From NCBI GenBank assembly GCA_964397915.1, contig CAYNLA010000001.1:7542-71541 (forward strand): a stretch of 64,000 bases of DNA, in the 5' to 3' direction. Positions 1 through 64,000 of this stretch are shown here, piece by piece (position 1 is the first letter of the stretch; every line of letters starts with the position of its first letter). A model generated the notes under the pieces. The model did no database searches. It was not told where the DNA came from and worked only from the letters and a program-made list of their open reading frames with translations. This stretch comes from an uncultured Polaribacter sp. Lineage in GTDB: Bacteria; Bacteroidota; Bacteroidia; Flavobacteriales; Schleiferiaceae. The translations under genes were made by a program, and so were the position numbers.

Positions 1-1780
1 CCAGAGGAGAGCCTGAGTGCCAAATTCCTTCAAGGCGGTGTCCACGCGTACGAACAATAGTTGGAGCCATCTGACCACCAACAGTTCTGTAATGCACAGT
101 TGCCAAGTCATCCGACATTATTTGCAATGCATAAAGTAAATAGTCCAAGTACTGAATTTCAGCAATTGGTCGAAGACCACGCATGGCCAACCCAATTCCT
201 TGTCCCATTATTGTTGCCTCACGAATCCCAGCATCCGATACACGAGTTTCTCCATATTTGGCTTGCATACCCTCTAGACCCTGGTTGACATCTCCAATTT
301 TACCCGAATCCTCACCAAAAACCATGGCTTGAGGGTACTTACTGAATAAGGCGTCGAAATTATCACGAATGACAATGCGAGCATCTACCGATTCCGAACC
401 ACTAAGATCAGGTGCTACGAATTCTAGTAATTTTTCTTCGTCATTTGGGTTGTACAGGTGAGAGCTATAACGACGTTCTTGCTCAGCAGTTGCTGTACGT
501 AGCCATTGCTTCATCGCACTTTGATCGATCTTTGGGTCATTGGCTGTCAATCGAATAGCCTTACGGACCGCTTTAATTGACATGGCTGCGTCTAGATCTA
601 CTTGAGCCTCCAATTCTTGAATTAGAGGGGTAACAAATATTCCTTTTTCACCTATCTGCTGAACGGGTCGTAATAACCCAAGAGCCTCAGTGCGGAGGGT
701 AGAAGGAAGGCTTTGGAAAATGGACCAAGCTTCTTTTTTACCTTCTCGAGCAGCCTTTTTAGCTTCTTGCTCAACTTCGTTTAGTTCTTCCTGTGTGGCA
801 ATTCCACGCTCAATAATCCAATTTCCAAATTGAAGGATACAATCATGATCTTTCTCCCATTGCAAGCGCTCGGGGCTTTTGTAGCGCTCGTGCGATCCTG
901 AAGTACTATGTCCTTGAGGTTGGGTCATTCCTTTAACATGAATCAACACGGGAACATGCTCTTCGCGAGCAACTTTTGAAGCGCGAAGGAATGTCTTGAT
1001 CAACTCGGGGTAATCCCAAGCTTGTACAACGAAAATATCATACCCTTTTCCGTTCTCGTCACGTTGGAAACCCTTTAAGATTTCAGAGATATTTTCTTTT
1101 GTCGTTTGGTATTCGGCCCCGACGGAAATTCCGTATTCGTCATCCCAAACAGAAATAACCATGGGTACTTGGAGTACGCCTGCTGCATTAATCGTCTCAA
1201 AGAATAAACCTTCAGAAGTAGAGGCGTTACCAATTGTACCCCATGCTACTTCGTTTCCATTATTTGAGAATTTCTCAGATCCATCAAATTTCACCTCTTT
1301 GTAAACCTTAGAGGCTTGAGCCAGACCAAGTAATCGAGGCATTTGCCCCGCCGTAGGACTTATATCTGAAGAACTGTTGTACTGTTTGGTTAAATCAACC
1401 CAATTCCCATTTTCATCTAAAGATCTTGTGGCAAAGTGGCCGTTCATTTGGCGCCCACCTGCCATTGGCTCTACGTTTACGTCCGTAACGGCATATAATG
1501 AGGTGAAGAAGCTCGTTGCATCCATCTCTCCGAGGGCCATCATAAAGGTTTGGTCTCTGTAATATCCAGAACGGAAATCACCTAATTCGAAAGCTTTAGC
1601 CCATGCTATTTGGGCCAATTCTTTACCTGCTCCAAAAATTCCAAATTTTGCTTTTCCTGTGAGAACTTCACGTCGTCCCATGAGGGAACATTCTCTAGAC
1701 ATTGTTGCAATTCGGTAGTCCTCAAGGACTTCCGTTTTGTATTCCTGGTAGCTGATTTCTTTGGTATGTTTCTCTGTCAT
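1..1780 (-). CDS. 2-oxoacid dehydrogenase E1 component, fused alpha/beta, TPP-dependent; C-terminal end cut by window edge
   Basis: Own translation from ATG at 1780-1778: MTEKHTKEISYQEYKTEVLEDYRIATMSRECSLMGRREVLTGKAKFGIFGAGKELAQIAW... The frame stays open to position 1 (...VIRTRGHRLEGIWHSGSPL). It is absent from the ORF track because there is no stop in the window. Confidence 0.8.
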   Translation of the reverse strand, partial: MTEKHTKEISYQEYKTEVLEDYRIATMSRECSLMGRREVLTGKAKFGIFGAGKELAQIAWAKAFELGDFRSGYYRDQTFMMALGEMDATSFFTSLYAVTDVNVEPMAGGRQMNGHFATRSLDENGNWVDLTKQYNSSSDISPTAGQMPRLLGLAQASKVYKEVKFDGSEKFSNNGNEVAWGTIGNASTSEGLFFETINAAGVLQVPMVISVWDDEYGISVGAEYQTTKENISEILKGFQRDENGKGYDIFVVQAWDYPELIKTFLRASKVAREEHVPVLIHVKGMTQPQGHSTSGSHERYKSPERLQWEKDHDCILQFGNWIIERGIATQEELNEVEQEAKKAAREGKKEAWSIFQSLPSTLRTEALGLLRPVQQIGEKGIFVTPLIQELEAQVDLDAAMSIKAVRKAIRLTANDPKIDQSAMKQWLRTATAEQERRYSSHLYNPNDEEKLLEFVAPDLSGSESVDARIVIRDNFDALFSKYPQAMVFGEDSGKIGDVNQGLEGMQAKYGETRVSDAGIREATIMGQGIGLAMRGLRPIAEIQYLDYLLYALQIMSDDLATVHYRTVGGQMAPTIVRTRGHRLEGIWHSGSPL

Positions 1781-1827
1781 GTGATAGGGTTGATTTTACT
1801 CCCTACAAATATACGACAGAATAGGCC

Positions 1828-2019
1828 CTACATTATTCGCTTGAAGACGAAGAGAACGAACAAGGTGATTACAATGAATAACATCACCTGAATACCGCCA
1901 CTTTTGTAATGGACATTGTGCAATTTCAAGTCCTTGCGATAGCTGTAGATTAAATAGGATAGAAATGCGATAGCAAATAAGCCTGCGAATATCCAATGAC
2001 CGGTTGTTATGTTTTCCAT
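1828..2019 (-). CDS. small membrane protein, two hydrophobic helices, unknown function
   Basis: 63-aa ORF filling the gap between E1 and the MazG-like gene. It has two hydrophobic segments (WIFAGLFAIAFLSYLIY and VMLFIVITLFVLFVF). No family recognised. Confidence 0.4.
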   Translation of the reverse strand: MENITTGHWIFAGLFAIAFLSYLIYSYRKDLKLHNVHYKSGGIQVMLFIVITLFVLFVFKRIM

Positions 2020-2061
2020 GTTGTAAATTTACATTCCATTGTATGAATAGACTTGATTCCC

Positions 2062-2457
2062 ATGAAGAAACAATTAGAACACGTAGAAAAATTCCATAAC
2101 ACTTTCGGCATAAATAATCAGTATGCCCCAACTAGTGCTATTTCTGATGCTACCATAGATCTGAGATTTCGATTAATGGCAGAGGAAAATGAAGAATACC
2201 TCGAAGCTGCCAAAGCAGGAGATTTAGTCGAGGTTGCGGATGCCTTGGGTGATATGATGTACATTCTATGTGGAACCATATTAAGCCATGGAATGCAGCA
2301 TGTAATAGAGGAAGTTTTTGAGGAAATTCAGGCTTCCAATATGAGTAAATTGGGGGAGGATGGGAACCCTATTTACAGAGAAGATGGTAAGGTCATGAAA
2401 GGACCAGGGTATTTCAAACCTAATATTGCCGCGGTATTAGACCGAATGAGAGGCTAG
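2062..2457 (+). CDS. MazG-like nucleotide pyrophosphohydrolase family protein
   Basis: All-alpha MazG/HisE-like pattern: RFRLMAEENEEYLEA...EVADALGDMMYILCG. ATG at 2062 preferred over the TTG at 2053. Confidence 0.65.
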   Translation: MKKQLEHVEKFHNTFGINNQYAPTSAISDATIDLRFRLMAEENEEYLEAAKAGDLVEVADALGDMMYILCGTILSHGMQHVIEEVFEEIQASNMSKLGEDGNPIYREDGKVMKGPGYFKPNIAAVLDRMRG

Positions 2458-3938
2458 GGGAGTAAATCAGATTTTGTAGGTCGTTGCTCAAACTTTGGTG
2501 TGCAACCATTCAATGATGTTGTCTCAGCTTGATTCAGCGGGGCGTATTTCGCTTGGACATCACGAGCCATTTGAACACGCTTCACCTCACCATTCATAAA
2601 TTTTAAACGCAACCAAGAACAGGTACTATTATTTACCCCTTGGGCTTGCGTTTCTGAGACATTGAACAGCAAGCTTTGAGTATTGCCTTCTAATCGGACC
2701 ATTTTCATCTGGTTGTCATCGAAATATCCGCTCAAAGACTTACCAACCACTTGGTCAAAATAGAGGCTGTCCTTGGTTTGATTCATAATCTTGACATTAC
2801 CAATCATATAAATACTGTCCAATTGTTTCTTCAAAAGCTTTAATGCGGCAGAGTCCGCTTCAAATTGACTTTGAGAGCTCCACAGTGTCGGCATTGGATA
2901 CAATGAAAGAAACTGAGTCGATTCATCATAGAAAAAATTACTGCTTTTCCCCTGAAAATCAGGGCTGAAGAATTGTGTCGCCCCCTTTAAGTATACTCGT
3001 TTATCCGTGCTATCTGATCGGATAAAAAGTGAATCGCCAATTGCATAAAGCGTATCGCTGTTCATCGATTGCTTATAATGTACGGGAGTATACGCATCCA
3101 CAAATACTGGATTTGATGCATAGTTTATGTAGTCGCTCTCAAGCACAAATCCCTCAGTTGTATCTGCAACCATGGCGTTACCAACCAATACCCCAGACTC
3201 TATCTTAAGATTATATTCTAAAGAATTGGATTTAATAAAACGCTTCGGAGACCTCATTGTAGCACCATCTCGAAGATGGAGTAAGCGTTCATCTGCTTCG
3301 TAGTTCCCTGAACGACAATTCAATACCGTGCTGTCCTTTATCATTTCAGTAGGGCCTGCGAACTCATAATGGTTTTTATTTGGACTGTAGAGTAATGTAT
3401 CTGTAGTCATGTAGAACGAGGTGTCCTTTGCGATTACATTTCCTCGAAGTTTGACCAAATCAGCATCTGTATTGAAACTTCCAACGTCTGCCGTTAAGGC
3501 TAAACTCTTCCGCTCAAGAGTAGATCTCGTGATAAAATATGCGGTGGAGTTATTTCTATTGAATCTAAGACTCGTTGTTTCAAGTCTAGAAGAAGGCGTC
3601 GTTAAAATGACTTCTTTCGAGATGACGAAAACACGATCGTTACCGTTGTAATCGAGACGTTTTCCCTGCACTCGAATGGTGTCCGATTGAACGATTCGAA
3701 CATTACCGAAAGCCTGGAACGTATTCGCTGGTTGAATCAAAATAGCTGAATCGCAATACATCTTTGCAACATCTTGCTGTAAACCAACATTTCCACGAAG
3801 ATAAAAGGTGCGTGAGTCATCACTTCCTTTAACAATATCGGTGATATCGCTACTAAGAATAGAAATTCTTGTTTGGCCCCAACCTATGCTAAGGGTGGAG
3901 AAAAAAAGGGCCACACAAAGTTGTATGGCCTTTCTCAT
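2454..3938 (-). CDS. OstA/LptA-like repeat protein, secreted
   Basis: Signal peptide MRKAIQLCVALFFSTLSIGWGQ. Repeated LptA/OstA-like beta-jellyroll strings (YLRGNVGLQQD...AFGNVRIVQSD...LRGNVIAKD). Its start overlaps the purA stop by 1 nt. Confidence 0.55.
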   Translation of the reverse strand: MRKAIQLCVALFFSTLSIGWGQTRISILSSDITDIVKGSDDSRTFYLRGNVGLQQDVAKMYCDSAILIQPANTFQAFGNVRIVQSDTIRVQGKRLDYNGNDRVFVISKEVILTTPSSRLETTSLRFNRNNSTAYFITRSTLERKSLALTADVGSFNTDADLVKLRGNVIAKDTSFYMTTDTLLYSPNKNHYEFAGPTEMIKDSTVLNCRSGNYEADERLLHLRDGATMRSPKRFIKSNSLEYNLKIESGVLVGNAMVADTTEGFVLESDYINYASNPVFVDAYTPVHYKQSMNSDTLYAIGDSLFIRSDSTDKRVYLKGATQFFSPDFQGKSSNFFYDESTQFLSLYPMPTLWSSQSQFEADSAALKLLKKQLDSIYMIGNVKIMNQTKDSLYFDQVVGKSLSGYFDDNQMKMVRLEGNTQSLLFNVSETQAQGVNNSTCSWLRLKFMNGEVKRVQMARDVQAKYAPLNQAETTSLNGCTPKFEQRPTKSDLLP

Positions 3939-5209
3939 TATTTTCTCATAATTGTTTGCGCTCTATCCGGACCCACACTAACAAGTGTGATAGGAACACC
4001 CACTTCAGCCTCAATGAAAGCAATGTAATCCTTGAATGTTTGCGGGAACTCGTCCTCTGCAACCATCTTAGTCAGATCTTCCTCCCATCCAGTCATCTCA
4101 GTGTATATAGGCTCTATCAGGTCTTCTTGAAGCTTGTATGGCAAATGGTCGATAACTTCACCTTTGTACTTGTATGCTGTACAAATTTGTAGATTTCCTA
4201 TACCGGATAATACATCTGCCTTCATCATCATTAACTCTGTAACGCCATTTACATTGATAGCGTATTTCAACGCCGGTAAATCTAACCAACCACAACGTCG
4301 AGGACGCCCAGTAGTAGCACCGAACTCATGACCATTTGACTGGATCGTTTCACCCAGGGCGTCAAAAAGTTCTGTAGGGAAGGGGCCTGAGCCAACTCTC
4401 GTACAATAGGCCTTGAAAATACCGTATACATTTTTGATTTTGTTTGGCGCAATACCCATACCTGTACAAGCACCTGCACAAGTTGTATTGGATGAGGTGA
4501 CAAATGGATAGGTTCCAAAATCGATATCCAATAATGTTCCTTGTGCTCCTTCAGCCAAAATGGTTTTTCCTTCCGCCATTTTCGTATGGAAATACGGCTC
4601 ACTGTCAATGATATCAAGCGATCTTAGATATTCAACAGCGGCAAACCACGTAGGTTCTAATTCTTCTAGGTTGTATTCAAAATCGGCATACCCACCTAAA
4701 AGTTGCTCATGTTTAGCAACCAATTGATCGTATAATTCTTGGAAATTATCCAATTGAATATCCCCGACACGCAAACCGTTTCTGCCGGTTTTGTCCATAT
4801 AGGTAGGACCAATTCCCTTCAAAGTGGAACCGATTTTCTTTTTGCCCTTTGAACTTTCACTTGCAGCATCAAGCAATCTATGTGTTGGAAGAATCAAATG
4901 TGCCTTGCGCGAAATTTTCAAGCGTGACAAAACATCAGGCTCTTGGGCAATCAGTTTATCTAGCTCAGTCTTGAAGATTACGGGGTCAATTACAACACCA
5001 TTTCCTACAACATTCATCACACCTTGGTGAAATACACCTGAAGGAATGGTATGTAGGACATGTTTTTTGCCCTCAAATTCTAAGGTGTGACCTGCATTAG
5101 GGCCGCCCTGGAACCTTGCGATGATATCATATTGACGCGTCAATACATCTACAATTTTACCTTTTCCTTCATCACCCCATTGGAGCCCAAGAAGCACATC
5201 TACTGCCAT
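3938..5209 (-). CDS. purA: adenylosuccinate synthase
   Basis: N-terminus MAVDVLLGLQWGDEGKGKIVD with P-loop, GPNAGHT, TTGRPRRCGW; 423 aa. Confidence 0.97.
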   Translation of the reverse strand: MAVDVLLGLQWGDEGKGKIVDVLTRQYDIIARFQGGPNAGHTLEFEGKKHVLHTIPSGVFHQGVMNVVGNGVVIDPVIFKTELDKLIAQEPDVLSRLKISRKAHLILPTHRLLDAASESSKGKKKIGSTLKGIGPTYMDKTGRNGLRVGDIQLDNFQELYDQLVAKHEQLLGGYADFEYNLEELEPTWFAAVEYLRSLDIIDSEPYFHTKMAEGKTILAEGAQGTLLDIDFGTYPFVTSSNTTCAGACTGMGIAPNKIKNVYGIFKAYCTRVGSGPFPTELFDALGETIQSNGHEFGATTGRPRRCGWLDLPALKYAINVNGVTELMMMKADVLSGIGNLQICTAYKYKGEVIDHLPYKLQEDLIEPIYTEMTGWEEDLTKMVAEDEFPQTFKDYIAFIEAEVGVPITLVSVGPDRAQTIMRK

Positions 5210-5211
5210 AT

Positions 5212-5661
5212 TTAGTTGTTGTTGGACGGTTTTCTCTTTGCGTAGAAGTAAAGACTATGACTTTCAACCTCTACACCGAAAAGATCTTCGATAGTTTGTT
5301 TAATGTTTTGAATTCTTGGATCACAAAATTCGAATACTTCGCCTGTATCCGTGAGAATAACGTGATCGTGTTGTTTGTTGAAATACGATTTCTCGTAAAA
5401 GCTTTGGTTCTGACCAAACTGATGTTTGCGAACTAAACCACATGTAATTAGTAATTCAATGGTATTGTACAATGTGGCACGCGAAACGCGATAATTCTTA
5501 TTCTTCATGTTTAGATACAAGGTCTCTACATCAAAGTGGTCGTCATTTTCGTAGACCTCCTTTAAAATAGCAAAGCGTTCAGGAGTCTTTCTTTGGTTGT
5601 TTTCTTCCAAATAGCGACCGAACACTTCCTTAACCTTCTCGTATGCTTCTGTTGTACCCAT
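5212..5661 (-). CDS. Fur family transcriptional regulator
   Basis: Winged-helix [26 protein letters not shown]...[13 protein letters not shown] and C-terminal HDH...C region; 149 aa. Metal specificity is not determinable. Confidence 0.8.
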
Positions 5662-5689
5662 GAGAATTAAAGCGCTAAAATACGTCGTA

Positions 5690-7906
5690 TCAACTGAATT
5701 TTCCGACTCTCGATACAGTACTTATACCCTCAAGTTGTTTAATATTTTGAATGGTATCGGTTAAGGCCACTTTATCCGCGACTTCAATGGTCAATTGACC
5801 TGTGAATAACCCGTCATCGACGGAGAATGAGATGGCTTTTATATTCAGGCTTAATTCACTCGAAATAACCTTGGTAACATCATTCACTAGTCCCATCCGA
5901 TCCATGCCTTCGATGAGCAAATTGATGGTCGCCATGCTGCCTTTTTTGTCAACCCATTTTGCCTTCAATGTTCTATTGGCAAAACGACTCTGTAATAAAA
6001 CTGCATTTGGACAATCATCTCGATGAACTTTAAGTCCTTCTGCAGTCGTTACAAATCCAAACACTCGGTCGCCAGGAATGGGGTTACAACATTTTGCAAG
6101 TGTGTATTCCATTTCGTGCTCGTCAGTTCCGAATACGAGCATCAAATTCTTATTCTTCTGGGCTTCCTTTTCTAAAGGTTTTTGCTTTGCATAACTGCTC
6201 TTAACAATCTTCCGCTTGAAGTAATTTACGAGACCCGCAGTCTCTCGTGCGTATTCCCGTAATTTCTTATTGTCGATTACACCTAAACCAACCTTGTAAT
6301 ACAGTTCCTCTGGAGTTCGTAAACCGAAGAAATTGACCAATTTCTGAATATTGCTATGTGTACTTTTCAGCTTGAGTACTTTCAATTTGCGCTCAAGAGT
6401 CATTTGGCCTTGACCTGTAATGAGTTGCTTCTCTTTTTTAAGGCTTTGCTTAATTCTTTGCTTTGCCTTTCCTGTCTTTACAAATCCCAACCATTCTTCC
6501 TTGGGCTCCTGTTTTAAGGACGTTAAAACCTCGATTTGATCTCCGGACTTTATAGGTGAGCTAAGAGGGACCAACTTTCCATTGACCTTCGTTCCGAGGC
6601 AATGCGCACCTACCTCTGAATGAACGTCAAAAGCAAAATCAAGAGCGGTAGCACCTTTCGGTAGAGTGACCATTTCACCTTTAGGAGTAAAGACGAAAAT
6701 CTCACTTGAAAAAAGGTTCATTTTGAAGTTGTCAATGAAGTCTTCGCTGTCGTTATCTGGATTGTCCAAGAACTCACGAATTCTTCGCAACCAGCTGTCT
6801 AACTGATTACTGCCGGAACTATCTTCTTTATATTTCCAATGCGCTGCAAAACCATTCTCAGCGATATCATCCATTCGCTTCGTACGAATTTGAACTTCAA
6901 CCCAGTTGCCATCTGGCCCCATAACGGTGGAGTGTAGACTCTCATATCCATTACTTTTTGGAGCCGAAATCCAATCTCTTAATCGCGACGGATTAGGATT
7001 ATAATTTTCAGTTATAATGGAATACGCTTTCCAACATTCTGCTTTCTCGGCAGCTAAGGGGGTATCTAAAATTATTCGAATGGCATATTTATCATAGACC
7101 TCATCAAAAGAAATATGTTGGTTGTGCATTTTTCTTCGAATAGAATAAATGCTTTTGGTTCTTTTCTTTATTTCGAACTTCAAACCGGACTTTTTCAACT
7201 CGTCACCAACGGTTCGGGTAAACTTATTGAGATAATCAAAGTCCTTCTTCAAAAGAAGATCCATCTTGGTTTGAAGGTCCTCGAAAACTTCAGGCTCAGT
7301 ATATTTTAAACTGATATCCTCCAACTCAGTTTTGATGCGGAATAAGCCTAATCGGTGGGCTAATGGGGCATAAATGAAGAGCGTTTCGGATGCAATCTTT
7401 AATTGTTTATGCGGAGGCATGCCCTGCATGGTTCTCATATTATGCAGGCGGTCTGCCAACTTTATAAGAATCACTCGGACATCATCAGAAATGGTTAAGA
7501 GCATTTTCCGATAGTTTTCGAGCTGCATACTGCTCTCCATTCCAACTACACCAGAGATTTTGGTCAAGCCATCAATCAATCGAGCCACGTTCGGGCTAAA
7601 CATGTTTTCAATATCTTGGAGCGTGTAGTCAGAATCTTCCACGACATCATGCATCAGCGCGGTCGCAATACTCGTAGGACCCAGGCCAATTTCAGTCGCA
7701 ACGATTTGGGCTACAGCAATTGGATGCGTGATATAGGGTTCTCCAGTTTTACGGCGTACGCCTTTATGAGCATCCTTTGCCAGTTGAAAGGCACGAGTAA
7801 TGAGCTGGTTATCCGCGTCTTCAGTCTTATACTCAATACTGTTGAGCAAATCTTGGAAGGCGCCTTCTACCAATATGAAATCTCTATCCTCGTTTGTGGT
7901 CATCAA
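5690..7906 (-). CDS. spoT: bifunctional (p)ppGpp synthetase/hydrolase (RelA/SpoT homolog)
   Basis: HD hydrolase motif (HPIAVAQI...LMHDVVEDS), synthetase core (YSIRRKM...YKYAIRIIL...GYESLHSTV), TGS and C-terminal ACT-like region; 738 aa. Confidence 0.95.
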
Positions 7907-7907
7907 T

Positions 7908-8606
7908 CTAGTCGATTAAGAAAATTGCGGGTCTTTTGCTTAAATCAAAACGTTCCTGCTTCCACTGGCTGATGGTTTTCGTCTTGATTTCCTGACTATC
8001 TAAGGTAATATCTACGGCGATACAAAGTTTGGTCTCAGGATGCAAAATCGTTAAGAGTTCTTCCAAAAGTTTGTTATTCCTATAGGGCGTTTCCATAAAG
8101 ATTTGGGTGATACCGTCACGACAATCTTTGACCATGGCTTGAAAAACCCGCTTGCGAATCTGTTTGTCAAACGGAAGGTATCCTCTAAAGGTGAATTGTT
8201 GTCCATTAAAACCGCTGCCCATCAGCGCTAGAAGGATAGAGGAGGGGCCGACTAAGGGAAATACATTTAGGCCTCGACGATGCGCAATACTTACTATTTC
8301 AGCTCCTGGATCGGCCACACAGGGTACACCTGCCTCTGAAATTATACCAATATCATGTCCTTCCTCCGCAGCATCTAGAAACTTTGGTAAGTCCAAAGGA
8401 TCTGTATGTTTATCCAAGATGTCTATTCTAAGTTCTTGCTGATTTTTATCCGGCAGCATTGATTTGATGTATGCTCTTGCCGTGCGTTCATTTTCAACAA
8501 TCAAATATGTAATGCTCATCAATTTACTTTGAACATCGATGGGAATGGTTTCTGAGAAGTTTTGACCACCAAGAGTATTCGGAATTAAATAGATATTTCC
8601 TCTCAT
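7908..8606 (-). CDS. SAM-dependent methyltransferase, tetrapyrrole-methylase (RsmI/YraL-like) fold
   Basis: IYLIPNTLG N-terminus, GIISEAGVPCVADPG, GPSSILLALMGSG motifs. Confidence 0.7.
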   Translation of the reverse strand: MRGNIYLIPNTLGGQNFSETIPIDVQSKLMSITYLIVENERTARAYIKSMLPDKNQQELRIDILDKHTDPLDLPKFLDAAEEGHDIGIISEAGVPCVADPGAEIVSIAHRRGLNVFPLVGPSSILLALMGSGFNGQQFTFRGYLPFDKQIRKRVFQAMVKDCRDGITQIFMETPYRNNKLLEELLTILHPETKLCIAVDITLDSQEIKTKTISQWKQERFDLSKRPAIFLID

Positions 8607-9049
8607 ACGTTTCTTTCAATAAATGCATTAATGGCTTGTTCAAGCATTTCAAACACCTCAGAAAATCCACTTTGACCGCCAGTATACGGATCTGGGACCT
8701 GCCTGTTCTCGCCCGGATAGATTTCATTCATAATCAGTCTAACTTTTGAAGCACTTTGCTCATCTGGGGCTAAGCGCACAATGTTGCTATAGTTTGATGA
8801 GTCCATTGCGAAAATGACATCAAAATTTTCAAAGTCTTGAACTTGAAATTGTCGGGAGCGCTGATGATCAATGGATATACCATTTCGTCGAGCCTCTAAT
8901 ACCGAACGTGTATCAGGTCGTTCACCTTGATGCCAACCGGAGGTACCTGCAGAATCTACGGACCAATGTTCGGGTAATTTTGCTTCGAGAATTCCGTGAG
9001 CTAGTGGGGAACGGCAAATATTGCCTAGGCAAACCATTAGAATTTTCAT
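8603..9049 (-). CDS. low molecular weight protein-tyrosine phosphatase
   Basis: Active-site loop MKILMVCLGNICRSP (CX5R) and DP general-acid motif (QVPDPY); 148 aa. Confidence 0.9.
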   Translation of the reverse strand: MKILMVCLGNICRSPLAHGILEAKLPEHWSVDSAGTSGWHQGERPDTRSVLEARRNGISIDHQRSRQFQVQDFENFDVIFAMDSSNYSNIVRLAPDEQSASKVRLIMNEIYPGENRQVPDPYTGGQSGFSEVFEMLEQAINAFIERNV

Positions 9050-9051
9050 AA

Positions 9052-9082
9052 TAAAAAAAGTCAGTACCCGAAGATACTGACT
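9052..9082 (-). terminator. rho-independent terminator downstream of dnaA
   Basis: 8-bp stem AGTCAGTA(9059-9066)/TACTGACT(9075-9082). On the minus strand it is followed by a T-run (plus-strand A-run 9053-9059). Confidence 0.7.
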
Positions 9083-9106
9083 CTAATAGCATTCATTAAA
9101 AATGTC

Positions 9107-10540
9107 TTATGATAATGTGAGTCTTTTCTGTAAATCCTCCACATAAGTTCTGAAGCGCTTGTCTGTTTCCTTCAGATTATTTACCGTTCTGCAAGCATGC
9201 AAGACTGTCGCATGGTCTTTATTACCACATTGTTGGCCAATTGATGCAAGGCTGTTCTTGGTCAATTGTTTTGAGAAATACATAGACAACTGACGCGCTT
9301 GTACGATTTCTCTTTTTCGAGTTTTACTCTTCAACAACTCAAGAGGCATATCAAAGTAATCGCAAACGACTTTTTGAATAAAGTCAATTGAAATCTCTCT
9401 AGTCGTGCTCTTAACGAATTTATCGACCATTGACTTTACTAGGTCCATGGTGATTTCTTTTCTATTTAAGCTACTTTGGGCCAAAATAGAGATAAGGGCA
9501 CCTTCGAGCTCTCTAATGTTGGAATTGATGGCATAAGCGATGTATTCTATGATCTCTTGATCCATTTCAATACCATCGTTATACAGCTTCTTAACCAAGA
9601 TTGCAACGCGAGTTTCTAAATCCGGTTTCTGTAAATCAGCGCTCAATCCCCATTTAAAACGGCTTAACAAACGTTGCTCCATACCTTGTAGCTCCACGGG
9701 AGCACGATCCGAGGTTAGAATAATTTGATTGCCATTTTGATGGAGGTGGTTGAAAATCTCAAAGAACACATCTTGAGTTTTTTCTTTACCTGAGAAACTC
9801 TGAACATCATCGATAATGAGCACATCAATCATTTGATAGAAATGCACAAAATCATTTTTGGTGTTGTTCCGTATGCTGTCAATAAATTGTTGTGTGAATT
9901 TCTCAGCACTAACGTACAAAACGGTCTTTTCAGGGTAGTTGTCCTTTATTTCAACACCAATGGCATGAGCCAAATGGGTCTTTCCTAGACCTACACCACC
10001 ATACAACATCAAAGGATTGAATGAGGTGCCTCCTGGATTCTTAGATACCGCAAAACCCGCACTACGCGCCAATCTGTTGCAATCACCCTCGATAAAATTA
10101 TCGAAGTTGTAACTTGGATTTAGCTGAGAATCGATGTTAAGCTTTTGAAGACCGGGTATAACGAAAGGATTTTTAATGCTCTTCTCGTTTCCAATCTTCA
10201 TTGGCATGTTAACACTTTGGGGATTGATCTTCTTACGACCAGCACTTGGGAGCTTCATCGTAGGAGGTGTAGCGTTGTCGTAAGCATTCTCTAAGACAAT
10301 GCTATATACCAATTTTGCGTTCGTGCCTAACGATTTAGTAATCGCTGATCTAAGTAGTTGAATGTAGTTCTCTTCGAGGTATTCATAAAAGAACTTAGAA
10401 GGTACTTGAACAGTAAGTACAGCTCCCTGAATTTTTAGTGGTTTGATTGGCTCAAACCATGTTGCAAAACATTGTTCATCTACATTGTCATTAATGAATT
10501 GGAGTGTATCATTCCAAACGGCATTAACGCTTTTATCCAT
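9107..10540 (-). CDS. dnaA: chromosomal replication initiator DnaA
   Basis: AAA+ Walker A GGVGLGKTHL, Walker B IDDVQ, C-terminal DNA-binding helix KDHATVLHA. ATG at 10540 (MDKSVNAVWN) preferred over the TTG at 10546. Confidence 0.97.
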   Translation of the reverse strand: MDKSVNAVWNDTLQFINDNVDEQCFATWFEPIKPLKIQGAVLTVQVPSKFFYEYLEENYIQLLRSAITKSLGTNAKLVYSIVLENAYDNATPPTMKLPSAGRKKINPQSVNMPMKIGNEKSIKNPFVIPGLQKLNIDSQLNPSYNFDNFIEGDCNRLARSAGFAVSKNPGGTSFNPLMLYGGVGLGKTHLAHAIGVEIKDNYPEKTVLYVSAEKFTQQFIDSIRNNTKNDFVHFYQMIDVLIIDDVQSFSGKEKTQDVFFEIFNHLHQNGNQIILTSDRAPVELQGMEQRLLSRFKWGLSADLQKPDLETRVAILVKKLYNDGIEMDQEIIEYIAYAINSNIRELEGALISILAQSSLNRKEITMDLVKSMVDKFVKSTTREISIDFIQKVVCDYFDMPLELLKSKTRKREIVQARQLSMYFSKQLTKNSLASIGQQCGNKDHATVLHACRTVNNLKETDKRFRTYVEDLQKRLTLS

Positions 10541-10546
10541 GGTCAA

Positions 10547-10878
10547 AAAATCTCTTATCGGCGGCTGTTCAAACCTCCGTCAGTGTACAGTTAATATAAA
10601 ATGTCTGGGGCGGCAATTTTGAGGTGAGTGTGACCTCATTGTCTTGCTTTACAAATGTGTTTATAAAATCCCAATCAAAAAAATTTTTATGGGGTTGTGT
10701 TAATAAAAAGTTTTGTTTAAGGGGTTGTATAATCATCTGTTAATCAATGATTTGAGTATTCGGCCAAAAAAAATAAGTATAAATTACTGCTATGGCGCTG
10801 CCTTGTGCATAAATAGTAGAGTTTGAGCCTTTTGGGTTGTGGAATTCATCCGAAGGAAAGTTCTAAATTGAAGGCCCA
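10547..10878. promoter_or_regulatory. unusually long intergenic region between divergent dnaA and thioesterase; dnaA promoter and possible DnaA-box/oriC-related elements
   Basis: 332 bp. It has two A/T runs, one 8/9 DnaA-box match TGTGCATAA (10804-10812), and GGGGTTGT at 10691 and 10721 plus GGGTTGT at 10834. Confidence 0.3.
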
Positions 10879-11295
10879 ATGGAAATAAATTTTACAAATA
10901 TTACTGAATTTCGTCCGCGCTATTCCGAGACGGATCAAATGGGTGTGGTGTACTACGGAAACTACGCCAGCTATTTCGAAGTTGGCCGTGTCGAATTGCT
11001 TCGGGATATTGGGATGACCTATGCAGAAATGGAAGCTTCAGGAACAATGCTTCCAGTAGTACATATGTCTATTGATTTTAAGCGTGGTGCGAAGTACGAT
11101 GAGCGGATCTTTTTGGAGACCAAACTTATTGACTTGCCAACACGAAAGATATCATTTTACCATCATTTGCGTGACGCCTCAGGCAACACGCTGGTCACAG
11201 GTAAGGTTGTCCTTGTTTTTTGTGATACAAAAACTTTTAAGCCAAAAAGTTGTCCTGAAACATTACTTAAATGTCTTAGCGAACCTTTAAAGTAA
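10879..11295 (+). CDS. acyl-CoA thioesterase, YbgC/4HBT hotdog family
   Basis: RYSETDQMGVVYYGNYASYFEVGRVELLR catalytic Asp region; 138 aa. Confidence 0.85.
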   Translation: MEINFTNITEFRPRYSETDQMGVVYYGNYASYFEVGRVELLRDIGMTYAEMEASGTMLPVVHMSIDFKRGAKYDERIFLETKLIDLPTRKISFYHHLRDASGNTLVTGKVVLVFCDTKTFKPKSCPETLLKCLSEPLK

Positions 11296-12853
11296 GCGCG
11301 GGCATGTCCGTTCCATAGACTTCAATGAGGCAAGTATGTCGATTCAAAACGGTTGCACCTGGCGCGGCGACCAATTGTGAAATCAATCTACCAAGGGCAT
11401 CGTACTCATTTACGAATAATTCGGAATCCTTGGGGTTGAGTATTCCTCTTTCTCCCAATTCATTCGCGAATATACTCGGGTTAAGTACTTGGGTAAGGTT
11501 CGCAACCTCACTTGTAGTTAGGATGTTCTTTGGAGTGCCAAATGCGGAATTAATTTGATTTTGATACTGTCCACCTGTGATAAGCGAATCGGTAAACAAT
11601 ATATTCTTAGCGATGGAGCGAAGGCTTTGATTGGGAAGAAGCATATGGCATGCTTCGAGAATTATCTTGTCCGCTGTTGAAGGATTTACGCCATTTGACT
11701 CTGAAAATTCTAACATAGCACTCGTCATTAAGTCGGTATGCTGATAGATGTTGGAAAAGAATAGGGTATTGTAGTTCTTAACACCATCGTAAGCAATGGA
11801 ACGTCCATTCCAAAACGTATTGTTTCCATCCCAATCAAATACTCTTGTACTTGTGACACCGATATTTCTGCCGTAGCGTTCTGCGAAATAATCCCCGAGA
11901 CTTTCATCAAAAGTTCTCCGCTCTGTTCCTGTGTTTGTATTTGGCGCAACTGAATGCGAAATAGCATGACTTAGTTCATGAATGATGACATCAGCATCTT
12001 CGGCATCGTCAACGCCACCTTCTCCGAAATAAAGACGCGGTGGATTATAACCGAAATTAAACATGCTTTGATCTTGACCATTGAGTGCTTGAGGATCAAC
12101 ATGTATGGCATAATTCAGCACTGAATCGTAGCCTAGGCTTTGAAGATATTCATTCATCTTGGAGATATGATAAACAACCATAACCTGTTCGAATTCTGGT
12201 TCTGATCTGCTGCTTATCCAATCAGAAGGCACCGTGCTTGGGGCAATATACGGTGCGTCAAAATCGACCACTTTAATAAATTGATTCTCCAATTCCGCAC
12301 CTCCTTGGATTGCATTGACCTCTATGCTGTCTATTAGTGTTAAAGAATCTAAGATTGCTCCATTTCCATCGTTCAAATCCACATAATTGCCGCCATAGCT
12401 GTATCCGTTGGGTGAAAGCGGGTCAGGGTTGAAAACGCGAACTGCGACTGTTGTATCCGTTAAATGCGCATTCAAATCTCTAATTTGCACTACCTCATTC
12501 CTCGACCGTATGGTGATCTGATGCGTGGATCCTTGTAATAGCGTATCGATGGTTATGTCTAGCCACTGTTGGCCATCAAACCATAAGGCGGGTCCTATGG
12601 GATTTAAAGGAAGTAAAGACCGCTTATAAGGGTTTAGGGTGGAACTGTGTTTAATTATCGTTCCGTCTGAATGATGATGAAGTTCCAATTCTAGCTCATC
12701 AAAGAGCATTGCTCCACTGACACTTAATGCGAAACGCTTATAAAGCGCATGTGGACTGTGGTGCGTACTGCTAAGCGTTCGCTTTATTTCAGGTGTATTC
12801 TGACTAAAGAGGCTAAAACTAATGAGTAACAGTAATGAGGTGATTGTTTTCAA
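11276..12853 (-). CDS. secreted zinc metalloprotease with T9SS-type C-terminal sorting domain
   Basis: Signal peptide MKTITSLLLLISFSLFSQ and HExxH (VIIHELSHAISH). The last ~70 aa look like a Por/T9SS CTD (LNPS...VNEYDALGRLI...LTLKVR). Confidence 0.6.
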   Translation of the reverse strand: MKTITSLLLLISFSLFSQNTPEIKRTLSSTHHSPHALYKRFALSVSGAMLFDELELELHHHSDGTIIKHSSTLNPYKRSLLPLNPIGPALWFDGQQWLDITIDTLLQGSTHQITIRSRNEVVQIRDLNAHLTDTTVAVRVFNPDPLSPNGYSYGGNYVDLNDGNGAILDSLTLIDSIEVNAIQGGAELENQFIKVVDFDAPYIAPSTVPSDWISSRSEPEFEQVMVVYHISKMNEYLQSLGYDSVLNYAIHVDPQALNGQDQSMFNFGYNPPRLYFGEGGVDDAEDADVIIHELSHAISHSVAPNTNTGTERRTFDESLGDYFAERYGRNIGVTSTRVFDWDGNNTFWNGRSIAYDGVKNYNTLFFSNIYQHTDLMTSAMLEFSESNGVNPSTADKIILEACHMLLPNQSLRSIAKNILFTDSLITGGQYQNQINSAFGTPKNILTTSEVANLTQVLNPSIFANELGERGILNPKDSELFVNEYDALGRLISQLVAAPGATVLNRHTCLIEVYGTDMPALTLKVR

Positions 12854-13412
12854 ATTGTCCTTTGATTTCCTCGAATTTACTTCGAATTACTGATATGGTA
12901 TAGGTTAAGTTGACATGCTGATCACGATGAAGGACTTCTACGTTTTCCATTCTACAGATACGCTCAACAAATGATATCTGATCATAGGTAAAATGGACCT
13001 TGAACTCATTCGTTATTACGTTTGATACGATGGAAGTTGAATTTAGACAGGCCTGTGTAGCATCGCCATAAGCGGTAATTAAACCCGCAACACCTAGCTT
13101 CGTTCCGCCGAAATATCGCACCACAACAACCGCCACATTATACAAGTCGTACGACTTTAAAACCCGGAGAATTGGGGCACCTGCGGTATTGGCTGGTTCT
13201 CCATCGTCATTGCTTCTTTCTAAAACTTCAAGTGGTTCTATCCGATATGCCCAGCAATAATGATTAGCACCTTTTTCTTGTGCCTTTATCAAGTCCAATT
13301 GTGCAAAGAAACTCTCCTTTGATTGCACAGGTAAAACATAGGCGGTAAATGTGCTGCCCTTTACCTTTAAGCTCTCCCTATTAGGTTGATTTACCGATTT
13401 ATAGCGATCCAT
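12819..13412 (-). CDS. YigZ/IMPACT family protein (UPF0029)
   Basis: KGSTFTAYV...HYCWAYRI...NDDGEPANTAGAPIL...VVVRYFGGTKLGVAGLITAY. Confidence 0.8.
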   Translation of the reverse strand: MDRYKSVNQPNRESLKVKGSTFTAYVLPVQSKESFFAQLDLIKAQEKGANHYCWAYRIEPLEVLERSNDDGEPANTAGAPILRVLKSYDLYNVAVVVVRYFGGTKLGVAGLITAYGDATQACLNSTSIVSNVITNEFKVHFTYDQISFVERICRMENVEVLHRDQHVNLTYTISVIRSKFEEIKGQFENNHLITVTH

Positions 13413-14421
13413 GATACACCTCTAAAACATCATCGCAAAGTCTATTTTGGTGCTGAAAATCCTTCTCAAACGCTGGAGCCTTTGTGCCCGCTTCGAGGAG
13501 AATTGGCGAAGTATATCGATGAACTTCGTCCACCAAATTCGTCTGCATAAAAGAAGCCAAGAGTAGCGATCCACCCTCAACAATTATTGAAGTAATTCCC
13601 CAATGTAGAAGCTCCGGCAACCATTGTTCTATATCCTTTGGATCCTTATGAATGCAATCAAAACCATCAACTTGTTTTTGGCTGATCAACAACGGAGGAA
13701 TTTCAAAAGATTTTAATAGCTCAAAATCAGGTTTATACTTTTCGCCGATCAATAGAATCGGTCGTGGAGGCTTGCCACTGAAATGGCGAAGATTGAGACG
13801 TGGTTGGTCCAATATTGCAGTTTTTGCCGTAACAACGATGCCGTCGTGTTGTGCTCTAAGCCGATGCGTATAGCAACTCGTAATTGGACCTGATATTTGA
13901 GTAGGGCCCATACGAAGACCTCTGTCAGCGTCTATGAATCCATCAGCGGATTGCGCAAATTTTAGGGTTATGTAAGGTCGATTCTCTTTCATATTGGTGA
14001 AGAAAACCCTATTCAATTCAATGAAAGGCGTAGGATCTGGTGCCAATTCCACTTGAATACCATGTTTTTCAAGATAATGCACCCCTTTGCCGGAGACTTC
14101 AGGATTTGTATCCAAACAACCTATAACTACTTTTCGAATCTTCTTCTCAACCAACAAATGGCTACATGGCGGTGTTTTACCAAAATGCGAACAAGGTTCA
14201 AGACTGCAGTACACCGTTGACTCGCTTAGTAATGAAGGATTTTTGACACTTTTTATTGCCATTACCTCGGCGTGTGGTTGACCTGCTCTATGGTGGTATC
14301 CCTCCCCAATAATTTTATTGTCATGAACAACAATAGCACCTACCAGCGGGTTGGGAGAGGTGTAGCCGCGAGCATAATTGGCCAATTGTAAGCAACGTGT
14401 GAGAAACTTGGCGTTATCCAT
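13399..14421 (-). CDS. ribD: bifunctional riboflavin biosynthesis deaminase/reductase RibD
   Basis: Deaminase motifs HAEV and SLEPCSHFGKTPPC, with a C-terminal reductase domain. ATG at 14421 (MDNAKFLTRCL) preferred over the longer ORF from 14475. Confidence 0.92.
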   Translation of the reverse strand: MDNAKFLTRCLQLANYARGYTSPNPLVGAIVVHDNKIIGEGYHHRAGQPHAEVMAIKSVKNPSLLSESTVYCSLEPCSHFGKTPPCSHLLVEKKIRKVVIGCLDTNPEVSGKGVHYLEKHGIQVELAPDPTPFIELNRVFFTNMKENRPYITLKFAQSADGFIDADRGLRMGPTQISGPITSCYTHRLRAQHDGIVVTAKTAILDQPRLNLRHFSGKPPRPILLIGEKYKPDFELLKSFEIPPLLISQKQVDGFDCIHKDPKDIEQWLPELLHWGITSIIVEGGSLLLASFMQTNLVDEVHRYTSPILLEAGTKAPAFEKDFQHQNRLCDDVLEVYHGSL

Positions 14422-14459
14422 GATACAAAGGTAGGGCAGTGTGCCTATTTTCGAAGGAC

Positions 14460-17728
<3,269 letters not shown>

Positions 17729-17732
<4 letters not shown>

Positions 17733-18616
17733 ACAACATTGATTTAAGCGGCGTGGGTGTCGCGCTCATCACACCTTTCAAAACTGATTTATCGGTTGAT
17801 TATAATGGACTTCATGCGCTTCTCGAGCATTGCATCAAAGGGGGTGTAGATTATTTCGTAGTAAATGGAACCACTGCGGAGAATCCGGTTCTATCCGTTG
17901 AGGAAAAGAAATCCATTTTAGAATTCATCATAGAGAAAAATGCGAACCGACTTCCGATTATCTATGGAATAGGGGGCAATAACACCATGGCGTTGGTTGA
18001 AGAACTTCAAAGTTTTGATGTTGAAGGAGTTAGTGCTATCCTTAGCGCCAGTCCGTATTACAATAAGCCAACCCAAGAAGGAATTTATGCGCATTATGCA
18101 ATGCTGAGCCAAAGCAGCCCATTACCGCTCATACTTTATAATGTACCCGGTAGAACCAGCAGCAATATTAGCGCGGAAACCACGGTTCGACTTGCGAAGG
18201 ATTTTGGCAATATTATCGCAATCAAGGAAGCCAGTGGAAATCTTGATCAAATCACGGAGATTATCCTGAATAGACCTCCTGGATTCCAAGTGATTTCTGG
18301 TGATGATAATTTAACCATACACATGATGCTTCTCGGTGCAGAAGGAGTTATTTCGGTCAGCGGACAAGGGATTCCACACCTGTTTTGTGCCATGGTAGAT
18401 GCCGCACTTGAAGGAAACTTTAGCGAAGCACAAGCACTTCATTTATCGCTATTTGAAATTACTAACCTTTTGTTTGCAGAAGGAAATCCAGCAGGTGTAA
18501 AAGCACTTCTTGATTTACAACACATTTGTGGGCCAACTGTTAGGTTGCCATTGGTTGAAGCAAGTGAGGGCTTAAGAGAGGAAATGAAAGAAATTCTCAA
18601 TGGCTTAATATACTAG
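17729..18616 (+). CDS. dapA: 4-hydroxy-tetrahydrodipicolinate synthase
   Basis: GVGVALITPF...VVNGTTAE...IAIKEASG (Schiff-base Lys). Start taken at ATG 17729 (MNNIDLSG); the ORF-track extension from 17624 overlaps the upstream gene. Confidence 0.95.
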
Positions 18617-18708
18617 TTGTTAATTAACTACACTTCATTAATTATTTTCTAACAGTGTTCTAACGTCTCCTTTTTTCCGCAGAAGCATGTTTGTATAAAT
18701 GCTACGCC

Positions 18709-19088
18709 ATGGAAAAGAGACCTCTTGATGTTTGTGTTATCAGCGATGTTCATTTAGGAACATTTGGCTGTCATGCAAAAGAGTTAAACGAATACCTAAA
18801 AACAATCGATCCGAAAATCTTGGTATTGAACGGTGATATTGTAGACATCTGGAATTTTCGTAAAAGCTATTTTCCTAAATCGCACATTAAAGTCAAACCA
18901 TCTACATGAATTCAGAGAATTGGGTTGAAAATTTAAGTGCGCTAGAATATGCAAATGGAAAGTGGACATTATATTCACATCCTTCAACTCAGCCCGATGA
19001 CGATGATGAGGATGAAAACGATGATTTCTCCTTAAGTCAAGAGGCGATTTTAACTCACATCGTAAACAACAGGCCGAAGTCTGCATAA
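18709..19088 (+). pseudogene. LpxH-like UDP-2,3-diacylglucosamine diphosphatase / metallophosphoesterase remnant, internally deleted and frameshifted
   Basis: Frame 1 encodes only motifs I-II (MEKRPLDVCVISDVHLG...VLNGDIVDIW...FPKSHIKV), then a stop at 18907-18909. Frame 3, open from 18891, continues with the family C-terminus (TIYMNSENWVENLSALEY...). The GNHD and GHxH motifs are missing. Confidence 0.7.
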
Positions 19089-19089
19089 T

Positions 19090-20115
19090 TTGAAAATACT
19101 TTATGCCTTTCAGGGAACCGGAAATGGTCACGTAGCTCGGGCTCGTGATCTAATACCACGTTTCGCTTTGCATGGTGAAGTAGATGCGCTAATTGCTGGA
19201 CTTGAATCGGATATAGACTTAGGATTTCCTATTCGATACCAATTGAAGGGGCTGGCAATGGTGTATGACAAGAACGGTGCGGTGAGTTATTGGAATAGCT
19301 TGCTGCGTAACAACCTACTTAGATTTATCGTCGATGTAATAAGGCTGCCCGTTAGGAGCTATGACCTTGTGGTAATCGACTTTGAAGCCGTAACGTCATT
19401 CGCCTGTCTGTTAAAAGGAGTAAAATCCCTTCAATTAAGCCATCAGGCTGCTTATTTATCTCAGCTCAGCCCCAGACCGAGGAAACGAAGTGTACATTGG
19501 GAAATGGTGTTGAGATACATGTCTCCTTCGTCATATGCAATAGGTTTTCATTTTAGTGCTTATGATACCTTCATATTGCCTCCTATCATTCGAAAGGAAA
19601 TTAGAGTTTTGACACCGACCATTGGCGACTACTATACGGTCTACTTGCCCTCATACAGTGTAAGCTACTTAGTTGATTTTTTCAAACGTTTCGAGAATGA
19701 ACGTTTTCAAATTTTTACAAAAGAAGACGTTGATTATCAGAAATATAACTCACGTGTATTTAAAGCTTCCGTTGAGGAATTTAAAACCTCATTAGTTCAT
19801 TCTAAAGGCTTGATTTGCGGCGCTGGATTTGAAGCGCCTGCCGAGGCAAGATACTTGGGCAAGAAAGTACTGGTTTGCCCAATAAAGGGACAATATGAGC
19901 AGTTGTGCAATGGTATTGCCTCACAAGACGTTGGGGCCTTTTTTGTGTCTTCCGTTGACGATTCGCAAAGGCTAATCTTCCATGAATTCTTCAATTCAAG
20001 CGCTGCTGAAAGAATGGCTTGGAAAGATTATGCAGATGACTTGGTAAGGTGCATTGTTAATAACGCTATAAATCGTAAGCCCCTAGACGATATTTCCTCT
20101 TTACAAGTGTGGTAA
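19090..20115 (+). CDS. glycosyltransferase (GT-B, UDP-glycosyltransferase-like)
   Basis: N-terminus (TTG)MKILYAFQGTGNGHVARA and C-terminal GAGFEAPAEARYLGKKVLVCPIKGQYEQ nucleotide-sugar binding pattern. Confidence 0.65.
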   Translation: MKILYAFQGTGNGHVARARDLIPRFALHGEVDALIAGLESDIDLGFPIRYQLKGLAMVYDKNGAVSYWNSLLRNNLLRFIVDVIRLPVRSYDLVVIDFEAVTSFACLLKGVKSLQLSHQAAYLSQLSPRPRKRSVHWEMVLRYMSPSSYAIGFHFSAYDTFILPPIIRKEIRVLTPTIGDYYTVYLPSYSVSYLVDFFKRFENERFQIFTKEDVDYQKYNSRVFKASVEEFKTSLVHSKGLICGAGFEAPAEARYLGKKVLVCPIKGQYEQLCNGIASQDVGAFFVSSVDDSQRLIFHEFFNSSAAERMAWKDYADDLVRCIVNNAINRKPLDDISSLQVW

Positions 20116-20121
20116 AAACAC

Positions 20122-20129
20122 TACATTTG
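20122..20129 (+). promoter_or_regulatory. Bacteroidota -7 promoter box (TAnnTTTG) for bamD
   Basis: Exact TACATTTG ending 7 nt before the bamD ATG at 20137, which implies a leaderless or near-leaderless mRNA. Confidence 0.5.
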
Positions 20130-20136
20130 CACCTTC

Positions 20137-20904
20137 ATGAAGGAAGCACTACATATCACATTTTTTAGTCTCTTCTTGGCACTCACCAGTTGTGGTGAAT
20201 ATCAAGAAGTCCTTAAGAGTAAGGATTTAGATTATAAATTCTCTAAGGCTGTCGAATACTATGACGCCGGAGAATACAATAAGGCGTATCCAATTTTTGA
20301 CGAACTCATTTCTTTATACAGAGGTACTCACAAGGCACAAGAAGTTTATTTCTATTATGCTCATACCCTCTACAAGCAAAGAGATTATATTCTGGCGGGG
20401 TATCACTTCAAGAACTTCTATAAGACCTTCCCGAATGATGAAAAGGCTGATGAAGCAGCGTTTTTGACCGCATATTGTTATTACCTCGAAGCGCCGGAAC
20501 ATAGCCTTGATCAAGCATATACATACAAAGCAATCAATGAAATCCAGTTATTCATTAACACTCACCCAGAGTCAGACAAGATCGAGGAGTGTAATGAATT
20601 TATGGAAGACCTGCGAGGGAGATTGGAGAAGAAAAGCTACGATATAGCTTACCAATACTACCACACACGCAACTACAAGGCAGCCATTACTGCCTTTACC
20701 ACCACACTTAGCGAATTCCCGGATACCCCATACCGTGATGACGCGATGTATTACCGCGCTATTGCGGCCTATAAGTTGGCTGAGAATAGCTTAGAGCAAT
20801 TGCAAGAAGAACGTTACAGAGAGGCTAGAACGGCTCTGAACGATTATGAAGTTGCTTTTCCTGAGAGTCCAAGGCTAAAGGACTTACAAAAATTGAATCC
20901 TTAA
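20137..20904 (+). CDS. bamD: outer membrane protein assembly factor BamD (TPR lipoprotein)
   Basis: Lipobox LALTSC and TPR-like repeats (AVEYYDAGEYNKAYPIFDEL...); 255 aa. It sits upstream of rpoZ and coaBC. Confidence 0.85.
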   Translation: MKEALHITFFSLFLALTSCGEYQEVLKSKDLDYKFSKAVEYYDAGEYNKAYPIFDELISLYRGTHKAQEVYFYYAHTLYKQRDYILAGYHFKNFYKTFPNDEKADEAAFLTAYCYYLEAPEHSLDQAYTYKAINEIQLFINTHPESDKIEECNEFMEDLRGRLEKKSYDIAYQYYHTRNYKAAITAFTTTLSEFPDTPYRDDAMYYRAIAAYKLAENSLEQLQEERYREARTALNDYEVAFPESPRLKDLQKLNP

Positions 20905-20918
20905 AATTTCTATAACTC

Positions 20919-21239
20919 ATGGATTACAAGAAAATGCAAGCGGACAAAACAACCCGCACGCACAACACCAATGAAATCGACGCTGCAACAAACAACATTT
21001 ACGAGGCGTTGACCATTATTGCAAAGCGCGCTGAGCAAATAAATGACACGACGCGTGAAGAATTGCACGCCAAATTGGAAGAATTTGCTTCTTCAACTGA
21101 ATCACTAGAGGAAATCTTTGAAAACAAAGAACAAATCGAAGTAAGTAAGTTCTACGAAAGTTTGCCAAAGCCTACAGCTCTTGCAATGCAAGAGTGGTTG
21201 GAAAATCGCATTTACTTCCGCAAAGAGGAAGAAAAGTAG
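20919..21239 (+). CDS. rpoZ: DNA-directed RNA polymerase subunit omega (Bacteroidota type)
   Basis: NIYEALTIIAKRAEQIN...FENKEQIEVSKFYESLPKPTALAMQEWL matches my memory of flavobacterial RpoZ. Confidence 0.7.
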   Translation: MDYKKMQADKTTRTHNTNEIDAATNNIYEALTIIAKRAEQINDTTREELHAKLEEFASSTESLEEIFENKEQIEVSKFYESLPKPTALAMQEWLENRIYFRKEEEK

Positions 21240-21248
21240 TCTATCAAC

Positions 21249-22469
21249 ATGAGCCTTTTACACGGTAAAAAGATACTTGTAGGAGTATCTGGCAGTATCG
21301 CCGCCTATAAAAGCGCTCTTCTCGTAAGAGAATTTGTAAAAAGGGGTGCTGAAGTCCAAGTCGTTATTACTACGTCTGCTAAGGATTTCATCACTCCTTT
21401 GACTTTATCCACACTAAGTAAACGTCCAGTTTACAGCGATTTTATTGAAGAAGAACAAAAGGCCTATGGTGTTTGGAACAACCATGTAGATATGGGTCTT
21501 TGGGCAGATTACATGGTAATTGCTCCGGCTTCATCGAACACCTTGTCTAAAATTGCGACAGGAGCTTGTGATAATCTATTGACCGCCGTTTACTTGAGTG
21601 CCAAGTGTCCAGTTTTTGTAGCACCAGCCATGGATTTAGACATGTATGCAAATGGCGCTACCCAAGACAACCTTAATACGCTTCGTTCACGGGGTGTTGA
21701 AATTATTGACTCTGAAGTTGGGGAACTGGCTTCAGGACTCGATGGTAAGGGCAGAATGGCCGAGCCGTTAAATATCATCGGCTATCTCGAATCCTATCTT
21801 AAACTTAACCTGCCGTTAGCAGGTAAGAGGTTGCTAATCAATGCAGGACCTACACATGAGCACATCGACCCGGTTCGTTTCATAGGGAACAATAGCTCTG
21901 GAACTATGGGTCACGCACTTGCCCGTGCGGCTGCCGACTTAGGTGCTCAAGTTACATTGGTCTTAGGTCCAACAAACAAGTCGTTTGATTTCACTGGTAT
22001 TGAAGTCAAACACGTCACAAGCGCTAAAGAAATGTATTTCGAAATGAATACACTATTTCCTGAGGCACACTTGACTATTTGTTCCGCAGCGGTTGCTGAT
22101 TACACACCTGATGTTGTCGCTCATGAAAAGGTTAAGAAGACAGCAAATGAAAGCCTAGAAATCAAATTGGTCCCTACAGTAGATATTTTGAAAGAACTAG
22201 GTTCTCTTAAGAGTTCAAAACAAAAACTCGTGGGATTTGCGCTTGAAACAACTGACGGCGAGAGCTACGCTAAGGATAAGCTGGTTCGGAAAAATGCCGA
22301 TGCCATTATTTTAAATGAATTAGGCGATCCTGGAGTTGGCTTTAATACGAATACTAACAAGGTAGACGTTTTCCTAAGCAACGGGAGTTCTTATTCTTAT
22401 CGTCTGAAGCCAAAGAAAGAATTAGCAAAAGAACTCATCTTGGATTTCATTAGATGGTTTAACTTGTAG
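21249..22469 (+). CDS. coaBC: bifunctional phosphopantothenoylcysteine decarboxylase / phosphopantothenate-cysteine ligase
   Basis: Flavoprotein N-domain GKKILVGVSGSIAAYK, PAMDLDMY, and CoaB domain INAGPTHEHIDPVRFIGNNSSG. Confidence 0.95.
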   Translation: MSLLHGKKILVGVSGSIAAYKSALLVREFVKRGAEVQVVITTSAKDFITPLTLSTLSKRPVYSDFIEEEQKAYGVWNNHVDMGLWADYMVIAPASSNTLSKIATGACDNLLTAVYLSAKCPVFVAPAMDLDMYANGATQDNLNTLRSRGVEIIDSEVGELASGLDGKGRMAEPLNIIGYLESYLKLNLPLAGKRLLINAGPTHEHIDPVRFIGNNSSGTMGHALARAAADLGAQVTLVLGPTNKSFDFTGIEVKHVTSAKEMYFEMNTLFPEAHLTICSAAVADYTPDVVAHEKVKKTANESLEIKLVPTVDILKELGSLKSSKQKLVGFALETTDGESYAKDKLVRKNADAIILNELGDPGVGFNTNTNKVDVFLSNGSSYSYRLKPKKELAKELILDFIRWFNL

Positions 22470-22471
22470 GG

Positions 22472-23380
22472 ATGCGTAAACAAATAGTACTATTATTTCT
22501 TGTTTTCTTTGCCACCGCTCAGGCTCAGGAGCTTAGAGCTGTTGTCAAAGTACTAAGTCCTGAAGTTCAAGCGACAAATAAAGATATTTTTCAGGCACTA
22601 GAATCCAGTATTGACAATTTCTTGAACGGTACCACTTGGACAGAATATAAATACAGTGACGAAGAACGAATAGAGTGCAGCTACATATTGACCATTAAGA
22701 GCTTGAATGGCAATAAATTCGATGCGAATTTACAAGTACAGTATTCACGTCCTGTATTCGGATCTAAATACAATAGTCCCGTGCTGAATATTTTAGATAA
22801 GGATGTTGTTTTTAGCTACCAAGAGAATGAGCCCATCGATTTTCAGCAAAATACATATACGACTAACCTTAGTTCCATTCTTGCATTTTACGCCTATACC
22901 ATTATTGGTGCCGATCGATCCACTTTCAAAGCAAATGGAGGTGATGCTGAATTTGCGATTGCACAAAACATTGTGACTACTGCACAGAGTGGTGGTGGGG
23001 CAAGCGGTTGGAAGAGTTTTGATGGAACCAAAAATAGATTCTGGATCTCGGATCAGCTGAACTCTCCCGTTTTCGAACCCCTGAAGGAATGTTGGTATCT
23101 ATACCATCGACAAGGGCTTGATCTCATGTACAAGCAGGACAACCACGAACAAGCCTTAAACACTATCAGCACGGCACTCCAGAAATTAAATGAGCCCAAT
23201 CAAAAACGACCCAACAGCTTTGTTCTCAATATTTTCTTTGATGCAAAGCATACGGAAATCGTAAATATATTTTCTCAGGCGTCTAGTTTTGGGGTGGATA
23301 CAAAATCATTACAGAGTACCCTGGAAACAATTGATCAAACTCATTCGAGGGAATATGAAAATCTTGGAACTGCAAAGTGA
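22472..23380 (+). CDS. DUF4835 family protein (secreted)
   Basis: Signal peptide followed by ELRAVVKVLSPEVQATNKDIF...ERIECSYILTI. It occupies the conserved position between coaBC and recN seen in Flavobacteriia. Confidence 0.65.
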   Translation: MRKQIVLLFLVFFATAQAQELRAVVKVLSPEVQATNKDIFQALESSIDNFLNGTTWTEYKYSDEERIECSYILTIKSLNGNKFDANLQVQYSRPVFGSKYNSPVLNILDKDVVFSYQENEPIDFQQNTYTTNLSSILAFYAYTIIGADRSTFKANGGDAEFAIAQNIVTTAQSGGGASGWKSFDGTKNRFWISDQLNSPVFEPLKECWYLYHRQGLDLMYKQDNHEQALNTISTALQKLNEPNQKRPNSFVLNIFFDAKHTEIVNIFSQASSFGVDTKSLQSTLETIDQTHSREYENLGTAK

Positions 23381-25017
23381 TTCAACGGATTTACATAAAC
23401 AACTTCATCCTAATCGATGATCTAACCTTAGATTTTGATACTGGGATGACCGTACTTACTGGTGAAACCGGAGCTGGAAAGAGTATTTTGCTCGGCGCAT
23501 TAGGTGCGGCACTTGGTAATCGACTGGCATCCAAAGGGTTGATTAAGGATTCTAAGAAGAAGGCGGTTATAGAAATTACTGTATCTATTGAAGAATCTTT
23601 CAAAGAAGCTTTTGAATCCAGGGATTTTGATTTCGATACCTCTACGGTATTTCGTAGAGAATTATTGCCAAGTGGGAAAAGTAGAGGCTTTATAAATGAT
23701 ACCCCTGCAAAAAGCAGTGATTTAAATTATTTCGCAAGTTTTTTTATTGATATCAATAGTCAAAGTGATTCTAGGCTATTTAACGAAACGGTAGCTCAGC
23801 TTTCTTTAATTGATACGTTCGAACCCTTAGAGGTTGAATTAGCCGCTTACGAAGCGGCCTACAAAGGTTGGACATCAACAAAGAAAGAATTGGATGTATT
23901 AAGTTCATCTCAGGAGCGAAATGACTTAGACTATCTAGAATTTCTTTACCACGAGCTTGATAAAGCCAATATTAAGCGAGGAGAGTTAGATGATATAGAA
24001 TCTACATTATCACGAGTAAAAGGTGATTTCAAGTATAAAGAAGGGCTTGAAAGCTCAGTCCGACTGATTTCTTTCGATCATGGATTGATGGATACCATTT
24101 ATTCTTTGGAATCTGAGCTTGAAAAACTCAGTGCTATAGATGAAAGTCTCGAAGATCAACTACATGAGGTTCAAGACATCATACCTAAATTGCAAATTCT
24201 TGAGAGGAGTCTTCAATCTAAGTTGAACCAAAGTTCAATGGAGGTAGATGTCGATGAGCTGCAATCGAGGGCGAGTAGAATACGCTCCTTAGTCACAAAA
24301 CACCGTGTCCTGCATTCAGATGAATTAGTCGATAAGTTTGAAGCCATTGCGAATGATATCGCTGCCATTCATTCTAGATCGAGTAGGATTGAAGAGCTAC
24401 AAGAAAACCTAAAGTCTTGGGAGGCACGAATGAAGGAAACGGGAGATTTACTTCATGAGAAAAGAGTATGTGCTGGAGTTAAGATTCAAACCGAAGTACA
24501 AAAGAATTTGGAACAAGTAGATTTGGGAAAAGCACGCTTCGAATTACGTTGGTCAACGACTTCTCCTAAAGCTTTTGGAACCTATAAACCTGAATTTTAT
24601 TTTTCAGCTAATCCTGGTACGCCTTTGGAACTGCTGAATAAAGTAGCATCTGGTGGTGAAAGTAGTCGATTAAAATTAGCATTGAAGGCGGCATTGGGAA
24701 TGCATTCAAAACTAAGCTGTCAAATTTTTGATGAGATAGATACGGGCATTAGTGGTTCCACTGCACAAAAAGTAGGGGCCACCATGAAACGACTTAGTGG
24801 CAATCAACAAATCATCACTATAACACACTTACCACAGGTAGCTGCCTATGGTGCAGCCCATTGGAAAGTTGTCAAAACACAATTAGATAACGAAACCAGT
24901 ACTTCTGTAGAAATCCTTAACGATGCATCAAGGATATCCGAGATTGCTAGAATGCTAAGTGGTGAGGTTATCACCAATGAAGCGCTTAAGCAAGCAGAAG
25001 TGTTGCTATACCAATAG
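23377..25017 (+). CDS. recN: DNA repair protein RecN
   Basis: SMC-like Walker A LTGETGAGKS, long coiled coil, signature ASGGESSR, Walker B IFDEIDTG. Confidence 0.95.
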   Translation: MIQRIYINNFILIDDLTLDFDTGMTVLTGETGAGKSILLGALGAALGNRLASKGLIKDSKKKAVIEITVSIEESFKEAFESRDFDFDTSTVFRRELLPSGKSRGFINDTPAKSSDLNYFASFFIDINSQSDSRLFNETVAQLSLIDTFEPLEVELAAYEAAYKGWTSTKKELDVLSSSQERNDLDYLEFLYHELDKANIKRGELDDIESTLSRVKGDFKYKEGLESSVRLISFDHGLMDTIYSLESELEKLSAIDESLEDQLHEVQDIIPKLQILERSLQSKLNQSSMEVDVDELQSRASRIRSLVTKHRVLHSDELVDKFEAIANDIAAIHSRSSRIEELQENLKSWEARMKETGDLLHEKRVCAGVKIQTEVQKNLEQVDLGKARFELRWSTTSPKAFGTYKPEFYFSANPGTPLELLNKVASGGESSRLKLALKAALGMHSKLSCQIFDEIDTGISGSTAQKVGATMKRLSGNQQIITITHLPQVAAYGAAHWKVVKTQLDNETSTSVEILNDASRISEIARMLSGEVITNEALKQAEVLLYQ

Positions 25018-25056
25018 TATAAACTATTTTAGCATTTCAATTCAACACGAAAAACT

Positions 25057-25881
25057 ATGTCAAATGGACTATTGAGCGGAAAATGCGGTATCGTATTTGG
25101 TGCTCTTAATTCAGATTCTATTGCTTGGAAGGCCGCTGAAGCCATTCATGCTCAAGGAGGTAAAGTTGTTTTAACCAATGCTCCTATCGCTATGAGAATG
25201 GGGGAACTTAATGGTCTTGCAGAGGCAATTGATGCGCCTATTATTCCAGCGGATGCCACTAACATGGATGAACTCAATGCTCTAATTCAAGGAGCAATGG
25301 ATCACTTTGGTGGTAAACTAGATTTTATCTTGCATTCTATTGGCATGAGTGTCAATGTTCGCAAAGGCAAGCATTACACAGAATTGAATTATGATTGGCT
25401 TCAAAAAGGCTGGGACGTGAGCGCTGTGAGCTTTCACAAAGTCATGCAAACTGCTTGGAACTTGGACGCAATGAACGAATGGGGTTCAATTCTCGGTTTG
25501 ACTTATATGGCCGCTCAACGTACGTTCCCAGATTACAATGATATGGCCGACAACAAGAGTTATCTAGAAAGTATTGCTCGAAGCTTTGGTTACCACTGGG
25601 GTGTTAAGAAAAATGTACGTGTTAATACAATTTCTCAAAGCCCTACACCAACAACCGCTGGTTCTGGTGTTAAAGGATTTGGTGGATTTATTGCTTATGC
25701 AGAAAAGATGTCACCCCTAGGAAATGCTACTGCTGAGGATTGTGCTAACTACTGTGTGGCCATGTTCTCTGACTTAACCAAACGTGTTACAATGCAAAAC
25801 CTATACAACGATGGTGGTTTTAGTAACATGGGAGTCAGCGATCTCGTAATGGCTCAATTTATGGAAGGAGAGGAGCAATAA
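25057..25881 (+). CDS. fabI: enoyl-[acyl-carrier-protein] reductase (NADH), FabI
   Basis: SDR fold: GKCGIVFGALNSDSIAW...FILHSIGMS...YMAAQ...NKSYLES...NTISQSPTPTTAG. Confidence 0.9.
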   Translation: MSNGLLSGKCGIVFGALNSDSIAWKAAEAIHAQGGKVVLTNAPIAMRMGELNGLAEAIDAPIIPADATNMDELNALIQGAMDHFGGKLDFILHSIGMSVNVRKGKHYTELNYDWLQKGWDVSAVSFHKVMQTAWNLDAMNEWGSILGLTYMAAQRTFPDYNDMADNKSYLESIARSFGYHWGVKKNVRVNTISQSPTPTTAGSGVKGFGGFIAYAEKMSPLGNATAEDCANYCVAMFSDLTKRVTMQNLYNDGGFSNMGVSDLVMAQFMEGEEQ

Positions 25882-25903
25882 CCTTGCTTCAATTTGAATA
25901 AAT

Positions 25904-25936
25904 AAAAAGCCACCTCTTTACGGGGTGGCTTTTTTA
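25904..25936. terminator. bidirectional rho-independent terminator between fabI and the convergent GT gene
   Basis: AAAAAGCCACC(25904-25914)...GGTGGCTTTTTT(25924-25935). The A-run/T-run symmetry allows use on both strands. It overlaps the last codons of the minus-strand ORF. Confidence 0.7.
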
Positions 25937-27288
25937 TAGAGTTTAAGTTTCGCCTTCTCGAATTCCTCGACAAGCTCAAAACCTTCTGGGGTATTTTCCT
26001 CACTTTGAGTCAAATACAAACTTTGCTCTGCATTCGAGAAATACAATTTATTGTACCGAGCGCCGATCGCTGATAGTTTCCATTGCAACTCCAATTGGTT
26101 CACTTGAATATGAGATTGAGGATACAATTTCGAAATTTCAGTTAATGCTTTAATCGTATGCTTATCTCTAGAGGGGCTTTTACTGTAATATAAGCTCAGT
26201 CCAATTGCCACGACCCACAATGACAAGTTTGCGATAGTCAAGCGCTTTACCCACCGTTTACGTTGAATGGTCCAAGGCCAATCGTTTTGTTCGAAAAGCA
26301 TAGCAAAACCGAGCATCCAAAAAACCATCGCAGGCATAAAATAGTAATGGTGCTGACGATCCATAAAAAAGAATGGAAGGGTGCCACTAAGCGCTATGAG
26401 AAAAAAGAAAATGGTTTCTTTCCTCAACGAATACAAAGACTTTCGGCGTATAGTTAAAATCGCCAAAACTAACATTGGTATAGCCAGTTGTTTCAATATT
26501 TCTAAAAGACTCATCATTGCAGATCCTGACTGCTCACGCTCTCCCGATAATGTTGGCAAGAGTTGTCGATCTAAATACCCGTTGAAGAATTTCTGAAAAT
26601 CAGGTTGGTAGATATAGAAATATGAAAAGAGTGCACTAAAAACGACTACCATAGAGAACAAGCTCACAAAAGCAGATTTACGATGCTCCGGAAAAAAGAC
26701 AGCCAGTAGGGGTAATGTAACTATTGGAAAGAGACCCACTGGTCCCTTAATCCCAACAGCAATGAAAAATGCAACACCAGCTAAGGCACTCCAGAAATAG
26801 TTACGCTTGAAGGTCCCTTCAATCAGCAACCAAACCACTGCCAAAACTGCTGTATTCAATGGCGCTTCAAGCATGTTGTTCTGATGCACCCACATTACCG
26901 TAGGCGTTAGTGTCCATAAAAGTTGGGGGATCCATGCACGATGTCCTGCAGGTATAAACAGGGTCCAAATACGTCGAAGCATCAAAATACTCAATCCATA
27001 CATGGTATATGGATAGATTCTATCTACCCAAGGTTGATCACCAAAGAGTCGGTAAAAAAAACTATGCAGCCCGAACGAAAAAGGAGGGTGTTCAAAAAAC
27101 GTAGGATGAATGTATGGTGTGTAATGAGGAGCCCAGAAACTACCTACCCCTTCTTCTAAATTTCGAGCTATTGTAGCATAGGTAAGTCCATCGAAAAACA
27201 TACCCTTAGTAAACAATAGAGGTAGCATGAGCAATGCAGCTACAGCCCAAGAAAATTGATTCAATCGATGGTTAATGAAATGACTCAT
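25918..27288 (-). CDS. polytopic membrane glycosyltransferase, ArnT/PMT (GT39/GT83)-like
   Basis: More than 10 hydrophobic segments. N-terminal loop FFDGLTYATIARNLEEG resembles the DE-type loop of ArnT/PMT enzymes. Confidence 0.55.
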   Translation of the reverse strand: MSHFINHRLNQFSWAVAALLMLPLLFTKGMFFDGLTYATIARNLEEGVGSFWAPHYTPYIHPTFFEHPPFSFGLHSFFYRLFGDQPWVDRIYPYTMYGLSILMLRRIWTLFIPAGHRAWIPQLLWTLTPTVMWVHQNNMLEAPLNTAVLAVVWLLIEGTFKRNYFWSALAGVAFFIAVGIKGPVGLFPIVTLPLLAVFFPEHRKSAFVSLFSMVVVFSALFSYFYIYQPDFQKFFNGYLDRQLLPTLSGEREQSGSAMMSLLEILKQLAIPMLVLAILTIRRKSLYSLRKETIFFFLIALSGTLPFFFMDRQHHYYFMPAMVFWMLGFAMLFEQNDWPWTIQRKRWVKRLTIANLSLWVVAIGLSLYYSKSPSRDKHTIKALTEISKLYPQSHIQVNQLELQWKLSAIGARYNKLYFSNAEQSLYLTQSEENTPEGFELVEEFEKAKLKLYKKATP

Positions 27289-28868
27289 TAATATTCACTC
27301 TTTAAATGAAACGTGATCTTGTCAAATTTTTCCTGCGCCATTTGAAGCGAGAACTGCGAATCCGCAAGAAACACAAGTCTACCAAATTTATCCTCAGCTA
27401 AATACCGCTGCTTCAACGTACTGAATTCCTTGAGTTGGGATTCGTCGGTACTTTCAATCCAGCATGCCTTGAAAGCTGGAAAGGCCTCATAACTGCATTT
27501 AGCATTATACTCATGTTCCAATCGGTATTGAATTACCTCGTATTGCAAAGCCCCGACTGTTCCAATGATTTTTCGATTGTTTTGCTTTAGGGTGAACAAT
27601 TGTGCCACACCTTCATCCATTAATTGATCGATTCCTTTCGACAATTGCTTTGCCTTTAGCGGATCATCATTATTAATAAATCTGAAATGTTCCGGTGAAA
27701 ATGAGGGAATACCTGTGAAATGAAGATCCTCTTTAGTAGTTACAGTATCTCCAATTCTAAACGTTCCATTATCCGGAATACCGATAATATCACCCGGGTA
27801 GGCTTCATCTATGGTACTTTTTTTCTCAGCCATGAAAGCCGTAGGGGCACTAACTCTGAACGTCTTGCCCGTTCTAGTGTGGACATACTGCTTATTCCGC
27901 TCAAACTTTCCACTAACCACTTTTAAGAACGCAATTCTATTGCGATGATTAGGGTCAATGTTGGCGTGAATTTTAAATACGAAGCCACTAAAGTCTGATT
28001 CTTCTGGTAACACACGACGTTCTTCGGCCTCCTTAGGTTGGGGATAAGGGGCGATCTCTTGAAAGCAATCCAAAAGTTCCCGAACACCAAAATTATTTAA
28101 GGCAGATCCAAAGAATACGGGACATAACGCACCATTTAAATATTCCTCTTGATTGAATTTAGGATATACGGCATCGAGTAGCTCCACATCGCTTCTCAAT
28201 TCTTGCGCTGCATCAGCTCCAACAAGTTGATCTAAAGTGGGGTCTGAAATATCTGTGATGGCAACACCTTCACTTATTTTCTGCTTATTCTCAGCACCAT
28301 ATAAATGGACATTGGACTCCCATTTATTGTACACTCCTTTAAAGCGTTGTCCCATACCTATTGGCCAAGACATAGGGCATAACGTGAGGCCTAACTTTTG
28401 CTCGACTTCATCAATAAGATCAAATCCATCTTTCCCTTCGCGGTCCAACTTATTAATAAAAACGATAATTGGCGTGTCCCTCATCCGACACACCTGAACT
28501 AGTTTCTCCGTTTGAGTCTCAACACCTTTCGCAACGTCAATGACGACAATAACACTATCACACGCCGTTAATGTTCTATAGGTATCCTCAGCAAAATCTT
28601 GGTGACCTGGTGTATCTAATATATTGATCTTCTTGTCCTTATAATAGAATCCCATTACGGATGTAGCAACAGATATACCACGTTGCTTTTCAATCTCCAT
28701 GAAATCAGAGGTAGCCGATTTTTTAACCTTGTTACTTTTAACTGCTCCAGCCTCCTGAATAGCTCCACCAAAGAGCAGCAGCTTTTCAGTAAGTGTTGTT
28801 TTTCCGGCATCCGGGTGAGAAATAATTCCGAAGGTTCGTCGCTTTTGTATTTCGGCTTTAATAGACAT
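27288..28868 (-). CDS. prfC: peptide chain release factor 3
   Basis: GTPase motifs RRTFGIISHPDAGKTTLTEK, DTPGHQDF, NKLDR; 526 aa. Confidence 0.96.
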   Translation of the reverse strand: MSIKAEIQKRRTFGIISHPDAGKTTLTEKLLLFGGAIQEAGAVKSNKVKKSATSDFMEIEKQRGISVATSVMGFYYKDKKINILDTPGHQDFAEDTYRTLTACDSVIVVIDVAKGVETQTEKLVQVCRMRDTPIIVFINKLDREGKDGFDLIDEVEQKLGLTLCPMSWPIGMGQRFKGVYNKWESNVHLYGAENKQKISEGVAITDISDPTLDQLVGADAAQELRSDVELLDAVYPKFNQEEYLNGALCPVFFGSALNNFGVRELLDCFQEIAPYPQPKEAEERRVLPEESDFSGFVFKIHANIDPNHRNRIAFLKVVSGKFERNKQYVHTRTGKTFRVSAPTAFMAEKKSTIDEAYPGDIIGIPDNGTFRIGDTVTTKEDLHFTGIPSFSPEHFRFINNDDPLKAKQLSKGIDQLMDEGVAQLFTLKQNNRKIIGTVGALQYEVIQYRLEHEYNAKCSYEAFPAFKACWIESTDESQLKEFSTLKQRYLAEDKFGRLVFLADSQFSLQMAQEKFDKITFHLKSEY

Positions 28869-28886
28869 CTATATCGAATTAGAGTG

Positions 28887-28894
28887 CAAATATA
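28887..28894 (-). promoter_or_regulatory. Bacteroidota -7 promoter box (TAnnTTTG) for prfC
   Basis: The minus strand reads TATATTTG, 18 nt upstream of the prfC ATG at 28868. Confidence 0.45.
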
Positions 28895-28981
28895 TCAAAG
28901 GTATATGTGCATACTTGCGGAAATTTAGTATACTCGCACGTTTATCTTAAACCATTAGGTTAAATTGGTGTTAGAGGGTAC

Positions 28982-29866
28982 GTGGAAAGCAGGTATTCAA
29001 TAAAAGATTTAGAGCAAATAAGTGGTATCAAGGCGCATACATTGCGTGCTTGGGAGCAACGCCATAAGCTTATTAACCCGAAAAGAACGAGTACCAACAT
29101 TCGTTTTTATGGGGATGACGATTTACGTACCGTCCTGAATACGTCAGTGCTCCTGGACGCGGGGTATAAAATCGGTCAAATAGCTAAACTCAGTAGCTCT
29201 GAGCTCAGTGCTAAGGCCCTGGAGGAATCTCCTTATACAGGCGCCTATACTTATGAACTCAACGAACTGAAGTTGTCTACCTTAAACTTTGACTTACCTC
29301 GTTTTGAAGAGGTGATGAGTCATTGTGTTTCTAAGTTTGGTGTCCACAAGACCTTTCAAGAGATTATTGGGGATTATATCCAGGAGTTGGGCAAATTGTG
29401 GCTTGCGGGGAACGTAAGTATATCACAAGAGCACTTTATGTCTTCGCTCATTCGTCAAAAATTGTTCTCGGCTATCGACTCGCTACCAAGTGTATCCGTC
29501 CCAAAATCTGGAAGCTATGCACTGTTCTTACCTGCAAATGAACTGCATGAACTTGGATTGCTATATCTAACTTACGTTTTAAAGGAAAGGGGAGAGCACG
29601 TCTATTATTTAGGGCAAAGTCTTCCTAAAGAGTATTTGGAGGATCTTTTGAATTATAAAAACGTTACTCATCTAATCTCAGCCTTCACAACCAATCCAGA
29701 TGTTGAACAATTGGATGACTATCTTGTAGAACTTGACGATATGGTCGAAGGAAAAGACGTTCAAGTTCTGCTTACTGGCTATCTATTTTCTCAGTTTCAG
29801 CCCAAATCAGACTATCGCAATATTGAGATTTTCCAGTCTTTAAAGGACTTGAGCGCTAGTATTTAA
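28982..29866 (+). CDS. MerR-family regulator with CarH/LitR-type adenosylcobalamin-binding photoreceptor module
   Basis: N-terminal MerR HTH YSIKDLEQISGIKAHTLRAWEQRHKL. C-terminal signatures W-x9-E-H (W140LAGNVSISQE150H151, W codon at 29399-29401) and E-x-H-x-x-G (ELH189ELG, H codon at 29546-29548). GTG start. Confidence 0.8.
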   Translation: MESRYSIKDLEQISGIKAHTLRAWEQRHKLINPKRTSTNIRFYGDDDLRTVLNTSVLLDAGYKIGQIAKLSSSELSAKALEESPYTGAYTYELNELKLSTLNFDLPRFEEVMSHCVSKFGVHKTFQEIIGDYIQELGKLWLAGNVSISQEHFMSSLIRQKLFSAIDSLPSVSVPKSGSYALFLPANELHELGLLYLTYVLKERGEHVYYLGQSLPKEYLEDLLNYKNVTHLISAFTTNPDVEQLDDYLVELDDMVEGKDVQVLLTGYLFSQFQPKSDYRNIEIFQSLKDLSASI

Positions 29867-29899
29867 TGATTTTATCGTTTGTTTAATAATTTTTTAAAA

Positions 29900-29921
29900 A
29901 AGTTTGACAGAATGTTCAAAC
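29900..29921 (+). promoter_or_regulatory. candidate CarH/LitR operator upstream of the ECF sigma gene
   Basis: AAGTTTGACAG (29900-29910) fits the 11-bp CarH repeat pattern nAnnTnnACAn as I recall it. The adjacent AATGTTCAAAC (29911-29921) misses by one base. The pair also contains GTTTGA-N8-TCAAAC. Confidence 0.35.
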
Positions 29922-29964
29922 ACTTTGTTTAACTTTAAACTCCGAAACGTTAAACAAACTAATT

Positions 29965-30471
29965 ATGTCTACCGCAGAATTCGGTCAACTCATTGATAGA
30001 GAGTATGAGTTTTTAAATCAGCTCGCTATGAAATTGACAAAGCAACGAGATGATGCTGAGGATCTCATACAGGATACCTACTACAAGGCATTAAAGAATA
30101 AAGACAAGTTTGCTACTGGAACGAATTTGAAAGGGTGGTTGTATACCATCATGAAAAATACGTTCATCAACAATTACCGTAGAAAGCGTAATCAAAATAC
30201 GTTTGTTGACGAAACGGATTCTCAATTCTTCTTGAATTCTAAAGAATCTAGTAAAAGCACTCATACCGAAGCCAATGTGGATAATGAGTACATCATGAAT
30301 CAAATCGGTACCATTGAAAAGCATTACACCGAGGCATTTTTCATGCATTACGAAGGCTATAAGTATGAGGAAATCGCAGAGCACTTCGGTATTCCTTTAG
30401 GTACGGTCAAATCAAGAATATTCTTGGCTAGACAGAAAATGATGGAAAAATTAGGCGACCTTCGCTATTAG
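29965..30471 (+). CDS. ECF-type RNA polymerase sigma-70 factor
   Basis: Region 2 DAEDLIQDTYYKALKNKDKF...LKGWLYTIMKNTFINNYRRK and region 4 YKYEEIAEHFGIPLGTVKSRIFLARQKM; 168 aa. No adjacent anti-sigma ORF. Confidence 0.9.
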   Translation: MSTAEFGQLIDREYEFLNQLAMKLTKQRDDAEDLIQDTYYKALKNKDKFATGTNLKGWLYTIMKNTFINNYRRKRNQNTFVDETDSQFFLNSKESSKSTHTEANVDNEYIMNQIGTIEKHYTEAFFMHYEGYKYEEIAEHFGIPLGTVKSRIFLARQKMMEKLGDLRY

Positions 30472-30494
30472 TCCTACCACCTAAACGCCCCACA

Positions 30495-31970
30495 ATGAAA
30501 TCAGTTATAGTAATCGGCTCTGGATTTGCCGGTTTGAGTTCCGCATCCTTTCTTGCCAAGTCTGGATACGACGTCACCTTGCTTGAAAAAAATGATCAAT
30601 TAGGCGGTCGTGCCCGTGTTTGGGAAACCAAAGGCTACAAATTCGATATGGGACCTAGTTGGTATTGGATGCCAGATGTATTTGAGCGCTATTTCGAAGC
30701 GTTTGGATATGAGGTTCCCGAACTATATGAATTGATAAGGCTAAACCCTTCCTATCGAGTGGTCTTTGGACCAGATGAATTCGAAGATCAAAGCGCGAAT
30801 ATGAAAGAGTTAGAGGCTATGTTTGAACGCCTCGACCCAGGATCTAGCAAACGGCTTCAAAAGTTTTTAAAGGAAGCTGCCTATAAGTACGAAGTTGGAA
30901 TTAAGGACTTAGTACATAAGCCATCGAGATCCTTACTCGAGTTTGCTGATTTTAGAATTCTAAAGGGCTTATTTCAATTGGACTTACTAAAAGACATGCG
31001 TAAGCACGTTGCTGAAGTAAGTACCCACCCGAAGTTGAAAGCTATAATGGAGTTCCCAGTATTATTCTTGGGAGCTTTACCTCAAAATACTCCAGCCCTA
31101 TACAGCTTGATGAATTATGCCGATATGTCTTTAGGTACTTGGTATCCAAAGGGCGGAATGAATAAAATCATTGAAGCAATGGTAAAAGTCGCGAAGGAGC
31201 AAGGGGTTAAATTCCGCACCAATGCTGAAGTAACGGGTTTCAAGTACTCGGGAGATAGAATAGTAGGGGTTACAACTAAGAAAGGTGCCTTTAGCGCAGA
31301 TATAGTTGTAGCTGGCGCCGATTATCATCACGTAGATCAGAACGTATCTGCGGAAGACAAGCGTGAATATTCTGAAAAATATTGGGAGAAGAGAAAAATG
31401 GCTCCTTCATCGTTGCTGTTTTACCTTGGAATAAAGGGGGAAGTGCCGAACGTCTTGCACCACAATTTGTTCTTCGACCATGAATTGGATCAGCATGCAG
31501 CGGAACTCTATACAACGCCACAGTGGCCGACGAAGCCATTGTTCTATGCGAGCGCTCCTTCAAAAACAGATAAATCAATCGCACCTGAAGGCTGTGAGAA
31601 TATGTTTCTTTTGATGCCTACTGCTCCTGGTTTAGGAGGTGATACAGAGGAGGTTAGAGAGAAATATTACAACATTATGATGGATCGACTTGAACAATTT
31701 ACGGGTTCAAGCATTAGAGATAGAGTAGAGGTTAAACGCAGCTTTGCATTCTCCGATTTCAAATCAGAGTACAACAGCTTTAAAGGAAATGCTTACGGGT
31801 TAGCCAATACAATTGACCAAACGGCAATTCTAAAACCGAGACTAAAGAGCAAAAAAGTACGTAACCTTTATTTCGCAGGACAACTTACAACACCGGGACC
31901 TGGTGTACCGCCAACCTTAATTAGTGGGGAAGTTGTAAGCAAAGAAATAGCTAAAGACTTCAAACTATAA
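30495..31970 (+). CDS. crtI: phytoene desaturase
   Basis: FAD motif VIVIGSGFAGLSSASFLAKSGYDVTLLEKNDQLGGRA and C-terminal carotenoid-desaturase motif YFAGQLTTPGPGVP. Confidence 0.93.
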   Translation: MKSVIVIGSGFAGLSSASFLAKSGYDVTLLEKNDQLGGRARVWETKGYKFDMGPSWYWMPDVFERYFEAFGYEVPELYELIRLNPSYRVVFGPDEFEDQSANMKELEAMFERLDPGSSKRLQKFLKEAAYKYEVGIKDLVHKPSRSLLEFADFRILKGLFQLDLLKDMRKHVAEVSTHPKLKAIMEFPVLFLGALPQNTPALYSLMNYADMSLGTWYPKGGMNKIIEAMVKVAKEQGVKFRTNAEVTGFKYSGDRIVGVTTKKGAFSADIVVAGADYHHVDQNVSAEDKREYSEKYWEKRKMAPSSLLFYLGIKGEVPNVLHHNLFFDHELDQHAAELYTTPQWPTKPLFYASAPSKTDKSIAPEGCENMFLLMPTAPGLGGDTEEVREKYYNIMMDRLEQFTGSSIRDRVEVKRSFAFSDFKSEYNSFKGNAYGLANTIDQTAILKPRLKSKKVRNLYFAGQLTTPGPGVPPTLISGEVVSKEIAKDFKL

Positions 31971-32806
31971 TGAAAGCACTATTTGACAGCATTAGCATTC
32001 GGTCGAGCCGAATGGTTACGAAGGCTTATAGTACTTCGTTCTCTCTTGGAATCTTAGGTTTAGATCGTAAATACCACGATCCCATCTATGCCATTTATGG
32101 CTTTGTGCGATTTGCAGATGAGATTGTCGACTCCTTCGAGGGATATGCCCAAAAAGAATTATTGGAAGATTTCTGGAAGGATACCTACAAGGCATTAGAC
32201 CTGAAAATAAGTTTGAATCCTATTCTAAACAGTTTTCAGCAAGTCGTTCATGCCTACAGTATTGATCGTGATTTAATTGAGACTTTTTTAAAGTCGATGG
32301 AAATGGACCTCTACAAGCATGAATATGATGAAGCAGGCTACAAGGCTTACATACTAGGTAGTGCGGAAGTCGTTGGTCTAATGTGCTTAAAGGTTTTTGT
32401 CGATGGCAATGAGGAAAAATATCAATTGCTCAAGAAACCAGCCATGCAATTGGGGTCAGCTTTCCAAAAGATAAATTTCCTTCGTGATTTAAATGCGGAT
32501 TACCACAGCCTCGGACGAACTTATTTTCCGGGTGTAGACTTGAATAACTTTAACGAGGAGGTAAAGGCTGAAATTGAAGCGGATATTGAAATAGACTTTA
32601 ATGCCGGATATGAAGGCATCAAGCAGCTACCCAAAGGCGCTCGTTTCGGTGTTTACATAGCTTACGTTTACTACTACAGTTTATTTAAGAAGATTGAAAA
32701 GACTCATTGTGACCTCATTTTGAATGAGCGGGTGAGAATCAGTAACAAAAGAAAATACGGCTTATTCTTGAGCTCTTATTTTAGACATACCATTAATTGG
32801 ATTTGA
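31970..32806 (+). CDS. crtB: phytoene synthase
   Basis: SQS/PSY motifs YAIYGFVRFADEIVD and FQKINFLRDLNADY. Confidence 0.92.
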   Translation: MKALFDSISIRSSRMVTKAYSTSFSLGILGLDRKYHDPIYAIYGFVRFADEIVDSFEGYAQKELLEDFWKDTYKALDLKISLNPILNSFQQVVHAYSIDRDLIETFLKSMEMDLYKHEYDEAGYKAYILGSAEVVGLMCLKVFVDGNEEKYQLLKKPAMQLGSAFQKINFLRDLNADYHSLGRTYFPGVDLNNFNEEVKAEIEADIEIDFNAGYEGIKQLPKGARFGVYIAYVYYYSLFKKIEKTHCDLILNERVRISNKRKYGLFLSSYFRHTINWI

Positions 32807-32808
32807 CA

Positions 32809-33339
32809 ATGCTTGAACAAGTTATCCTGGTCGATGAGCAAGACAATGCTCTAGGACTGATGGAGAAAATGGAAGCGCATCGCTTGGCGAAACTACACCG
32901 TGCATTCTCTGTTTTCGCCATGAATGACAAAAATGAAATTCTTTTACAACGTCGTGCTTTGCATAAATACCACAGCGGTGGACTTTGGACGAACACATGT
33001 TGTTCGCATCCACGAGACGGTGAGACCGTAGAGCAGGCCGCTAAAAGACGTTTAATGGAGGAGATGGGATTCACTTGTGAAGTGAAACGAATTTTCTCTT
33101 TTATATACAAGGCAGAATTGGATAACGACCTAACAGAGCATGAATTAGATCACGTTCTGATCGCTCGTTACAATGAAGATCCGAATATTAATCCCGATGA
33201 AGTCGATAGTTTTGATTGGAAATCTGTAGAGTGGGTTGCAAATGACATGAAGTCAAACCCTGATAGCTATACAGTTTGGTTTAAAATTATCTATGACCGA
33301 TTCTTAACCTATTGGATGAATGAGAATCACGGTCTCTAG
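32809..33339 (+). CDS. idi: isopentenyl-diphosphate delta-isomerase, type 1 (Nudix)
   Basis: HRAFSVF...LLQRRALHKYHSGGLWTNTCCSHP...AAKRRLMEEMG. ATG at 32809 preferred over the TTG at 32797. Confidence 0.9.
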   Translation: MLEQVILVDEQDNALGLMEKMEAHRLAKLHRAFSVFAMNDKNEILLQRRALHKYHSGGLWTNTCCSHPRDGETVEQAAKRRLMEEMGFTCEVKRIFSFIYKAELDNDLTEHELDHVLIARYNEDPNINPDEVDSFDWKSVEWVANDMKSNPDSYTVWFKIIYDRFLTYWMNENHGL

Positions 33340-33730
33340 AAAAGCGCACTTCAATGCAGCGCACAGACTTCATAACCCAGAATTGAGTTCATCGGAGAAT
33401 CTCGATGTCTTTGGAAAATGCAATAATGAGTATTTCCATGGCCATAATTACGAGTTGGTGGTGAGTGTAACTGGCGAAGTAGATCCTAAAACTGGATACC
33501 TAATCGATATGAAGGTTTTAAGGGATCACATTAAAAACGAGGTAGAAGAGTATCTCGACCACAAGAATTTGAATATTCAGGTAGCTGAGTTCAAAACTTT
33601 GAATCCAACGGCAGAGCACATTGCTTATGTCATCTGGAACCGATTAAGAGTCGTACTTGAAAAGGATTTAGAACTTTCAGTAAGACTTTATGAAACCCCA
33701 AGAAACTTTGTGGATTACAGCGGTTTATAA
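33320..33730 (+). CDS. 6-pyruvoyl-tetrahydropterin synthase family protein (PTPS/QueD superfamily)
   Basis: AHFNAAHRL and GKC34NNE37YFH40GH42NYEL active-site block. Cys is 5 residues and Glu 2 residues before HGH. 136 aa. Confidence 0.85.
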
Positions 33731-33741
33731 AAAATTCAATC

Positions 33742-34413
33742 ATGACTACACACGATAATAAATACACCCCCGAAGATCTAGAGAACCTCGTAGAGGCACA
33801 TCTTGGAACCTCAGTTGACACCCCACTCAGAGGGGATGCCTTTGCGAAGTCTGATGATGAAAAGATTGCTCTTATTGCCGCTAAGTTCCATGATATCATG
33901 GAAATTTTGGGTTTAGATTTAACCGATGATAGCCTTCAAGGCACTCCGCTACGAGTTGCTAAAATGTATGTAAAGGAGGCCTTTTCAGGGCTTAATCCAG
34001 ATAATAAGCCTGAAATGAAGTTATTCGACAATAAGTTTAGGTATACCGAGATGCTCATTGAGAAAGACATCAAAGTCCATTCACACTGCGAGCATCACTT
34101 TGTACCCATTATCGGCAAATGCCACGTAGCGTACATTCCAAATGGAAAAGTGGTTGGCTTGAGTAAGCTAAATAGAATAGTGCGTCATTACGCTAAACGA
34201 CCACAAGTTCAAGAGCGCTTGACAAGACAAATTGCTGAAGCACTAATGGATGGGTTAAATACGCAACATGTCGCTGTCTACCTCGAAGCGGACCATATGT
34301 GTGTCAAAACACGTGGGATAGAGGATGATCATAGTTCTACGGTGACAATGGCCTTCCACGGTAACTTCGAAAAGGAAATAAATAAGCGTGCTTTTCTAGA
34401 GTCCTTTAGATAA
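33742..34413 (+). CDS. folE: GTP cyclohydrolase I
   Basis: [52 protein letters not shown]. Confidence 0.95.
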
Positions 34414-35714
34414 TGCAAGAAGTTTCGGTCTTTTGGTTTCGTCGGGACCTCCGGATAGACGATAATGCAGGTCTGTGGAAAGCCCTGAAATCTGGGCAGC
34501 CAGTCTTACCCATTTTTATCTTTGATCGAAACATCCTAGATAAACTCGAGGAACGTAGTGATGCTAGGGTATCCTTCATTCATCAAAGCATCACGGCCAT
34601 AAACAGCCAATTAAAGGAATACGGCTCAGCTCTTCATGTCTTCTATAGTACACCAATGGAGGTAATGCAAGACCTAAGTCAGAAGTATGAGGTTAAATCT
34701 GTTTTTTTAAATCGAGATTACGAGCCTTACGCGAAAGAACGAGATCAGCAAGTATATGACTTTTGGAAAGCTCGGGGAGTAGATGTTATAGGGGCAAAAG
34801 ATCATGTGATATTCGAAAAAGACGAGGTCGTGAAAGGTGATGGCACCCCTTACTTAGTCTTTAGTCCATATGGCCGCGCTTGGAGGAAAATTCTAAAACC
34901 TTACCACTATAAATCGTACCCTACTGAAAAGTATTTTGGCAAATTCTTCAGATGTGAATTTGGCTCAATACCGTCATTAGAGGATATGGGTTTTGAAAAG
35001 ACGGATATTCCAATTCCATCTTTACAGATTGACTCGAATATTATTAAAACCTACGATTCGACTAGAAATTTCCCAGCGAAGAAAAACGGAACTACCCGTT
35101 TGGGAATACATTTACGCTTCGGCACATTGTCCGTAAGGAAATTATTAGCCCACGGTATTCATTATAATGAGACCTTCGTAAATGAGCTAATCTGGAGAGA
35201 TTTCTATCAAATGGCCTTATACAATTTTCCAAATAGCCGCGAAAAAGCAATAAAACCTAAGTATGATTTTATTCGTTGGGAAAACAATGAAGATCATTTT
35301 AAGGCTTGGTGTAAAGGAAAAACGGGATATCCCATTGTGGACGCGGGAATGCGTGAATTGAACCAAACGGGATACATGCATAATAGAGTTCGCATGATTG
35401 TAGCAAGTTTCTTAACTAAACACCTGTTGATTGACTGGAGATGGGGAGAGGCTTATTTTGCTCAAAAACTTTTGGATTTCGACCTGGCCTCGAATGTAGG
35501 AGGGTGGCAATGGGCAAGCGGCAGTGGACTCGATGCTGCTCCATACTTTAGAGTGTTCAACCCTACTGCCCAAATGGAGAAGTTTGACAAGGACTTGAAA
35601 TACATCAAGAAATGGGTACCGGAGTTAGAAACGCATCTTTACCCACAACCAATAGTTGAACACAAATGGGCGAGAGAACGTTGTCTTGAGCGCTTCAAAG
35701 AGGCGCTACAATAA
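34413..35714 (+). CDS. cryptochrome/photolyase family protein (class I CPD photolyase or Cry-DASH-like)
   Basis: N-terminus FWFRRDLRIDDN. FAD domain TGYPIVDAGMRELNQTGYMHNRVRMIVASFL...WQWASGSGLDAAPYFRVFNP. Confidence 0.9.
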   Translation: MQEVSVFWFRRDLRIDDNAGLWKALKSGQPVLPIFIFDRNILDKLEERSDARVSFIHQSITAINSQLKEYGSALHVFYSTPMEVMQDLSQKYEVKSVFLNRDYEPYAKERDQQVYDFWKARGVDVIGAKDHVIFEKDEVVKGDGTPYLVFSPYGRAWRKILKPYHYKSYPTEKYFGKFFRCEFGSIPSLEDMGFEKTDIPIPSLQIDSNIIKTYDSTRNFPAKKNGTTRLGIHLRFGTLSVRKLLAHGIHYNETFVNELIWRDFYQMALYNFPNSREKAIKPKYDFIRWENNEDHFKAWCKGKTGYPIVDAGMRELNQTGYMHNRVRMIVASFLTKHLLIDWRWGEAYFAQKLLDFDLASNVGGWQWASGSGLDAAPYFRVFNPTAQMEKFDKDLKYIKKWVPELETHLYPQPIVEHKWARERCLERFKEALQ

Positions 35715-35717
35715 ACT

Positions 35718-37142
35718 TTAGACCTTTTCAGTCTCGGGGGAGTAACCAAAGAGTTGTTTCTCTTTAATTACCGTATCTACATACTTTGGTAGACATTCTT
35801 CCCAACCATCTTCGCCACAACGTATTTTACGGAGCACCTCTCTTGAAAAAATATTGGTTATGTCTTGGTCAAACTCTTCAATATCCAATATTCTATTATG
35901 GAAGATGAGATAATCAATAATTGGTCGGAAGCGTGGATGAACCTCTGCATCTTCCTTGCGTGTAATCTTTGAAGTTTGGTCTTCTTGGAAAGGATAAACA
36001 AGAATTTTAAGGTCCTTTGAGAAGATTCTACCGAATGCCTCTAAAATACCGCCTTGTAAACCACGATAGTATTTTTCATTAAAGAGCTCAGATAGATTAT
36101 TAACACCCATAACTAACCCTTGGCGCTTCTTAGAGAATCGTCCGAAGTAGTCAACGAGCTTATAATATTCTTGGTAGTTTGATATGAGCACAGTCTGCCC
36201 AAGGCTACATAGAATTTCAGCACGATCTAGGAAATCTTGTTCATCGATTTCACCCTCGGCCAAGAGGTTATTCAAAGTAATCTCCCAAAGGACTACTGTT
36301 TTGTCTGGATTTACCTTTCTATCGTTCGAAAATACTTCGTATCCGCGCTTAATCATGTCCATATTGACACGGGTAACCGGACGAAAAGATCCTCTCATGG
36401 CTAGAATATGCTTTTTGTAAAGCAATTCTGCTGGCAACAAATTGTTTCCTTCTGGACCGAAAATCACTGCGTCCGTATACCCATTTTTGATCAATTGCAA
36501 TGACATCAAACGATTGTCAACCTGCTCAAAATCAGGTCCTGAGAAGTTGATTAGATCAATCTCAATAGCTGCATGGTCAATATTGTCGTAGAGACTTCGT
36601 AGCAATTCCTTACAATCTGTAAATAGATTGTAAGCACCATAAATAAGATTGGTTCCTAATCTACCTACAGTTTCTTGTTGATGCTTCGCTTCGTTCTCAT
36701 GCAACCTGAAGTGTAAAAAGATATCATTCGTTGCTTTGTCAGGAGCGGTTTGAAAACGAATACCCATCCAGCCATGGCCCTTGAAGGTTTTCGCAAAATT
36801 GATCGTTGCTACAGTATTCGCGTATGCGAAATACGTTTTCTCAGGATGAATTTCCCGGTCTAAACGCTTTTCAATCAAACTGTATTCGTGTTTGAGCATC
36901 TTTCGAACGCGGCTTTCCGTAACATATCTGCGATCTTCTTCGATGCCATAAATGTCATCAGAGAAGGCCTTGTCATAGGCGCTCATTGCCTTTGCGATAG
37001 TTCCCGAAGCTGCTCCAGCTCTAAAGAATTCACGAACTGTTTCCTGCCCAGCACCAATTTCCGCAAACGTACCGTAGATGTCGGGGTTTAGGTTAATTTT
37101 AAGTGCCTTTTGGGCGGTAGTAAGAATGACCCTGTCCTTCAT
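35718..37142 (-). CDS. conserved cytoplasmic protein of unknown function (474 aa)
   Basis: Long clean ORF with no signal peptide or TM segment. N-terminal GTFAEIGAGQETVREFF block. I cannot assign a family. Confidence 0.6.
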   Translation of the reverse strand: MKDRVILTTAQKALKINLNPDIYGTFAEIGAGQETVREFFRAGAASGTIAKAMSAYDKAFSDDIYGIEEDRRYVTESRVRKMLKHEYSLIEKRLDREIHPEKTYFAYANTVATINFAKTFKGHGWMGIRFQTAPDKATNDIFLHFRLHENEAKHQQETVGRLGTNLIYGAYNLFTDCKELLRSLYDNIDHAAIEIDLINFSGPDFEQVDNRLMSLQLIKNGYTDAVIFGPEGNNLLPAELLYKKHILAMRGSFRPVTRVNMDMIKRGYEVFSNDRKVNPDKTVVLWEITLNNLLAEGEIDEQDFLDRAEILCSLGQTVLISNYQEYYKLVDYFGRFSKKRQGLVMGVNNLSELFNEKYYRGLQGGILEAFGRIFSKDLKILVYPFQEDQTSKITRKEDAEVHPRFRPIIDYLIFHNRILDIEEFDQDITNIFSREVLRKIRCGEDGWEECLPKYVDTVIKEKQLFGYSPETEKV

Positions 37143-37229
37143 ACTTCGTTTGATAGGTAGTTATAGTAGCAAAAGTAAGGCTTCCAAAGGTTTATCCGTA
37201 GAAGATTACTGCTTAATTCCGTACAATAA

Positions 37230-38015
37230 ATGGGCCAAAAAGGTGAATTAATATTTATGGGTACAGGCACATCACAAGGTGTACCAGTCATTGGTTGTGA
37301 TTGCGATGTTTGTATCAGCAAGGACCCCAAGGATAAAAGAAGTCGTTCATCCGTTCATTTCTCGTTTAGTGATGCCAAAATTCAAGTAGATACAGGGCCT
37401 GATTTTAGAAGTCAAATGCTGCGGGAAAATATTTCAGGGGTAGATGCGGTTTTCTTCACTCATGAACATCAAGATCACATTGCTGGACTTGATGATGTAC
37501 GCCCTATGATTTTTCGAACAAAGAAGGCAATGCCCATTTATGGACAGGAACGTGTCATTAATAGAATCAAACGGGCATTTCATTATGCCTTTGAGGAGAA
37601 CCCGTATCCAGGTGCACCTAAATTTGATATCAACTACATCAATGACTCCAATCTTGTTGTAATCAACGGGATAGAAGTTTTACCCATTTCTGTGATGCAT
37701 GGCCAACTTCCCATATTGGGATATAGGATAGGGGATACCGCCTACATTACAGATGTAAAAACGGTACCTAACACCTCATTACAATTGCTAAAAGGACTTA
37801 AAACACTCGTCTTTGATGCCCTACATGATTATCCCCATCAAAGCCATTGTACATTGGATGAGGCCATTGAATGGGCTGAGATAATTGGGGCAGAGTCAAC
37901 GTATTTCATCCATTTAAGCCATCACATGGGTACACATGAGGCGACGACGAGGAGATTGCCTGAAAACATGCACATTGCTTACGATGGACTACGGTTGCCC
38001 GTTTCTACCCTTTAA
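37230..38015 (+). CDS. MBL-fold metallo-hydrolase (PhnP-like)
   Basis: GTGTSQGVP...CDCDVC Zn-ribbon-like insert and HEHQDH metal motif. Confidence 0.8.
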   Translation: MGQKGELIFMGTGTSQGVPVIGCDCDVCISKDPKDKRSRSSVHFSFSDAKIQVDTGPDFRSQMLRENISGVDAVFFTHEHQDHIAGLDDVRPMIFRTKKAMPIYGQERVINRIKRAFHYAFEENPYPGAPKFDINYINDSNLVVINGIEVLPISVMHGQLPILGYRIGDTAYITDVKTVPNTSLQLLKGLKTLVFDALHDYPHQSHCTLDEAIEWAEIIGAESTYFIHLSHHMGTHEATTRRLPENMHIAYDGLRLPVSTL

Positions 38016-39274
38016 AGCGAAAGTAGATTTCCCTTTACAAAGACCGCTTTAACATTATGCGAAGTATGGGTTCCGCGGAATGGATTATTATGAGCTTTGC
38101 TTGCAAAACCTGTCCAATCTTGTCCATCAGTTCCAATAATTGTGAACTCCGCTTCTCCACCTTCAACGATACCCAAACTAGGCAACCCCAGTAGCTTACG
38201 AGGATTGGTCGAACATAATTCTTGGATGCGTTCGTTGGGGATAAGGTCTAGATCTAACAAATGACATAATGCGCCTTCGAATCCTGCCATTCCAAATTCG
38301 GCATTATCAAATTCACATTGCTTTTGTTCGATGTCTTTTGGCAAATGATCCACAGATAAACAATCGACTGTTCCGTCAAGGGTCGCGTTTAAGAGTGCTT
38401 CTTGATCCTTTTTGCTTCTAAGCGGAGGGCTGACTTTGAGCGAGGTATCGTAGTGTATTAAATCCTCTTCTGTGAATAAGAGATGATGGATGTTTACACT
38501 ACAGGTTACGTTCAAGCCTAATTCTTTTGCTTCACGAATAGCAGCAATTCCCTTCGCTGTACTCACACTTGCGATGTGTAAGGATCCTTCGGTATACTCT
38601 AGAATATTTAAATCTCGCTGAATACGGGCGTACTCGGATAATGCAGGTATGCCTTTCAGGCCAACATATGTACTCGTCACGCCCTCATTCATTTTACCTC
38701 CCGCGACAAGTTCATGATCTTCTGGATGAACCATAATTCGACCGAAAGGCTTCGTGTAGAGGAGGGCAAGTTTCAACAAATTGGCGTTTGACATGCCATG
38801 TTTGTAATCAACGAATAACTCACTGCCGTGCTCGAACATGTCGAACATTTCACTAAGCTCTTCTCCTTTACGTCCCTTAGTAGCGGTGCCGATTGGAATT
38901 AAATGAACTGGACTTTGATCGCTTTTATTGGTAATGAATTCTATTCCGGTCTTATTATCGGCAAACGGGGTTCCATTGCTTACTACACCTACGGCTGTAT
39001 AGCCACCGGCTGCAGCGGCCGCTGCACCAGATCGCAGGGTCTCAGACTCTTCGTTTCCGGGCTCGCCTAAATCACTGTGCAATTCAGCAAAACCTGGATA
39101 AAGATCTGCCCCAGCAGCATCCCAAGTATTCCCATCAAAAGAATCAATAGTACCGATTTGTGCAATAGAATCTCCTTCAATCAATACATCAACAGTTTCA
39201 TTGTGATAAGGACTGTTGGTGTCAACGATGTGCGCGTTCTTAATCAGGAGCTGCATCTCAGAAAATTTTGACAA
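38012..39274 (-). CDS. dihydroorotase-like amidohydrolase with degenerate metal ligands (PyrC-prime-like)
   Basis: Amidohydrolase fold by overall pattern. The N-terminal HxH is ELHSDLGEPG, and the later HV/HIST-type His is SLHIASVST. VDHLPK is retained. An alternative start is the ATG at 39256 (MQLLIKNAH). Confidence 0.7.
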   Translation of the reverse strand: MSKFSEMQLLIKNAHIVDTNSPYHNETVDVLIEGDSIAQIGTIDSFDGNTWDAAGADLYPGFAELHSDLGEPGNEESETLRSGAAAAAAGGYTAVGVVSNGTPFADNKTGIEFITNKSDQSPVHLIPIGTATKGRKGEELSEMFDMFEHGSELFVDYKHGMSNANLLKLALLYTKPFGRIMVHPEDHELVAGGKMNEGVTSTYVGLKGIPALSEYARIQRDLNILEYTEGSLHIASVSTAKGIAAIREAKELGLNVTCSVNIHHLLFTEEDLIHYDTSLKVSPPLRSKKDQEALLNATLDGTVDCLSVDHLPKDIEQKQCEFDNAEFGMAGFEGALCHLLDLDLIPNERIQELCSTNPRKLLGLPSLGIVEGGEAEFTIIGTDGQDWTGFASKAHNNPFRGTHTSHNVKAVFVKGNLLSL

Positions 39275-40721
39275 AAATAACGGCTATTAGCACGAAAAGC
39301 AATGCAAAGAGCAAGGCAATTTTTGAATTGTCCCAATCAACCTGCGCCAATGCTAGGTTTTCGCTTCCAATTTCTGAAGATTCACCGAATAAAATCTGAT
39401 CACCAAAGCGCTCAAGATTTACGGCGTAGTTATCGTTTCCTAGCGGCCTATTAGTACCGATGTTAACGGAACTGCTTTTGAACGACCACTGCTTTAGCGC
39501 TGTATAGTAGGGGTGCGTTACATCATCTATTTCAAATCCTTGCATGTAAATTCTTTGAGAAGATTGAGAAATAAAGCCCGATAGTATGCTCTCCCCATCT
39601 TGTAGTAATGCTTCGCTCGTTGGATCGATGAAGTTAGACTTTTCGGGGGATGGCCAATTATTTCTAGGTGAAGCACCTATAAAATACTTTGAGTAGAAGG
39701 GGTGATTTAGATTCGCCCTTGGCTGCTCTAGAATTTTCGCGTTTTTCAATTCTACAGGAAAAACTAAAAGCGTTTTTACAGAGGATAATATGGGTTCTGG
39801 GATAAAATCAAAACCGAACAACACCGCAGTTTCAAACTCGGTTTCAAGTGGCTCGGAAAAATCATCATACTCAATTATAGTGTCTACTTTGAATACCTTG
39901 GCGATTTGCGTTGCGGCTTGTTTTTGATTATCCAATAAATAGTAAAGTGCTCTTCTTGACTTCGATCGCTTCCTTATTTTGATTGTATTATCGGCTTCCA
40001 ACAAGTCAGAACTATGAACGACAGAATACTCCAGATCCGCTTTTAGAAGGTCCAATTGGATATCAATTTTTGACACGGAGTCCCATTCGAGGAATAATTC
40101 ATCACCTTCAAACATTTTCCACAACCCCTTATCATCACCGGTATTAAGCGCAACCTTATCGTCACTCAATTCTACCGAGCACAATGCGTTGAAGAGAACG
40201 TCACGCTTTGGAAGCAAATAAGACGCGTAATTTGAATCAATGGGCGCAAAGCCATAGGAGAGCAGTGTGCCCATGACTTCAGGTAGTGGTGCCAGTGATG
40301 AAGGCCATTGCTCTAATACGGTCAATAGAGCTGCCTTGTCAATACTATTCAGTTCTGTACCACCACGCAACAGGACATTGTACTTCCCTGATGGAAGCAA
40401 GGGCAATAAATCAACAAGCCAATCTTGTCGTTGTTCCCAACCCGCAGGGTGATTGTCAATAATTAACGTTTTAGAAGGTTTGTCTAGGGACGGCTTTGCT
40501 AATGCTAGCACCACAGCAAGAACAGCTAAAATGCGCAGAAGCAATACGATTAAATCTTTTAAACGATGCCGTTTCCGCTGTTTAGCTTGAAACGTTTTGA
40601 GCCACATTAATGATGGAATCGCTATAGGCTTTGAAGGTCTTCGACCTATCATATGGATAACTAGCGGGACCAAGGCAAATAGTCCCGCCCATAGCCATTG
40701 TGGTTGTTCAAATCCTATCAT
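39258..40721 (-). CDS. BatA N-terminal double-TM domain protein
   Basis: N-terminus FEQPQWLWAGLFALVPLVIHMIGRR, typical of the aerotolerance BatA-N/TIGR02226-type domain. C-terminal TM anchor. Confidence 0.65.
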   Translation of the reverse strand: MIGFEQPQWLWAGLFALVPLVIHMIGRRPSKPIAIPSLMWLKTFQAKQRKRHRLKDLIVLLLRILAVLAVVLALAKPSLDKPSKTLIIDNHPAGWEQRQDWLVDLLPLLPSGKYNVLLRGGTELNSIDKAALLTVLEQWPSSLAPLPEVMGTLLSYGFAPIDSNYASYLLPKRDVLFNALCSVELSDDKVALNTGDDKGLWKMFEGDELFLEWDSVSKIDIQLDLLKADLEYSVVHSSDLLEADNTIKIRKRSKSRRALYYLLDNQKQAATQIAKVFKVDTIIEYDDFSEPLETEFETAVLFGFDFIPEPILSSVKTLLVFPVELKNAKILEQPRANLNHPFYSKYFIGASPRNNWPSPEKSNFIDPTSEALLQDGESILSGFISQSSQRIYMQGFEIDDVTHPYYTALKQWSFKSSSVNIGTNRPLGNDNYAVNLERFGDQILFGESSEIGSENLALAQVDWDNSKIALLFALLFVLIAVIFVKIF

Positions 40722-41149
40722 TTTAATCGTGCATTCACCAGCGTAAACGGTAAGTTCTCAGGAGTTGTATTTAGCTTGATTTGCCCAATTACGGTGACTA
40801 CATCATCCGTCAATAATTTTTGTGGTGATTCAAATAAGATTTCCATTACGCTTTCCGGTCCAGCTGCACCGCAGAAAAAGCAAGATGAAAATGGAAATGC
40901 ACTTAATGCATAGACTTGGTCTACAGGATCAAGAACAATGGCATATCCAGTTACTAATACATAAGAACCTGACCATGATTTGCGCTGTTCCTCAGTCCAT
41001 TGAGGAACTTGGACCCAGGTCGCAGTAGGTTCATCATAAACTTCTTCAAATGAAATTGATTCCAACTCACTCCATAATAGGCGTTCTTGCGCCGCCACAG
41101 CAGTGCCCATCATGATAAAAGTGAGTATTAAAACAGATCGCTGTATCAT
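40718..41149 (-). CDS. secreted small protein, DUF3299-like, paralog A
   Basis: Signal peptide, then VTGYAIVLDP...YALSAFPFSSCFFCGAAGPESVMEILF. It is a tandem paralog of the upstream ORF. Confidence 0.6.
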   Translation of the reverse strand: MIQRSVLILTFIMMGTAVAAQERLLWSELESISFEEVYDEPTATWVQVPQWTEEQRKSWSGSYVLVTGYAIVLDPVDQVYALSAFPFSSCFFCGAAGPESVMEILFESPQKLLTDDVVTVIGQIKLNTTPENLPFTLVNARLK

Positions 41150-41565
41150 CCGTGAAATTCTGCTTGCTGAATAATGAAGAATAAACGGTAGGGATCCTTT
41201 TCATTGAAGACTATCGTTCCTTTAATTACAACAAATTGGTCCGTAATTAAATGATCAGGTTGATTCTTAAAAACCAATTCAACCACCGTGTTTGGAGCCG
41301 CGTTACCGCAAAAAAAACAGCTTGAAAATGCATATCGACTGAGTGCGTATTGCTTTGTCTGAACATCTACAGGCACCAAATAACCTTGAAGTACAACCTC
41401 TTGATTCTTATAGCCATCAAGCCATGTTGGAAATTGAGGTTGGTATAGTCCATCTGGTGTTGTAGTGTAGGGAACTGCGAGTAAATCCCAGGACAACACT
41501 TGTTGTGCTTTCATGGAAGTGATGCTACTCAGACATACCAACGAAATAAATAAGAGATTTTTCAT
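41146..41565 (-). CDS. secreted small protein, DUF3299-like, paralog B
   Basis: Signal peptide MKNLLFISLVCLSSITSMKAQ, then LQGYLVPVDV...YALSRYAFSSCFFCGNAAPNTVVELVF. Confidence 0.6.
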   Translation of the reverse strand: MKNLLFISLVCLSSITSMKAQQVLSWDLLAVPYTTTPDGLYQPQFPTWLDGYKNQEVVLQGYLVPVDVQTKQYALSRYAFSSCFFCGNAAPNTVVELVFKNQPDHLITDQFVVIKGTIVFNEKDPYRLFFIIQQAEFHG

Positions 41566-41569
41566 AGTA

Positions 41570-42640
41570 TTATTTTCGCAATCGCATGATTACTAGCGAC
41601 GTAAGCCATAGCGTTAAACAAACTCCGTAATCAATAATCTGTATTGAACCTGGAAAATAATTCTCAATAACTTGTAAGGAGAGGAGGAGGCCAAAAAATC
41701 CAAAAAGACTATAAAGGCCGAAAGCTGCGAGAATCTTTTTCCCATTCGTCCATTTTAACGTTGCCAAATATGCTTGGGTGGAACGTTCGTTTCCTGCTAT
41801 GTTCCACATCATAGCTAAGTACAGTAATGCCATTACAATACCTAGAATAGTCCCGAATTTCCGTGCTTTCAAAAGTGTTGGTTCCCATTGCTTTTGAATC
41901 TGTCCAAACACAAAAACAGGAAAAGCGCCTTGCTCATCAGCTCTCTTTGCAATAGTTGCCGGGAGCATCAACATGGCAGACTTTGATTTTAATCGCAGCA
42001 AAAGTGAGGTATAGGTCCGCTCAGATTGATGATGTAAATCGAGATAAGCTTCATTCGTCGTGAAGAAACAATCTTGGTCCGATTGTCGGTTCGCTTTAAT
42101 GATGCCTACAACTTTAAGAGGATGAGCGTGTCCTTCGCCTCGCGCATCGCTGCCGTGAGATGATTGCAATTCATTTCCAATCTCAATGCCTAAGGATGTT
42201 GCCAAATTTTCGGCCAAGACTAGATCGTGTGGTCCATTGGGATAATGGCCTTCTAACAATGTAATTCCAAACCATTCGTAATAGCCGTCTTCAACGCCAA
42301 CTAAAGGGTGTCCATCGATATTATCGCCCATGGACAATGCACAAGAGTTCTGTACCAGTGGATGTTTGGTCCAAAAATCATAGGTTGAGCCTGAAATATT
42401 ACCCGTTGGATTCTCTAATCGAAACAGGGCGTTTGCAATAATTTGAATGGGACTTCCTTTATAACCAATGATTACATCGACCAATTCTGCGCTTTCCTGC
42501 CATGTGGAATACAAATATTGTTCTCCTGCTTTTGAAGACTTTATCAGTGAGCCTGTCGTAAATGCCAATACAAAAACGACACCCAATAACATCCAGCGAC
42601 GCTTTAATTGGATCAACCATATGTAAACGACCTTCATCAT
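41570..42640 (-). CDS. ABC transporter permease, MacB/FtsX-like, with large extracytoplasmic domain
   Basis: One N-terminal TM segment, a ~220-aa loop containing HGSDARGEGHAHP, then a C-terminal TM bundle; 356 aa. Confidence 0.7.
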   Translation of the reverse strand: MMKVVYIWLIQLKRRWMLLGVVFVLAFTTGSLIKSSKAGEQYLYSTWQESAELVDVIIGYKGSPIQIIANALFRLENPTGNISGSTYDFWTKHPLVQNSCALSMGDNIDGHPLVGVEDGYYEWFGITLLEGHYPNGPHDLVLAENLATSLGIEIGNELQSSHGSDARGEGHAHPLKVVGIIKANRQSDQDCFFTTNEAYLDLHHQSERTYTSLLLRLKSKSAMLMLPATIAKRADEQGAFPVFVFGQIQKQWEPTLLKARKFGTILGIVMALLYLAMMWNIAGNERSTQAYLATLKWTNGKKILAAFGLYSLFGFFGLLLSLQVIENYFPGSIQIIDYGVCLTLWLTSLVIMRLRK

Positions 42641-43167
42641 AACTCAAATCGTTTAGCCGCAGAGAATGCTTTCTTAAGACGTTCGTCGTGGGTTACGACA
42701 ATAACCGTCCCTAATGGATTGTCTATACTCCAATTTTCAATAAGCTCGATGGCTTTATCAGCCCAATCATCATCAAGCGCACTGGTCGGCTCATCAAGTA
42801 ATAATAGTTCCGAATCCACGTGCAATGCTGCTAGTAGCGAAAAACGTTGCAATTGACCAATGCTTAGTTCATGAGGAAAACGACGGACCAATTGGTCCAA
42901 TCCTAAACTTGTAAAATCCACACCCTGAGCTCCAGCAACCTTCAACTGTTCGTGCATCCTTAAATAGGGAATCCAAGTAGGGGTTTGAGACATAATGGAA
43001 GAGGAGCCTTCTACATTCGGAATAGGACCATCCGCCTTTAGTATTCCGTGTAGAACCCTCAAAAGAGTAGTCTTGCCGGTACCTGAAGCGCCGGTAACCA
43101 AAATGATTCCTGATACTAATTCCAGTTTAGGATAGTTGATGGTATGTGTACCGAAGTTTACAGTCAT
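42637..43167 (-). CDS. ABC transporter ATP-binding protein (short, 176 aa)
   Basis: Walker A GASGTGKTT, Q-loop MSQTP, variant signature LSIGQLQR, Walker B LLLLDEPTSALD, H-loop VVTHD. Confidence 0.85.
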   Translation of the reverse strand: MTVNFGTHTINYPKLELVSGIILVTGASGTGKTTLLRVLHGILKADGPIPNVEGSSSIMSQTPTWIPYLRMHEQLKVAGAQGVDFTSLGLDQLVRRFPHELSIGQLQRFSLLAALHVDSELLLLDEPTSALDDDWADKAIELIENWSIDNPLGTVIVVTHDERLKKAFSAAKRFEL

Positions 43168-43619
43168 CCGAATAAGTTATAGCAATAAACCAATGGTGCC
43201 GCGATACAATACGCCAATTTCATCACCATTCCAGTAAACAATCCAATCACTGCAAAAAATGCCGCTTTTAAGCTTTTCAATACATCACGGGTTTGTAAAA
43301 GTTCACCCAACATGGCACCCACAAAGGCTGCCAGAATGAAAAACGGAGTGATAATTCCAGCAATCAAACCGATGAGCGCTCCACGGGAAGCCGCCTTCGA
43401 ACCACCGCCAAGCTTTGTAAATATGGAAGGCATAAAATAATCGGCCACGAAAACAATAAGTCCAAGGCTCGCCCAAACAGCTAAATTCATGCCCTCTATG
43501 GGGCCTTGGTTTGTGAGTATTAAGACCAATGCACCTGCCGTGAGTAATGGACCGGGAAGCACTGGCAATACGGCTCCAGCTAGACCTGCGATGAACAATA
43601 AAACAATTGCAACTTCCAT
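43164..43619 (-). CDS. DUF456 family membrane protein
   Basis: Four hydrophobic helices. N-terminus LAGAVLPVLPGPLL is typical of DUF456. Confidence 0.65.
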   Translation of the reverse strand: MEVAIVLLFIAGLAGAVLPVLPGPLLTAGALVLILTNQGPIEGMNLAVWASLGLIVFVADYFMPSIFTKLGGGSKAASRGALIGLIAGIITPFFILAAFVGAMLGELLQTRDVLKSLKAAFFAVIGLFTGMVMKLAYCIAAPLVYCYNLFG

Positions 43620-43678
43620 GAGGTTAAATATACAATGGTAGCCGCTGCCATACCGTAATATTCCAATAGTTTTACCCT

Positions 43679-44926
43679 GTGAAATTTGTAGTTGTAGATA
43701 TTGAAACCACAGGTGGGCGACCCGATGGAAATGGAATCACAGAGATTGGTATTGCACATGTCGAGCATCGACGAATCGTGCACAAGTGGTCGAGTTTTGT
43801 CAACCCGCACAAAAGTATTCCTTACAATATCCAAATGCTTACTGGGATCAGCGACGATATGGTGGCCGATGCCCCAACGTTTGCAGAACTGATTCCCGAG
43901 TTATTAAATCAGCTAAAAGGTGACGTATTTGTTGCACACAGCGTAAACTTCGACTACAGCTTTATTGATGCTGCCTTTCGTGCGAATGGCGTCAGTTGGC
44001 GGATGCCTAAGCTTTGCACCGTAAAGTATAGCAAGGCCGTATTTCCTGAGTTTGGTAGATATTCATTATCTCACCTTGCAAGAACACTTCAGGTAGAGAA
44101 CGATAACCCACATCGTGCCCTGAGTGATGCCTTATGTGCTGCAGAAGTACTAATACACTGTATTAATGCGGATTACGATGAAAAGAAATTGAACGATCCA
44201 AAACTAGGTTTGCTCAAGCGAATTCAAATGCCCGACCATCTTCCCGCTGCTGTGTACGACGCTCTACCGAAATCTCACGGCGTTTATGAATTCCTTGATG
44301 CCTTCGGAACCCCATTGTACATTGGAAAGGCCAATAATATCAAGTCACGCATTACACAGCACTTCAGTACGCAGCAAGGAAGTACGAAGTACCAACGCCT
44401 CATGAAGGAATGTTACAATATCAAATACACATTACTTCCAAACGAAACATTGGCATTGATTTATGAAGATCATCTCATTCGTCAACATTGGCCACCACTC
44501 AACAAAGCTCAAAAGAAGCAAGCTTTAAAATTTGGACTTTACACCTTCACCAATGGGAAGGGAGAATTGAAGTGGGTCATACAAAAAGTAATAGGGAGTG
44601 GTGCGTTACAAAGGTTCGGTTCCTATCTCGCCGGACAGCAATGGATAGCTGCGTATAAAACTGAATTGCAATCTGAAGGACTAACGTTAGAGGAGGGGCT
44701 GTCGCTTTTAAAAGCAAATCAAGAACAACGGATGCTACTTCCTCTTGGAACAGGAGCACTTTTTATTGAAAACGGAAGTATCGTTGGAATTTATAGTGGA
44801 GATGACTTTCTGCATAATGAGCAATGGGTCAGGGAAAACTTCACGGCTGTGCAGCCTTCCCCGACCATCAATTCCATTGCGATGAAGATGCTCGATCAGA
44901 ATTCCGACCAAGTCATCCTTCTTTAA
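43679..44926 (+). CDS. DnaQ-like 3'-5' exonuclease fused to GIY-YIG nuclease domain (Cho/UvrC-N-like), plus uncharacterised C-terminal region
   Basis: Exo I VVVDIETTG, Exo II VAHSVNFDYSF, Exo III HRALSDA. GIY-YIG block GVYEFLD...LYIGKANNIKSRITQHF. GTG start. Confidence 0.8.
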   Translation: MKFVVVDIETTGGRPDGNGITEIGIAHVEHRRIVHKWSSFVNPHKSIPYNIQMLTGISDDMVADAPTFAELIPELLNQLKGDVFVAHSVNFDYSFIDAAFRANGVSWRMPKLCTVKYSKAVFPEFGRYSLSHLARTLQVENDNPHRALSDALCAAEVLIHCINADYDEKKLNDPKLGLLKRIQMPDHLPAAVYDALPKSHGVYEFLDAFGTPLYIGKANNIKSRITQHFSTQQGSTKYQRLMKECYNIKYTLLPNETLALIYEDHLIRQHWPPLNKAQKKQALKFGLYTFTNGKGELKWVIQKVIGSGALQRFGSYLAGQQWIAAYKTELQSEGLTLEEGLSLLKANQEQRMLLPLGTGALFIENGSIVGIYSGDDFLHNEQWVRENFTAVQPSPTINSIAMKMLDQNSDQVILL

Positions 44927-47550
44927 TCCTTTTTCTCTTCAGAGGCACTTTCAGCTTGAGCATCCACATCATCCGATGAGTCAATCGCCTTTGAATCGTT
45001 TTCACCTAGCTTTATCGAAGGCTTGGTTACTAGGAACGATAACTCCTTGTCTGAAAGGCTTATTTCAACCGCATCTCCTTCATTAATTTCCTTTCCAATA
45101 ATCTTTTCAGCTAAAGGATCTTCAACTAATTTCTGCAAGGCGCGCGCTAATGGACGTGCTCCGAATGCTTCATCGAAACCTTCATCAGCAATGAAATCCT
45201 TCGCTTCTTGTGTCATTGAGATTCCATAACCTAAGTCTTCAATGCGTGTGAAGAGCCCTTTCAACTCGATATCAATGATCTTATGAATGTCTTCGCGACT
45301 CAAGCTGTTGAATAGCACAACATCGTCTATTCTATTCAAGAATTCAGGCGCAAAGGCTTTTTTCAAAGCACTTTGAATGACACTTTTTTCAATGTCGTTC
45401 TTTCCTTGTTCACGGGCAGTGGTTCCAAAACCAACTCCAGTACCAAAGTCCTTTAGTTGCCTAGATCCCAAATTGGAAGTCATGATGATAATCGTATTCT
45501 TAAAGTCGACCTTCCTACCTAAACTATCCGTTATTTGGCCATCGTCAAGTGCTTGTAGTAATAGGTTGAAGACATCAGGGTGTGCTTTTTCAATCTCATC
45601 GAGGAGTATGACAGAGTAGGGCTTACGACGAACACGTTCCGTCAATTGACCACCTTCCTCATAACCTACATATCCTGGAGGCGCTCCTACAAGTCGGCTG
45701 ATTGCAAATTTCTCCATGTATTCGCTCATGTCAATACGAATCATGTTGTCTTCGCTATCAAAGAGGAGCTTCGTAAGTTCCTTAGCCAATTGAGTTTTAC
45801 CTACGCCCGTGGGACCTAAGAATATAAATGAACCGATGGGTTTCTTCGGATCCTTGAGTCCCGCTCGATTTCTTTGTATCGCCCGAACAATTTTCTTAAC
45901 GGCTTCATCCTGACCAATGACCGACCCTTTCAACTGGGTTTCCATTTGGCTGAGCTTGTCCATTTCCTGTTGGGCTACACGCTGCACGGGTACTCCGGTC
46001 ATCATTGCTACAACCTCCGCTACCTCAGGCTCGTCAACGATTTTCTTGTTCATTTTGATGCTGTCCTCCCAGGCTTCTTTGGCGTTGGCCAATTTTGCTT
46101 CTAGTTTCTTTTCATCATCGCGAAGTTTAGCAGCCTCTTCGTAGCGTTGAGATTTGACAACTCGAACTTTTTCTTCTTTAATATGCTGTAACTCTGCTTC
46201 CAATTCGGTAATGGTCTCAGGTACTTCAATATTGATAATATGTACTCGTGATCCTGCCTCATCTAAAGCATCAATGGCTTTATCAGGTAAGTGACGATCA
46301 CTCATGTAACGCTGAGTTAATCGTACACATGCATCTATCGCTTGAGGTGTGTAAATCACATTATGGTGATCTTCGTACTTGTCTTTGATGTTGTTGAGGA
46401 TTTGAACCGTTTCTTCAGGTGAAGTAGGATCTACAGTCACTTTTTGGAAACGACGCTCTAAAGCTCCATCCTTCTCTATATATTGGCGGTATTCATCCAG
46501 AGTTGTGGCACCTATACATTGTATTTCACCACGTGCCAAGGCCGGCTTAAACATATTTGATGCATCCAATGAACCCGTGGCGCCACCCGCACCAACGATT
46601 GTATGCAATTCATCAATGAATAATATGATATCGTCGTTTTTCTCAAGTTCGTTCATGAGCGCCTTCATGCGTTCCTCAAATTGACCACGATATTTGGTTC
46701 CTGCCACTAAACTCGCTAAATCTAAAGAGATAACTCTTTTATTGAACAAGACCCTGCTAACCTCCTTATTTACAATTCTTAAGGCTAATCCTTCGGCGAT
46801 GGCGCTTTTTCCAACACCTGGTTCACCGATGAGTAGCGGATTGTTCTTTTTTCTGCGGCTTAGAATCTGACTTACACGCTCTATTTCCTTTGTGCGACCT
46901 ACAACAGGGTCAAGTCGCCCCATATCAGCCGCTCTCGTTAGATCCTTTCCAAAATTATCTAGGACTGGGGTTTTAGATTTTTCTTTCCGACCACCTGCAG
47001 GGGAGTTTCTCCTGCTACTTGAAGGCGTGCTGCCTTCATCCATTTCACCTTCATCATAGCTCATGGATGGACTACTCAAATCATCTTTTGGCTCATCAGC
47101 AGTATCCGTTTCGATATAATTGCTTTGGTATTCACTTTTAACAGCATCGTAAGAGGCTCCAAACTGGGACATTACACCACTGATTGGGTCGTTATCATTG
47201 CGAAGAATACACAAGAGTAGGTGTGGAGTCCTGATAATTGGACTCTGAAAAAGCTTTGCTTCAAGAAATGTTGTTTTCAGCGCTTTTTCCGCTTGCCGTG
47301 TTAAAGGCAAGTTTTTACCGTTAGCCGCTTGATGCGTAGCATAGGGCGTAGAAATGCTCTCAATCTTCGTGCGAAGTTGTTTTAAATCCAATCCTAGATC
47401 TTTCAAAATCTGAATTGCTGTGCCTTCACCTTCACGAATGATGCCGAGCAATAAGTGCTCTGTACCAATATAATCGTGCCCTAAACGAAGGGCTTCTTCT
47501 TTGCTGTAAGTGATGACGTCTCGAACTCTGGGGCTAAAATTCTCTTCCAT
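44923..47550 (-). CDS. clpC: ATP-dependent Clp protease ATP-binding subunit ClpC
   Basis: Clp-N repeats and two AAA+ modules ([15 protein letters not shown]; [20 protein letters not shown]). ATG at 47550 (MEENFSPRV) preferred over 47598. Confidence 0.93.
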
Positions 47551-47730
47551 ATTGCAACGGTTATTTGACCTAATGTGGTAATGCACATAGCGTGCCAACC
47601 CTATATCTCAAATCTAATGGCATAATTGCTCGGTTTGACGGGCACACAAGAGATGTTTTGTTAACATACACATGTGGATAAAAGGCGCAAGTTCAAAGCG
47701 CATTCTACGCACTATAGAGGGCTGAAAGGC

Positions 47731-47738
47731 TATATTTG
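47731..47738 (+). promoter_or_regulatory. Bacteroidota -7 promoter box (TAnnTTTG) for gyrA
   Basis: Exact TATATTTG, 46 nt upstream of the gyrA ATG at 47785. Confidence 0.4.
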
Positions 47739-47784
47739 AAAATTACGAAAAAACGCGGCGCTCGCCGCTCTAAATACTGACAAT

Positions 47785-50343
47785 ATGGCGCAGGGAGAAA
47801 AAATTATCCCAATCAATATTGAGGAGCAGATGAAGAGTTCCTACATCGATTATTCGATGTCGGTTATTGTTTCTCGTGCTTTACCGGATGTTCGCGACGG
47901 ATTAAAACCCGTACACAGAAGAGTACTTTACGGCATGCATGACATGGGTGTAACCAGTACAAAGGCCTACAAAAAGTCCGCAAGGGTAGTAGGGGATGTA
48001 TTGGGTAAATACCACCCGCATGGCGATAGCTCAGTGTATGATACCATGGTGCGTATGGCACAGGATTGGTCACTGCGATACATGCTCGTTGATGGCCAAG
48101 GTAACTTTGGTAGTGTCGATGGAGATAGTCCGGCTGCGATGCGATACACTGAGGTGCGTATGCGCAAGATCGCAGAGGATATGCTCTCCGATATTGATAA
48201 GGACACTGTTGATTGGCAACTCAACTTTGATGACTCATTAAAGGAACCAACTGTACTACCTACCAGAATTCCAGGATTGCTCGTTAATGGCGCCTCTGGT
48301 ATTGCCGTAGGTATGGCGACCAATATGCCACCGCATAACTTAACCGAAAGTATCAATGCAATCAATGCGTACATCGATGATAGCGAGATTGATATTGACG
48401 GATTAATGCAACACATCAGTGCCCCTGATTTCCCAACTGGCGGAACAATCTATGGATACGAAGGTGTTCGCGATGCATTCCACACCGGTCGAGGTAGAAT
48501 TGTCTTAAGAGGAAAAGCAATTATCGAAGAGGTTAAAGGCCGTGAATGTATTATCGTTACAGAGATACCTTACCAGGTGAATAAGGCGGATATGATCAAA
48601 AAAACCGCTGAACTCGTTAATGATAAAAAGATAGAAGGCATCTCAGACATTAGAGATGAAAGTGATCGCAAGGGAATGCGTATCGTTTACGTCTTGAAAC
48701 GTGATGCCGTTCCAAACGTAGTCCTAAACAAACTTTATAAATACACACAGTTACAGAGCTCATTCTCTGTGAACAATATTGCCTTGGTGAATGGACGTCC
48801 TGAGATGCTGAATCTTAAGGATATGATTCATCACTTCGTAGAACACAGACATGAAGTCGTAGTTCGTCGAACGGAATACGAGTTACGCCAAGCAGAAAAG
48901 CGCGCACATGTCCTTGAAGGATTGTTGATTGCAATTGACAATTTAGACGCGGTAATCAAGCTCATTCGTGCCTCTGCTACTCCAGATGAAGCGAAAAACG
49001 GTTTGATGACCGAGTTTAAACTGAGTGAAATCCAAGCGAAGGCCATCTTGGACATGCGTCTTCAAAAACTCACTGGTCTAGAGCGCGATAAGATCAAGGC
49101 TGAGTACGAAGAACTCATGAAGACTATCGATTATTTAAAATCTGTATTAGCAGATAAGGGTCTTCGTATGTCTATCATCAAAGAAGAACTTGAAGAGGTT
49201 AAAGTGAAGTTTGGTGATGAGCGCAGAACGGATATAGAATTTGCCGGTGGCGATGTAAGCATTGAAGATATGATTCCTGATTCTGAAGTGGTTATCACCA
49301 TTTCTCACGCGGGCTACATCAAGCGTACAGCACTTTCAGAATACAAAAAACAGAACAGAGGTGGAGTAGGAGCCAAAGCTGCGAGTACTAGGGATCAAGA
49401 CTTCATTGAACATGTTTTTGTAGCTACCAACCACCAGTACATGTTGCTCTTCACTGAGCAGGGACGCTGTTTCTGGATGCGAGTGTATGAAATTCCGGAA
49501 GGTACACGTCAAAGTAAAGGACGTGCAATCCAAAACCTAATCAACCTCCCTCAAGACGACAAGGTTTTGGCCTTTATTAATGTTCTAAATCTAAAAGACG
49601 AGGACTACATTAATAATCATTTCATCGTAATGTGTACCAAGCAGGGAATTATCAAAAAGACCAGCTTAGAGGCATATTCTCGTCCACGTGTAAATGGTAT
49701 CAATGCCATAACTATAAGGGAAGGGGATACCTTATTGGAAGCCAAACTTACGAATGGTGAGCAGGATATTATGCTCGCGGTGAAGAGCGGTAAAGCAATC
49801 CGATTCCCAGAAAGCAAGGTCCGCGGAATGGGGAGAAATGCCTCAGGTGTCCGTGCCATTTCTGTAGATTCAGAAAACGACGAAGTGGTAGGAATGATTG
49901 TGGTCAAAGAAGGAGACGGATTTGACGTTATGGTTGTAAGTGAACAGGGATACGGAAAGCGTTCATCACTTGAAGATTACAGAATCACGAACCGAGGCGG
50001 TAAAGGGGTTAAAACCATTACCGTGACAGATAAAACTGGAGAGTTGGTAAGCTTGAAGGCTGTGACTGATGAAGACGACTTGATGATCATCACGAAAAAA
50101 GGCACCATGATTCGAATGGGTGTTGATACCTTAAGGGTAATGGGACGCGCCACACAAGGTGTTCGATTAATCACATTGCGTAAAGGTGATGAGATTGCAT
50201 CAATCGCCAAGGTACCTGCGTCTGAAGAGGAAGAAGAAATCGTCGATGTAGATGGAGTAGAGGTTATAGATGGAATTGACCCAACTACAGAAGCTACAGA
50301 TGCATCGTCTGAAGAATCGAATGAAACAACTTCTGAGGAATAG
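47785..50343 (+). CDS. gyrA: DNA gyrase subunit A
   Basis: [28 protein letters not shown], active-site region AAMRYTE, beta-pinwheel CTD, acidic tail; 852 aa. Confidence 0.97.
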
Positions 50344-50379
50344 TAAACTTGGCGCAATGTTTGTTTTACCAATGAAAAC

Positions 50380-50387
50380 TACATTTG
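50380..50387 (+). promoter_or_regulatory. Bacteroidota -7 promoter box (TAnnTTTG) with upstream TTTG
   Basis: Exact TACATTTG. A TTTG lies at 50360-50363, 16 nt upstream. The ATG of the TPR gene is at 50418. Confidence 0.45.
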
Positions 50388-50417
50388 TAGGCACTTAAAA
50401 ACGAAGAGATTAGAATT

Positions 50418-51737
50418 ATGAAAAAGCTACTAGTCGCAGTATTAACCGCTGCAACTTTTATGGCAACAGCTCAGGAAGCCCCAAAGGTTACCAGTGCAAT
50501 TATTGCTCTTAGAGGCAATGAACTTGTTGAAGCTAAAGGGTTTATCGATGAAGCAACCGCAATTATCGACGGTAAGAATCAGGCTGAAATCAAAGAGAAA
50601 ATCATGTCAAAGTACCACTTTAACAAGGCGTTGATTTACTCTAAGATTGCTTCTTCACCAGATGCGGAAATCAAGGCTTTGGCTGCAGATGCAAATGAGG
50701 TTGCTGCACAAAGCTTGTTAGACTTGATTCTTTTTGAAAAGAATGCAAAAAAGCAACTGTATACGGCTGATGCACAGCGTGAATCACAAACGATCGCTTA
50801 CAATTACTTGGTAGAAGCTGGTTCTGCCTATGAAGCAGGTGATTACGAAAAAGCGTATCAAGGATATATGAGCGCATTTGAATTAAAGAAGAATGAACTT
50901 CTTGGTGAATTTGCGTATCTCGATACAAGCTTATTATTCAACGCAGGTATTATAGCGGGTTCCGCTGGTGATCTAGAATCAAGCAGTGCTGCCTTTGCAG
51001 AATGCTTAGGACTTGGTTACAAGGGAATCACGTTCACTGCAACTGATATTTTAGGAAATCCTAAGCAATACCCAAACAAAGCAGCCCTAGATAAAGCGGT
51101 TGCAGGTGGTTTAGCTACTGATCCAGTTATTGGTGAGGATGTACGTCCAAGTATTTACATCAGTTTGATCAACAATGCTAAGAAATTGGAAAAGGTTGAC
51201 GATTACAATAAATGGTTGACGGAAGCCCGTGTAGCATATCCGGAAAATAAGGATTTGCTTGATATCCAATTACAGTCTTTCCTTGATGTAAAGGATTACG
51301 ATGGCGCAATGAAGAACTTAGATGAAGCCATTGCGAAGAATCCAGATAAAGGCATTTATCATTTTGTAAAAGGAAATATCCTTCAAACAGAAATGAAAGA
51401 TCTTGATGCGGCGTTGGTCGAATACAAAGCAGCATTGGAGAAAGATCCGGAAATGAGTGATGCAATGTACATGTGTGGTCTAGTATATATCGATCGTGCA
51501 AATAAAATCACTGAGGAGATGAATAACCTGGGCTTGAATGAGACCCGTAAGTACAATGCGCTCAAAGACAAGCAAAAAGAAGTTTTCGGCGAATCACTTG
51601 AGTATTTTGAAAAGTCTTACGAAATGAAGCCTGATGATATGGATATCGTTCGTGCACTTATGGAGGTTTACCGCAAGGTTGGCGATTACCAGAAGTCTAT
51701 GGACATGAAAACCATTCTAGACGAAGCAGGAGAATAA
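50418..51737 (+). CDS. tetratricopeptide repeat protein (secreted)
   Basis: Signal peptide MKKLLVAVLTAATFMATAQ and multiple TPR-like units (GDYEKAYQGYMSAFEL, KDYDGAMKNLDEAIAKNPD, AALVEYKAALEKDPE). Confidence 0.7.
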   Translation: MKKLLVAVLTAATFMATAQEAPKVTSAIIALRGNELVEAKGFIDEATAIIDGKNQAEIKEKIMSKYHFNKALIYSKIASSPDAEIKALAADANEVAAQSLLDLILFEKNAKKQLYTADAQRESQTIAYNYLVEAGSAYEAGDYEKAYQGYMSAFELKKNELLGEFAYLDTSLLFNAGIIAGSAGDLESSSAAFAECLGLGYKGITFTATDILGNPKQYPNKAALDKAVAGGLATDPVIGEDVRPSIYISLINNAKKLEKVDDYNKWLTEARVAYPENKDLLDIQLQSFLDVKDYDGAMKNLDEAIAKNPDKGIYHFVKGNILQTEMKDLDAALVEYKAALEKDPEMSDAMYMCGLVYIDRANKITEEMNNLGLNETRKYNALKDKQKEVFGESLEYFEKSYEMKPDDMDIVRALMEVYRKVGDYQKSMDMKTILDEAGE

Positions 51738-51753
51738 ACACATTCTACGATAG

Positions 51754-51786
51754 AAAGCCCGGTTTCAGTGATTCCGGGCTTTTTTG
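51754..51786 (+). terminator. rho-independent terminator after the TPR gene
   Basis: AAAGCCCGG(51754-51762)/CCGGGCTTT(51774-51782), followed by a T-run. Confidence 0.8.
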
Positions 51787-51901
51787 GATCTTTATTCTTT
51801 TTGGCTATAATATATATTATGTTAAATAGTATTTTTATAGAACTACTCCTCTGCGTGAGTATGATAGATAATTCGATTTCATATCCCGGCCCGATCTCAA
51901 A

Positions 51902-54900
51902 TTAGGCCGATTCCGCAGATTTACGTCCACGCTTCATCGTAGTACTGGTTTTACTGTAGTTATCCTTTTCGCGAGCCATGGTATCCTCATATCGTGGATC
52001 TGGAACCATGGCGACTTTGTAGAGCGCCGAAGCTTCGATACTGAAGAAGCCAAATTCTTCCACAACGCGACCCTGTACACGATAAATACCTTTGCCACGA
52101 AACGGAAATTGTGCAGCGATGTTTGGGAAATGCACGCTGTCCAAGAATTCACCCTCTTGATCAACGAACGTGGCAAAATTCATTCGATCGCCTTTTATTG
52201 TTTTTGTGTCTTTCACCGTCACTAAATACCCGTACGAAATAACGAAGTGCCCCAGTTTATCAGGTAATTCCCTGGCCATAGTACCGTTCTCCAAAGGTTC
52301 ATCGGCCAATTCAAACGGGTCACACAGTGGAAATCCTAGGAGCTCAATTTGATCGAAGGCTTCTTCGAGACTACTTTGTTGAAGTATTGGAATCTTATAA
52401 TCGTGCGGTTGTTGATTGCCCTTAAATAAACTAGGTGGTGCTGCTATAACTTCTTTCGTATTACGGCCTCGAAGCATGTGATGGGCTTCCCAAAGTAAGG
52501 TTTGTTTTGACTTTCCAGTAAAGCGTAGGGCACCGATACGTATTAGTAATGAAATCTGCTCTATCCCAACAGGAACGCGGTCTATGAAATCTGCTAAATC
52601 CATAAAGGGTCCTCCCTCCTCGCGTTCACGCCCTATGTATACACCTATTTTTTCATCTAAACTTCGCAACAATACAAAGCCCAGGTAAATAGTGTTCCCT
52701 TGAATCACTGTAGGATAATCACCATACTGTACACAGGGTGCTTCGATCTGACCTCCATTGCGGCGAGCTTCGTGAACATAGAACTCTGTTCTGTAGAACC
52801 CGCCGAAATTATTTATCACCGCAACCATGTATTCCAAGGGATAATGTGCCTTCAAATAGAGGCTTTGATAGCTTTCTACGGCATACGATGCACTATGACC
52901 TTTAGCAAAAGCATAGCCTGCAAAACTTTCTATTTGACGCCAAATCTCACGACTCAGTTCTTCACTATATCCTCGCTCCCTACAGTTTTTAAAATATTGA
53001 TTTTCAACATTTTGAAACTCTCTTCTTGAACGAAATTTCCCTGACATTCCTCGACGCAATACATCGGCTTCTCCCAGCGAAAGCCCTGCGAAATAATGGG
53101 CGACTTTGATGACATCTTCTTGGTAGACCATCACTCCAAAGGTGTCCGGCATAATCTCAAGCATCACAGGGTGTGCATCCTTTCTACGCTCTGGATCAGT
53201 AAACCGCAGTATATACTCACGCATCATCCCACTATTACTTACTCCTGGGCGAATAATGGAACTGGCCGCGACCAGTCCTAAATAGGTATCGACCTTGAGT
53301 TTTTTAAGTAGCATTCTCATCGCCGGCGATTCCACATAGAAACATCCCATGGCCAAGCCATTTCGCAGTAAGTTTTTAATGGCCTCATCTTCTTTAAACC
53401 GCCGTAAGTCACGTATATCTATAAATGGACGATCCGGCTTGTTCTTTGCCACGATGGCTAGGGTGTCCTGAATTTTAGAAAGACCTCGCTGGCTCAGGAT
53501 ATCAAATTTATGCAGGCCAATATCTTCAGCGATGATCATATCAAACTGCACAGTTGGAAATCCTTTGGGAGGCATAAAAGTCGCGCTGTGGTAGTGCAAG
53601 CTTTGCTGTGCGATTAGTATTCCTCCTGCATGAATACTAAGGTGGCTTGGAAACCCTTGTATGTAAGTGCTATAACGAAGTACGAGATGGGATAATTGAT
53701 CGAGCGAGCCCGATGAGAAATTCCCTTTACTTAGTTTGTCTATCTCGTGCTTGGGTAAACCGAACACCTTCCCTAGTTCTCGAACCACCGATTTGTACTG
53801 AAATGTGTTGTAAGTAGCTAACAGTGAGGTATGTGGGAACCTTTTGAAGATGTACTGGGTGATATCCTCGCGATCGCGCCATGAAAAATCAAGGTCAAAA
53901 TCTGGTGGTGAGGTTCGATGCAGGTTGATAAATCGCTCGAAGTACAGGTCCAGTGCGATTGGATCAACATCCGTGATTTTAAGAAGGTAGGCGACAATGC
54001 TGTTGGCCCCGCTCCCCCGCCCCACGTAGAAATAACCACGTTTTTGAGCGTAATTCACAATATCCCAATTGATTAAGAAGTAGGACACAAAGTTCTTTTG
54101 GGCGATGAGGTCCAGTTCTTTCTCAATGCGTTCCTTGACCTTGAAGTCTGACTGTGGATAGCGGTACGGTAAGCCGTCGTAGCAAAGCTTTCTTAGAAGT
54201 TTCAGGTCCTTTTCGCGTGAACCTGAATAGGTCTGAAGATTTAGCGCGGCGTCCTCCGGTAAGGTCATTTTACAGTCCTGAAGGATTTGAGCTGCATTTC
54301 TAAGGAGTTCAGGTGCGGATGCATAGGCCTCACGAAGGGCATGATCTTCTAAATACAGGTCGTCGATGCTGCCTTGGGCTTCTTTTGATAGTTTGCTGAG
54401 CAGGGTATTTTCATCAATGGCTCGGAGCAAGCGATGCGCGTTGTGGTCCCGTTTTCCTCTGAAAGAAGCAGTTGGGAACGCGACGAGTTTGTGCTTCGCA
54501 TCTTTCCACTTTCGAAACGGTAAGGACGGAACTTCGGAGGGTGTAATGCCTATACATTCATTGTTCGCAAGATCCTTTAAGTCAATATCTGAGGAGGTTG
54601 GATAAATGATCCAAGTATTGGCAAGGGTCTTTCTATCAGGGCGCTGTGGAAATTTTACGCTGTGATGTAAATGCCAACTTAGATGGTCGTTGATTTCCCG
54701 CATCCCTTCCCAATTTCTCGCCAGCATTACATAGCATTGGCGAGTACCATTACGAAAATCAACACCTACCACAGGGCGTTTATTGGGATGATTACGCATG
54801 AGGTGCAAGACCGTCATGCACGCCGAAGTGTTGTTAATGTCTGTCAATGCCATCACAGGCCAGGGCTGGTCTTCAAAGAATTTTATCCATTCTTTAGGCG

Positions 54901-54949
54901 ACACGATTCCATAGCGCAAGCTGTAATAACTGTGCGTATTCAATAGCAT
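51902..54949 (-). CDS. dnaE2: error-prone DNA polymerase III alpha-subunit paralog (DnaE2-type)
   Basis: PHP N-terminus LNTHSYYSLRYG, Pol III alpha core (GRGSGANSIVAYLL, FDLDF) and OB domain; 1015 aa. It lies in an operon with a Y-family polymerase and an S24 repressor. Confidence 0.85.
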   Translation of the reverse strand: MLLNTHSYYSLRYGIVSPKEWIKFFEDQPWPVMALTDINNTSACMTVLHLMRNHPNKRPVVGVDFRNGTRQCYVMLARNWEGMREINDHLSWHLHHSVKFPQRPDRKTLANTWIIYPTSSDIDLKDLANNECIGITPSEVPSLPFRKWKDAKHKLVAFPTASFRGKRDHNAHRLLRAIDENTLLSKLSKEAQGSIDDLYLEDHALREAYASAPELLRNAAQILQDCKMTLPEDAALNLQTYSGSREKDLKLLRKLCYDGLPYRYPQSDFKVKERIEKELDLIAQKNFVSYFLINWDIVNYAQKRGYFYVGRGSGANSIVAYLLKITDVDPIALDLYFERFINLHRTSPPDFDLDFSWRDREDITQYIFKRFPHTSLLATYNTFQYKSVVRELGKVFGLPKHEIDKLSKGNFSSGSLDQLSHLVLRYSTYIQGFPSHLSIHAGGILIAQQSLHYHSATFMPPKGFPTVQFDMIIAEDIGLHKFDILSQRGLSKIQDTLAIVAKNKPDRPFIDIRDLRRFKEDEAIKNLLRNGLAMGCFYVESPAMRMLLKKLKVDTYLGLVAASSIIRPGVSNSGMMREYILRFTDPERRKDAHPVMLEIMPDTFGVMVYQEDVIKVAHYFAGLSLGEADVLRRGMSGKFRSRREFQNVENQYFKNCRERGYSEELSREIWRQIESFAGYAFAKGHSASYAVESYQSLYLKAHYPLEYMVAVINNFGGFYRTEFYVHEARRNGGQIEAPCVQYGDYPTVIQGNTIYLGFVLLRSLDEKIGVYIGREREEGGPFMDLADFIDRVPVGIEQISLLIRIGALRFTGKSKQTLLWEAHHMLRGRNTKEVIAAPPSLFKGNQQPHDYKIPILQQSSLEEAFDQIELLGFPLCDPFELADEPLENGTMARELPDKLGHFVISYGYLVTVKDTKTIKGDRMNFATFVDQEGEFLDSVHFPNIAAQFPFRGKGIYRVQGRVVEEFGFFSIEASALYKVAMVPDPRYEDTMAREKDNYSKTSTTMKRGRKSAESA

Positions 54950-54964
54950 TTCCCCTACCCGATT

Positions 54965-55774
54965 TTAGAATCCTAAGTCCAGTTTTCGTTGGCGTGCTTG
55001 GGTCATTCCCATGCCTTGTAAAGACAGGTGTGAATAGATCTCGTAATCATATTCCGGAACTAGACGCTCCCCTATGGGCTTCAAGAGTTCAGGACCATTA
55101 GCGCTTGGGCTTTTAATGGCTGCAGAGATGGGATACGCATTGAGTTCTTCCGAGGGGTATGGATTTAACAGGTCTGTGATTTCTGCCAGCGGAATGGATG
55201 GGTTCAACCAGATTTGCTCGTCCTCTTCTTGAAGAATTACGGGCGATCGGTGGTGATCTATGGCTGCCGTGATTTTGTTCTGAACGGTTGTAATGATGGC
55301 ATAGCTATCTATGATTTCGCCAGTATCCGGATTTACCCACGAATCGTAAATACCTGCAAAGGCAAAAGGCGCTCCATCTCTTTTGTAGACTACATAGGGT
55401 TTTGAGAGGCGTTCCTTTTGAGGTCCTTCGATAAACGCATCTGCAAGAACTAAACAGCGCTTTGAGCGAATGCTCTGACGAAATGCGGGCTTAGTCGTAA
55501 TGCCTTTTGCACCGCGATAGGCCGGATCATTCTCCGAATTGTGGTCTCCTTCAGAGCGGGCATTGAACAGATGGAACGGCTTCTTAGCCCAATACGGGGT
55601 AAAGCCGAAGCGGTAATGCTTAATGGTCCCTGGGTGCTCCTGGGTGATTACAGCGCCTAAATCACCAATGCTCGTGTTTGTATTAGGTGCATAGAGATCC
55701 GGGCGCTCTACGATAGCACTGAAGCGCTTTTCTACTGCTTTAATCTTACTGATATTGACGTATCTGCCACACAT
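54965..55774 (-). CDS. SOS response-associated peptidase (SRAP/YedK-like abasic-site processing protein)
   Basis: Catalytic N-terminus MCGRY, NARSE, HHRSPVIL; 269 aa. The C-terminus is ...QRKLDLGF. Confidence 0.88.
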   Translation of the reverse strand: MCGRYVNISKIKAVEKRFSAIVERPDLYAPNTNTSIGDLGAVITQEHPGTIKHYRFGFTPYWAKKPFHLFNARSEGDHNSENDPAYRGAKGITTKPAFRQSIRSKRCLVLADAFIEGPQKERLSKPYVVYKRDGAPFAFAGIYDSWVNPDTGEIIDSYAIITTVQNKITAAIDHHRSPVILQEEDEQIWLNPSIPLAEITDLLNPYPSEELNAYPISAAIKSPSANGPELLKPIGERLVPEYDYEIYSHLSLQGMGMTQARQRKLDLGF

Positions 55775-55803
55775 GGTACTCTTCTCTCTAAGTTAAATTC
55801 TTT

Positions 55804-57015
55804 TTACTGATGTCTGTTGGCCAATAGCGGCGGCGGTTCTCCATTGAAAGGATTGGTCCTTCCTATGGTCTTTGCGCCTAGTGAGACTGCTCGTAAAACA
55901 GAGCGATCGCCAAAGCGTTGACGAATGTGATCCATTGCACTGTAGAGTCTACTCAATTCCTCACTTTCTTCAAAGAGATTCATTTGGTAGCCACCGCCAA
56001 CCAAATGAGAACAGCGCACACCCACTAAGCGGACTAATAGCCGGCGGTCATAGAGACGCTTGAATAGTTCCTTCACCTTGGGAATGAGAATGTGGTCAGC
56101 TGCGGTATACGGAATACGCGCTTGTAGCGTATGGGTATTAAAGTCTGAATAACGGATTTTAACCGTGATGCAAGACGTGAGTTTATCGCCTCTACGCAGC
56201 TGGTAAGCCAAATTTTCCGCCATGGCTACTATGATTCCTTCGAGTTTGACCACATCAATGGTATCCTTGGCAAAGGTTCGTTCGGTAGAGATGCTCTTTC
56301 GCTCTTGATACGGTACCACAGGACTTTGATCGACACCTTGTGCTTTGTGCCAGATTACCGATCCATGTTTCCCCATCACACTTTGCATCATCTCCAAGGG
56401 CATTTCCTGAAGCGTCTGTATGCGTCGTACCCCAAGATTTCGAAGCGTTTGGTACGTCTTCTCTCCCACCATAGGTATTTTTCGCACTGATAAGGGCGCC
56501 AAAAACGGGCGTTCTAAGCCTTTTTGGATGTAAATCTTATTATTGGGTTTCGCCTCGCCGGTTGCGACTTTACTAACGGTTTTATTTCCAGAAAGGCCGA
56601 AACTGATCGGCAGTCCGGTTTCTCGAATGACCTTATCTCGAAGTTCACTAGCAAACTTGAAGTTGCCGAAGAATCGATCCATGCCTGTGAGATCCACATA
56701 GAACTCATCCACAGAGGTTTTCTCGTAGACCGGTACATCCTCTTTGATCACATCTGTGACCAGGTTGGAGTACTTGCTGTAGTTGGCCGAATTTCCACGA
56801 ATCACAATGGCTTCAGGACAAAGGTCTTTTGCCATTCGCATGGGCATGGCAGAGTGCACACCGAATTTTCGTGTTTCATAGCTGCACGCAGCCACTACTC
56901 CACGATCACCAGTTCCTCCAATAATAATAGGTTTTCCCATGAGACGCGTATCCATAAGACGCTCTACAGAAACAAAGAATGTATCTAAATCCAGATGAAG
57001 GATGGAACGGTCCAT
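55804..57015 (-). CDS. dinB: Y-family DNA polymerase IV with intact catalytic residues
   Basis: ILHLDLDTFFVSVE, AACSYETRKFGV and SVDEFYVDLT carry the catalytic D/E triad. ATG at 57015 (MDRSILHLD) preferred; the longer ORF starts at 57048. Confidence 0.88.
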   Translation of the reverse strand: MDRSILHLDLDTFFVSVERLMDTRLMGKPIIIGGTGDRGVVAACSYETRKFGVHSAMPMRMAKDLCPEAIVIRGNSANYSKYSNLVTDVIKEDVPVYEKTSVDEFYVDLTGMDRFFGNFKFASELRDKVIRETGLPISFGLSGNKTVSKVATGEAKPNNKIYIQKGLERPFLAPLSVRKIPMVGEKTYQTLRNLGVRRIQTLQEMPLEMMQSVMGKHGSVIWHKAQGVDQSPVVPYQERKSISTERTFAKDTIDVVKLEGIIVAMAENLAYQLRRGDKLTSCITVKIRYSDFNTHTLQARIPYTAADHILIPKVKELFKRLYDRRLLVRLVGVRCSHLVGGGYQMNLFEESEELSRLYSAMDHIRQRFGDRSVLRAVSLGAKTIGRTNPFNGEPPPLLANRHQ

Positions 57016-57051
57016 GAGTGGGTATTTATGAGTTTTAGGGGTGTTCACAGC

Positions 57052-57083
57052 CTATTTGAGCGGCCCTTGGGCCGCTCAAATAG
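57052..57083 (-). promoter_or_regulatory. perfect 14-bp-stem hairpin between the repressor gene and dinB (attenuator/terminator or operator)
   Basis: CTATTTGAGCGGCC(57052-57065)-CTTG-GGCCGCTCAAATAG(57070-57083). It begins 22 nt after the repressor stop. There is no U-tract on the minus strand. Confidence 0.5.
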
Positions 57084-57105
57084 CAATGCTTGTATGTATT
57101 TTTTT

Positions 57106-57888
57106 CTAGTTGTCCTTGAGCGTACTCATCTCCTTGCGCAGGTCTGCGACCATATGCATAAGCTGAGACATCTCTTGATTTGTACCCGCTGCCGGAAGCT
57201 CGAAACAAGTGTAGCCAACGGCTTTCCAAGCTTCTACAAGTCGATCAACAGGTACGGTATACGGTGCAAATTGCGGGTTATCGGATTTGAGCATTAGCTC
57301 ACCAACGTGGAGGTTGTTAATTACACGCTTGTACACAACACCTTCATCCTTAGTAATGAGTACATAACAATCGTCATTACGGATGGATTTCCAGTCTTGA
57401 ACATATTCCGTGATTACATACGAACCCGGTTTAATGGGAAGCATGCTCTCTCCACGAATTTGGAAAACGCGGTAGGTACGGTCTTGTGGAAGTTCAGGGA
57501 ACGGCATAGAGAAACGTGGCAACGCGCCTATGTAATCTGCATCTCCATACCCCGCTAAATATCCGGCAGAGGCCTTTACTGGAACCAAGGTTCCCAACTC
57601 TTTCTCATCTGTACCGTCTACAACCACAGGAAGAATGCGCAACTGTGCACCACTTACATCTGCTTTTGGAATAGATCCGCCGCCGGAAAGATCTTTGTTT
57701 ACGAAATCATCTAAGCGAACCTGGAAATACGCTGCAAGATGTTGCAAGGTGTGCAACCTAGGTTCCGCCCTACCTTCTTCATAGGCACCGATCATGGCAC
57801 GCTTTACTCCAATCTTTACCGCTAACTGCTCCTGCGTCAGCGCTTCTTTCTTTCGAAGAAACTTCAAATTGTTCTTTACGTAGTTCAT
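57106..57888 (-). CDS. CI-like HTH (XRE) + S24 peptidase repressor, non-canonical LexA type
   Basis: HTH LTQEQLAVKIGVKRAMIGAYEEG, candidate cleavage site ASAGY, catalytic Ser in RGESMLP and Lys in VVYKRV. ATG at 57888 (MNYVKNNL) preferred over 57915. Confidence 0.82.
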   Translation of the reverse strand: MNYVKNNLKFLRKKEALTQEQLAVKIGVKRAMIGAYEEGRAEPRLHTLQHLAAYFQVRLDDFVNKDLSGGGSIPKADVSGAQLRILPVVVDGTDEKELGTLVPVKASAGYLAGYGDADYIGALPRFSMPFPELPQDRTYRVFQIRGESMLPIKPGSYVITEYVQDWKSIRNDDCYVLITKDEGVVYKRVINNLHVGELMLKSDNPQFAPYTVPVDRLVEAWKAVGYTCFELPAAGTNQEMSQLMHMVADLRKEMSTLKDN

Positions 57889-57948
57889 ACAGCGTATCTT
57901 TAAAAACCAAGGCACAGCATGCCCTGTTGATTTACAATGCTAATTTAG

Positions 57949-57960
57949 TTAGAATTCTAA
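57949..57960. promoter_or_regulatory. perfect 12-bp palindrome in the divergent promoter region; candidate repressor operator
   Basis: TTAGAATTCTAA is its own reverse complement. It lies 60 nt upstream of the repressor ATG at 57888 and 33 nt upstream of the GTG at 57994. Confidence 0.35.
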
Positions 57961-57993
57961 TATTTTCATCATTCGCTCTGTTATTTTTTTGAC

Positions 57994-58530
57994 GTGGAGT
58001 TAAAAAAGGTCTTAAATACCTGTACTGTTGCTAAGGACGAGATATATGCCCGATGGATAGAAGCTGCCATTACGGAAGAAAAAGTATTGCATGCTGTTGT
58101 GGAACTAGCCTTTGGCGGTACGGAACGAGAACGCACTAGAGCTTGCTGGATTTTGCATCATATCGGGGATCGGAAGCCAAAATTGTTGAATGTATTTGTT
58201 CCACGAATGATCGAACAATTGGACCATAGCACCACAGATGCCGAGGTCCGATTCATTTTGCGCTACTTCGCTACCCAAGAACTTCCAGAGCGCGAAAGCG
58301 ATAAGGGCCTATTATTGGATTACAGTTGGAACTGCATGACCAACCAAAAGGCTGCAATCGCACCGCGGGTCTATGCTATGACTATTGCGTATAAGATGTG
58401 TGGAGAGCACCCGGAATTGGCCCAAGAATTGGCGCAAACCATTGAAAACGTTGTAGAATACGGCAGTGCAGGTATGAAAAACCGCGGAGGCAAAATCATA
58501 CAATGGCTGCGAAAAGATGGGCTACTCTAA
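57994..58530 (+). CDS. hypothetical all-alpha protein (possibly HEAT/ARM-like)
   Basis: 178-aa ORF with a GTG start, helical-repeat-looking sequence (ACWILHHIGDRKPKLLNVFVPRMIEQL). It is divergent from the S24 repressor. No family assigned. Confidence 0.45.
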   Translation: MELKKVLNTCTVAKDEIYARWIEAAITEEKVLHAVVELAFGGTERERTRACWILHHIGDRKPKLLNVFVPRMIEQLDHSTTDAEVRFILRYFATQELPERESDKGLLLDYSWNCMTNQKAAIAPRVYAMTIAYKMCGEHPELAQELAQTIENVVEYGSAGMKNRGGKIIQWLRKDGLL

Positions 58531-59748
58531 GGGGTAACCGGCCATGGCATTGCCCGCAAGAAAGCCACCAGTCCAAGCCGCTTGGAAGTTGAATCCACCA
58601 GTAATGCCATCGATATCAAGGATTTCACCGGCCAAATAGAGGTTCGGACACAGGCGACTTTGGAACGTTTTAAAATCTACTTCTTTTAGATCCACCCCTC
58701 CTGCTGTCACAAATTCTTCTTTGAAAGTCGATTTGCCGGAGACTTGGAATACTGCACTGGTCAACTCGGTGCAAAGATCCTTGAGGTGCTTGTTGCTCAA
58801 ATCGCCCCAAGTTGCTGTGTTCTTAATCCCTGCAGCCTCAACCATCGATTTCCAAAGGCGCAATGGCATTCCAAACATGGCGTGGTTGCCAATTCTTTTC
58901 TTCCCATTATCCTTCTTTTCGTCATTTAGCTCAGCTAATACGAGATCCTCATCCCTACCAACCCAATTAATCAAAATCGGGAATCGGTAGAATCGATCGC
59001 TCAACTCGCGCGCACCCCAAGCGCTCAAACGCAATACGGCCGGGCCTGAAAGTCCCCAATGTGTAATGAGTAAAGGACCGGAAGCCTCCAAGTCCGAAGC
59101 GGCAATCTGAACAGTTGCATTGGGCACACTAATGCCACTGAGCCCCTTGATACGTGGGTCTTTAATGTTGAATGTGAAGAGCGATGGCACAGGTTCAATA
59201 ATCTTATGACCTATCTTTTTGAGGTTATCCCACATCATTTTCGACGAACCGGCGGCAATCATTACCGCATCCGCCTCATAGGTCCTTCCATCATTAGTTT
59301 TTACCTCCCAAGTACCGTCATCATTGGGTTGAAATGATTTCACTCCGGAAGATGTAAGCACAGCTATTCCATTGGATTCCGCCATATCAAGCAGACAATC
59401 GATAATGGTTTGAGAAGAATCGGTCACTGGAAATACGCGGTTGTCCGATTCAATTTTCAGCTCCACACCACGGTCGGCGAACCACTCCATGGTGTCGCCT
59501 GGTTGAAATTTGTGAAACGGGCCTAAGAGTTCGCGACTGCCACGTGGATAAAAAGTAACCAGCTCTCGAGGGTCAAAACATGCATGGGTAACGTTGCAGC
59601 GACCGCCACCGCTGATCAATACCTTACCAAGGACATCCTTTCCCTTTTCCAGTAAGATGATTTCGGCTTCAGGATTTGCTTCTGCACAAGCTATGGCAGC
59701 AAAATAGCCCGCTGCACCACCACCAATAATAACCACTCGTTTTTCCAT
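58522..59748 (-). CDS. NAD(P)/FAD-dependent oxidoreductase, HI0933/BaiN-like flavoprotein
   Basis: VVIIGGGAAGYFAAIACAE...GGGRCNVTH...C-terminal LYLAGEILDIDGITGGFNFQ. Confidence 0.85.
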   Translation of the reverse strand: MEKRVVIIGGGAAGYFAAIACAEANPEAEIILLEKGKDVLGKVLISGGGRCNVTHACFDPRELVTFYPRGSRELLGPFHKFQPGDTMEWFADRGVELKIESDNRVFPVTDSSQTIIDCLLDMAESNGIAVLTSSGVKSFQPNDDGTWEVKTNDGRTYEADAVMIAAGSSKMMWDNLKKIGHKIIEPVPSLFTFNIKDPRIKGLSGISVPNATVQIAASDLEASGPLLITHWGLSGPAVLRLSAWGARELSDRFYRFPILINWVGRDEDLVLAELNDEKKDNGKKRIGNHAMFGMPLRLWKSMVEAAGIKNTATWGDLSNKHLKDLCTELTSAVFQVSGKSTFKEEFVTAGGVDLKEVDFKTFQSRLCPNLYLAGEILDIDGITGGFNFQAAWTGGFLAGNAMAGYPLE

Positions 59749-59752
59749 TCCG

Positions 59753-59760
59753 CAAAATTA
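59753..59760 (-). promoter_or_regulatory. Bacteroidota -7 box (TAnnTTTG) for the flavoprotein gene; leaderless geometry
   Basis: The minus strand reads TAATTTTG, ending 4 nt before the ATG at 59748. Confidence 0.4.
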
Positions 59761-59806
59761 CATCAATAAAGCCTTTAACAATGATGTCTAAAAAATAACA
59801 AAGCGG

Positions 59807-59814
59807 TAATTTTG
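59807..59814 (+). promoter_or_regulatory. Bacteroidota -7 box (TAnnTTTG) for the ACT-like gene
   Basis: TAATTTTG, 20 nt upstream of the ATG at 59835. It forms a 10-bp inverted repeat with the box at 59753-59760. Confidence 0.4.
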
Positions 59815-59834
59815 CAACGAAATACTGCAATACG

Positions 59835-60494
59835 ATGAATTTACGTGAAGCCTTAGAGGAATGCCTGCGCAAACGCCCTTTCATTGAAGAGGCCCTACAA
59901 GAAGACCTCATTAATCTTAGTTCTTTAGCTCGAGCAATCCGACCAGATATTGAACGACTCATAGGCAAAGAAATCAAGGAAAGCGCCGTAGTCATGGCCA
60001 TTCGACGCCGTGAGCCTCGTTTACAACTTAAAATGCAGCACAAACTGCAACAGTTCATCGCATCCCTTGGAGACATTATTGTGCGATCAAACCTAGTTGC
60101 CTACACCTACAAGAAAACACCCGCCCTCACTGCAAAACAAGCCGTATTTCTGGATGCCATCCAAGGCAAACCTTCGGGTTTCCACAGTTTTACTGGCGGT
60201 ATGGAAGAGACCACGGTGGTCGTAAGCGAAGATTATTCGACCGATTTGGAGTTGGCCATGCAAGGCGAGCAACAACTCAGTGTTGCCAAAGACCTGAGCT
60301 CAATCACATTGCGATTGCCAACCAGTAGCTCAGAGGTCATTGGACTGTACTATTTCTTCTTTAAACACATCGCTTCGGCAGGTGTGCCGATTAAAGAAAT
60401 TATCTCAACTACGAACGAAGCAACCTTCATCGTGCACAATGATGATGTGAACGCGGCATTCTCTACCATCAATACCATTAAGCGCGCCACTTAA
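59835..60494 (+). CDS. hypothetical protein with C-terminal ACT-like domain
   Basis: C-terminal LSSITLRLP...VIGLYYFFFKHIASAGVPIKEIISTTNEATFIVHNDD resembles an ACT fold. The N-terminal part is unassigned. Confidence 0.5.
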   Translation: MNLREALEECLRKRPFIEEALQEDLINLSSLARAIRPDIERLIGKEIKESAVVMAIRRREPRLQLKMQHKLQQFIASLGDIIVRSNLVAYTYKKTPALTAKQAVFLDAIQGKPSGFHSFTGGMEETTVVVSEDYSTDLELAMQGEQQLSVAKDLSSITLRLPTSSSEVIGLYYFFFKHIASAGVPIKEIISTTNEATFIVHNDDVNAAFSTINTIKRAT

Positions 60495-60581
60495 CTGTGA
60501 ATAACTGATACTTATTCCGCTTTCTTGGTTTTCCAATTCGACCGCCCCAATTTCTTGGGACTAATCTAAATTTCTAATAAA

Positions 60582-60920
60582 ATGGAAAATCAAGTTCAAC
60601 TCATTGGAAACTTGGGAATGGATCCCGAGTCAAAACAAATCAGTGATTCACTAAAAGCCTCGTTCACACTGGCGACCAACACGGTCTATCGCGACAGTGA
60701 TGGCAACAAAAAAACCATGACCGACTGGCACAACGTCGTCGCTTGGGGTGGTCTTGCCCAAACCATCGCCCAATACGTTAAAAAGGGTGATAAAATTGGA
60801 ATCGCAGGCCGATTAGTTACTCGTTCATACGAGGACGAAAAAGGCACCAAGAAGTACTATACAGAAGTAATTGCGAAGGATTTGCTCATGCTCGGGTCGA
60901 AGCGCAGTGAAAAAAACTGA
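60582..60920 (+). CDS. ssb: single-stranded DNA-binding protein, OB fold only, no acidic C-terminal tip
   Basis: VQLIGNLGMDPE...TDWHNVVAWGGLAQ...KGDKIGIAGRLVTRSYEDEKGTKKYYTEVIA. It ends ...GSKRSEKN without a D-D-(I/L)-P-F type tail. Confidence 0.85.
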   Translation: MENQVQLIGNLGMDPESKQISDSLKASFTLATNTVYRDSDGNKKTMTDWHNVVAWGGLAQTIAQYVKKGDKIGIAGRLVTRSYEDEKGTKKYYTEVIAKDLLMLGSKRSEKN

Positions 60921-60926
60921 CCCCTC

Positions 60927-60955
60927 CCAACACCAGGCCTGTGGCCTGGTGTTGG
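60927..60955. terminator. bidirectional hairpin terminator between convergent ssb and the M14-like gene
   Basis: 13-bp perfect stem CCAACACCAGGCC(60927-60939)-TGT-GGCCTGGTGTTGG(60943-60955). It lies exactly between the two stop codons. The T-tract is weak. Confidence 0.65.
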
Positions 60956-62023
60956 TTATCCTTGACTTATAAGTTGTCCTTCCTCAAAAAGATAATCACC
61001 AAAAACACCCGTAACGGGCTTGTCTATTTGCAAGGGTTGCGTAAGGCCAATTGAAGTTCCATCCACTTCCTTCATTCGAGGGCGTGAAGCCAGGTCACCT
61101 AGATCATCCACGACATACAAAAGGCCCATAGCATGACCATTGACGTATTGGATGCGCTTAATAGCAACATCTACACGCATGTGTGCATACAACACATTAG
61201 TGAACACCAACTCTAACAAGCCGTTTTCATTCAGAGGAAGTGCATCATATGGCTCACTACCCCCTTCGTAACCTGCATTTAGGGTTTTTAATATGAGGTT
61301 CAAACCAAACGCACGGGCTTTCTTGCGATTGAAGTCGCCTACGGCCACTCCGCTTTCAATAAGAATGTTAGGAAGACCATTTGCCATGAGGTAATCGCCT
61401 ATGGCTGTTGGGTAAAATTCATCCGTATAGCGGCCTACACCCGCTAAATCTGTATTCATCGATACGAGTGCATTGCTCAGTCGTACCATGGTTTTCTTTC
61501 GTAACGGAGTTACAGCGCGACTTTTTTCAGCGCTTGGTACCAACAATGAAGTAAAGGCCGGAATTCCATCGGTATGGAAAATGGTACGTTGATCATGAAG
61601 GTTAAAACATAATTCTGGCTCATGCATCTTGATCCAACCGATGAGCTTTGCACTTTCAATGGTTTGAAATGCTCTGAAGTCGCGATTCAAATCTATACCG
61701 ATTCCGTTTCTTCTTGAATACCGAACGTAAGCATCAGGGTTCGCAACAGGCAATACATGCAGTGTGAATTCAGCTAAATCCAACTGTTTCTTTTGAAACA
61801 ATTCTACAAGTGCAAGGAGCATGAATATCCCAGTTGTTTCATTTCCGTGCATACCTGCCCAGATACAAATGGAACGCGGACCATTTCCCAGTTTCTTATA
61901 CAACAACGGTCGTTCCTCACTTGAGTAGCCTAGAATATCCCAATCAAAGGCTGTCCTGATCTTCTCATAGGTTATATACCACTCGTTTTGAGATAAATAA
62001 GTGCTATCGGATGTACTAAACAT
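60956..62023 (-). CDS. M14-like zinc hydrolase, succinylglutamate desuccinylase/aspartoacylase family
   Basis: Zn motif CIWAGMHGNETTG and second His region LHDQRT; 355 aa. Confidence 0.7.
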   Translation of the reverse strand: MFSTSDSTYLSQNEWYITYEKIRTAFDWDILGYSSEERPLLYKKLGNGPRSICIWAGMHGNETTGIFMLLALVELFQKKQLDLAEFTLHVLPVANPDAYVRYSRRNGIGIDLNRDFRAFQTIESAKLIGWIKMHEPELCFNLHDQRTIFHTDGIPAFTSLLVPSAEKSRAVTPLRKKTMVRLSNALVSMNTDLAGVGRYTDEFYPTAIGDYLMANGLPNILIESGVAVGDFNRKKARAFGLNLILKTLNAGYEGGSEPYDALPLNENGLLELVFTNVLYAHMRVDVAIKRIQYVNGHAMGLLYVVDDLGDLASRPRMKEVDGTSIGLTQPLQIDKPVTGVFGDYLFEEGQLISQG

Positions 62024-62084
62024 TCTTGTAGATTTATACTTGAAGTTACATCACATAACTGACTTTTACCCAAATACAATTCTT

Positions 62085-63056
62085 ATGAACTGGAAGTATT
62101 CCATTTTCGCCGTTGTAGGATTCATTTCAACCGCATGTGTTACAGATGAAACAACTGTAACTATCGGCTTTGGTAGCTGTAATGAGCCTAATCAAACGGA
62201 CCATCTACTACCAACGTTGAGTGCAGCATTGGACACCCTTGATACCTATATCTGGCTTGGTGACAATATCTACCTTCAAGACCAGCAGTGGGACAATTAC
62301 AAGAGCACAATGGAACGGTATAATGAGGTATTTGGATCTCCCGTATTTCAAGAGATCCTTGGTAAAACCCGACATTTAGCGATATGGGACGATCATGATG
62401 CGGGGCCAAACGATTGTGATTTGTCCACGTTTAGCGGATTTTCTACCACTATGCGGGCGTTTAAGGACTTCTGGCAGCCCTCTTATTACCAACCAGATTC
62501 CAATAGTTACTACGGCCGTACTACCCTCGCAGAAGGTCGTGTAGAGATTTACTTACTGGACAACCGTAGCTTTCGCACAGACAAGGACAGCTTTCATGCC
62601 ACTGTTTTTGGGGTTGAACAACTCAATTGGTTCCACAATACCCTGCAACAATCTACGGCAGAGGTACATTTAATCTGTATGGGCGGCCAACTTTTGAATA
62701 CCGCTCAAGTCTTTGAGAATATGAGCAACTATCCTCATGAGCGCGAAATACTCTTACAATGGCTTTCTGAGGCACCAGGAGCGCCGATTGTATTGACTGG
62801 AGACCGTCACAGCGGTGAAATTAATGCTATTGAAATCAATGGAAAGAAGATTGTAGAGGCATGTGCATCACCTATTACAGCCAATGCGCATCCCCATCAC
62901 GATGAAGAAAATACTACAAGGGTTCACGAGGGCACTACCGATACTCAACATTTTGGAACACTTCGTTTGAACTCGGAAAAGGGACAATGGAATATTTCCG
63001 TTTCATTAATAGACTCAGAAGGTGTTGCTTTGTTTCAATACAATTACGAGGTGTGA
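62085..63056 (+). CDS. PhoD-like phosphatase / metallophosphoesterase lipoprotein
   Basis: Lipobox FISTAC, WLGDNIYL, IWDDHDAGPND, LTGDRHSGE. ATG at 62085 preferred over the ORF start at 62001, which overlaps the divergent gene. Confidence 0.75.
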   Translation: MNWKYSIFAVVGFISTACVTDETTVTIGFGSCNEPNQTDHLLPTLSAALDTLDTYIWLGDNIYLQDQQWDNYKSTMERYNEVFGSPVFQEILGKTRHLAIWDDHDAGPNDCDLSTFSGFSTTMRAFKDFWQPSYYQPDSNSYYGRTTLAEGRVEIYLLDNRSFRTDKDSFHATVFGVEQLNWFHNTLQQSTAEVHLICMGGQLLNTAQVFENMSNYPHEREILLQWLSEAPGAPIVLTGDRHSGEINAIEINGKKIVEACASPITANAHPHHDEENTTRVHEGTTDTQHFGTLRLNSEKGQWNISVSLIDSEGVALFQYNYEV

Positions 63057-63058
63057 AA

Positions 63059-63091
63059 CAATTAATTAAAACAGTTTAATCAATTGTTTTT
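63059..63091 (+). terminator. AT-rich hairpin plus T-run after the PhoD-like gene
   Basis: CAATT-A-ATTAAA(63059-63070)/TTTAAT-C-AATTG(63075-63086) with one mismatch, followed by TTTTT. Confidence 0.35.
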
Positions 63092-63223
63092 CAATAGATT
63101 GAATATATTGTAATGAAGCAAGACTTTACTCAATATCTTATCCCTTAAAAGCACCGGAATCTTAAGCGAAATTTCATTTGAATTCTATTTTTGAAGTGTT
63201 TCAATTGTATTACATTTGTAACT

Positions 63224-63574
63224 ATGGAAGATGTAGTACACAGGATTCAAGAGTATATGGACCGAAATGGTCATAATGCGACCACATTGGCTAAAGCCAT
63301 TGGCATGAATCGCCCTACGCTTGTGCACATTTTAAACGGACGTAATAAACCGAACTTACAGCTGCTCCAACAATTGGCCTTATTCGATGCTGAATTGGAT
63401 CTACGTTACCTATTAACAGGGGTTAAAAGTGAAAACTCATCTCAAGTGCTTCCGCAAAAAGAATTGGACCTAGCCCCTCCCACTCCATTGGCGCAACCCG
63501 AAACAATGTCCTCCGAAAAACTGTTGGTATTAAATCCAAATGGCACTTGGAATAGCTATACTAAAGAAGCGTAA
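63224..63574 (+). CDS. XRE-type helix-turn-helix protein
   Basis: HTH NATTLAKAIGMNRPTLVHILNGRNKP. ATG at 63224 (MEDVVHRIQEY) preferred over 63191. Confidence 0.65.
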   Translation: MEDVVHRIQEYMDRNGHNATTLAKAIGMNRPTLVHILNGRNKPNLQLLQQLALFDAELDLRYLLTGVKSENSSQVLPQKELDLAPPTPLAQPETMSSEKLLVLNPNGTWNSYTKEA

Positions 63575-63606
63575 AGCGCGTATATTTGTACTGAATTCAC
63601 AGGACT

Positions 63607-64000
63607 ATGATTACAAAGAACAAAGTACTACTCGGTTTAATTATCGTTGCGTTCGTTTCACGAATTGCTCCACATTATCCAAACTTTACTGCAATGGGTG
63701 CTCTTGCATTCTTTGGTGCAACACGTACGAAGAACACTTGGGCTACACTTTCAATAGTTTTTGGTGTAATGATGCTTAGTGATTTAATCATCAACAACAT
63801 CGTTTATCCGACCGGTGAGTTTGTGCTGATGTATTCTGGCTCTTTGTTTACATATGCGGGATTCGCTGCATATGCCCTTCTTGGTAGATATGCATCAAAC
63901 GGAAAGAATACTGCTGGTCTGATGCTACTAGGCTCTTTAAGTTTCTTCCTCCTAAGTAACCTTGGCGTTTTCTTTAGCGCCTTTAGTTTATTTCCCCAGA
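63607..64000 (+). CDS. DUF6580-like polytopic membrane protein (putative transporter component); 3' end cut by window edge
   Basis: Own translation from ATG 63607: MITKNKVLLGLIIVAFVSRIAPHYPNFTAMGALAFFGATRTKNTWATLSIVFGVMMLSDLIINN... It is open to the window end. The listed ORF 63540-63779 is in another frame. Confidence 0.65.
   Translation, partial: MITKNKVLLGLIIVAFVSRIAPHYPNFTAMGALAFFGATRTKNTWATLSIVFGVMMLSDLIINNIVYPTGEFVLMYSGSLFTYAGFAAYALLGRYASNGKNTAGLMLLGSLSFFLLSNLGVFFSAFSLFPQ

Follow-up and report, generated by a model that had tools for sequence, protein, structure and literature searches.

In an uncultured marine Polaribacter sp., a MerR-type regulator with B12-binding signatures is encoded next to an ECF sigma factor and genes for carotenoid synthesis, pterin synthesis and photolyase, which raises the questions of whether these genes form a light regulon and which of the two regulators controls the pigment and repair genes. 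We analysed a 64,000-nt stretch of DNA around this locus (hereafter the window). Positions 28982-35714 are occupied by eight genes, all co-directional, in the order MerR/B12-binding regulator, ECF sigma, crtI, crtB, idi, animal-type PTPS, folE and class I photolyase, and the ORF map placed them exactly where an initial annotation had (Table 1). Of the readings that the sequence offers, a light regulon fits this unit best.

Table 1 Genes and candidate regulatory elements of the locus, with positions counted from the first nucleotide of the window
Feature	Position	Strand	Basis
carH-like gene	28982..29866	+	Pfam/NCBIfam matches, motifs, invariant residues, profile match to T. thermophilus CarH, AlphaFold/Foldseek
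IR1, distal degenerate repeat TGTTTAA-N16-TTTGACA	29880..29909		Sequence; 2 mismatches to consensus
IR2, proximal exact repeat TGTTTAA-N17-TTAAACA, proposed CarH operator	29926..29956		Uniqueness, conserved position, association with carH
Candidate Bacteroidetes sigma-A -7 box TAACTTTA	29930..29937	+	Overlaps left arm and spacer of IR2; consensus TAnnTTTG
ECF (group 4) sigma, 168 aa	29965..30471	+	Pfam, NCBIfam, ORF map, family alignment
crtI, phytoene desaturase of bifunctional CrtID type	30495..31970	+	NF058655
crtB, phytoene synthase	31970..32806	+	SQS_PSY (PF00494) 2e-41; conserved synteny with crtI
idi, type 1 isopentenyl-diphosphate isomerase	32809..33339	+	NF002995, 165 bits (cut-off 127)
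6-pyruvoyl-tetrahydropterin synthase, animal (PTPS-II-like) type	33320..33730	+	PTPS profile 1e-34; C-x5-HGH motif
folE, GTP cyclohydrolase I	33742..34413	+	NF006824, 263 bits (cut-off 202)
Class I-type CPD photolyase (phr), last gene of the unit	34413..35714	+	PF00875, PF03441, solved relatives

The crtI product matched the NCBIfam model 'CrtID bifunctional phytoene desaturase/3,4-desaturase' with 725 bits (cut-off 640). The photolyase combines an N-terminal alpha/beta domain (PF00875, 7e-43) with a C-terminal FAD-binding domain (PF03441, 1e-77), and its best solved relatives are photolyases of A. nidulans, Agrobacterium and E. coli (1OWL, 1TEZ, 4U63 and 1DNP). Among the window ORFs with Pfam hits, which leave few ORFs without any match, there was no gene for a lycopene cyclase, a carotene hydroxylase or a rhodopsin and no cobalamin gene, in agreement with the earlier remark that the window lacks a cyclase and a hydroxylase. 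Genes for B12 uptake or adenosylation were likewise absent from the window.

The regulator gene starts with GTG and encodes 294 aa, comprising an N-terminal MerR winged-helix DNA-binding domain, a four-helix bundle with Wx9EH, the motif that in CarH caps the adenosyl group, and a Rossmann-type B12-binding domain with the ExHxxG motif. Both signatures on which a CarH/class I LitR-type identity had been proposed, W140-x9-E150-H151 and E187-L-H189-E-L-G192, are intact, and their defining residues (E187-x-H189-x-x-G192 in the latter) do not vary across 27 homologues, the most distant of which share 45% identity. The domain searches recommended at that time gave a mixed outcome: MerR_1 (PF13411, 5e-16) and B12-binding_2 (PF02607, 25.1 bits, cut-off 23) were recovered, whereas B12-binding PF02310, with just 16.4 bits, fell short of its cut-off (32.1). 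The NCBIfam CarH equivalog NF052513 (TransRegCarH) scored 85.2 bits, under a cut-off of 400, and on this comparison the regulator is only distantly related to the proteins behind that model. The classic B12-binding motif reads D/ExHx2G-x41-SxT/V-x22-27-GG, with its His as the lower axial ligand; the Rossmann half of the regulator is divergent, with S233-A-F235 and T265-G266 instead of the SxT/V and GG of CarH. Moreover, the residue after the Trp of Wx9EH is Leu and not the His that, in many CarH proteins, occupies the position of the upper ligand of the T. thermophilus CarH light state (PMC9304148). The recognition helix, R22-A-W24-E25-Q-R27-H28, resembles the RxWERRY motif listed for CarH (PMC9304148) and differs from it at two positions (Q for R, H for Y), while R22, W24, E25 and R27 are invariant in the 27 homologues. 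At the profile level, T. thermophilus CarH (5C8D) was matched with an E value of 8.6e-19 at about 20% identity. The top Foldseek matches of the AlphaFold model (pLDDT 85.5) were all T. thermophilus CarH (5C8E, 5C8D; E 2e-13), with TM scores of 0.74-0.76 normalised to the B12-binding-domain targets, and agreement was best with the full-length CarH. By these criteria (motifs, profile search and modelled fold), the ORF encodes a B12 regulator of the CarH/class I LitR type, as had been suggested.

The genes downstream of the regulator are tightly packed. Recomputed junctions agreed with those reported before, namely sigma/crtI +23, crtI/crtB -1, crtB/idi +2, idi/PTPS -20, PTPS/folE +11 and folE/phr -1 nt, where the crtB/idi value assumes the ATG at 32809 as the idi start, although the frame is also open from a TTG further 5', at 32797. 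A sequence scan found no terminator-like site at any sigma-to-phr junction, and a convergent gene begins 3 nt 3' of phr. These features support the claim of the initial annotation that one transcript runs from sigma to photolyase, and the genes concerned look like a single transcription unit.

The sigma factor consists of the sigma-2 and sigma-4 regions alone, without a C-terminal extension (PF04542, Sigma70_r2, 1e-14; PF08281, r4_2, 4e-13; TIGR02937, sigma70-ECF, 89.4 bits, cut-off 42.9). A cognate anti-sigma gene usually, though not universally, lies beside an ECF sigma gene. Some ECF groups have no known regulator (PMC7826278). Here no candidate anti-sigma ORF was present beside the sigma gene, as already pointed out, or elsewhere in the window or in related loci, suggesting that control of sigma would act on its synthesis. 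In loci of Bacteroidales and Lentimicrobium, carH-sigma pairs occur alone with the repeat described below, without crt or anti-sigma genes. Given this solitary pairing in some Bacteroidales and the missing anti-sigma partner, sigma should act on distal genes.

The candidate regulatory DNA lies in the 98-nt gap between carH and sigma (29867-29964), which contains two helically phased inverted repeats of the form TGTTTAA-N16/17-TTAAACA, every arm of which has the sequence TnnACA. The proximal repeat, IR2, has the extended arms TTTGTTTAAC and GTTAAACAAA, ends 8 nt before the sigma ATG and is the one exact copy in all 64 kb of the window, where chance alone would give 0.01. In the degenerate distal repeat, IR1, TnnACA is kept as TAAACA (left arm, complementary strand) and TTGACA (right arm). 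Across 80 GTDB-representative loci, the repeat reached a density of 6.2 per kb in the stretch from carH to the following gene, compared with 0.015 per kb in the remaining 1.42 Mb, an enrichment of about 420-fold. The repeat is found at the IR2 position in nearly all carH-sigma loci, and a distal copy at the relative position of IR1 in 44 related loci. Paired repeats are usual in these relatives and are spaced by 44/46, 54/55 or 63 nt, in increments close to one helical turn. Within an independent metagenome set seeded on sigma, 13 of the 15 loci with an adjacent carH had the repeat, compared with 8/38 without one (Fisher p = 1.7e-5, with loci counted singly and kinship ignored). In Algoriphagus-type relatives, a hairpin with a T-run lies 3' of carH and 5' of the repeats, so that carH and the sigma operon would be separate units there.

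IR2 overlaps a candidate sigma-A-type -7 box. The Bacteroidetes consensus is TAnnTTTG at positions -12 to -5 (PMC9723704), and the window box is imperfect, with A replacing the final G; no clear -33 TTG is found at the usual distance from it. In 47 of 81 loci the proximal repeat contains TAnnTTTG, whereas shuffled sequences predict 3.6 such loci. From the position of the box, we infer a transcription start near 29942. Known CarH operators are tandem 11-bp direct repeats (nnnnTnnACAn) with the core TnnACA, and they overlap the promoter (PMC9304148). The half-site TTAAACA contains this core, and the four cores in the gap overlap the candidate promoter. However, they are laid out as two inverted pairs (arms 16-17 nt and pairs 44-63 nt apart) instead of tandem direct repeats, and the binding geometry of CarH would therefore have to differ here.

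We favour, as the probable reading, a light-derepressed photoprotection and photorepair operon directly under a CarH-type, coenzyme-B12-dependent repressor. In the proposed mechanism, carH would be expressed on its own, and its product is predicted to bind B12 and to be light-sensitive. In the dark, AdoCbl-loaded CarH oligomers would occupy IR1 and IR2 and thereby cover the sigma-A-type -7 box and the transcript start. Light would photolyse the Co-C bond and disassemble the oligomer, allowing the CarH-repressed sigma-A promoter to produce a single mRNA for the ECF sigma, CrtI, CrtB, Idi, PTPS, FolE and photolyase. The sigma factor would then be a co-induced output predicted to activate further, unlinked light-response genes as a second tier, and would not be the driver of the crt and phr genes in the window.

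This last point departs from the initial annotation, which had assigned the locus the LitR/LitS logic of Streptomyces coelicolor. In a strict cascade of that type, CarH would control the sigma gene alone, and crtI-crtB-idi-PTPS-folE-phr would require sigma acting at a sigma-specific promoter inside or just after its own gene. A B12-binding MerR beside an ECF sigma and crt genes does mirror Streptomyces, in which sigma-LitS drives the crtE promoter (PMC11519972), and the module has the carH-sigma pair as its conserved core. Moreover, six relatives have a hairpin terminator and a 120-160-nt gap between sigma and crtI, which points to a separate crtI promoter in these few loci. However, the corresponding gap is 23 nt in the window, with no room for a promoter, and <30 nt in 49/63 related loci, and the longer gaps of relatives show no shared ECF-like motif. 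Five sigma-less loci carry the repeat directly 5' of crtI, and the promoter element under the repeat is a -7 box of sigma-A type rather than an AAC/CGT promoter of ECF type. We consider such a cascade unlikely: CarH probably does control sigma transcription, as the LitR/LitS analogy implied, but the 23-nt gap, the sigma-less loci and the -7 box overlap are most simply explained if the crt, pterin and phr genes are co-transcribed with sigma from the CarH-controlled sigma-A promoter.

Two further explanations concern the regulator and the repeat themselves. The regulator might not be a photoreceptor-repressor at all and might instead sense cobalamin availability or redox state, or act as a classical promoter-remodelling MerR activator, with no direct role for light. 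Its divergent Rossmann half, which falls under the Pfam and NCBIfam thresholds, and the missing His after Trp would fit such a role, as would the palindromic sites, which are more like classical MerR operators than CarH direct repeats, and the description of Streptomyces LitR as an activator of litS in light (PMC11519972). We regard this as quite improbable, since the AdoCbl photoreceptor CarH is told apart from the B12-independent CarA by an intact Wx9EH combined with the lower-ligand His (PMC9304148). Besides, carotenoid synthesis and photolyase as controlled genes make sense only for light, the repeats are centred near the inferred start and around -47 and not between -33 and -7, and human-gut Bacteroidaceae are among the members of the carH-less sigma clade, which fits a loss of carH in habitats without light. 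It seems very unlikely that the repeat is instead bound by another repressor, or works as an RNA-level element of the 5' leader, with carH nearby through synteny only. In eight sigma loci the repeat does occur without a carH in the 900 nt 5' of sigma, and the right arm falls in the predicted 5' leader. On the other hand, the arms contain the CarH core, the repeat also occurs 5' of carH itself in some lineages and is absent from the carH-less sigma clade, and two phased copies suit the four DNA-binding domains of a tetramer. Furthermore, the AT-rich spacer of 16-17 nt is not conserved in sequence and is therefore not a conserved hairpin loop, and Rfam matched no RNA family in the window.

Direct repression by CarH, as favoured here, would make the module a Bacteroidota-wide variant of a known bacterial light switch, its functional steps being predictions from sequence. 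The CarH/class I LitR proteins of Thermus thermophilus, Bacillus megaterium and Myxococcus xanthus, which are AdoCbl-dependent photoreceptor repressors of carotenogenesis, share with the window regulator the three-domain architecture, the predicted fold and adjoining crt genes, and the B. megaterium operator also has four TnnACA cores. Apart from the low identity, the SxF/TG motifs, the lack of His after Trp, the RAWEQRH helix and the inverted operator layout, the window differs from these systems in its Bacteroidetes TAnnTTTG promoter and in a predicted regulon that adds an ECF sigma, pterin genes and photolyase. The likeness to Streptomyces coelicolor LitR/LitS lies in gene content and gene pairing: both have a B12-binding MerR, an ECF sigma under its apparent control and linked crt genes. 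However, litR and litS are divergent, whereas the window genes are co-directional, with sigma leading the structural operon, and sigma-LitS transcribes crt operons from its own promoter (GCATCCR-N15-CVGAAD), whereas crtI-phr appear to be co-transcribed with sigma.

Photolyase (phrB) and pterin/folate genes (folE, folM and folX) also belong to the light-induced LitR-family regulons of Pseudomonas putida and P. mendocina (PMC9758184), which provides a precedent for these members of the predicted regulon. In contrast to the window regulator, these class II LitR proteins are without a Rossmann B12 domain and work with a LOV protein, and their regulons have no carotenoid genes or ECF sigma and contain FolX/FolM, not PTPS. 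In Myxococcus xanthus, the ECF sigma CarQ likewise acts in a light response ending in carotenoid synthesis, but it is held by the membrane anti-sigma CarR and released via singlet oxygen, CarF and plasmalogens (PMC9304148), whereas in the window, which has no anti-sigma gene, CarH is predicted to exert control at the level of transcription.

The carH-sigma(-crtIB) module occurs widely across Cytophagales, Flavobacteriales and some Bacteroidales. Gene order merR-rpoE-crtI-crtB is widespread in Bacteroidota, and a paper on an Echinicola genome (PMC8683446) had already drawn it without interpreting it; judged by the related loci the arrangement is no rarity of this window. The PTPS-folE-phr extension was found only in Schleiferiaceae-like loci. 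Active-site spacing distinguishes animal-type PTPS (C-x5-HGH) from QueD (C-x3-HGH). By sequence comparison, the window PTPS is closer to the animal enzymes, its best solved relatives being rat PTPS (1B66, 9.7e-35) and human PTPS (3I2B, 3.6e-33), than to E. coli QueD (3QN0, 4e-10).

The eight co-directional ORFs at 28982-35714 were recovered in the ORF map with the coordinates of the initial annotation, and the recomputed gene junctions (+23, -1, +2, -20, +11 and -1 nt) match those reported there. Its statement that a lycopene cyclase and a hydroxylase are absent also held, no cyclase or hydroxylase domain being found among the ORFs of the window with Pfam matches. The 98-nt gap between the regulator and sigma genes, which it did not mention, turned out to be the informative part of the locus. 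Contigs near-identical to this one occur in many marine metagenome assemblies, and the closest named relatives among the matches listed are Schleiferiaceae and Cryomorphaceae MAGs (Flavobacteriales). Convergent with the photolyase gene lies an ORF for a 474-aa protein (35718-37142, minus strand), which is kept at the same position with 68-88% identity in almost all Schleiferiaceae-like loci and has no Pfam, NCBIfam or PDB sequence match.

Features of the carH-photolyase locus and of its regulator-sigma gap
Feature	Position	Description
Regulator ORF (carH)	28982-29866	GTG start; 294 aa
IR1 (distal inverted repeat)	29880-29909	TGTTTAA-N16-TTTGACA; degenerate copy; starts 46 nt upstream of IR2
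IR2 (proximal inverted repeat)	29926-29956	TGTTTAA-N17-TTAAACA; exact; extended arms TTTGTTTAAC and GTTAAACAAA; within gap 29867-29964
Sigma gene	29965-30471	168 aa; ECF; sigma-2 and sigma-4 regions only
crtI		above NCBIfam cut-off for the bifunctional CrtID type
crtB, type 1 idi, PTPS, folE		downstream cistrons; Pfam/NCBIfam domain matches
Photolyase (phr)		both photolyase domains present; ends 3 nt before convergent gene

The AdoCbl-dependent photoreceptor CarH is defined by a MerR-type DNA-binding domain whose recognition helix reads RxWERRY, a Wx9EH motif within a four-helix bundle and a D/ExHx2G-x41-SxT/V-x22-27-GG motif whose His is the lower cobalt ligand, and an intact Wx9EH distinguishes it from the B12-independent paralogue CarA (PMC9304148). 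The domain content expected of the regulator was recovered in part: MerR_1 (5e-16) and B12-binding_2 (25.1 bits, cut-off 23) were matched, whereas the Rossmann-type B12-binding model reached 16.4 bits, under its threshold of 32.1. The top NCBIfam match is the CarH equivalog, at 85 bits far below the cut-off of 400. The recognition helix reads R22-A-W-E-Q-R-H28, and W140-x9-E150-H151 and E187-L-H189-E-L-G192, which lie at exactly the residues claimed for them, do not vary among 27 homologues, which range down to 45% identity. Divergence is seen in the distal Rossmann elements (S233-A-F and T265-G), and the residue after the Trp of Wx9EH is Leu, where His, the upper ligand in light-exposed Thermus CarH (PMC9304148), is frequent in CarH. 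The family profile matches Thermus CarH over residues 5-226 (E 8.6e-19), and in Foldseek the AlphaFold model (pLDDT 85.5) matches full-length Thermus CarH best (E 2e-13), with TM 0.74-0.76 when normalised to B12-binding-domain targets. On its motifs and modelled fold, we file the regulator as a divergent member of CarH/class I LitR, with predicted cofactor binding and photochemistry. The regulator family is very large: its database clusters number over 7,000, and GTDB species representatives gave at least 595 matches. The existence of CarH here would not surprise a specialist. Genes for B12 uptake or adenosylation were not found among the ORFs of the window with Pfam matches, and an Rfam scan of the window returned no RNA family and thus no cobalamin riboswitch.

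The gap between carH and the sigma gene holds two inverted repeats, and the 3' end of IR2 lies 8 nt from the sigma ATG. The exact repeat occurs once in the 64-kb window, against 0.01 expected by chance. Across 80 related loci, with at most one mismatch and a spacer of 16-17 allowed, its density is 6.2 per kb between carH and the next gene compared with 0.015 per kb elsewhere (1.42 Mb). The repeats are usually paired, and their start-to-start spacing clusters at 44/46, 54/55 and 63 nt, in steps of about one helical turn. Sigma-less loci carry the same repeat immediately upstream of crtI, and some lineages carry it upstream of carH itself, indicating that the repeat goes with CarH rather than with sigma. 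A further, independent set of 80 metagenome loci was seeded with sigma, which makes it blind to carH. Of the 15 loci there that have carH immediately upstream, 13 carry the repeat; of the 38 that do not, 8 carry it (Fisher p = 1.7e-5, uncorrected for phylogeny).

Every repeat arm holds TnnACA, as TAAACA or, in the degenerate arm, as TTGACA. In the 11-bp repeats to which CarH of Thermus and Bacillus binds, TnnACA is the conserved core according to the operator rules used here (PMC9304148). However, the operators of these two proteins consist of three or four tandem direct repeats, whereas the four cores in the window are arranged as two inverted pairs, which predicts a different layout of the DNA-binding domains on DNA. 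Between IR1 and IR2 lies a short palindrome, ATGTTCAAACA (TGTT-nn-AACA, 29912-29922), which is kept only in the closest relatives (loci L005-L007, L011 and L012) and could represent a fifth, partial pair of half-sites or else belong to the -33 region. A scan for other regulon members in the window with up to two mismatches returned only IR1 and a palindrome at 63031-63060, about the level of shuffled sequence. The latter is a variant of the repeat and perfectly palindromic (TGTTTCA-N16-TGAAACA); the gene for a small HTH_3 regulator (63191-63574) begins about 130 nt downstream. Its spacing equals that of the carH-linked repeat, but its core is AAACA and not TnnACA, and chance alone would yield one match of this kind with 2 mismatches.

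The -7 box of Bacteroidetes sigma-A promoters is TAnnTTTG at positions -12 to -5 (PMC9723704). Of 81 loci, 47 have this octamer within the proximal repeat, where shuffled sequence would give 3.6, and it falls there in three registers according to lineage. The window counterpart is TAACTTTA (29930-29937), an imperfect match which, taken as the -7 box, places the predicted transcription start near 29942. A scan with the sigma-70-type consensus gave nothing above background, as expected in this phylum. An ECF-type promoter in the same gap was considered and rejected: the conserved DNA is symmetric and present in sigma-less loci, and an AAC/CGT pair with ECF spacing is not conserved in it. Loci of the Algoriphagus type have a GC hairpin and T-run between carH and the repeats, which makes carH a separate unit there; no terminator of this type follows carH in the window, so that some read-through from carH is possible.

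The initial annotation assigned to the locus the LitR/LitS logic of Streptomyces, in which LitR-AdoB12 is a repressor of litR and litS, two genes with divergent promoters, and the crt operon is then transcribed by sigma-LitS from its own promoter (PMC11519972). Its CarH-type regulator stands on motifs and fold, but a sigma factor driving crt and phr of the window is argued against by the 23-nt gap between sigma and crtI, which is likewise shorter than 30 nt in 49 of 63 relatives, and by sigma-less relatives that simply have no sigma insert before crtI. The promoter motif of sigma was not identified in the sigma-crtI gaps or upstream of phr in relatives: the long sigma-crtI gaps share no common motif, and the apparent gaps before phr are occupied by small ORFs. 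A minority of the relatives (L118, L120, L127, L165, L126 and L157) have a clear hairpin terminator and a 120-160-nt spacer between sigma and crtI, with no inverted repeat before crtI. There crtI must be served by a promoter of its own, which makes these loci the most promising ones in which to seek a sigma-dependent promoter.

For the window, in contrast to Streptomyces, we propose that sigma is co-transcribed with crt and is not its driver. In the dark, AdoCbl-CarH oligomers would occupy both phased repeats and block the sigma-A promoter; in the light, they would be released, and a single mRNA would be made from the sigma gene through photolyase. Because one mRNA would span these genes, sigma would be co-induced with the pigment, pterin and repair genes without being required for their transcription. 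No anti-sigma partner accompanies sigma, and in some orders carH, the repeat and sigma stand by themselves; most simply, therefore, its activity is set by its own light-dependent synthesis, and its targets should lie elsewhere in the genome.

Synteny was compared in 80 loci from GTDB representatives seeded with the regulator. The order carH-sigma-crtI-crtB, often followed by idi and sometimes by phr, was found in Cytophagales (Algoriphagus, Marivirga, Rufibacter, Fulvivirga and Cyclobacteriaceae), Vicingaceae and a Schleiferiaceae-like group. The eight-gene form with PTPS, folE and phr was confined, among these 80, to Schleiferiaceae/Cryomorphaceae-like loci, one of which (L018) is without folE. 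Flavobacterium, Allomuricauda and Saprospiraceae have carH-crtI-crtB without sigma, and several Bacteroidales and Lentimicrobium loci have the carH-sigma pair alone among unrelated flanking genes, with no anti-sigma candidate among the neighbours. In three Cytophagales loci (L024, L064 and L065), a conserved Lys/Glu-rich ORF of about 60 aa (MFSFLKSDP...), absent from the window, lies between idi and phr, directly upstream of the photolyase gene; two Flavobacteriales loci (L011 and L012) have a different small ORF between folE and phr. The arrangement merR-rpoE-crtI-crtB was already drawn, without functional comment, in an Echinicola genome paper (PMC8683446). Light-induced pigmentation has been reported without mechanism for Chryseobacterium lacus (PMC7064467), the sole such Bacteroidota case in our literature search, and no functional study of a Bacteroidota CarH was found in the literature searched.

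Metagenomes often contain homologues of sigma (43-50% identity) that have neither carH nor the repeat beside them; among these are human-gut contigs, for which the closest named proteins come from Phocaeicola and Bacteroidaceae. Examples are L134, L138 and L159, together with some 20 further metagenome loci, in which the sigma gene spans roughly 4001-4500. On neighbour-joining, 23 carH-less, repeat-less sigmas form a pure clade nested in a Bacteroidales-type branch that also holds carH-linked, repeat-bearing members. Monophyly of the repeat-linked sigmas was rejected, as they form no clean clade and the repeat-less clade with gut sequences nests inside the Bacteroidales-type branch. If these distant homologues are orthologues, the sequences fit a loss of CarH and operator in dark habitats with retention of sigma. 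A link of sigma to ECF114 (P. gingivalis SigH) is speculative.

The PTPS of the window is far nearer to rat/human PTPS (1e-34) than to QueD (1e-10) and has C-x5-HGH spacing, and so is not an enzyme of queuosine synthesis. With FolE as its partner, it would yield a pterin derived from 6-pyruvoyl-tetrahydropterin. A side activity is described for some bacterial and Plasmodium PTPS paralogues; if the window PTPS has this activity, it could feed folate and thereby a possible MTHF antenna of the photolyase, which is of the class I CPD type. This regulon content has a precedent in Pseudomonas, where phrB, folE, folM and folX are light-induced under LitR-family regulators (PMC9758184). An apparent truncation of PTPS in sister contigs reflects only the start chosen by the gene caller, the ORF being intact.

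To our knowledge, the mechanism of B12-based photoreceptors has been established for few bacteria, namely Thermus, Bacillus, myxobacteria and Streptomyces. As predicted from sequence, the switch proposed here is a variant on known CarH switches, with a CarH-type regulator, a palindromic four-core operator and a Bacteroidetes promoter. The first cistron of the putative photoprotection operon is an anti-sigma-less ECF sigma, and Schleiferiaceae add animal-type PTPS, FolE and photolyase. The proposal names the regulator, the promoter, an operator of precise sequence and unusual symmetry, and a sigma needing no anti-sigma, and thus a testable switch common to Cytophagales, Flavobacteriales and some Bacteroidales. 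Bacteroidota are major heterotrophs of the surface ocean and freshwater, and many abundant marine bacteria are thought to scavenge vitamin B12. If the proposal is true, light responses of abundant marine bacteria would be tied to vitamin B12 supply, and a new operator-repressor pair would be available for optogenetics in Bacteroidota. Cultured species carry the same module, which makes experiments straightforward; with the operator geometry and the phylum-wide carH-sigma module, they provide a well-defined experimental target.

A wider and less probable reading takes the carH-ECF sigma pair, together with the palindromic four-arm operator, as the master switch for light that is ancestral in Bacteroidota. 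DNA binding by CarH would then differ in geometry from the direct-repeat mode solved for Thermus, and the anti-sigma-less sigma would pass the light signal to a dispersed regulon, for example the remaining carotenoid steps, rhodopsin/retinal genes and oxidative-stress genes. After loss of CarH and operator, sigma would have stayed on in gut Bacteroidaceae as a factor for oxidative stress, and in Schleiferiaceae the switch would also couple animal-type pterin synthesis (PTPS) to photorepair.

Elsewhere in the window, the minus strand at 51902-57915 encodes a LexA-like repressor (HTH_3 and Peptidase_S24), a Y-family/ImuB-like polymerase (IMS), an SRAP-domain protein and a 1015-aa DnaE2-like Pol III alpha. 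This cassette resembles a module for SOS mutagenesis and gives the window, besides the photolyase, a second DNA-damage system. A second operator upstream of dnaA (10713-10747) was rejected, its arms being imperfect, the origin region AT-rich and single-arm matches at chance level. Next to the dnaA gene (9107-10546, minus strand) lie 332 nt of AT-rich intergenic DNA (10547-10878), and the cumulative GC skew is lowest at about 8-10 kb; the origin of chromosome replication probably lies in the window.

Follow-up and report, generated by a model that had tools for sequence, protein, structure and literature searches.

A putative reduced ZrgBCE-type metal module within a probable mosaic transcription unit of a marine Schleiferiaceae genome

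The closest described systems are ZrgABCDE of Vibrio and PA4063-PA4066 of Pseudomonas aeruginosa, both encoded by Zur-regulated operons (PMC9817125, PMC11481552). The retrieved P. aeruginosa locus encodes a DUF2796 protein, an ABC ATPase, a permease, a DUF3299 protein and oprG. Current argument has it that this system exports pyochelin-cobalt as a MacB-type pump and does not import zinc, and no evident zinc binding was reported for PA4066 (PMC11481552). Knockouts of zrgE showed no phenotype (PMC9820375). A preliminary description of the locus studied here had pointed to a likeness to PA4063-PA4066 and had raised a metal-handling role as a hypothesis. We compared the locus with these systems and with more distant ones.

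Gene arrangement and transcription

The window, i.e. the whole stretch of 64,000 nucleotides analyzed, derives from a marine Schleiferiaceae (Flavobacteriales) genome. Seven packed genes occupy positions 38012-43619, all on the minus strand and listed here in reading order:

43625..43635, minus strand: promoter-like element TTGTATATTTA, 5-6 nt ahead of the cluster's first ATG
43164..43619, minus strand: DUF456 small polytopic membrane protein, 151 aa, first gene (PF04306, E 1.1e-24)
42637..43167, minus strand: minimal ABC nucleotide-binding subunit, ZrgC/PA4064-like, 176 aa (ABC_tran, E 2e-14)
41570..42640, minus strand: Type VII (MacB-fold) ABC permease, ZrgB/PA4065-like, 356 aa (homology and a large periplasmic domain)
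41146..41565, minus strand: secreted OB-fold protein 1, CxxC-type DUF3299 relative, 139 aa (fold and BLASTP)
40718..41149, minus strand: secreted OB-fold protein 2, paralogue of protein 1, 143 aa (BLASTP)
39258..40721, minus strand: BatA_N-domain membrane protein, 487 aa (PF07584, E 1.4e-16; TIGR02226, E 2e-18)
38012..39256, minus strand: class-I dihydroorotase paralogue with degenerate active site, 414 aa from ATG 39256 (TIGR00857)

The open reading frame list and the sequence agree with the preliminary description in strand and coordinates of all seven genes. The four ATGA overlaps that it had named (43164-43167, 42637-42640, 41146-41149 and 40718-40721) were all read in the sequence, as was the 4-nt gap at 41566-41569 between the permease and small protein 1. 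For the junction at 39256-39274 it had offered either a 17-nt overlap or a 1-nt gap. All orthologues of the dihydroorotase-like protein start with MQLL or MKLL a few nucleotides past the BatA stop codon, so the conserved start is ATG 39256; the gap stands, while the overlap falls together with TTG 39274 as a start codon.

None of the six junctions has more than 4 nt of intergenic space. Compaction of the genome is strong, with a coding density of about 91%, and 16 of the 30 other same-strand neighbor pairs in the window (the locus itself excluded) are also no more than 4 nt apart; at a chance of roughly 0.53^6, or about 0.02, six consecutive tight junctions are no more than slightly unusual. 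The tight junctions argue for co-transcription but are on their own no argument for a shared function.

The element TTGTATATTTA lies within the 59-nt divergent spacer separating the DnaQ/GIY-YIG gene from DUF456 and resembles the Bacteroidota -7 box (TAnnTTTG). It is kept in every Schleiferiaceae locus aligned, also where DUF456 is gone and the element directly precedes the ATPase gene. Alignment of the upstream spacer among Schleiferiaceae, only 30 nt long in some species, revealed no conserved palindrome or operator, and no Fur-family gene (Zur/Fur) is present within the syntenic 15 kb of the window and the Schleiferiaceae loci. Scans for consensus promoters and terminators gave nothing above chance, either way. 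Since no gap exceeds 4 nt and the upstream element is conserved, the seven genes almost certainly form one transcription unit, read from a conserved promoter immediately before DUF456.

The ABC core and its relatives

The ATPase has the length of 176 aa and the LSIGQ signature reported for it earlier, and Walker A, Q-loop, Walker B, D-loop and H-loop are all present. Compared with 212-aa sister ATPases it is short of about 16 aa behind Walker A and of about 9 aa in its helical subdomain, with the catalytic motifs left complete. It matched PA4064 in BLASTP with E 7e-11. Its gene is a separate one immediately upstream of the permease gene, which it overlaps by the ATGA at 42637-42640.

The HMM searches proposed in the preliminary description recovered DUF456 and BatA_N, and ABC_tran was matched as well, whereas DUF3299 remained below threshold and the permease itself had no Pfam match. 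Homologues of the permease match MacB_PCD (PF12704), and distant ones FtsX (PF02687) as well. The permease family profile aligned with P. aeruginosa PA4065 over its full length of 364 columns (hhalign 99.8%, E 1.5e-29), as compared to 57% (E 1e-4) for E. coli LolC and 4% for E. coli MacB; the window permease itself found PA4065 in tblastn with E 9e-13. TIGR02212 gave E 0.0088, the cut-off of this model being 362 bits. The His-rich patch HGSDARGEGHAHP, placed earlier in the external loop, corresponds to permease residues 162-174 and holds two of three family-wide invariant histidines. These three, H162, H171 and H203 in the periplasmic domain, are invariant from the window through PA4065, and an alignment of the window, Phaeobacter and PA4065 permeases adds D55, N81, D106 and G163 to the invariant positions. 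Sister permeases carry His/Asp-rich insertions after H203. On the basis of this conservation we propose the histidine triad as a metal-binding site.

With 66-81% identity small protein 1 is, within the family, better conserved than any other protein of the cluster, and its C83 and C86 are invariant. Its AF2 model (pLDDT 93.4) has 4HSP, the DUF3299 protein PA4066, as top PDB fold match (E 6.2e-4, TM 0.53). The two small proteins are 31% identical (BLASTP E 1e-19) and have an SCFFCG motif in common; a Chondrinema protein named DUF3299 by RefSeq/PGAP matched them with E 5e-23 and 1e-25, respectively, and the small-protein profile matched PA4066 with E 1.6e-5. Fold and sequence bear out that both are DUF3299-like, as had been suggested. 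In the Pfam DUF3299 (PF11736) search small protein 1 reached 12.2 bits (E 0.2) at a threshold of 22 bits, and small protein 2 gave no match. Only 7 of 59 sampled relatives found with the profile reach an E of 0.01 with this model, and the CxxC-type branch comprises 889 clusters at 50% identity. Judged by these searches the CxxC-type DUF3299-like branch is large and mostly missed by the Pfam model. The CxxC motif is proposed to bind metal.

[quoted passage not shown] With PA4065 it has in common the invariant His triad and the full-length profile homology, and its close relatives adjoin Fur-type repressors and zinc-starvation genes. In contrast to these systems, the cluster is devoid of DUF2796 (ZrgA/PA4063) and ZrgD; no DUF2796 gene was found in the window cluster, in any Schleiferiaceae locus or in the Bacteroidota-type sister loci. 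Two DUF3299-like paralogues are present instead of one, with CxxC where PA4066 has C-x-H, and ATPase and permease are trimmed to 176 and 356 aa, respectively. The locus has neither a Fur/Zur gene nor a recognizable operator, and the core is transcriptionally fused to DUF456, BatA_N and the pseudo-dihydroorotase; the last two were correctly described as foreign to PA4063-PA4066. Permease profile and retrieved gene order support the suggested likeness, and by sequence the core of ATPase, permease and two small proteins belongs to the ZrgBCE/PA4064-PA4066 family, as a member both reduced and divergent.

Among 64 sister loci outside the family, genes for Fur-family proteins, CobW/COG0523, MerC, SlyD-like proteins and TonB receptors are recurrent neighbors, and 13 of the 24 sister loci of at least 9 kb hold one or more of them. 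One sister locus reads ZnuB-ZnuA-x-ABC-permease-Redoxin-DUF3299-HupE/UreJ. The Chondrinema locus is flanked by a TonB receptor, a COG0523 GTPase, MerC, folE and a Fur-type repressor, and the Phaeobacter locus reads Fur-DUF2796-ABC-permease-DUF3299. Unrelated phyla have the trio of ATPase, permease and DUF3299 protein as a recurrent unit. These neighbors support a periplasmic metal role, probably with zinc as the ligand; together with the invariant histidines they lend weight to the metal-handling hypothesis.

Two further observations concern gene neighborhoods. Redoxin genes are present in some sister loci, and one relative of the small proteins adjoins an ABC-2/DUF3526 system under FecI/FecR and a TonB receptor, a siderophore-type context.

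With MacB, LolCDE and FtsEX the core shares the overall topology and, in the permease homologues, the MacB_PCD and FtsX domains, although the profile relationship is only remote and the cluster has no MacA-like adaptor, second permease paralogue or fused NBD. No gene for a MacA-like adaptor or an outer-membrane partner lies near the cluster. A MacB tripartite efflux pump was rejected on the separate NBD gene, the adaptor absent from the cluster and the low MacB score, and LolCDE-type lipoprotein release on the single permease and the LolC and TIGR02212 values.

DUF456, BatA_N and the dihydroorotase-like protein

The DUF456 protein scored 87.7 bits against a Pfam gathering threshold of 29.4. 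The only studied member of this Pfam family, YqgC of B. subtilis, is genetically linked to Mn homeostasis (bioRxiv 10.1101/2024.02.14.580342). Its partner there is a different one, sodA. In Schleiferiaceae DUF456 is gone from three loci (L012, L023 and L025), and the ATPase gene there follows the promoter element directly. DUF456 is dispensable within the family and probably an optional passenger.

The BatA_N protein begins with a double-TM hairpin and ends in a TM anchor, and the central region between the two evolves fast; family orthologues of the protein are only 29-52% identical. The central 380 aa matched no known family, nor did a further Pfam or PDB match turn up for the protein; with a pLDDT of 48.6 its AF2 model could not be used. 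The protein shares the N-terminal double-transmembrane BatA_N domain with BatA of the Bacteroides aerotolerance (Bat) operon, but it has no vWA domain and its neighbors are unrelated, with no MoxR, DUF58 or BatB-E among them. BatA of a Bat operon was rejected on these grounds.

The dihydroorotase-like protein barely exceeds the TIGR00857 cut-off (280.7 versus 279.05 bits). Metal ligation in active class I dihydroorotases involves HxH, the bridging and catalytic Asp residues and two more His, and an Arg following HxH binds the substrate. Compared with the S. aureus, T. thermophilus and B. anthracis enzymes the HxH motif is changed to H60-S-D62, the substrate Arg to G64 and the strand-6 His to S230, while H177 and D303 are retained. 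The altered residues are invariant in the orthologues aligned. They confirm the degenerate nature ascribed to the protein earlier and speak against a catalytically active class I dihydroorotase. A class-I-like fold with substituted metal ligands is likewise found in Pseudomonas PyrC' and in the Zur-regulated PyrC2, also encoded besides the housekeeping dihydroorotase type of the phylum. The latter belongs to class III in Bacteroidota, an example being P. gingivalis 2GWN (PMC11672702), which the window protein matched only with E 4e-15. PyrC2 differs in carrying a Gln substitution in place of the H-S-D, Arg to Gly and His to Ser changes, and the pairing with a BatA_N membrane protein sets the window paralogue apart from PyrC' and PyrC2. 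Examples from Omnitrophota and Hymenobacter adjoin pyrB, which the window gene does not.

Rufibacter has, immediately behind 23S-5S rRNA, a BatA_N gene (PF07584, 30.6 bits) and a degenerate dihydroorotase gene that overlap by 17 nt, with no ABC module. BatA_N and pseudo-dihydroorotase appear to be a separate gene pair occurring in two Bacteroidota classes, with the single genome of Rufibacter on the outgroup side.

Interpretation of the cluster

In more than 30 Schleiferiaceae species the seven genes, or eight, have kept their company, even where BatA_N has diverged to about 30% identity. However, the whole 15-kb region is syntenic including the flanking genes (ClpC, DnaQ-GIY-YIG, MBL, photolyase), so the conserved order tells little. 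The eighth, a hydrolase-like gene at the boundary of small protein 2 and BatA_N, is found in about two-thirds of the loci and, like DUF456, was lost repeatedly. None of the 64 sister loci contains DUF456, BatA_N or the pseudo-dihydroorotase. The expected neighborhood conservation was thus found for gene order, but with equally syntenic flanks and not for the extra genes outside the family. A single distinctive seven-gene system, as read in the preliminary description, was not supported, given the loss of DUF456 in three loci, the gene interposed in most relatives, the sister loci free of the extras and the isolated pair of Rufibacter.

The reading we favor, and hold to be probable, is a mosaic: a reduced ZrgBCE-type metal module, a separate BatA_N/pseudo-dihydroorotase pair and an optional DUF456 gene, brought together in a streamlined genome as one transcription unit. 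The four-gene core would be a split type VII (MacB-fold) ABC machine of the ZrgBCE/PA4064-PA4066 family acting on the periplasmic side. ATP hydrolysis by the mini-NBD dimer would be transmitted through the four-helix permease to the periplasmic domain, where H162, H171 and H203 may receive a divalent metal, zinc being the likeliest, from the DUF3299-like proteins with their CxxC motif or pass it on to them. The duplicated proteins might stand in for the missing ZrgA/PA4063.

Alternatively, all seven (ancestrally eight) genes could form one integrated envelope metal-homeostasis system, in which the Zrg-like module moves metal, with DUF456 and the BatA_N protein as its accessories in the membrane, and the dihydroorotase paralogue, co-expressed with the transporter, is an enzyme with a remodeled metal site or a metal-handling protein, by analogy to PyrC2. 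Order and tight junctions kept in spite of the BatA_N divergence and the single conserved promoter element would fit, as would the link of YqgC to Mn, the PyrC2 paralogues with an altered Zn ligand in Zur regulons (PMC11672702) and the four of six metal-ligand positions that the paralogue retains (H60, H177, D303 and one of D150/Y151), the other two being invariantly changed to Asp and Ser. Nevertheless we consider this integration unlikely: the flanking housekeeping genes are equally syntenic, which makes the conserved order not specific to the cluster, and the repeated losses, the 64 sister loci and the Rufibacter pair all speak against it. Loss of the substrate-binding Arg further speaks against a working dihydroorotase.

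It is rather doubtful that the module exports or extracts another periplasmic or membrane cargo in place of free metal ions, be it a metallophore complex as in pyochelin-cobalt export, a lipid, a lipoprotein or a peptide (cf. LolCDE, MacB), with the OB-fold proteins as cargo adaptors. Such a cargo would agree with type VII ABC systems being mechanotransmitters for substrates on the periplasmic side and with the case made for PA4064/65 as an exporter (PMC11481552), and likewise with the lack of evident zinc binding by PA4066, the siderophore-type context mentioned above and the redoxin genes, which suggest that CxxC could be a redox motif and not a metal site. Against this stand the three histidines invariant across phyla, the His/Asp-rich loops of sister permeases, neighbors that are zinc-type markers (COG0523, ZnuA/B, Fur-type repressor, SlyD-like) and not biosynthetic clusters, the missing adaptor and outer-membrane partner genes, and the distance of the permease profile from LolC and MacB. 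Compaction could also have placed unrelated genes with internal promoters side by side, free of any co-transcription or link even within the ABC part. More than half of the same-strand neighbors elsewhere in the window are as tight and the promoter and terminator scans stay within chance either way, but the trio recurring in unrelated phyla and the spacing of at most 4 nt throughout make this highly improbable.

A further reading, to which we attach little probability, would see the ancestrally eight-gene cluster as an operon for 'metal economy', constitutive and minimal, in streamlined marine Flavobacteriales. A CxxC OB-fold heterodimer with a Cys4 site and the permease His triad would capture trace zinc in the absence of ZrgA, and the co-transcribed dihydroorotase paralogue, with its remodeled metal site, and its BatA_N partner would form a dedicated cytoplasmic/membrane arm of the same system serving metal delivery, sensing or zinc-sparing pyrimidine synthesis.

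For the Zrg/PA4064-66 systems Vibrio genetics points to zinc acquisition and the P. aeruginosa work to pyochelin-cobalt export. The present comparison adds a periplasmic His triad that is invariant from Bacteroidota to Pseudomonas and a large CxxC-type DUF3299-like branch mostly invisible to the Pfam model. It also flags the BatA_N/pseudo-dihydroorotase pair common to two Bacteroidota classes. The Schleiferiaceae version is naturally minimal, with a 176-aa NBD, a 356-aa permease and neither ZrgA nor an evident regulator, and could suit structural and biochemical study. Schleiferiaceae are abundant marine Flavobacteriales, which makes their handling of trace metals ecologically relevant.

Layout and synteny of the cluster

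Seven ORFs follow one another on the minus strand between 43619 and 38012:

43164..43619, minus strand, DUF456 protein
42637..43167, minus strand, ABC ATPase
41570..42640, minus strand, permease
41146..41565, minus strand, small secreted protein 1 (139 aa)
40718..41149, minus strand, small secreted protein 2 (143 aa)
39258..40721, minus strand, BatA_N protein
38012..39256, minus strand, dihydroorotase-like protein

All four ATGA overlaps of the preliminary description (43164-43167, 42637-42640, 41146-41149 and 40718-40721) as well as the 4-nt gap at 41566-41569 were read in the sequence. The junction at 39256-39274, described as either a 17-nt overlap or a 1-nt gap, is indeed ambiguous, but since every orthologue of the last gene opens with MQLL or MKLL a few bases past the upstream stop, we take the ATG at 39256 as the conserved start, leaving a 1-nt gap. 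Pfam searches bore out the proposed DUF456 (E 1e-24), ATPase (ABC_tran, E 2e-14) and BatA_N (E 1.4e-16; TIGR02226 E 2e-18) identities. The dihydroorotase-like protein barely exceeds the TIGR00857 cut-off, which upholds the family, and its active site is degenerate as had been stated. The permease and both small proteins gave no significant Pfam match, DUF3299 being reached at E 0.2 by one small protein only.

The tight junctions seem to indicate co-transcription of the cluster. Coding density in the window is about 91% and 16 of the 30 same-strand neighbour pairs outside the cluster are separated by 4 nt or less; in so compact a genome tight junctions are therefore weak evidence for shared function. 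A further case of this genome-wide packing is the light-related cluster next to the seven genes (30495-35714, plus strand), whose ORFs all abut or overlap: a phytoene desaturase (30495-31970, Pfam) comes first, and the gene order of an annotated relative matches the next ORFs to phytoene synthase, a NUDIX protein, PTPS, GTP cyclohydrolase I and photolyase. Scans for sigma-70 promoters and terminators gave counts no higher than expected by chance, and an Rfam search of the whole window gave no match.

Homologues carry the names of Schleiferiaceae, Cryomorphaceae or Flavobacteriales MAGs. A single gene order is kept over the entire region in about 34 species-level genomes: gyrA, ClpC, DnaQ/GIY-YIG (divergent), DUF456, ATPase, permease, small protein 1, small protein 2, (extra gene), BatA_N, dihydroorotase-like, MBL (convergent), 474-aa protein, photolyase. 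The order of the cluster is thus conserved, but its housekeeping flanks are equally fixed, so that conservation within the family says little on function. The 474-aa protein (35718-37142, minus strand) has no Pfam family and is among the most conserved of the region, with 83–95% identity across Schleiferiaceae, on par with ClpC. The window also holds dnaA (9107-10546, minus strand), relA/spoT, ligA, a recN-like gene and prfC besides gyrA. The rigid synteny of the locus may follow from this housekeeping setting, possibly near the origin. Further along on the minus strand (51902-57048), a DnaE-type polymerase (1015 aa, no PHP domain detected), a 269-aa ORF and a Y-family polymerase (IMS domains, 414 aa) are consecutive and look like an imuA-imuB-dnaE2-type mutagenesis cassette. 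These genes are placed within a stretch at 54-60 kb with a G+C content of 0.46-0.47 versus about 0.41, which may reflect horizontal acquisition.

Two positions of the cluster vary. The extra gene, encoding 326-333 aa between small protein 2 and BatA_N, is found in about two-thirds of the Schleiferiaceae loci (L001, 8906-9907; also L016-L021, L023-L025, L027-L038, L048 and L051) and is weakly alpha/beta-hydrolase-like (Hydrolase_4, E 1e-4, under the Pfam threshold). It is absent from the clade of the window and a few others. In the window its place corresponds to the junction 40718-40721, whose ATGA overlap therefore probably arose secondarily when the gene was lost; locus L006 retains a gap of about 500 bp at this position. 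Three loci (L012, L023 and L025) lack the DUF456 gene, and in them a conserved upstream element, TTGTATATTTA, directly precedes the ATPase gene. No conserved operator was found in the sequence preceding the cluster, and no Fur-family gene is present at the cluster locus.

The ABC module and its small secreted partners

The ATPase has the 176 aa and the LSIGQ signature ascribed to it. It matches PA4064 at E 7e-11. Against the 212-aa sister ATPases, about 16 residues are missing behind Walker A and another 9 or so from the helical subdomain, with every catalytic motif retained. Close homologues of the permease contain MacB_PCD (Pfam), and its nearest homologues outside Schleiferiaceae, at 25–33% identity, both MacB_PCD and FtsX. 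The window permease-family profile aligned to PA4065 over 364 columns with 99.8% probability (hhalign, E 1.5e-29), compared to 57% for E. coli LolC (E 1e-4) and 4% for MacB. Judging from these scores, on which a Lol-like or MacB-like identity was rejected, the permease falls into the ZrgB/PA4065 clade within the type VII ABC superfamily, and is not MacB or Lol proper. The parallel to PA4063-PA4066 drawn in the preliminary description is thereby supported. The His-rich patch was also confirmed at residues 162-174 (HGSDARGEGHAHP). It includes H162 and H171, two of the three histidines among the periplasmic residues invariant from the window permease to PA4065, which are D55, N81, D106, H162, G163, H171 and H203. 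Immediately past H203, sister permeases carry long His/Asp-rich insertions.

The two small proteins are paralogues (31% identity, E 1e-19), each with a signal peptide and an invariant SCFFCG motif. A homology search with small protein 1 returned close Schleiferiaceae orthologues only, and PA4066 was missed by sequence-only PDB searches with this protein and its 59-sequence profile. The link to PA4066 came by way of a fold search, a bridging sequence and hhalign. In the PDB, the confident AF2 model (pLDDT 93.4) is matched best by PA4066 (4HSP; E 6e-4, TM 0.53) and after it by generic OB folds. Small protein 1 matches a bona fide DUF3299 protein encoded beside a sister permease (BLASTP E 2e-9) with the Cys motif aligned, and that protein in turn matches PA4066 at E 1e-3 in a PDB-wide search. 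The family profile aligned to PA4066 with 79% probability (E 1.6e-5). Together with BLASTP matches of both small proteins to a RefSeq-named Chondrinema DUF3299 protein (E 5e-23 and 1e-25), the proposed DUF3299-like nature of the pair holds.

This family comprises 889 clusters at 50% identity (E ≤1e-3). Only 7 of 59 sampled members reach E 0.01 with Pfam DUF3299, and by this measure most members fall outside the Pfam model. C-F-F-C is present in the four closest aligned sequences (both window proteins, Chondrinema and one sister-locus protein) and C-P-F-C in two more distant ones; PA4066 and the Phaeobacter protein have C-x-H at the same position. The top match to the profile, P0202 (5620 aa, E 4e-71), is hit in 45 separate stretches, most strongly at profile positions 83-111, and could be either a giant repeat protein or an artefact of low complexity. 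At locus L052 (3630-7582) a small-protein-1-like protein of 193 aa follows an ABC-2/DUF3526-type transporter, not a MacB-type one, and adjoins an ECF sigma factor/FecI, FecR and a TonB-type receptor. Partners of the OB-fold CxxC protein thus extend beyond ZrgB-like ones; other relatives adjoin a MacB_PCD/FtsX permease.

Sister loci and their metal context

Among the loci of the nearest permease homologues outside Schleiferiaceae, one is ordered Redoxin, ABC, permease, DUF3299, and another ZnuB, ZnuA, x, ABC, permease, Redoxin, DUF3299, HupE/UreJ. Redoxin (thioredoxin-fold) genes lie beside the ABC/DUF3299 module at L003 (5855-6355) and L008 (4105-4545). These two are among the closest sister loci, which hints that the Cys motif of the DUF3299-like protein has to stay reduced or is redox-active; across the larger sample of 64 loci, Redoxin genes are rare.

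Using a sister permease as tblastn query against annotated records we obtained three anchor loci: P. aeruginosa PA4063-PA4066-oprG (DUF2796, ABC, permease, DUF3299), Phaeobacter (Fur, DUF2796, ABC, permease, DUF3299) and, within Bacteroidota, Chondrinema (TonB-dependent receptor, GTP-binding protein, MerC, ABC ATPase, folE, repressor, permease, DUF3299). We take the Chondrinema GTP-binding protein as COG0523-type from its size and position, and the transcriptional repressor as Fur-type from its place in the cluster. The P. aeruginosa record (L138, CP109682.1, 425 kb) is labelled a plasmid and holds the chromosomal PA4063-PA4066-oprG region; it may be a chromosome fragment or chromosome-derived element.

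A metagenome scan for the sister family yielded at least 571 loci, of which 80 were kept and 64 had callable neighbours. A small-protein-1-like gene is present in 36 of these 64, nearly always directly downstream of the permease. Recurrent neighbours confirmed by Pfam are Fur-family proteins, CobW/COG0523 GTPases, MerC, SlyD-like FKBPs with His-rich tails and TonB-dependent receptors; at least one such metal marker occurs in 13 of the 24 sister loci of 9 kb or more.

The BatA_N pair and the composition of the cluster

By sequence the dihydroorotase-like protein is nearest to class I (S. aureus 3GRI, E 3e-62); the Bacteroidota class III enzyme 2GWN is matched at only E 4e-15. HxH is changed to H60-S-D62, the substrate Arg to G64 and the strand-6 His to S230, while H177 and D303 are kept; all these residues are the same in four aligned orthologues, and an active dihydroorotase was rejected on the active-site changes. 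The BatA_N protein carries a double-TM hairpin at its N-terminus and an anchor at its C-terminus. The region between them is fast-evolving (29–52% identity) and gave no family in Pfam and PDB profile searches with 20 orthologues; an AF2 model from a five-sequence alignment was unusable (pLDDT 48.6). The context of P0201, a distant BatA_N match, was uninformative.

A genome scan for dihydroorotase-like genes with very lineage-specific peptide patterns (GFAELHSD and others) returned Schleiferiaceae only, plus a few pyrB-linked enzymes of other phyla. In Hymenobacter, pyrB adjoins a class I enzyme that is apparently active, and in one MAG it adjoins a class-I-like enzyme with HxQ for HxH. By tblastn of a plasmid database we found one outgroup example, in Rufibacter tibetensis (Cytophagales): a 653-aa BatA_N ORF (PF07584, 30.6 bits versus a cut-off of 25.9) overlaps by 17 nt with a dihydroorotase-like gene that is even more degenerate. 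This pair directly follows 23S-5S rRNA, has no ABC module in the 9.8 kb examined, and its BatA_N protein aligns to that of the window in the N-terminal domains only. From this single example BatA_N and the pseudo-dihydroorotase appear to be a gene pair in their own right. The Rufibacter ORF lies at L143 3056-5017 (NZ_CP012645.1), and the annotated RefSeq start at 3347 removes the BatA_N domain; the 12.5-kb record, labelled 'plasmid 2', carries 23S and 5S rRNA and chromosomal-type genes.

The cluster is best read as a mosaic operon built from four parts: the DUF456 gene, which is optional, a ZrgBCE-type module in reduced form, a hydrolase-like gene that the lineage of the window would have lost, and the BatA_N/pseudo-dihydroorotase pair. 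That all seven genes form one integrated system could draw on Zur-regulated PyrC2 paralogues with altered Zn ligands (PMC11672702) and on the link of the B. subtilis DUF456 protein YqgC to Mn homeostasis (bioRxiv 10.1101/2024.02.14.580342). We consider this unlikely because the extra partners never accompany the module elsewhere: DUF456, BatA_N and dihydroorotase-like homologues were absent from all 64 sister loci. With the flanks equally syntenic, the distinctive seven-gene functional unit proposed earlier was not upheld, and the mosaic operon remains the preferred reading.

The literature on characterised relatives is divided on direction and ligand. Zn deficiency induces the Zrg genes of Vibrio 76- to 206-fold (PMC9817125). 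ZrgA is required for growth when zinc is low, and zrgE knockouts are without phenotype (PMC9820375). In P. aeruginosa, PA4064/65 has been modelled as exporting pyochelin-cobalt in the manner of MacB, and zinc binding by PA4066 was not evident (PMC11481552). We infer a periplasmic metal-handling role for the core, with zinc most likely, from the invariant His triad, the His-rich loops of sister permeases, the Cys motif of the partner proteins and the Zur-type neighbourhoods of relatives; the metal-handling hypothesis of the preliminary description is thus supported. The ZrgBCE/PA4064-PA4066 family is already known; the core described here is new as a minimal, ZrgA-less form of it with duplicated CxxC proteins.

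Follow-up and report, generated by a model that had tools for sequence, protein, structure and literature searches.

On the minus strand of the window (the whole stretch of 64,000 nucleotides that was analysed), a run of co-directional genes encodes, in order of transcription, a DUF456 membrane protein, a short ABC ATPase, its permease, two small exported proteins referred to here as paralogs B and A, a protein with a BatA_N-type N-terminal domain, and a diverged dihydroorotase-like protein (Table 1). The genes sit in a transcribed operon: salt-marsh metatranscriptome contigs cover them at 99% identity or more, with one RNA-derived contig running from A through the DUF456 gene, and RNA-derived contigs also crossing the junction between A and the BatA_N-type gene. 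Scans for promoters and terminators gave results at the chance level. Synteny of the DUF456 gene is restricted to the window's own clade and Phaeocystidibacter, while the BatA_N-type gene is syntenic in Flavobacteriales but absent at Cytophagales loci, and the dihydroorotase-like gene is a conserved neighbor of the A-type gene in Flavobacteriales. A second dihydroorotase-like gene is present in the genome.

Table 1. Positions in the window of the genes and motifs discussed in the text.
Feature	Position	Strand	Description and basis
Dihydroorotase-like gene	38012-39274	minus	diverged; end of the block; 297 bits, where the dihydroorotase equivalog cut-off is 728
BatA_N-type gene	39258-40721	minus	487 aa; BatA_N / double-transmembrane N-terminal domain; start overlaps the A stop by 4 bp
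Paralog A ORF	40718-41149	minus	143 aa; probable exported protein, predicted OB fold; assigned to the CFFCG branch of the DUF3299 superfamily
Conserved block of A	40853-40912	minus	Y80-A-L-S-A-F-P-F-S-S-C90-F-F-C93-G-A-A-G-P-E99; sequence and ortholog alignments
S-C-F-F-C-G of A	40868-40885	minus	Cys90, Cys93
Paralog B ORF	41146-41565	minus	139 aa; probably exported; same family as A; upstream 'B-type' copy
S-C-F-F-C-G of B	41305-41322	minus	Cys83, Cys86
Permease	41570-42640	minus	356 aa; MacB fold (type VII ABC), four transmembrane helices and a periplasmic domain; AF2/Foldseek
Permease periplasmic segment	42032-42157	minus	invariant His162-Gly163, His171 and His203; permease alignments
Short ABC ATPase	42637-43167	minus	176 aa; Pfam ABC_tran 2e-14; FtsE, DevA and LolD-like NCBIfam matches
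DUF456 membrane protein	43164-43619	minus	first gene of the co-directional block; Pfam DUF456 1e-24

The open reading frames of A and B overlap by 4 bp. A sequence-only reading of the locus had described the two proteins as exported paralogs that share an invariant cysteine block. The peptide strings it quoted are correct, and BLASTP aligns A and B over their whole length with 31% identity (E 1e-19), which establishes them as true paralogs. In both proteins an N-terminal hydrophobic leader is followed by Gln21, which is invariant in an alignment of 23 ortholog sequences. Signal peptidase I of Bacteroidota exposes an N-terminal glutamine (PMC5837995), and because the leader and the invariant Gln21 fit this rule, A and B are probably exported, in agreement with the earlier description. 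B was also considered as a lipoprotein, which is ruled out, as its Cys11 lies outside any lipobox and is unconserved in orthologs. B is the more conserved of the two proteins, and its motif reads C-F-F-C-G-N-A-A-P-N.

The shared block is indeed present in both paralogs, with the spacing YALS-x3-FSSCFFCG and not the x4 spacing given previously. Y80, A81, L82, S83, F87, S89, C90, F91, F92, C93, G94, and P98 are invariant among the 23 A/B orthologs. In the wider family, whose profile matches 1176 clusters (50% identity clusters, E ≤ 1e-3), the C-x-x-C is kept in 503 of 508 aligned domains, so that the motif is conserved in orthologs, as the earlier proposal needed it to be. Two natural fusion proteins that lack the C-x-x-C carry histidine residues in the equivalent loop. 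The tandem-fusion proteins P0249 and P0390 have degenerate motifs in a shallow alignment. A further candidate, P0287 (5620 aa, 42 matched stretches), was rejected as a false positive, being a cysteine-free repeat protein with a chance match to G-T-A-E-P-N-S-V-V-D-V-T-F.

Profile comparison assigns A and B to a distinct Bacteroidota branch of the DUF3299 superfamily (PF11736). The profile of A/B orthologs aligns over 88 columns with a set of 11 bona fide DUF3299 proteins (57-70 bits on PF11736) at a probability of 97.1% and E 5.9e-11 (hhalign), and in this alignment Cys90 coincides with the sole invariant cysteine of DUF3299. The core G-Y-x-x-P...[FY]-x-L-x-x-x-P-F-x-x-C...(N/P)-E is common to both groups. 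DUF3299 genes follow immediately on those for a split MacB-type ATPase and its permease, and the A and B genes have this placement, which is expected of the family, as well. Direct matching to family models found no Pfam or NCBIfam match for A or B at E ≤ 0.1, which leaves both short of the PF11736 gathering score (22 bits); PF11736 has no match anywhere in the genome at E ≤ 1, and it matches eight of 50 wider family members, all weakly (best 7e-5). The DUF1980_C domain (YcgQ family C-terminal domain, PF21537) is weakly matched by two of the 50 (best E 1e-4), which suggests that it and the A/B family might fall into one wider superfamily, with matches too weak to call. The sequence-only reading had missed the kinship with DUF3299; NCBI and UniRef label many relatives 'DUF3299 domain-containing protein'.

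The structural link follows the same route. The DUF3299 profile matches PDB 4hsp at E 2e-17, and 4hsp is PA4066, an OB-like protein (PMC8561739). This link was obtained only via the DUF3299 profile: PDB sequence searches with the A/B ortholog profile and the wider family profile gave chance matches only, and hhalign of the wider family profile against the 4hsp fragment alone gave a weak probability of 32% with the register unchanged. An AF2 model of the A monomer (pLDDT 86, with the motif loop the lowest in the domain at ~74) predicts an OB fold, and Foldseek with this model returns generic OB folds (AspRS N-domain, RPA, CST; E ~1e-2, TM ~0.4), with 4hsp absent among the best 50 matches listed. 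Like the DUF3299 proteins PA4066 and ZrgE, A and B are small and probably exported, and their fold may likewise be OB-like. The branches differ in one loop, which reads G-A-C-I-H in 4hsp, G-C-M-H or G-C-C-Y in other Bacteroidota classes, and S-C-F-F-C-G in A/B. From the DUF3299 loop signature G-C-x-H-x-P-P-P-x-N-E/Q, A and B retain the first cysteine and the preceding P-F, whereas the remainder is F-F-C-G-x-A-G-P-E, so that C-I-H-V-P-P-P-P-x-N-Q in DUF3299 corresponds to C-F-F-C-G-x-A-G-P-E in the A/B branch. Because a lone cysteine followed by a histidine cannot make a disulfide, the shared cysteine position is more likely to hold a functional thiol.

The adjacent permease is of the MacB type, as had been proposed from the sequence. 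Its AF2 model (pLDDT 88.5; weakest loop 161-170, pLDDT 59) has a secondary-structure layout that fits MacB, and Foldseek places MacB 5gko first (E 8e-14), followed by LolCDE, HrtBA, and YbbAP, among 53 matches at E ≤ 1e-3. The likeness to MacB, LolCDE, and HrtBA (E 1e-13 to 1e-11) extends to the topology of TM1, periplasmic domain, and TM2-4. The window's permease itself has no Pfam match, FtsX and MacB_PCD included, and its orthologs match both. Walker A, Q-loop, signature, Walker B, and H-loop can all be read from the translation of the ATPase, the orthologs of which are longer, at 208-218 aa. Unlike MacB, LolCDE, and HrtBA, the system has no membrane-fusion protein, TolC, or LolA-type partner, and the invariant triad of periplasmic histidines is shared only with DUF3299-linked permeases and not with these three. 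His162-Gly163, His171, and His203 are invariant in two permease alignments that include permeases adjoining bona fide DUF3299 genes; G-D and A-K-G-S-P motifs are also common to both types, and in many orthologs a long His/Asp/Glu-rich loop is inserted after His203. By these residues, the window's permease belongs to the orthologous type of the permeases that accompany true DUF3299 proteins. To say, as the earlier wording did, that A and B are 'feeding' the permease is to assume import; transport of substrates through the inner membrane is not known for MacB-type machines, and an exporter role has been argued for the Pseudomonas homolog (PMC11481552).

A and B arose by an old duplication and have kept a fixed order. 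In a phylogenetic tree the B-type copies form a single clade of 52 sequences (support 100/97) that spans four Flavobacteriales families, and A, as the A-type copy, clusters with genes that other lineages have in single copy. Linkage of the permease and the CFFCG gene is kept in about 70 of 80 related loci, and the order ATPase, permease, (B), A is found in most of the 80, as well as in Echinicola, Marivirga, Spirosomataceae, and metagenome loci. The A/B system combines DUF3299-like proteins of a two-cysteine CFFCG branch, in two fixed paralogs, with a MacB-type ABC machine.

The known systems of this kind are the Zur-regulated ZrgABCDE of Vibrio cholerae and V. parahaemolyticus and PA4063-PA4066 of P. 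aeruginosa, in which, as in the window, a split ATPase and a four-helix permease with a large periplasmic domain are followed by a DUF3299-type protein. In Vibrio and Pseudomonas, few genes are repressed by zinc as strongly as those for DUF3299 proteins and the split MacB-type ABC systems that go with them. The DUF3299 gene zrgE is induced 75-fold under zinc deficiency (PMC9817125), and zrgABC support growth of Vibrio at zinc limitation, with growth under zinc chelation unaffected by a single knock-out of zrgE (PMC9820375). In Pseudomonas, the structure of PA4066 was reported to have no evident zinc-binding ability, a PA4065 mutant accumulates cobalt, and the system was argued to export a cobalt-pyochelin complex (PMC11481552). 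The window's operon differs from these in several respects. It lacks ZrgA (DUF2796) and ZrgD, has an additional DUF456 gene and two fixed DUF3299-like paralogs where PA4066 and ZrgE are encoded by one gene, and has a shortened ATPase and a shortened permease without a His-rich insert. No recognizable Zur-type operator precedes it.

Relatives of the module in Cytophagales sit among genes of the zinc-starvation type. At the Roseivirga locus, genes for Fur-family, MerC-like, CFFCG, and His-rich lipoprotein products are followed by one for a ZigA-like GTPase (573 bits against a cut-off of 600); the Dyadobacter locus combines CobW, a Cys-Cys membrane-motif protein, a His-rich lipoprotein, and CFFCG; and the Marivirga locus has DUF1826, CobW, and MerC genes divergent from those for ABC, MacB, and CFFCG. 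The palindrome TGCAAC-N3-GTTGCA lies upstream of such units in seven loci from Cytophagales and other Bacteroidia. Exact sites number two to seven per relative genome, compared with zero for a reversed control, and the remaining sites are upstream of MerC-CobW, Fur-family, and TonB-receptor genes. As in the Zrg and PA4063-PA4066 systems, these relatives thus appear to share an operator with zinc-starvation genes, and in Cytophagales the shared palindrome points to zinc-limitation control of the module.

The genome that contains the window (~91% complete) looks different. The palindrome is found neither upstream of the operon nor at Flavobacteriales loci, and the six one-mismatch matches in the genome are about the chance expectation. 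Searches with Cytophagales queries (phmmer) found no MerC and no COG0523 homolog, matches to PF02492 are weak and to generic GTPases, and a single Fur-family gene was found by PF01475 that the phmmer query had missed. For the His-rich periplasmic metal-binding partner ZrgA/PA4063, PF10986 finds nothing in the genome at E ≤ 0.01, and the operon encodes none. With palindrome, COG0523, MerC, and ZrgA all missing, the link to zinc rests on the relatives and not on the window's organism.

We give about an even chance to the interpretation that A and B handle a metal, probably zinc, through thiolates in the periplasm, as partners of a Zrg-type MacB-fold ABC machine. Indirect support for a metal role comes from homology to the Zur-regulated DUF3299 proteins ZrgE and PA4066, from the zinc-type neighbors and operator in Cytophagales, and from the invariant permease histidines. 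In this model, two anciently duplicated periplasmic OB-fold proteins, in which a Cys-Phe-Phe-Cys-Gly knuckle takes the place of a Cys-x-His or Cys-Cys loop, would act as periplasmic partners of the split MacB-fold machine with which they are co-transcribed, a machine of the same type as accompanies DUF3299 in the zinc-repressed ZrgABCDE and PA4063-PA4066. Each protein would expose a two-thiolate site (Cys90/Cys93 in A, Cys83/Cys86 in B) that binds metal, zinc being the best candidate, at a low coordination number. In sequence, the C-x-x-C-G has the pattern of a metal knuckle of the rubredoxin or zinc-hook type. Because of the low coordination number, ligand exchange could hand the ion from one paralog to the other and move it, in either direction, between them and the three invariant periplasmic histidines of the permease, with a conformational change driven by ATP hydrolysis loading or unloading the site. 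An exposed C-x-x-C on a small soluble protein is also found in the MerP-MerT/MerC mercury relay and in Atx1/CopZ-type metallochaperones, and the Cytophagales CFFCG gene adjoins a gene for a MerC-family membrane protein, which recalls MerP-MerT/MerC. The likeness is an analogy only: the folds are unrelated, OB as against ferredoxin-like, and the window's genome has no MerC-like gene. Doubts about a metal role arise because A contains no histidine, PA4066 has no evident zinc site, the zrgE knock-out is neutral, and MacB-type machines are not known as importers. Nor are DUF3299 proteins known to bind metal.

The C-x-x-C could instead be a disulfide whose role is structural, stapling the loop that follows the fourth strand. 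A and B would then serve the MacB-type machine as adaptors or substrate-binding modules without a metal, and the cargo would be a lipid, peptide, lipoprotein, or envelope precursor. We consider this unlikely, though it accounts for several observations. The proteins are probably exported to an oxidizing compartment, where a C-x-x-C may be a plain disulfide, and the Phe-Phe-Gly of the motif is as invariant as the cysteines; a simple metal knuckle does not usually fix both phenylalanines and the glycine so strictly, and packing or a hydrophobic ligand may be the reason. Systems known to be related to the permease act on lipoproteins, heme, peptides, and antibiotics, and neither the zinc-regulon signature around the operon in the window's genome nor an evident zinc site in PA4066 is present. 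However, DUF3299 proper has either one invariant cysteine followed by a histidine or a Cys-Cys pair, which is not a disulfide pattern, and the fusion proteins that lack the C-x-x-C have histidines in that loop. The three invariant periplasmic histidines and His-rich inserts of the permease family, and the ties of the Cytophagales relatives by position and palindrome to ZigA-like, MerC-like, and Fur-family genes, also speak against a purely structural role.

In a second alternative, A and B still bind metal but transport runs the other way: a metal or metal-chelate would be expelled from the periplasm by the MacB-type machine, as proposed for PA4063-PA4066, with A and B collecting and presenting the cargo. 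MacB mechanotransmission acts from the periplasmic side and cobalt accumulates in the PA4065 mutant (PMC11481552), one Echinicola palindrome is flanked by a Fur-family gene and a gene for an RND (AcrB-family) pump, and a membrane channel such as MerC is found neither in the window's operon nor in the genome. Set against this are the lack of a membrane-fusion or outer-membrane partner gene in the operon, the benefit of zrgABC to Vibrio growing at zinc limitation (PMC9820375), and the acquisition-type character of the co-regulated Cytophagales neighbors (ZigA-like, TonB receptors, MerC-like), and we regard export as improbable. Redox activity of the C-x-x-C, by which A and B would exchange thiols and disulfides in the periplasm, or act as reductants, on the ABC substrate (for example in reductive release of metal from a chelate), is very unlikely: although the classical redox motif is a C-x-x-C, a relay could be built from two diverged paralogs, and a peroxiredoxin-family gene adjoins the module in one Spirosomataceae locus, the predicted fold is OB and not thioredoxin-like, the motif in the model of A comes after a short helix and does not cap one, a DsbD/CcdA-type electron supplier is never a conserved neighbor at the loci examined, and DUF3299 relatives with Cys-x-His are incapable of two-thiol redox chemistry.

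Within the metal-handling interpretation, a more specific possibility, which we think doubtful, is that the single knuckle of A and that of B (or, in species with one gene, those of two copies) pair as a transient intermolecular four-thiolate metal site, by analogy with the Rad50 zinc hook, and exchange the ion with His162/His171/His203 under ATP control. If so, the Zrg/DUF3299 systems would form a class of their own, a periplasmic metal relay that is powered by an ABC machine and dispenses with a classical cluster A-I binding protein, and the second DUF3299 paralog would replace ZrgA in marine Flavobacteriales. The Bacteroidota branch offers three handles on the role of DUF3299 and on whether its systems import or export: a natural series of ligands in one loop across branches (Cys-x-His, Cys-Cys, or Cys-x-x-Cys); a conserved periplasmic histidine triad in the permease, with His-rich inserts beside it in many orthologs; and a candidate Cytophagales regulon, in which one palindrome connects the module with genes for a ZigA-like GTPase, for membrane proteins of the MerC-like type, and for His-rich lipoproteins. 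A marine flavobacterium with a streamlined genome of 1.8 Mb has kept the system, shortened and with its two paralogs fixed, and the system is transcribed in salt marsh, which argues for a core physiological role.

The two adjacent genes A and B, with B upstream of A, overlap by 4 bp at the stop of B and the start of A. Their paralogy, proposed in the sequence-only reading from alignment by eye, is borne out by BLASTP of A against B (31% identity end to end, E 1e-19), and the peptide strings given there for both proteins match the translations exactly; the spacing of the shared block, described as YALS-x4, is actually YALS-x3-FSSCFFCG. Homolog searches with A and B found ~170 close relatives per protein, ~140 aa long throughout. 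In an alignment of 23 A-type (downstream copy) and B-type (upstream copy) sequences, Y80, A81, L82, S83, F87, S89, C90, F91, F92, C93, G94, and P98 of the motif region are invariant (numbering of A), as are Q21, W26, G68, Y69, D74, D115, G122, and N127. When 1.84 billion representative proteins were searched with a profile, 1176 clusters matched at E <= 1e-3, with the C-x-x-C retained in 503 of 508 aligned domains and the middle Phe-Phe and next Gly nearly equally constant. Loss of the motif from orthologs had been named beforehand as refuting the proposal; the motif is kept, and this test therefore does not refute it. The family is present in 28 of the 301 Bacteroidota genomes sampled.

Coordinates of the features discussed (window positions unless a locus, L, is named)
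Feature	Position	Strand	Description
A	40718-41149	-	ORF, 143 aa
B	41146-41565	-	ORF, 139 aa; upstream of A
S-C-F-F-C-G of A	40868-40885	-	Cys90, Cys93
S-C-F-F-C-G of B	41305-41322	-	Cys83, Cys86
DUF456 gene	43164-43619	-	
ABC ATPase	42637-43167	-	176 aa
Permease	41570-42640	-	356 aa
BatA_N protein	39258-40721	-	487 aa; BatA_N / double-transmembrane N-terminal domain
Dihydroorotase-like gene	38012-39274	-	
Fur-family gene	~5242-5601	-	C1:12783-13142 of the window's genome (G000)
His-rich lipoprotein, Roseivirga	L064:6423-6791		
His-rich lipoprotein, Dyadobacter	L094:6575-6991		
DUF4625 and TonB-dependent receptor genes, Echinicola rosea	L093:7560-8330, 8675-10918, 10937-11401		After the module
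Palindrome, Roseivirga	L064:5575, 4439, 8957		
Palindrome, Dyadobacter	L094:5876, 5912, 6540		
Palindrome, Echinicola rosea	L093:4946, 8437, 8614		
Palindrome, other loci	L098:4012; L099:3865; L078:3969; L076:5577		

Pfam and NCBIfam models recognise no family in A or B, and matches to PF11736 (DUF3299) are weak and occur in 8 of 50 diverse family members; many relatives are already named 'DUF3299 domain-containing protein' in NCBI and UniRef. Other classes of the phylum supplied a comparison set of bona fide DUF3299 genes, which score 57-70 bits and have loops that read P-F-F-G-C-C-Y-S-V-P-P-E-P-N-E or P-F-M-G-C-M-H-V-P-P-P-Q-A-N-E. Profile-profile comparison of this set with the A/B family gave a probability of 97.1% (E 5.9e-11) and aligned Cys90 with the sole invariant cysteine of DUF3299. 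The DUF3299 profile also matched PDB 4hsp (E 2e-17; motif Y-Y-G-A-C-I-H-V-P-P-P-P-S-N-Q), the structure of Pseudomonas PA4066, which is OB-like and gives no functional clue (PMC8561739). Foldseek classes the AF2 model of A (pLDDT 86) as an OB fold, with 4hsp absent among the 50 matches listed. Based on the profile match, the alignment of Cys90, the link to 4hsp, and the OB model, A and B are therefore placed within the DUF3299 superfamily as a separate Cys-x-x-Cys branch, beyond the reach of the Pfam model.

The genes run in the order DUF456, ABC ATPase, permease, B, A, BatA_N protein, and dihydroorotase-like gene, with a 4-bp overlap at almost every junction. The window's permease itself has no Pfam match, and its earlier description as MacB-type is upheld by its AF2 model (pLDDT 88.5), which matches MacB (5gko, E 8e-14), and by orthologs that match FtsX and MacB_PCD; the model also matches LolCDE, HrtBA, and YbbAP. 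The order ATPase, permease, (B), A is retained in most of 80 related loci, and ATPase and permease followed by a CFFCG gene, a homolog of A or B, is seen again in Echinicola, Marivirga, Spirosomataceae, and metagenome contigs. The periplasmic His162-Gly163, His171, and His203 of the permease are invariant in alignments that include permeases adjoining true DUF3299 genes, and the His162-His171 hairpin loop has the lowest model confidence in the protein. In many orthologs His203 is directly followed by a long His/Asp/Glu-rich loop that the window's clade does not have. In this clade the ATPase is markedly shortened (176 aa versus 208-218 aa), as is the permease (356 aa versus 415-445 aa), which has lost the His-rich insert and kept the three invariant histidines. 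We hold the family and partner assignments, taken jointly, with high confidence.

A and B each start with a basic stretch and a hydrophobic leader, after which comes an invariant Gln, an arrangement that fits the rule that signal peptidase I of Bacteroidota leaves an N-terminal Gln exposed (PMC5837995). Cys11 of B lies outside any lipobox and is not conserved, and A and B are thus probably soluble periplasmic proteins. Salt-marsh metatranscriptome assemblies contain up to 93% of the operon's sampled words. One RNA-derived contig corresponds to 41004-43321, spanning the 5′ part of A, the whole of B, the permease, and the ATPase, into DUF456, and further contigs cross the junction of A and the BatA_N gene, in libraries where DNA carry-over is possible. 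Positions 40910-41033, within gene A, occur as two sequence variants in RNA-derived contigs from the same samples, which indicates co-existing strains.

In rival readings, the cysteine pair could form a structural disulfide, with A and B themselves serving as non-metal adaptors, or could have a redox role. Depending on the branch, the homologous loop is Cys-x-His, Cys-Cys, or Cys-x-x-Cys; this variation, and the inability of a lone Cys followed by His to form a disulfide, argue that the shared position is more likely a functional thiol. In the metal-based model, A and B would each hold a metal ion at low coordination number through an exposed pair of thiolates, with zinc as the best candidate. 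Ligand exchange would carry the ion between A, B, and the histidine triad of the permease, gated by ATP-driven motion of the periplasmic domain, towards either uptake or expulsion. We consider a metal role for A and B somewhat probable, and give roughly even chances to the overall reading of the proteins as periplasmic metal-handling partners of a MacB-type machine; zinc specifically is a tentative choice, and direct cooperation between A and B is doubtful.

Only relatives show the zinc link. Gene order in Roseivirga spongicola is Fur-family regulator, MerC-like, CFFCG, His-rich lipoprotein, and GTPase, the last scoring 573 bits against a cut-off of 600 on the ZigA zinc-metallochaperone model. 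Neighbours of the CFFCG gene in Dyadobacter koreensis are CobW, another His-rich lipoprotein, and a membrane protein bearing a Cys-Cys motif. In Marivirga, ABC-MacB-CFFCG and a DUF1826-CobW-MerC unit are arranged divergently. The small lipoproteins adjoining the Roseivirga and Dyadobacter CFFCG genes, with stretches such as E-I-P-G-H-H-L-E-L-P-G-H-E-G-H-D-H-S-H-G, match no Pfam family and may replace ZrgA/PA4063. Seven loci carry a 15-bp palindrome, TGCAAC-N3-GTTGCA, in the intergenic regions concerned, upstream of ABC-MacB-CFFCG, MerC-like, ZigA/CobW-like, Fur-family, and TonB-receptor genes of Cytophagales and other Bacteroidia. Exact copies number three in the Roseivirga genome, seven in Dyadobacter, and two in Echinicola, with none for the reversed control, and the additional sites precede MerC-CobW, Fur-family, TonB-receptor, and RND genes. 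Together the sites resemble a small metal regulon, for which a Zur-type one is the simplest reading, and the palindrome is a candidate Zur-type operator of Bacteroidota. In Echinicola rosea, near-matches precede each of the DUF4625 and TonB-dependent receptor genes, which may form an outer-membrane leg of the regulon. Published zinc control agrees with this link: the DUF3299 gene zrgE of the Vibrio Zrg system is 75-fold up under zinc deficiency (PMC9817125), and PA4063-PA4066 is zinc-repressed (PMC11481552).

Several observations limit this link. The palindrome is absent before the window's operon and at all Flavobacteriales loci searched, and the window's 1.8-Mb genome (~91% complete) has no COG0523, MerC, or ZrgA homolog; one Fur-family gene was found there (92 bits). 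A zrgE knock-out is without phenotype under zinc chelation (PMC9820375). PA4066 reportedly gives no evident sign of binding zinc, and PA4063-PA4066 has been argued to export cobalt-pyochelin (PMC11481552), an activity of the kind proposed by the rival explanation in which the A/B system serves expulsion.

Two copies are present at 57 of 90 loci, a single copy at 31, and three copies at two. In the tree, the upstream B-type copies form a single clade (n=52, support 100/97) that spans Schleiferiaceae, Cryomorphaceae, Owenweeksiaceae, and Phaeocystidibacteraceae, and A-type copies cluster with single-copy genes from other lineages. Therefore, the duplication is old, the permease-B-A order fixed, and B the slower-evolving copy, which fits two non-redundant roles. 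Two metagenome proteins, P0249 (268 aa) and P0390 (271 aa), are natural tandem fusions that show that two DUF3299-like domains can work within a single polypeptide; the C-x-x-C has degenerated in each of the two domains, giving way in part to loops that contain His.

The BatA_N protein, whose C-terminal part is unassigned, shows translational coupling to A. The two genes assemble together in RNA-derived contigs, and synteny of the BatA_N gene is confined to Flavobacteriales. Across that order the dihydroorotase-like gene is a conserved neighbour of the A-type gene, overlapping it directly in some loci (e.g. L040). Its metal-ligand motifs are altered (E-L-H-S-D versus D-x-H-x-H), and its score is 297 bits where the equivalog cut-off is 728. 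A second dihydroorotase-like gene of the window's genome is on contig C20; the gene at 38012-39274 may encode a PyrC'-like protein without activity or a paralog without a zinc requirement.
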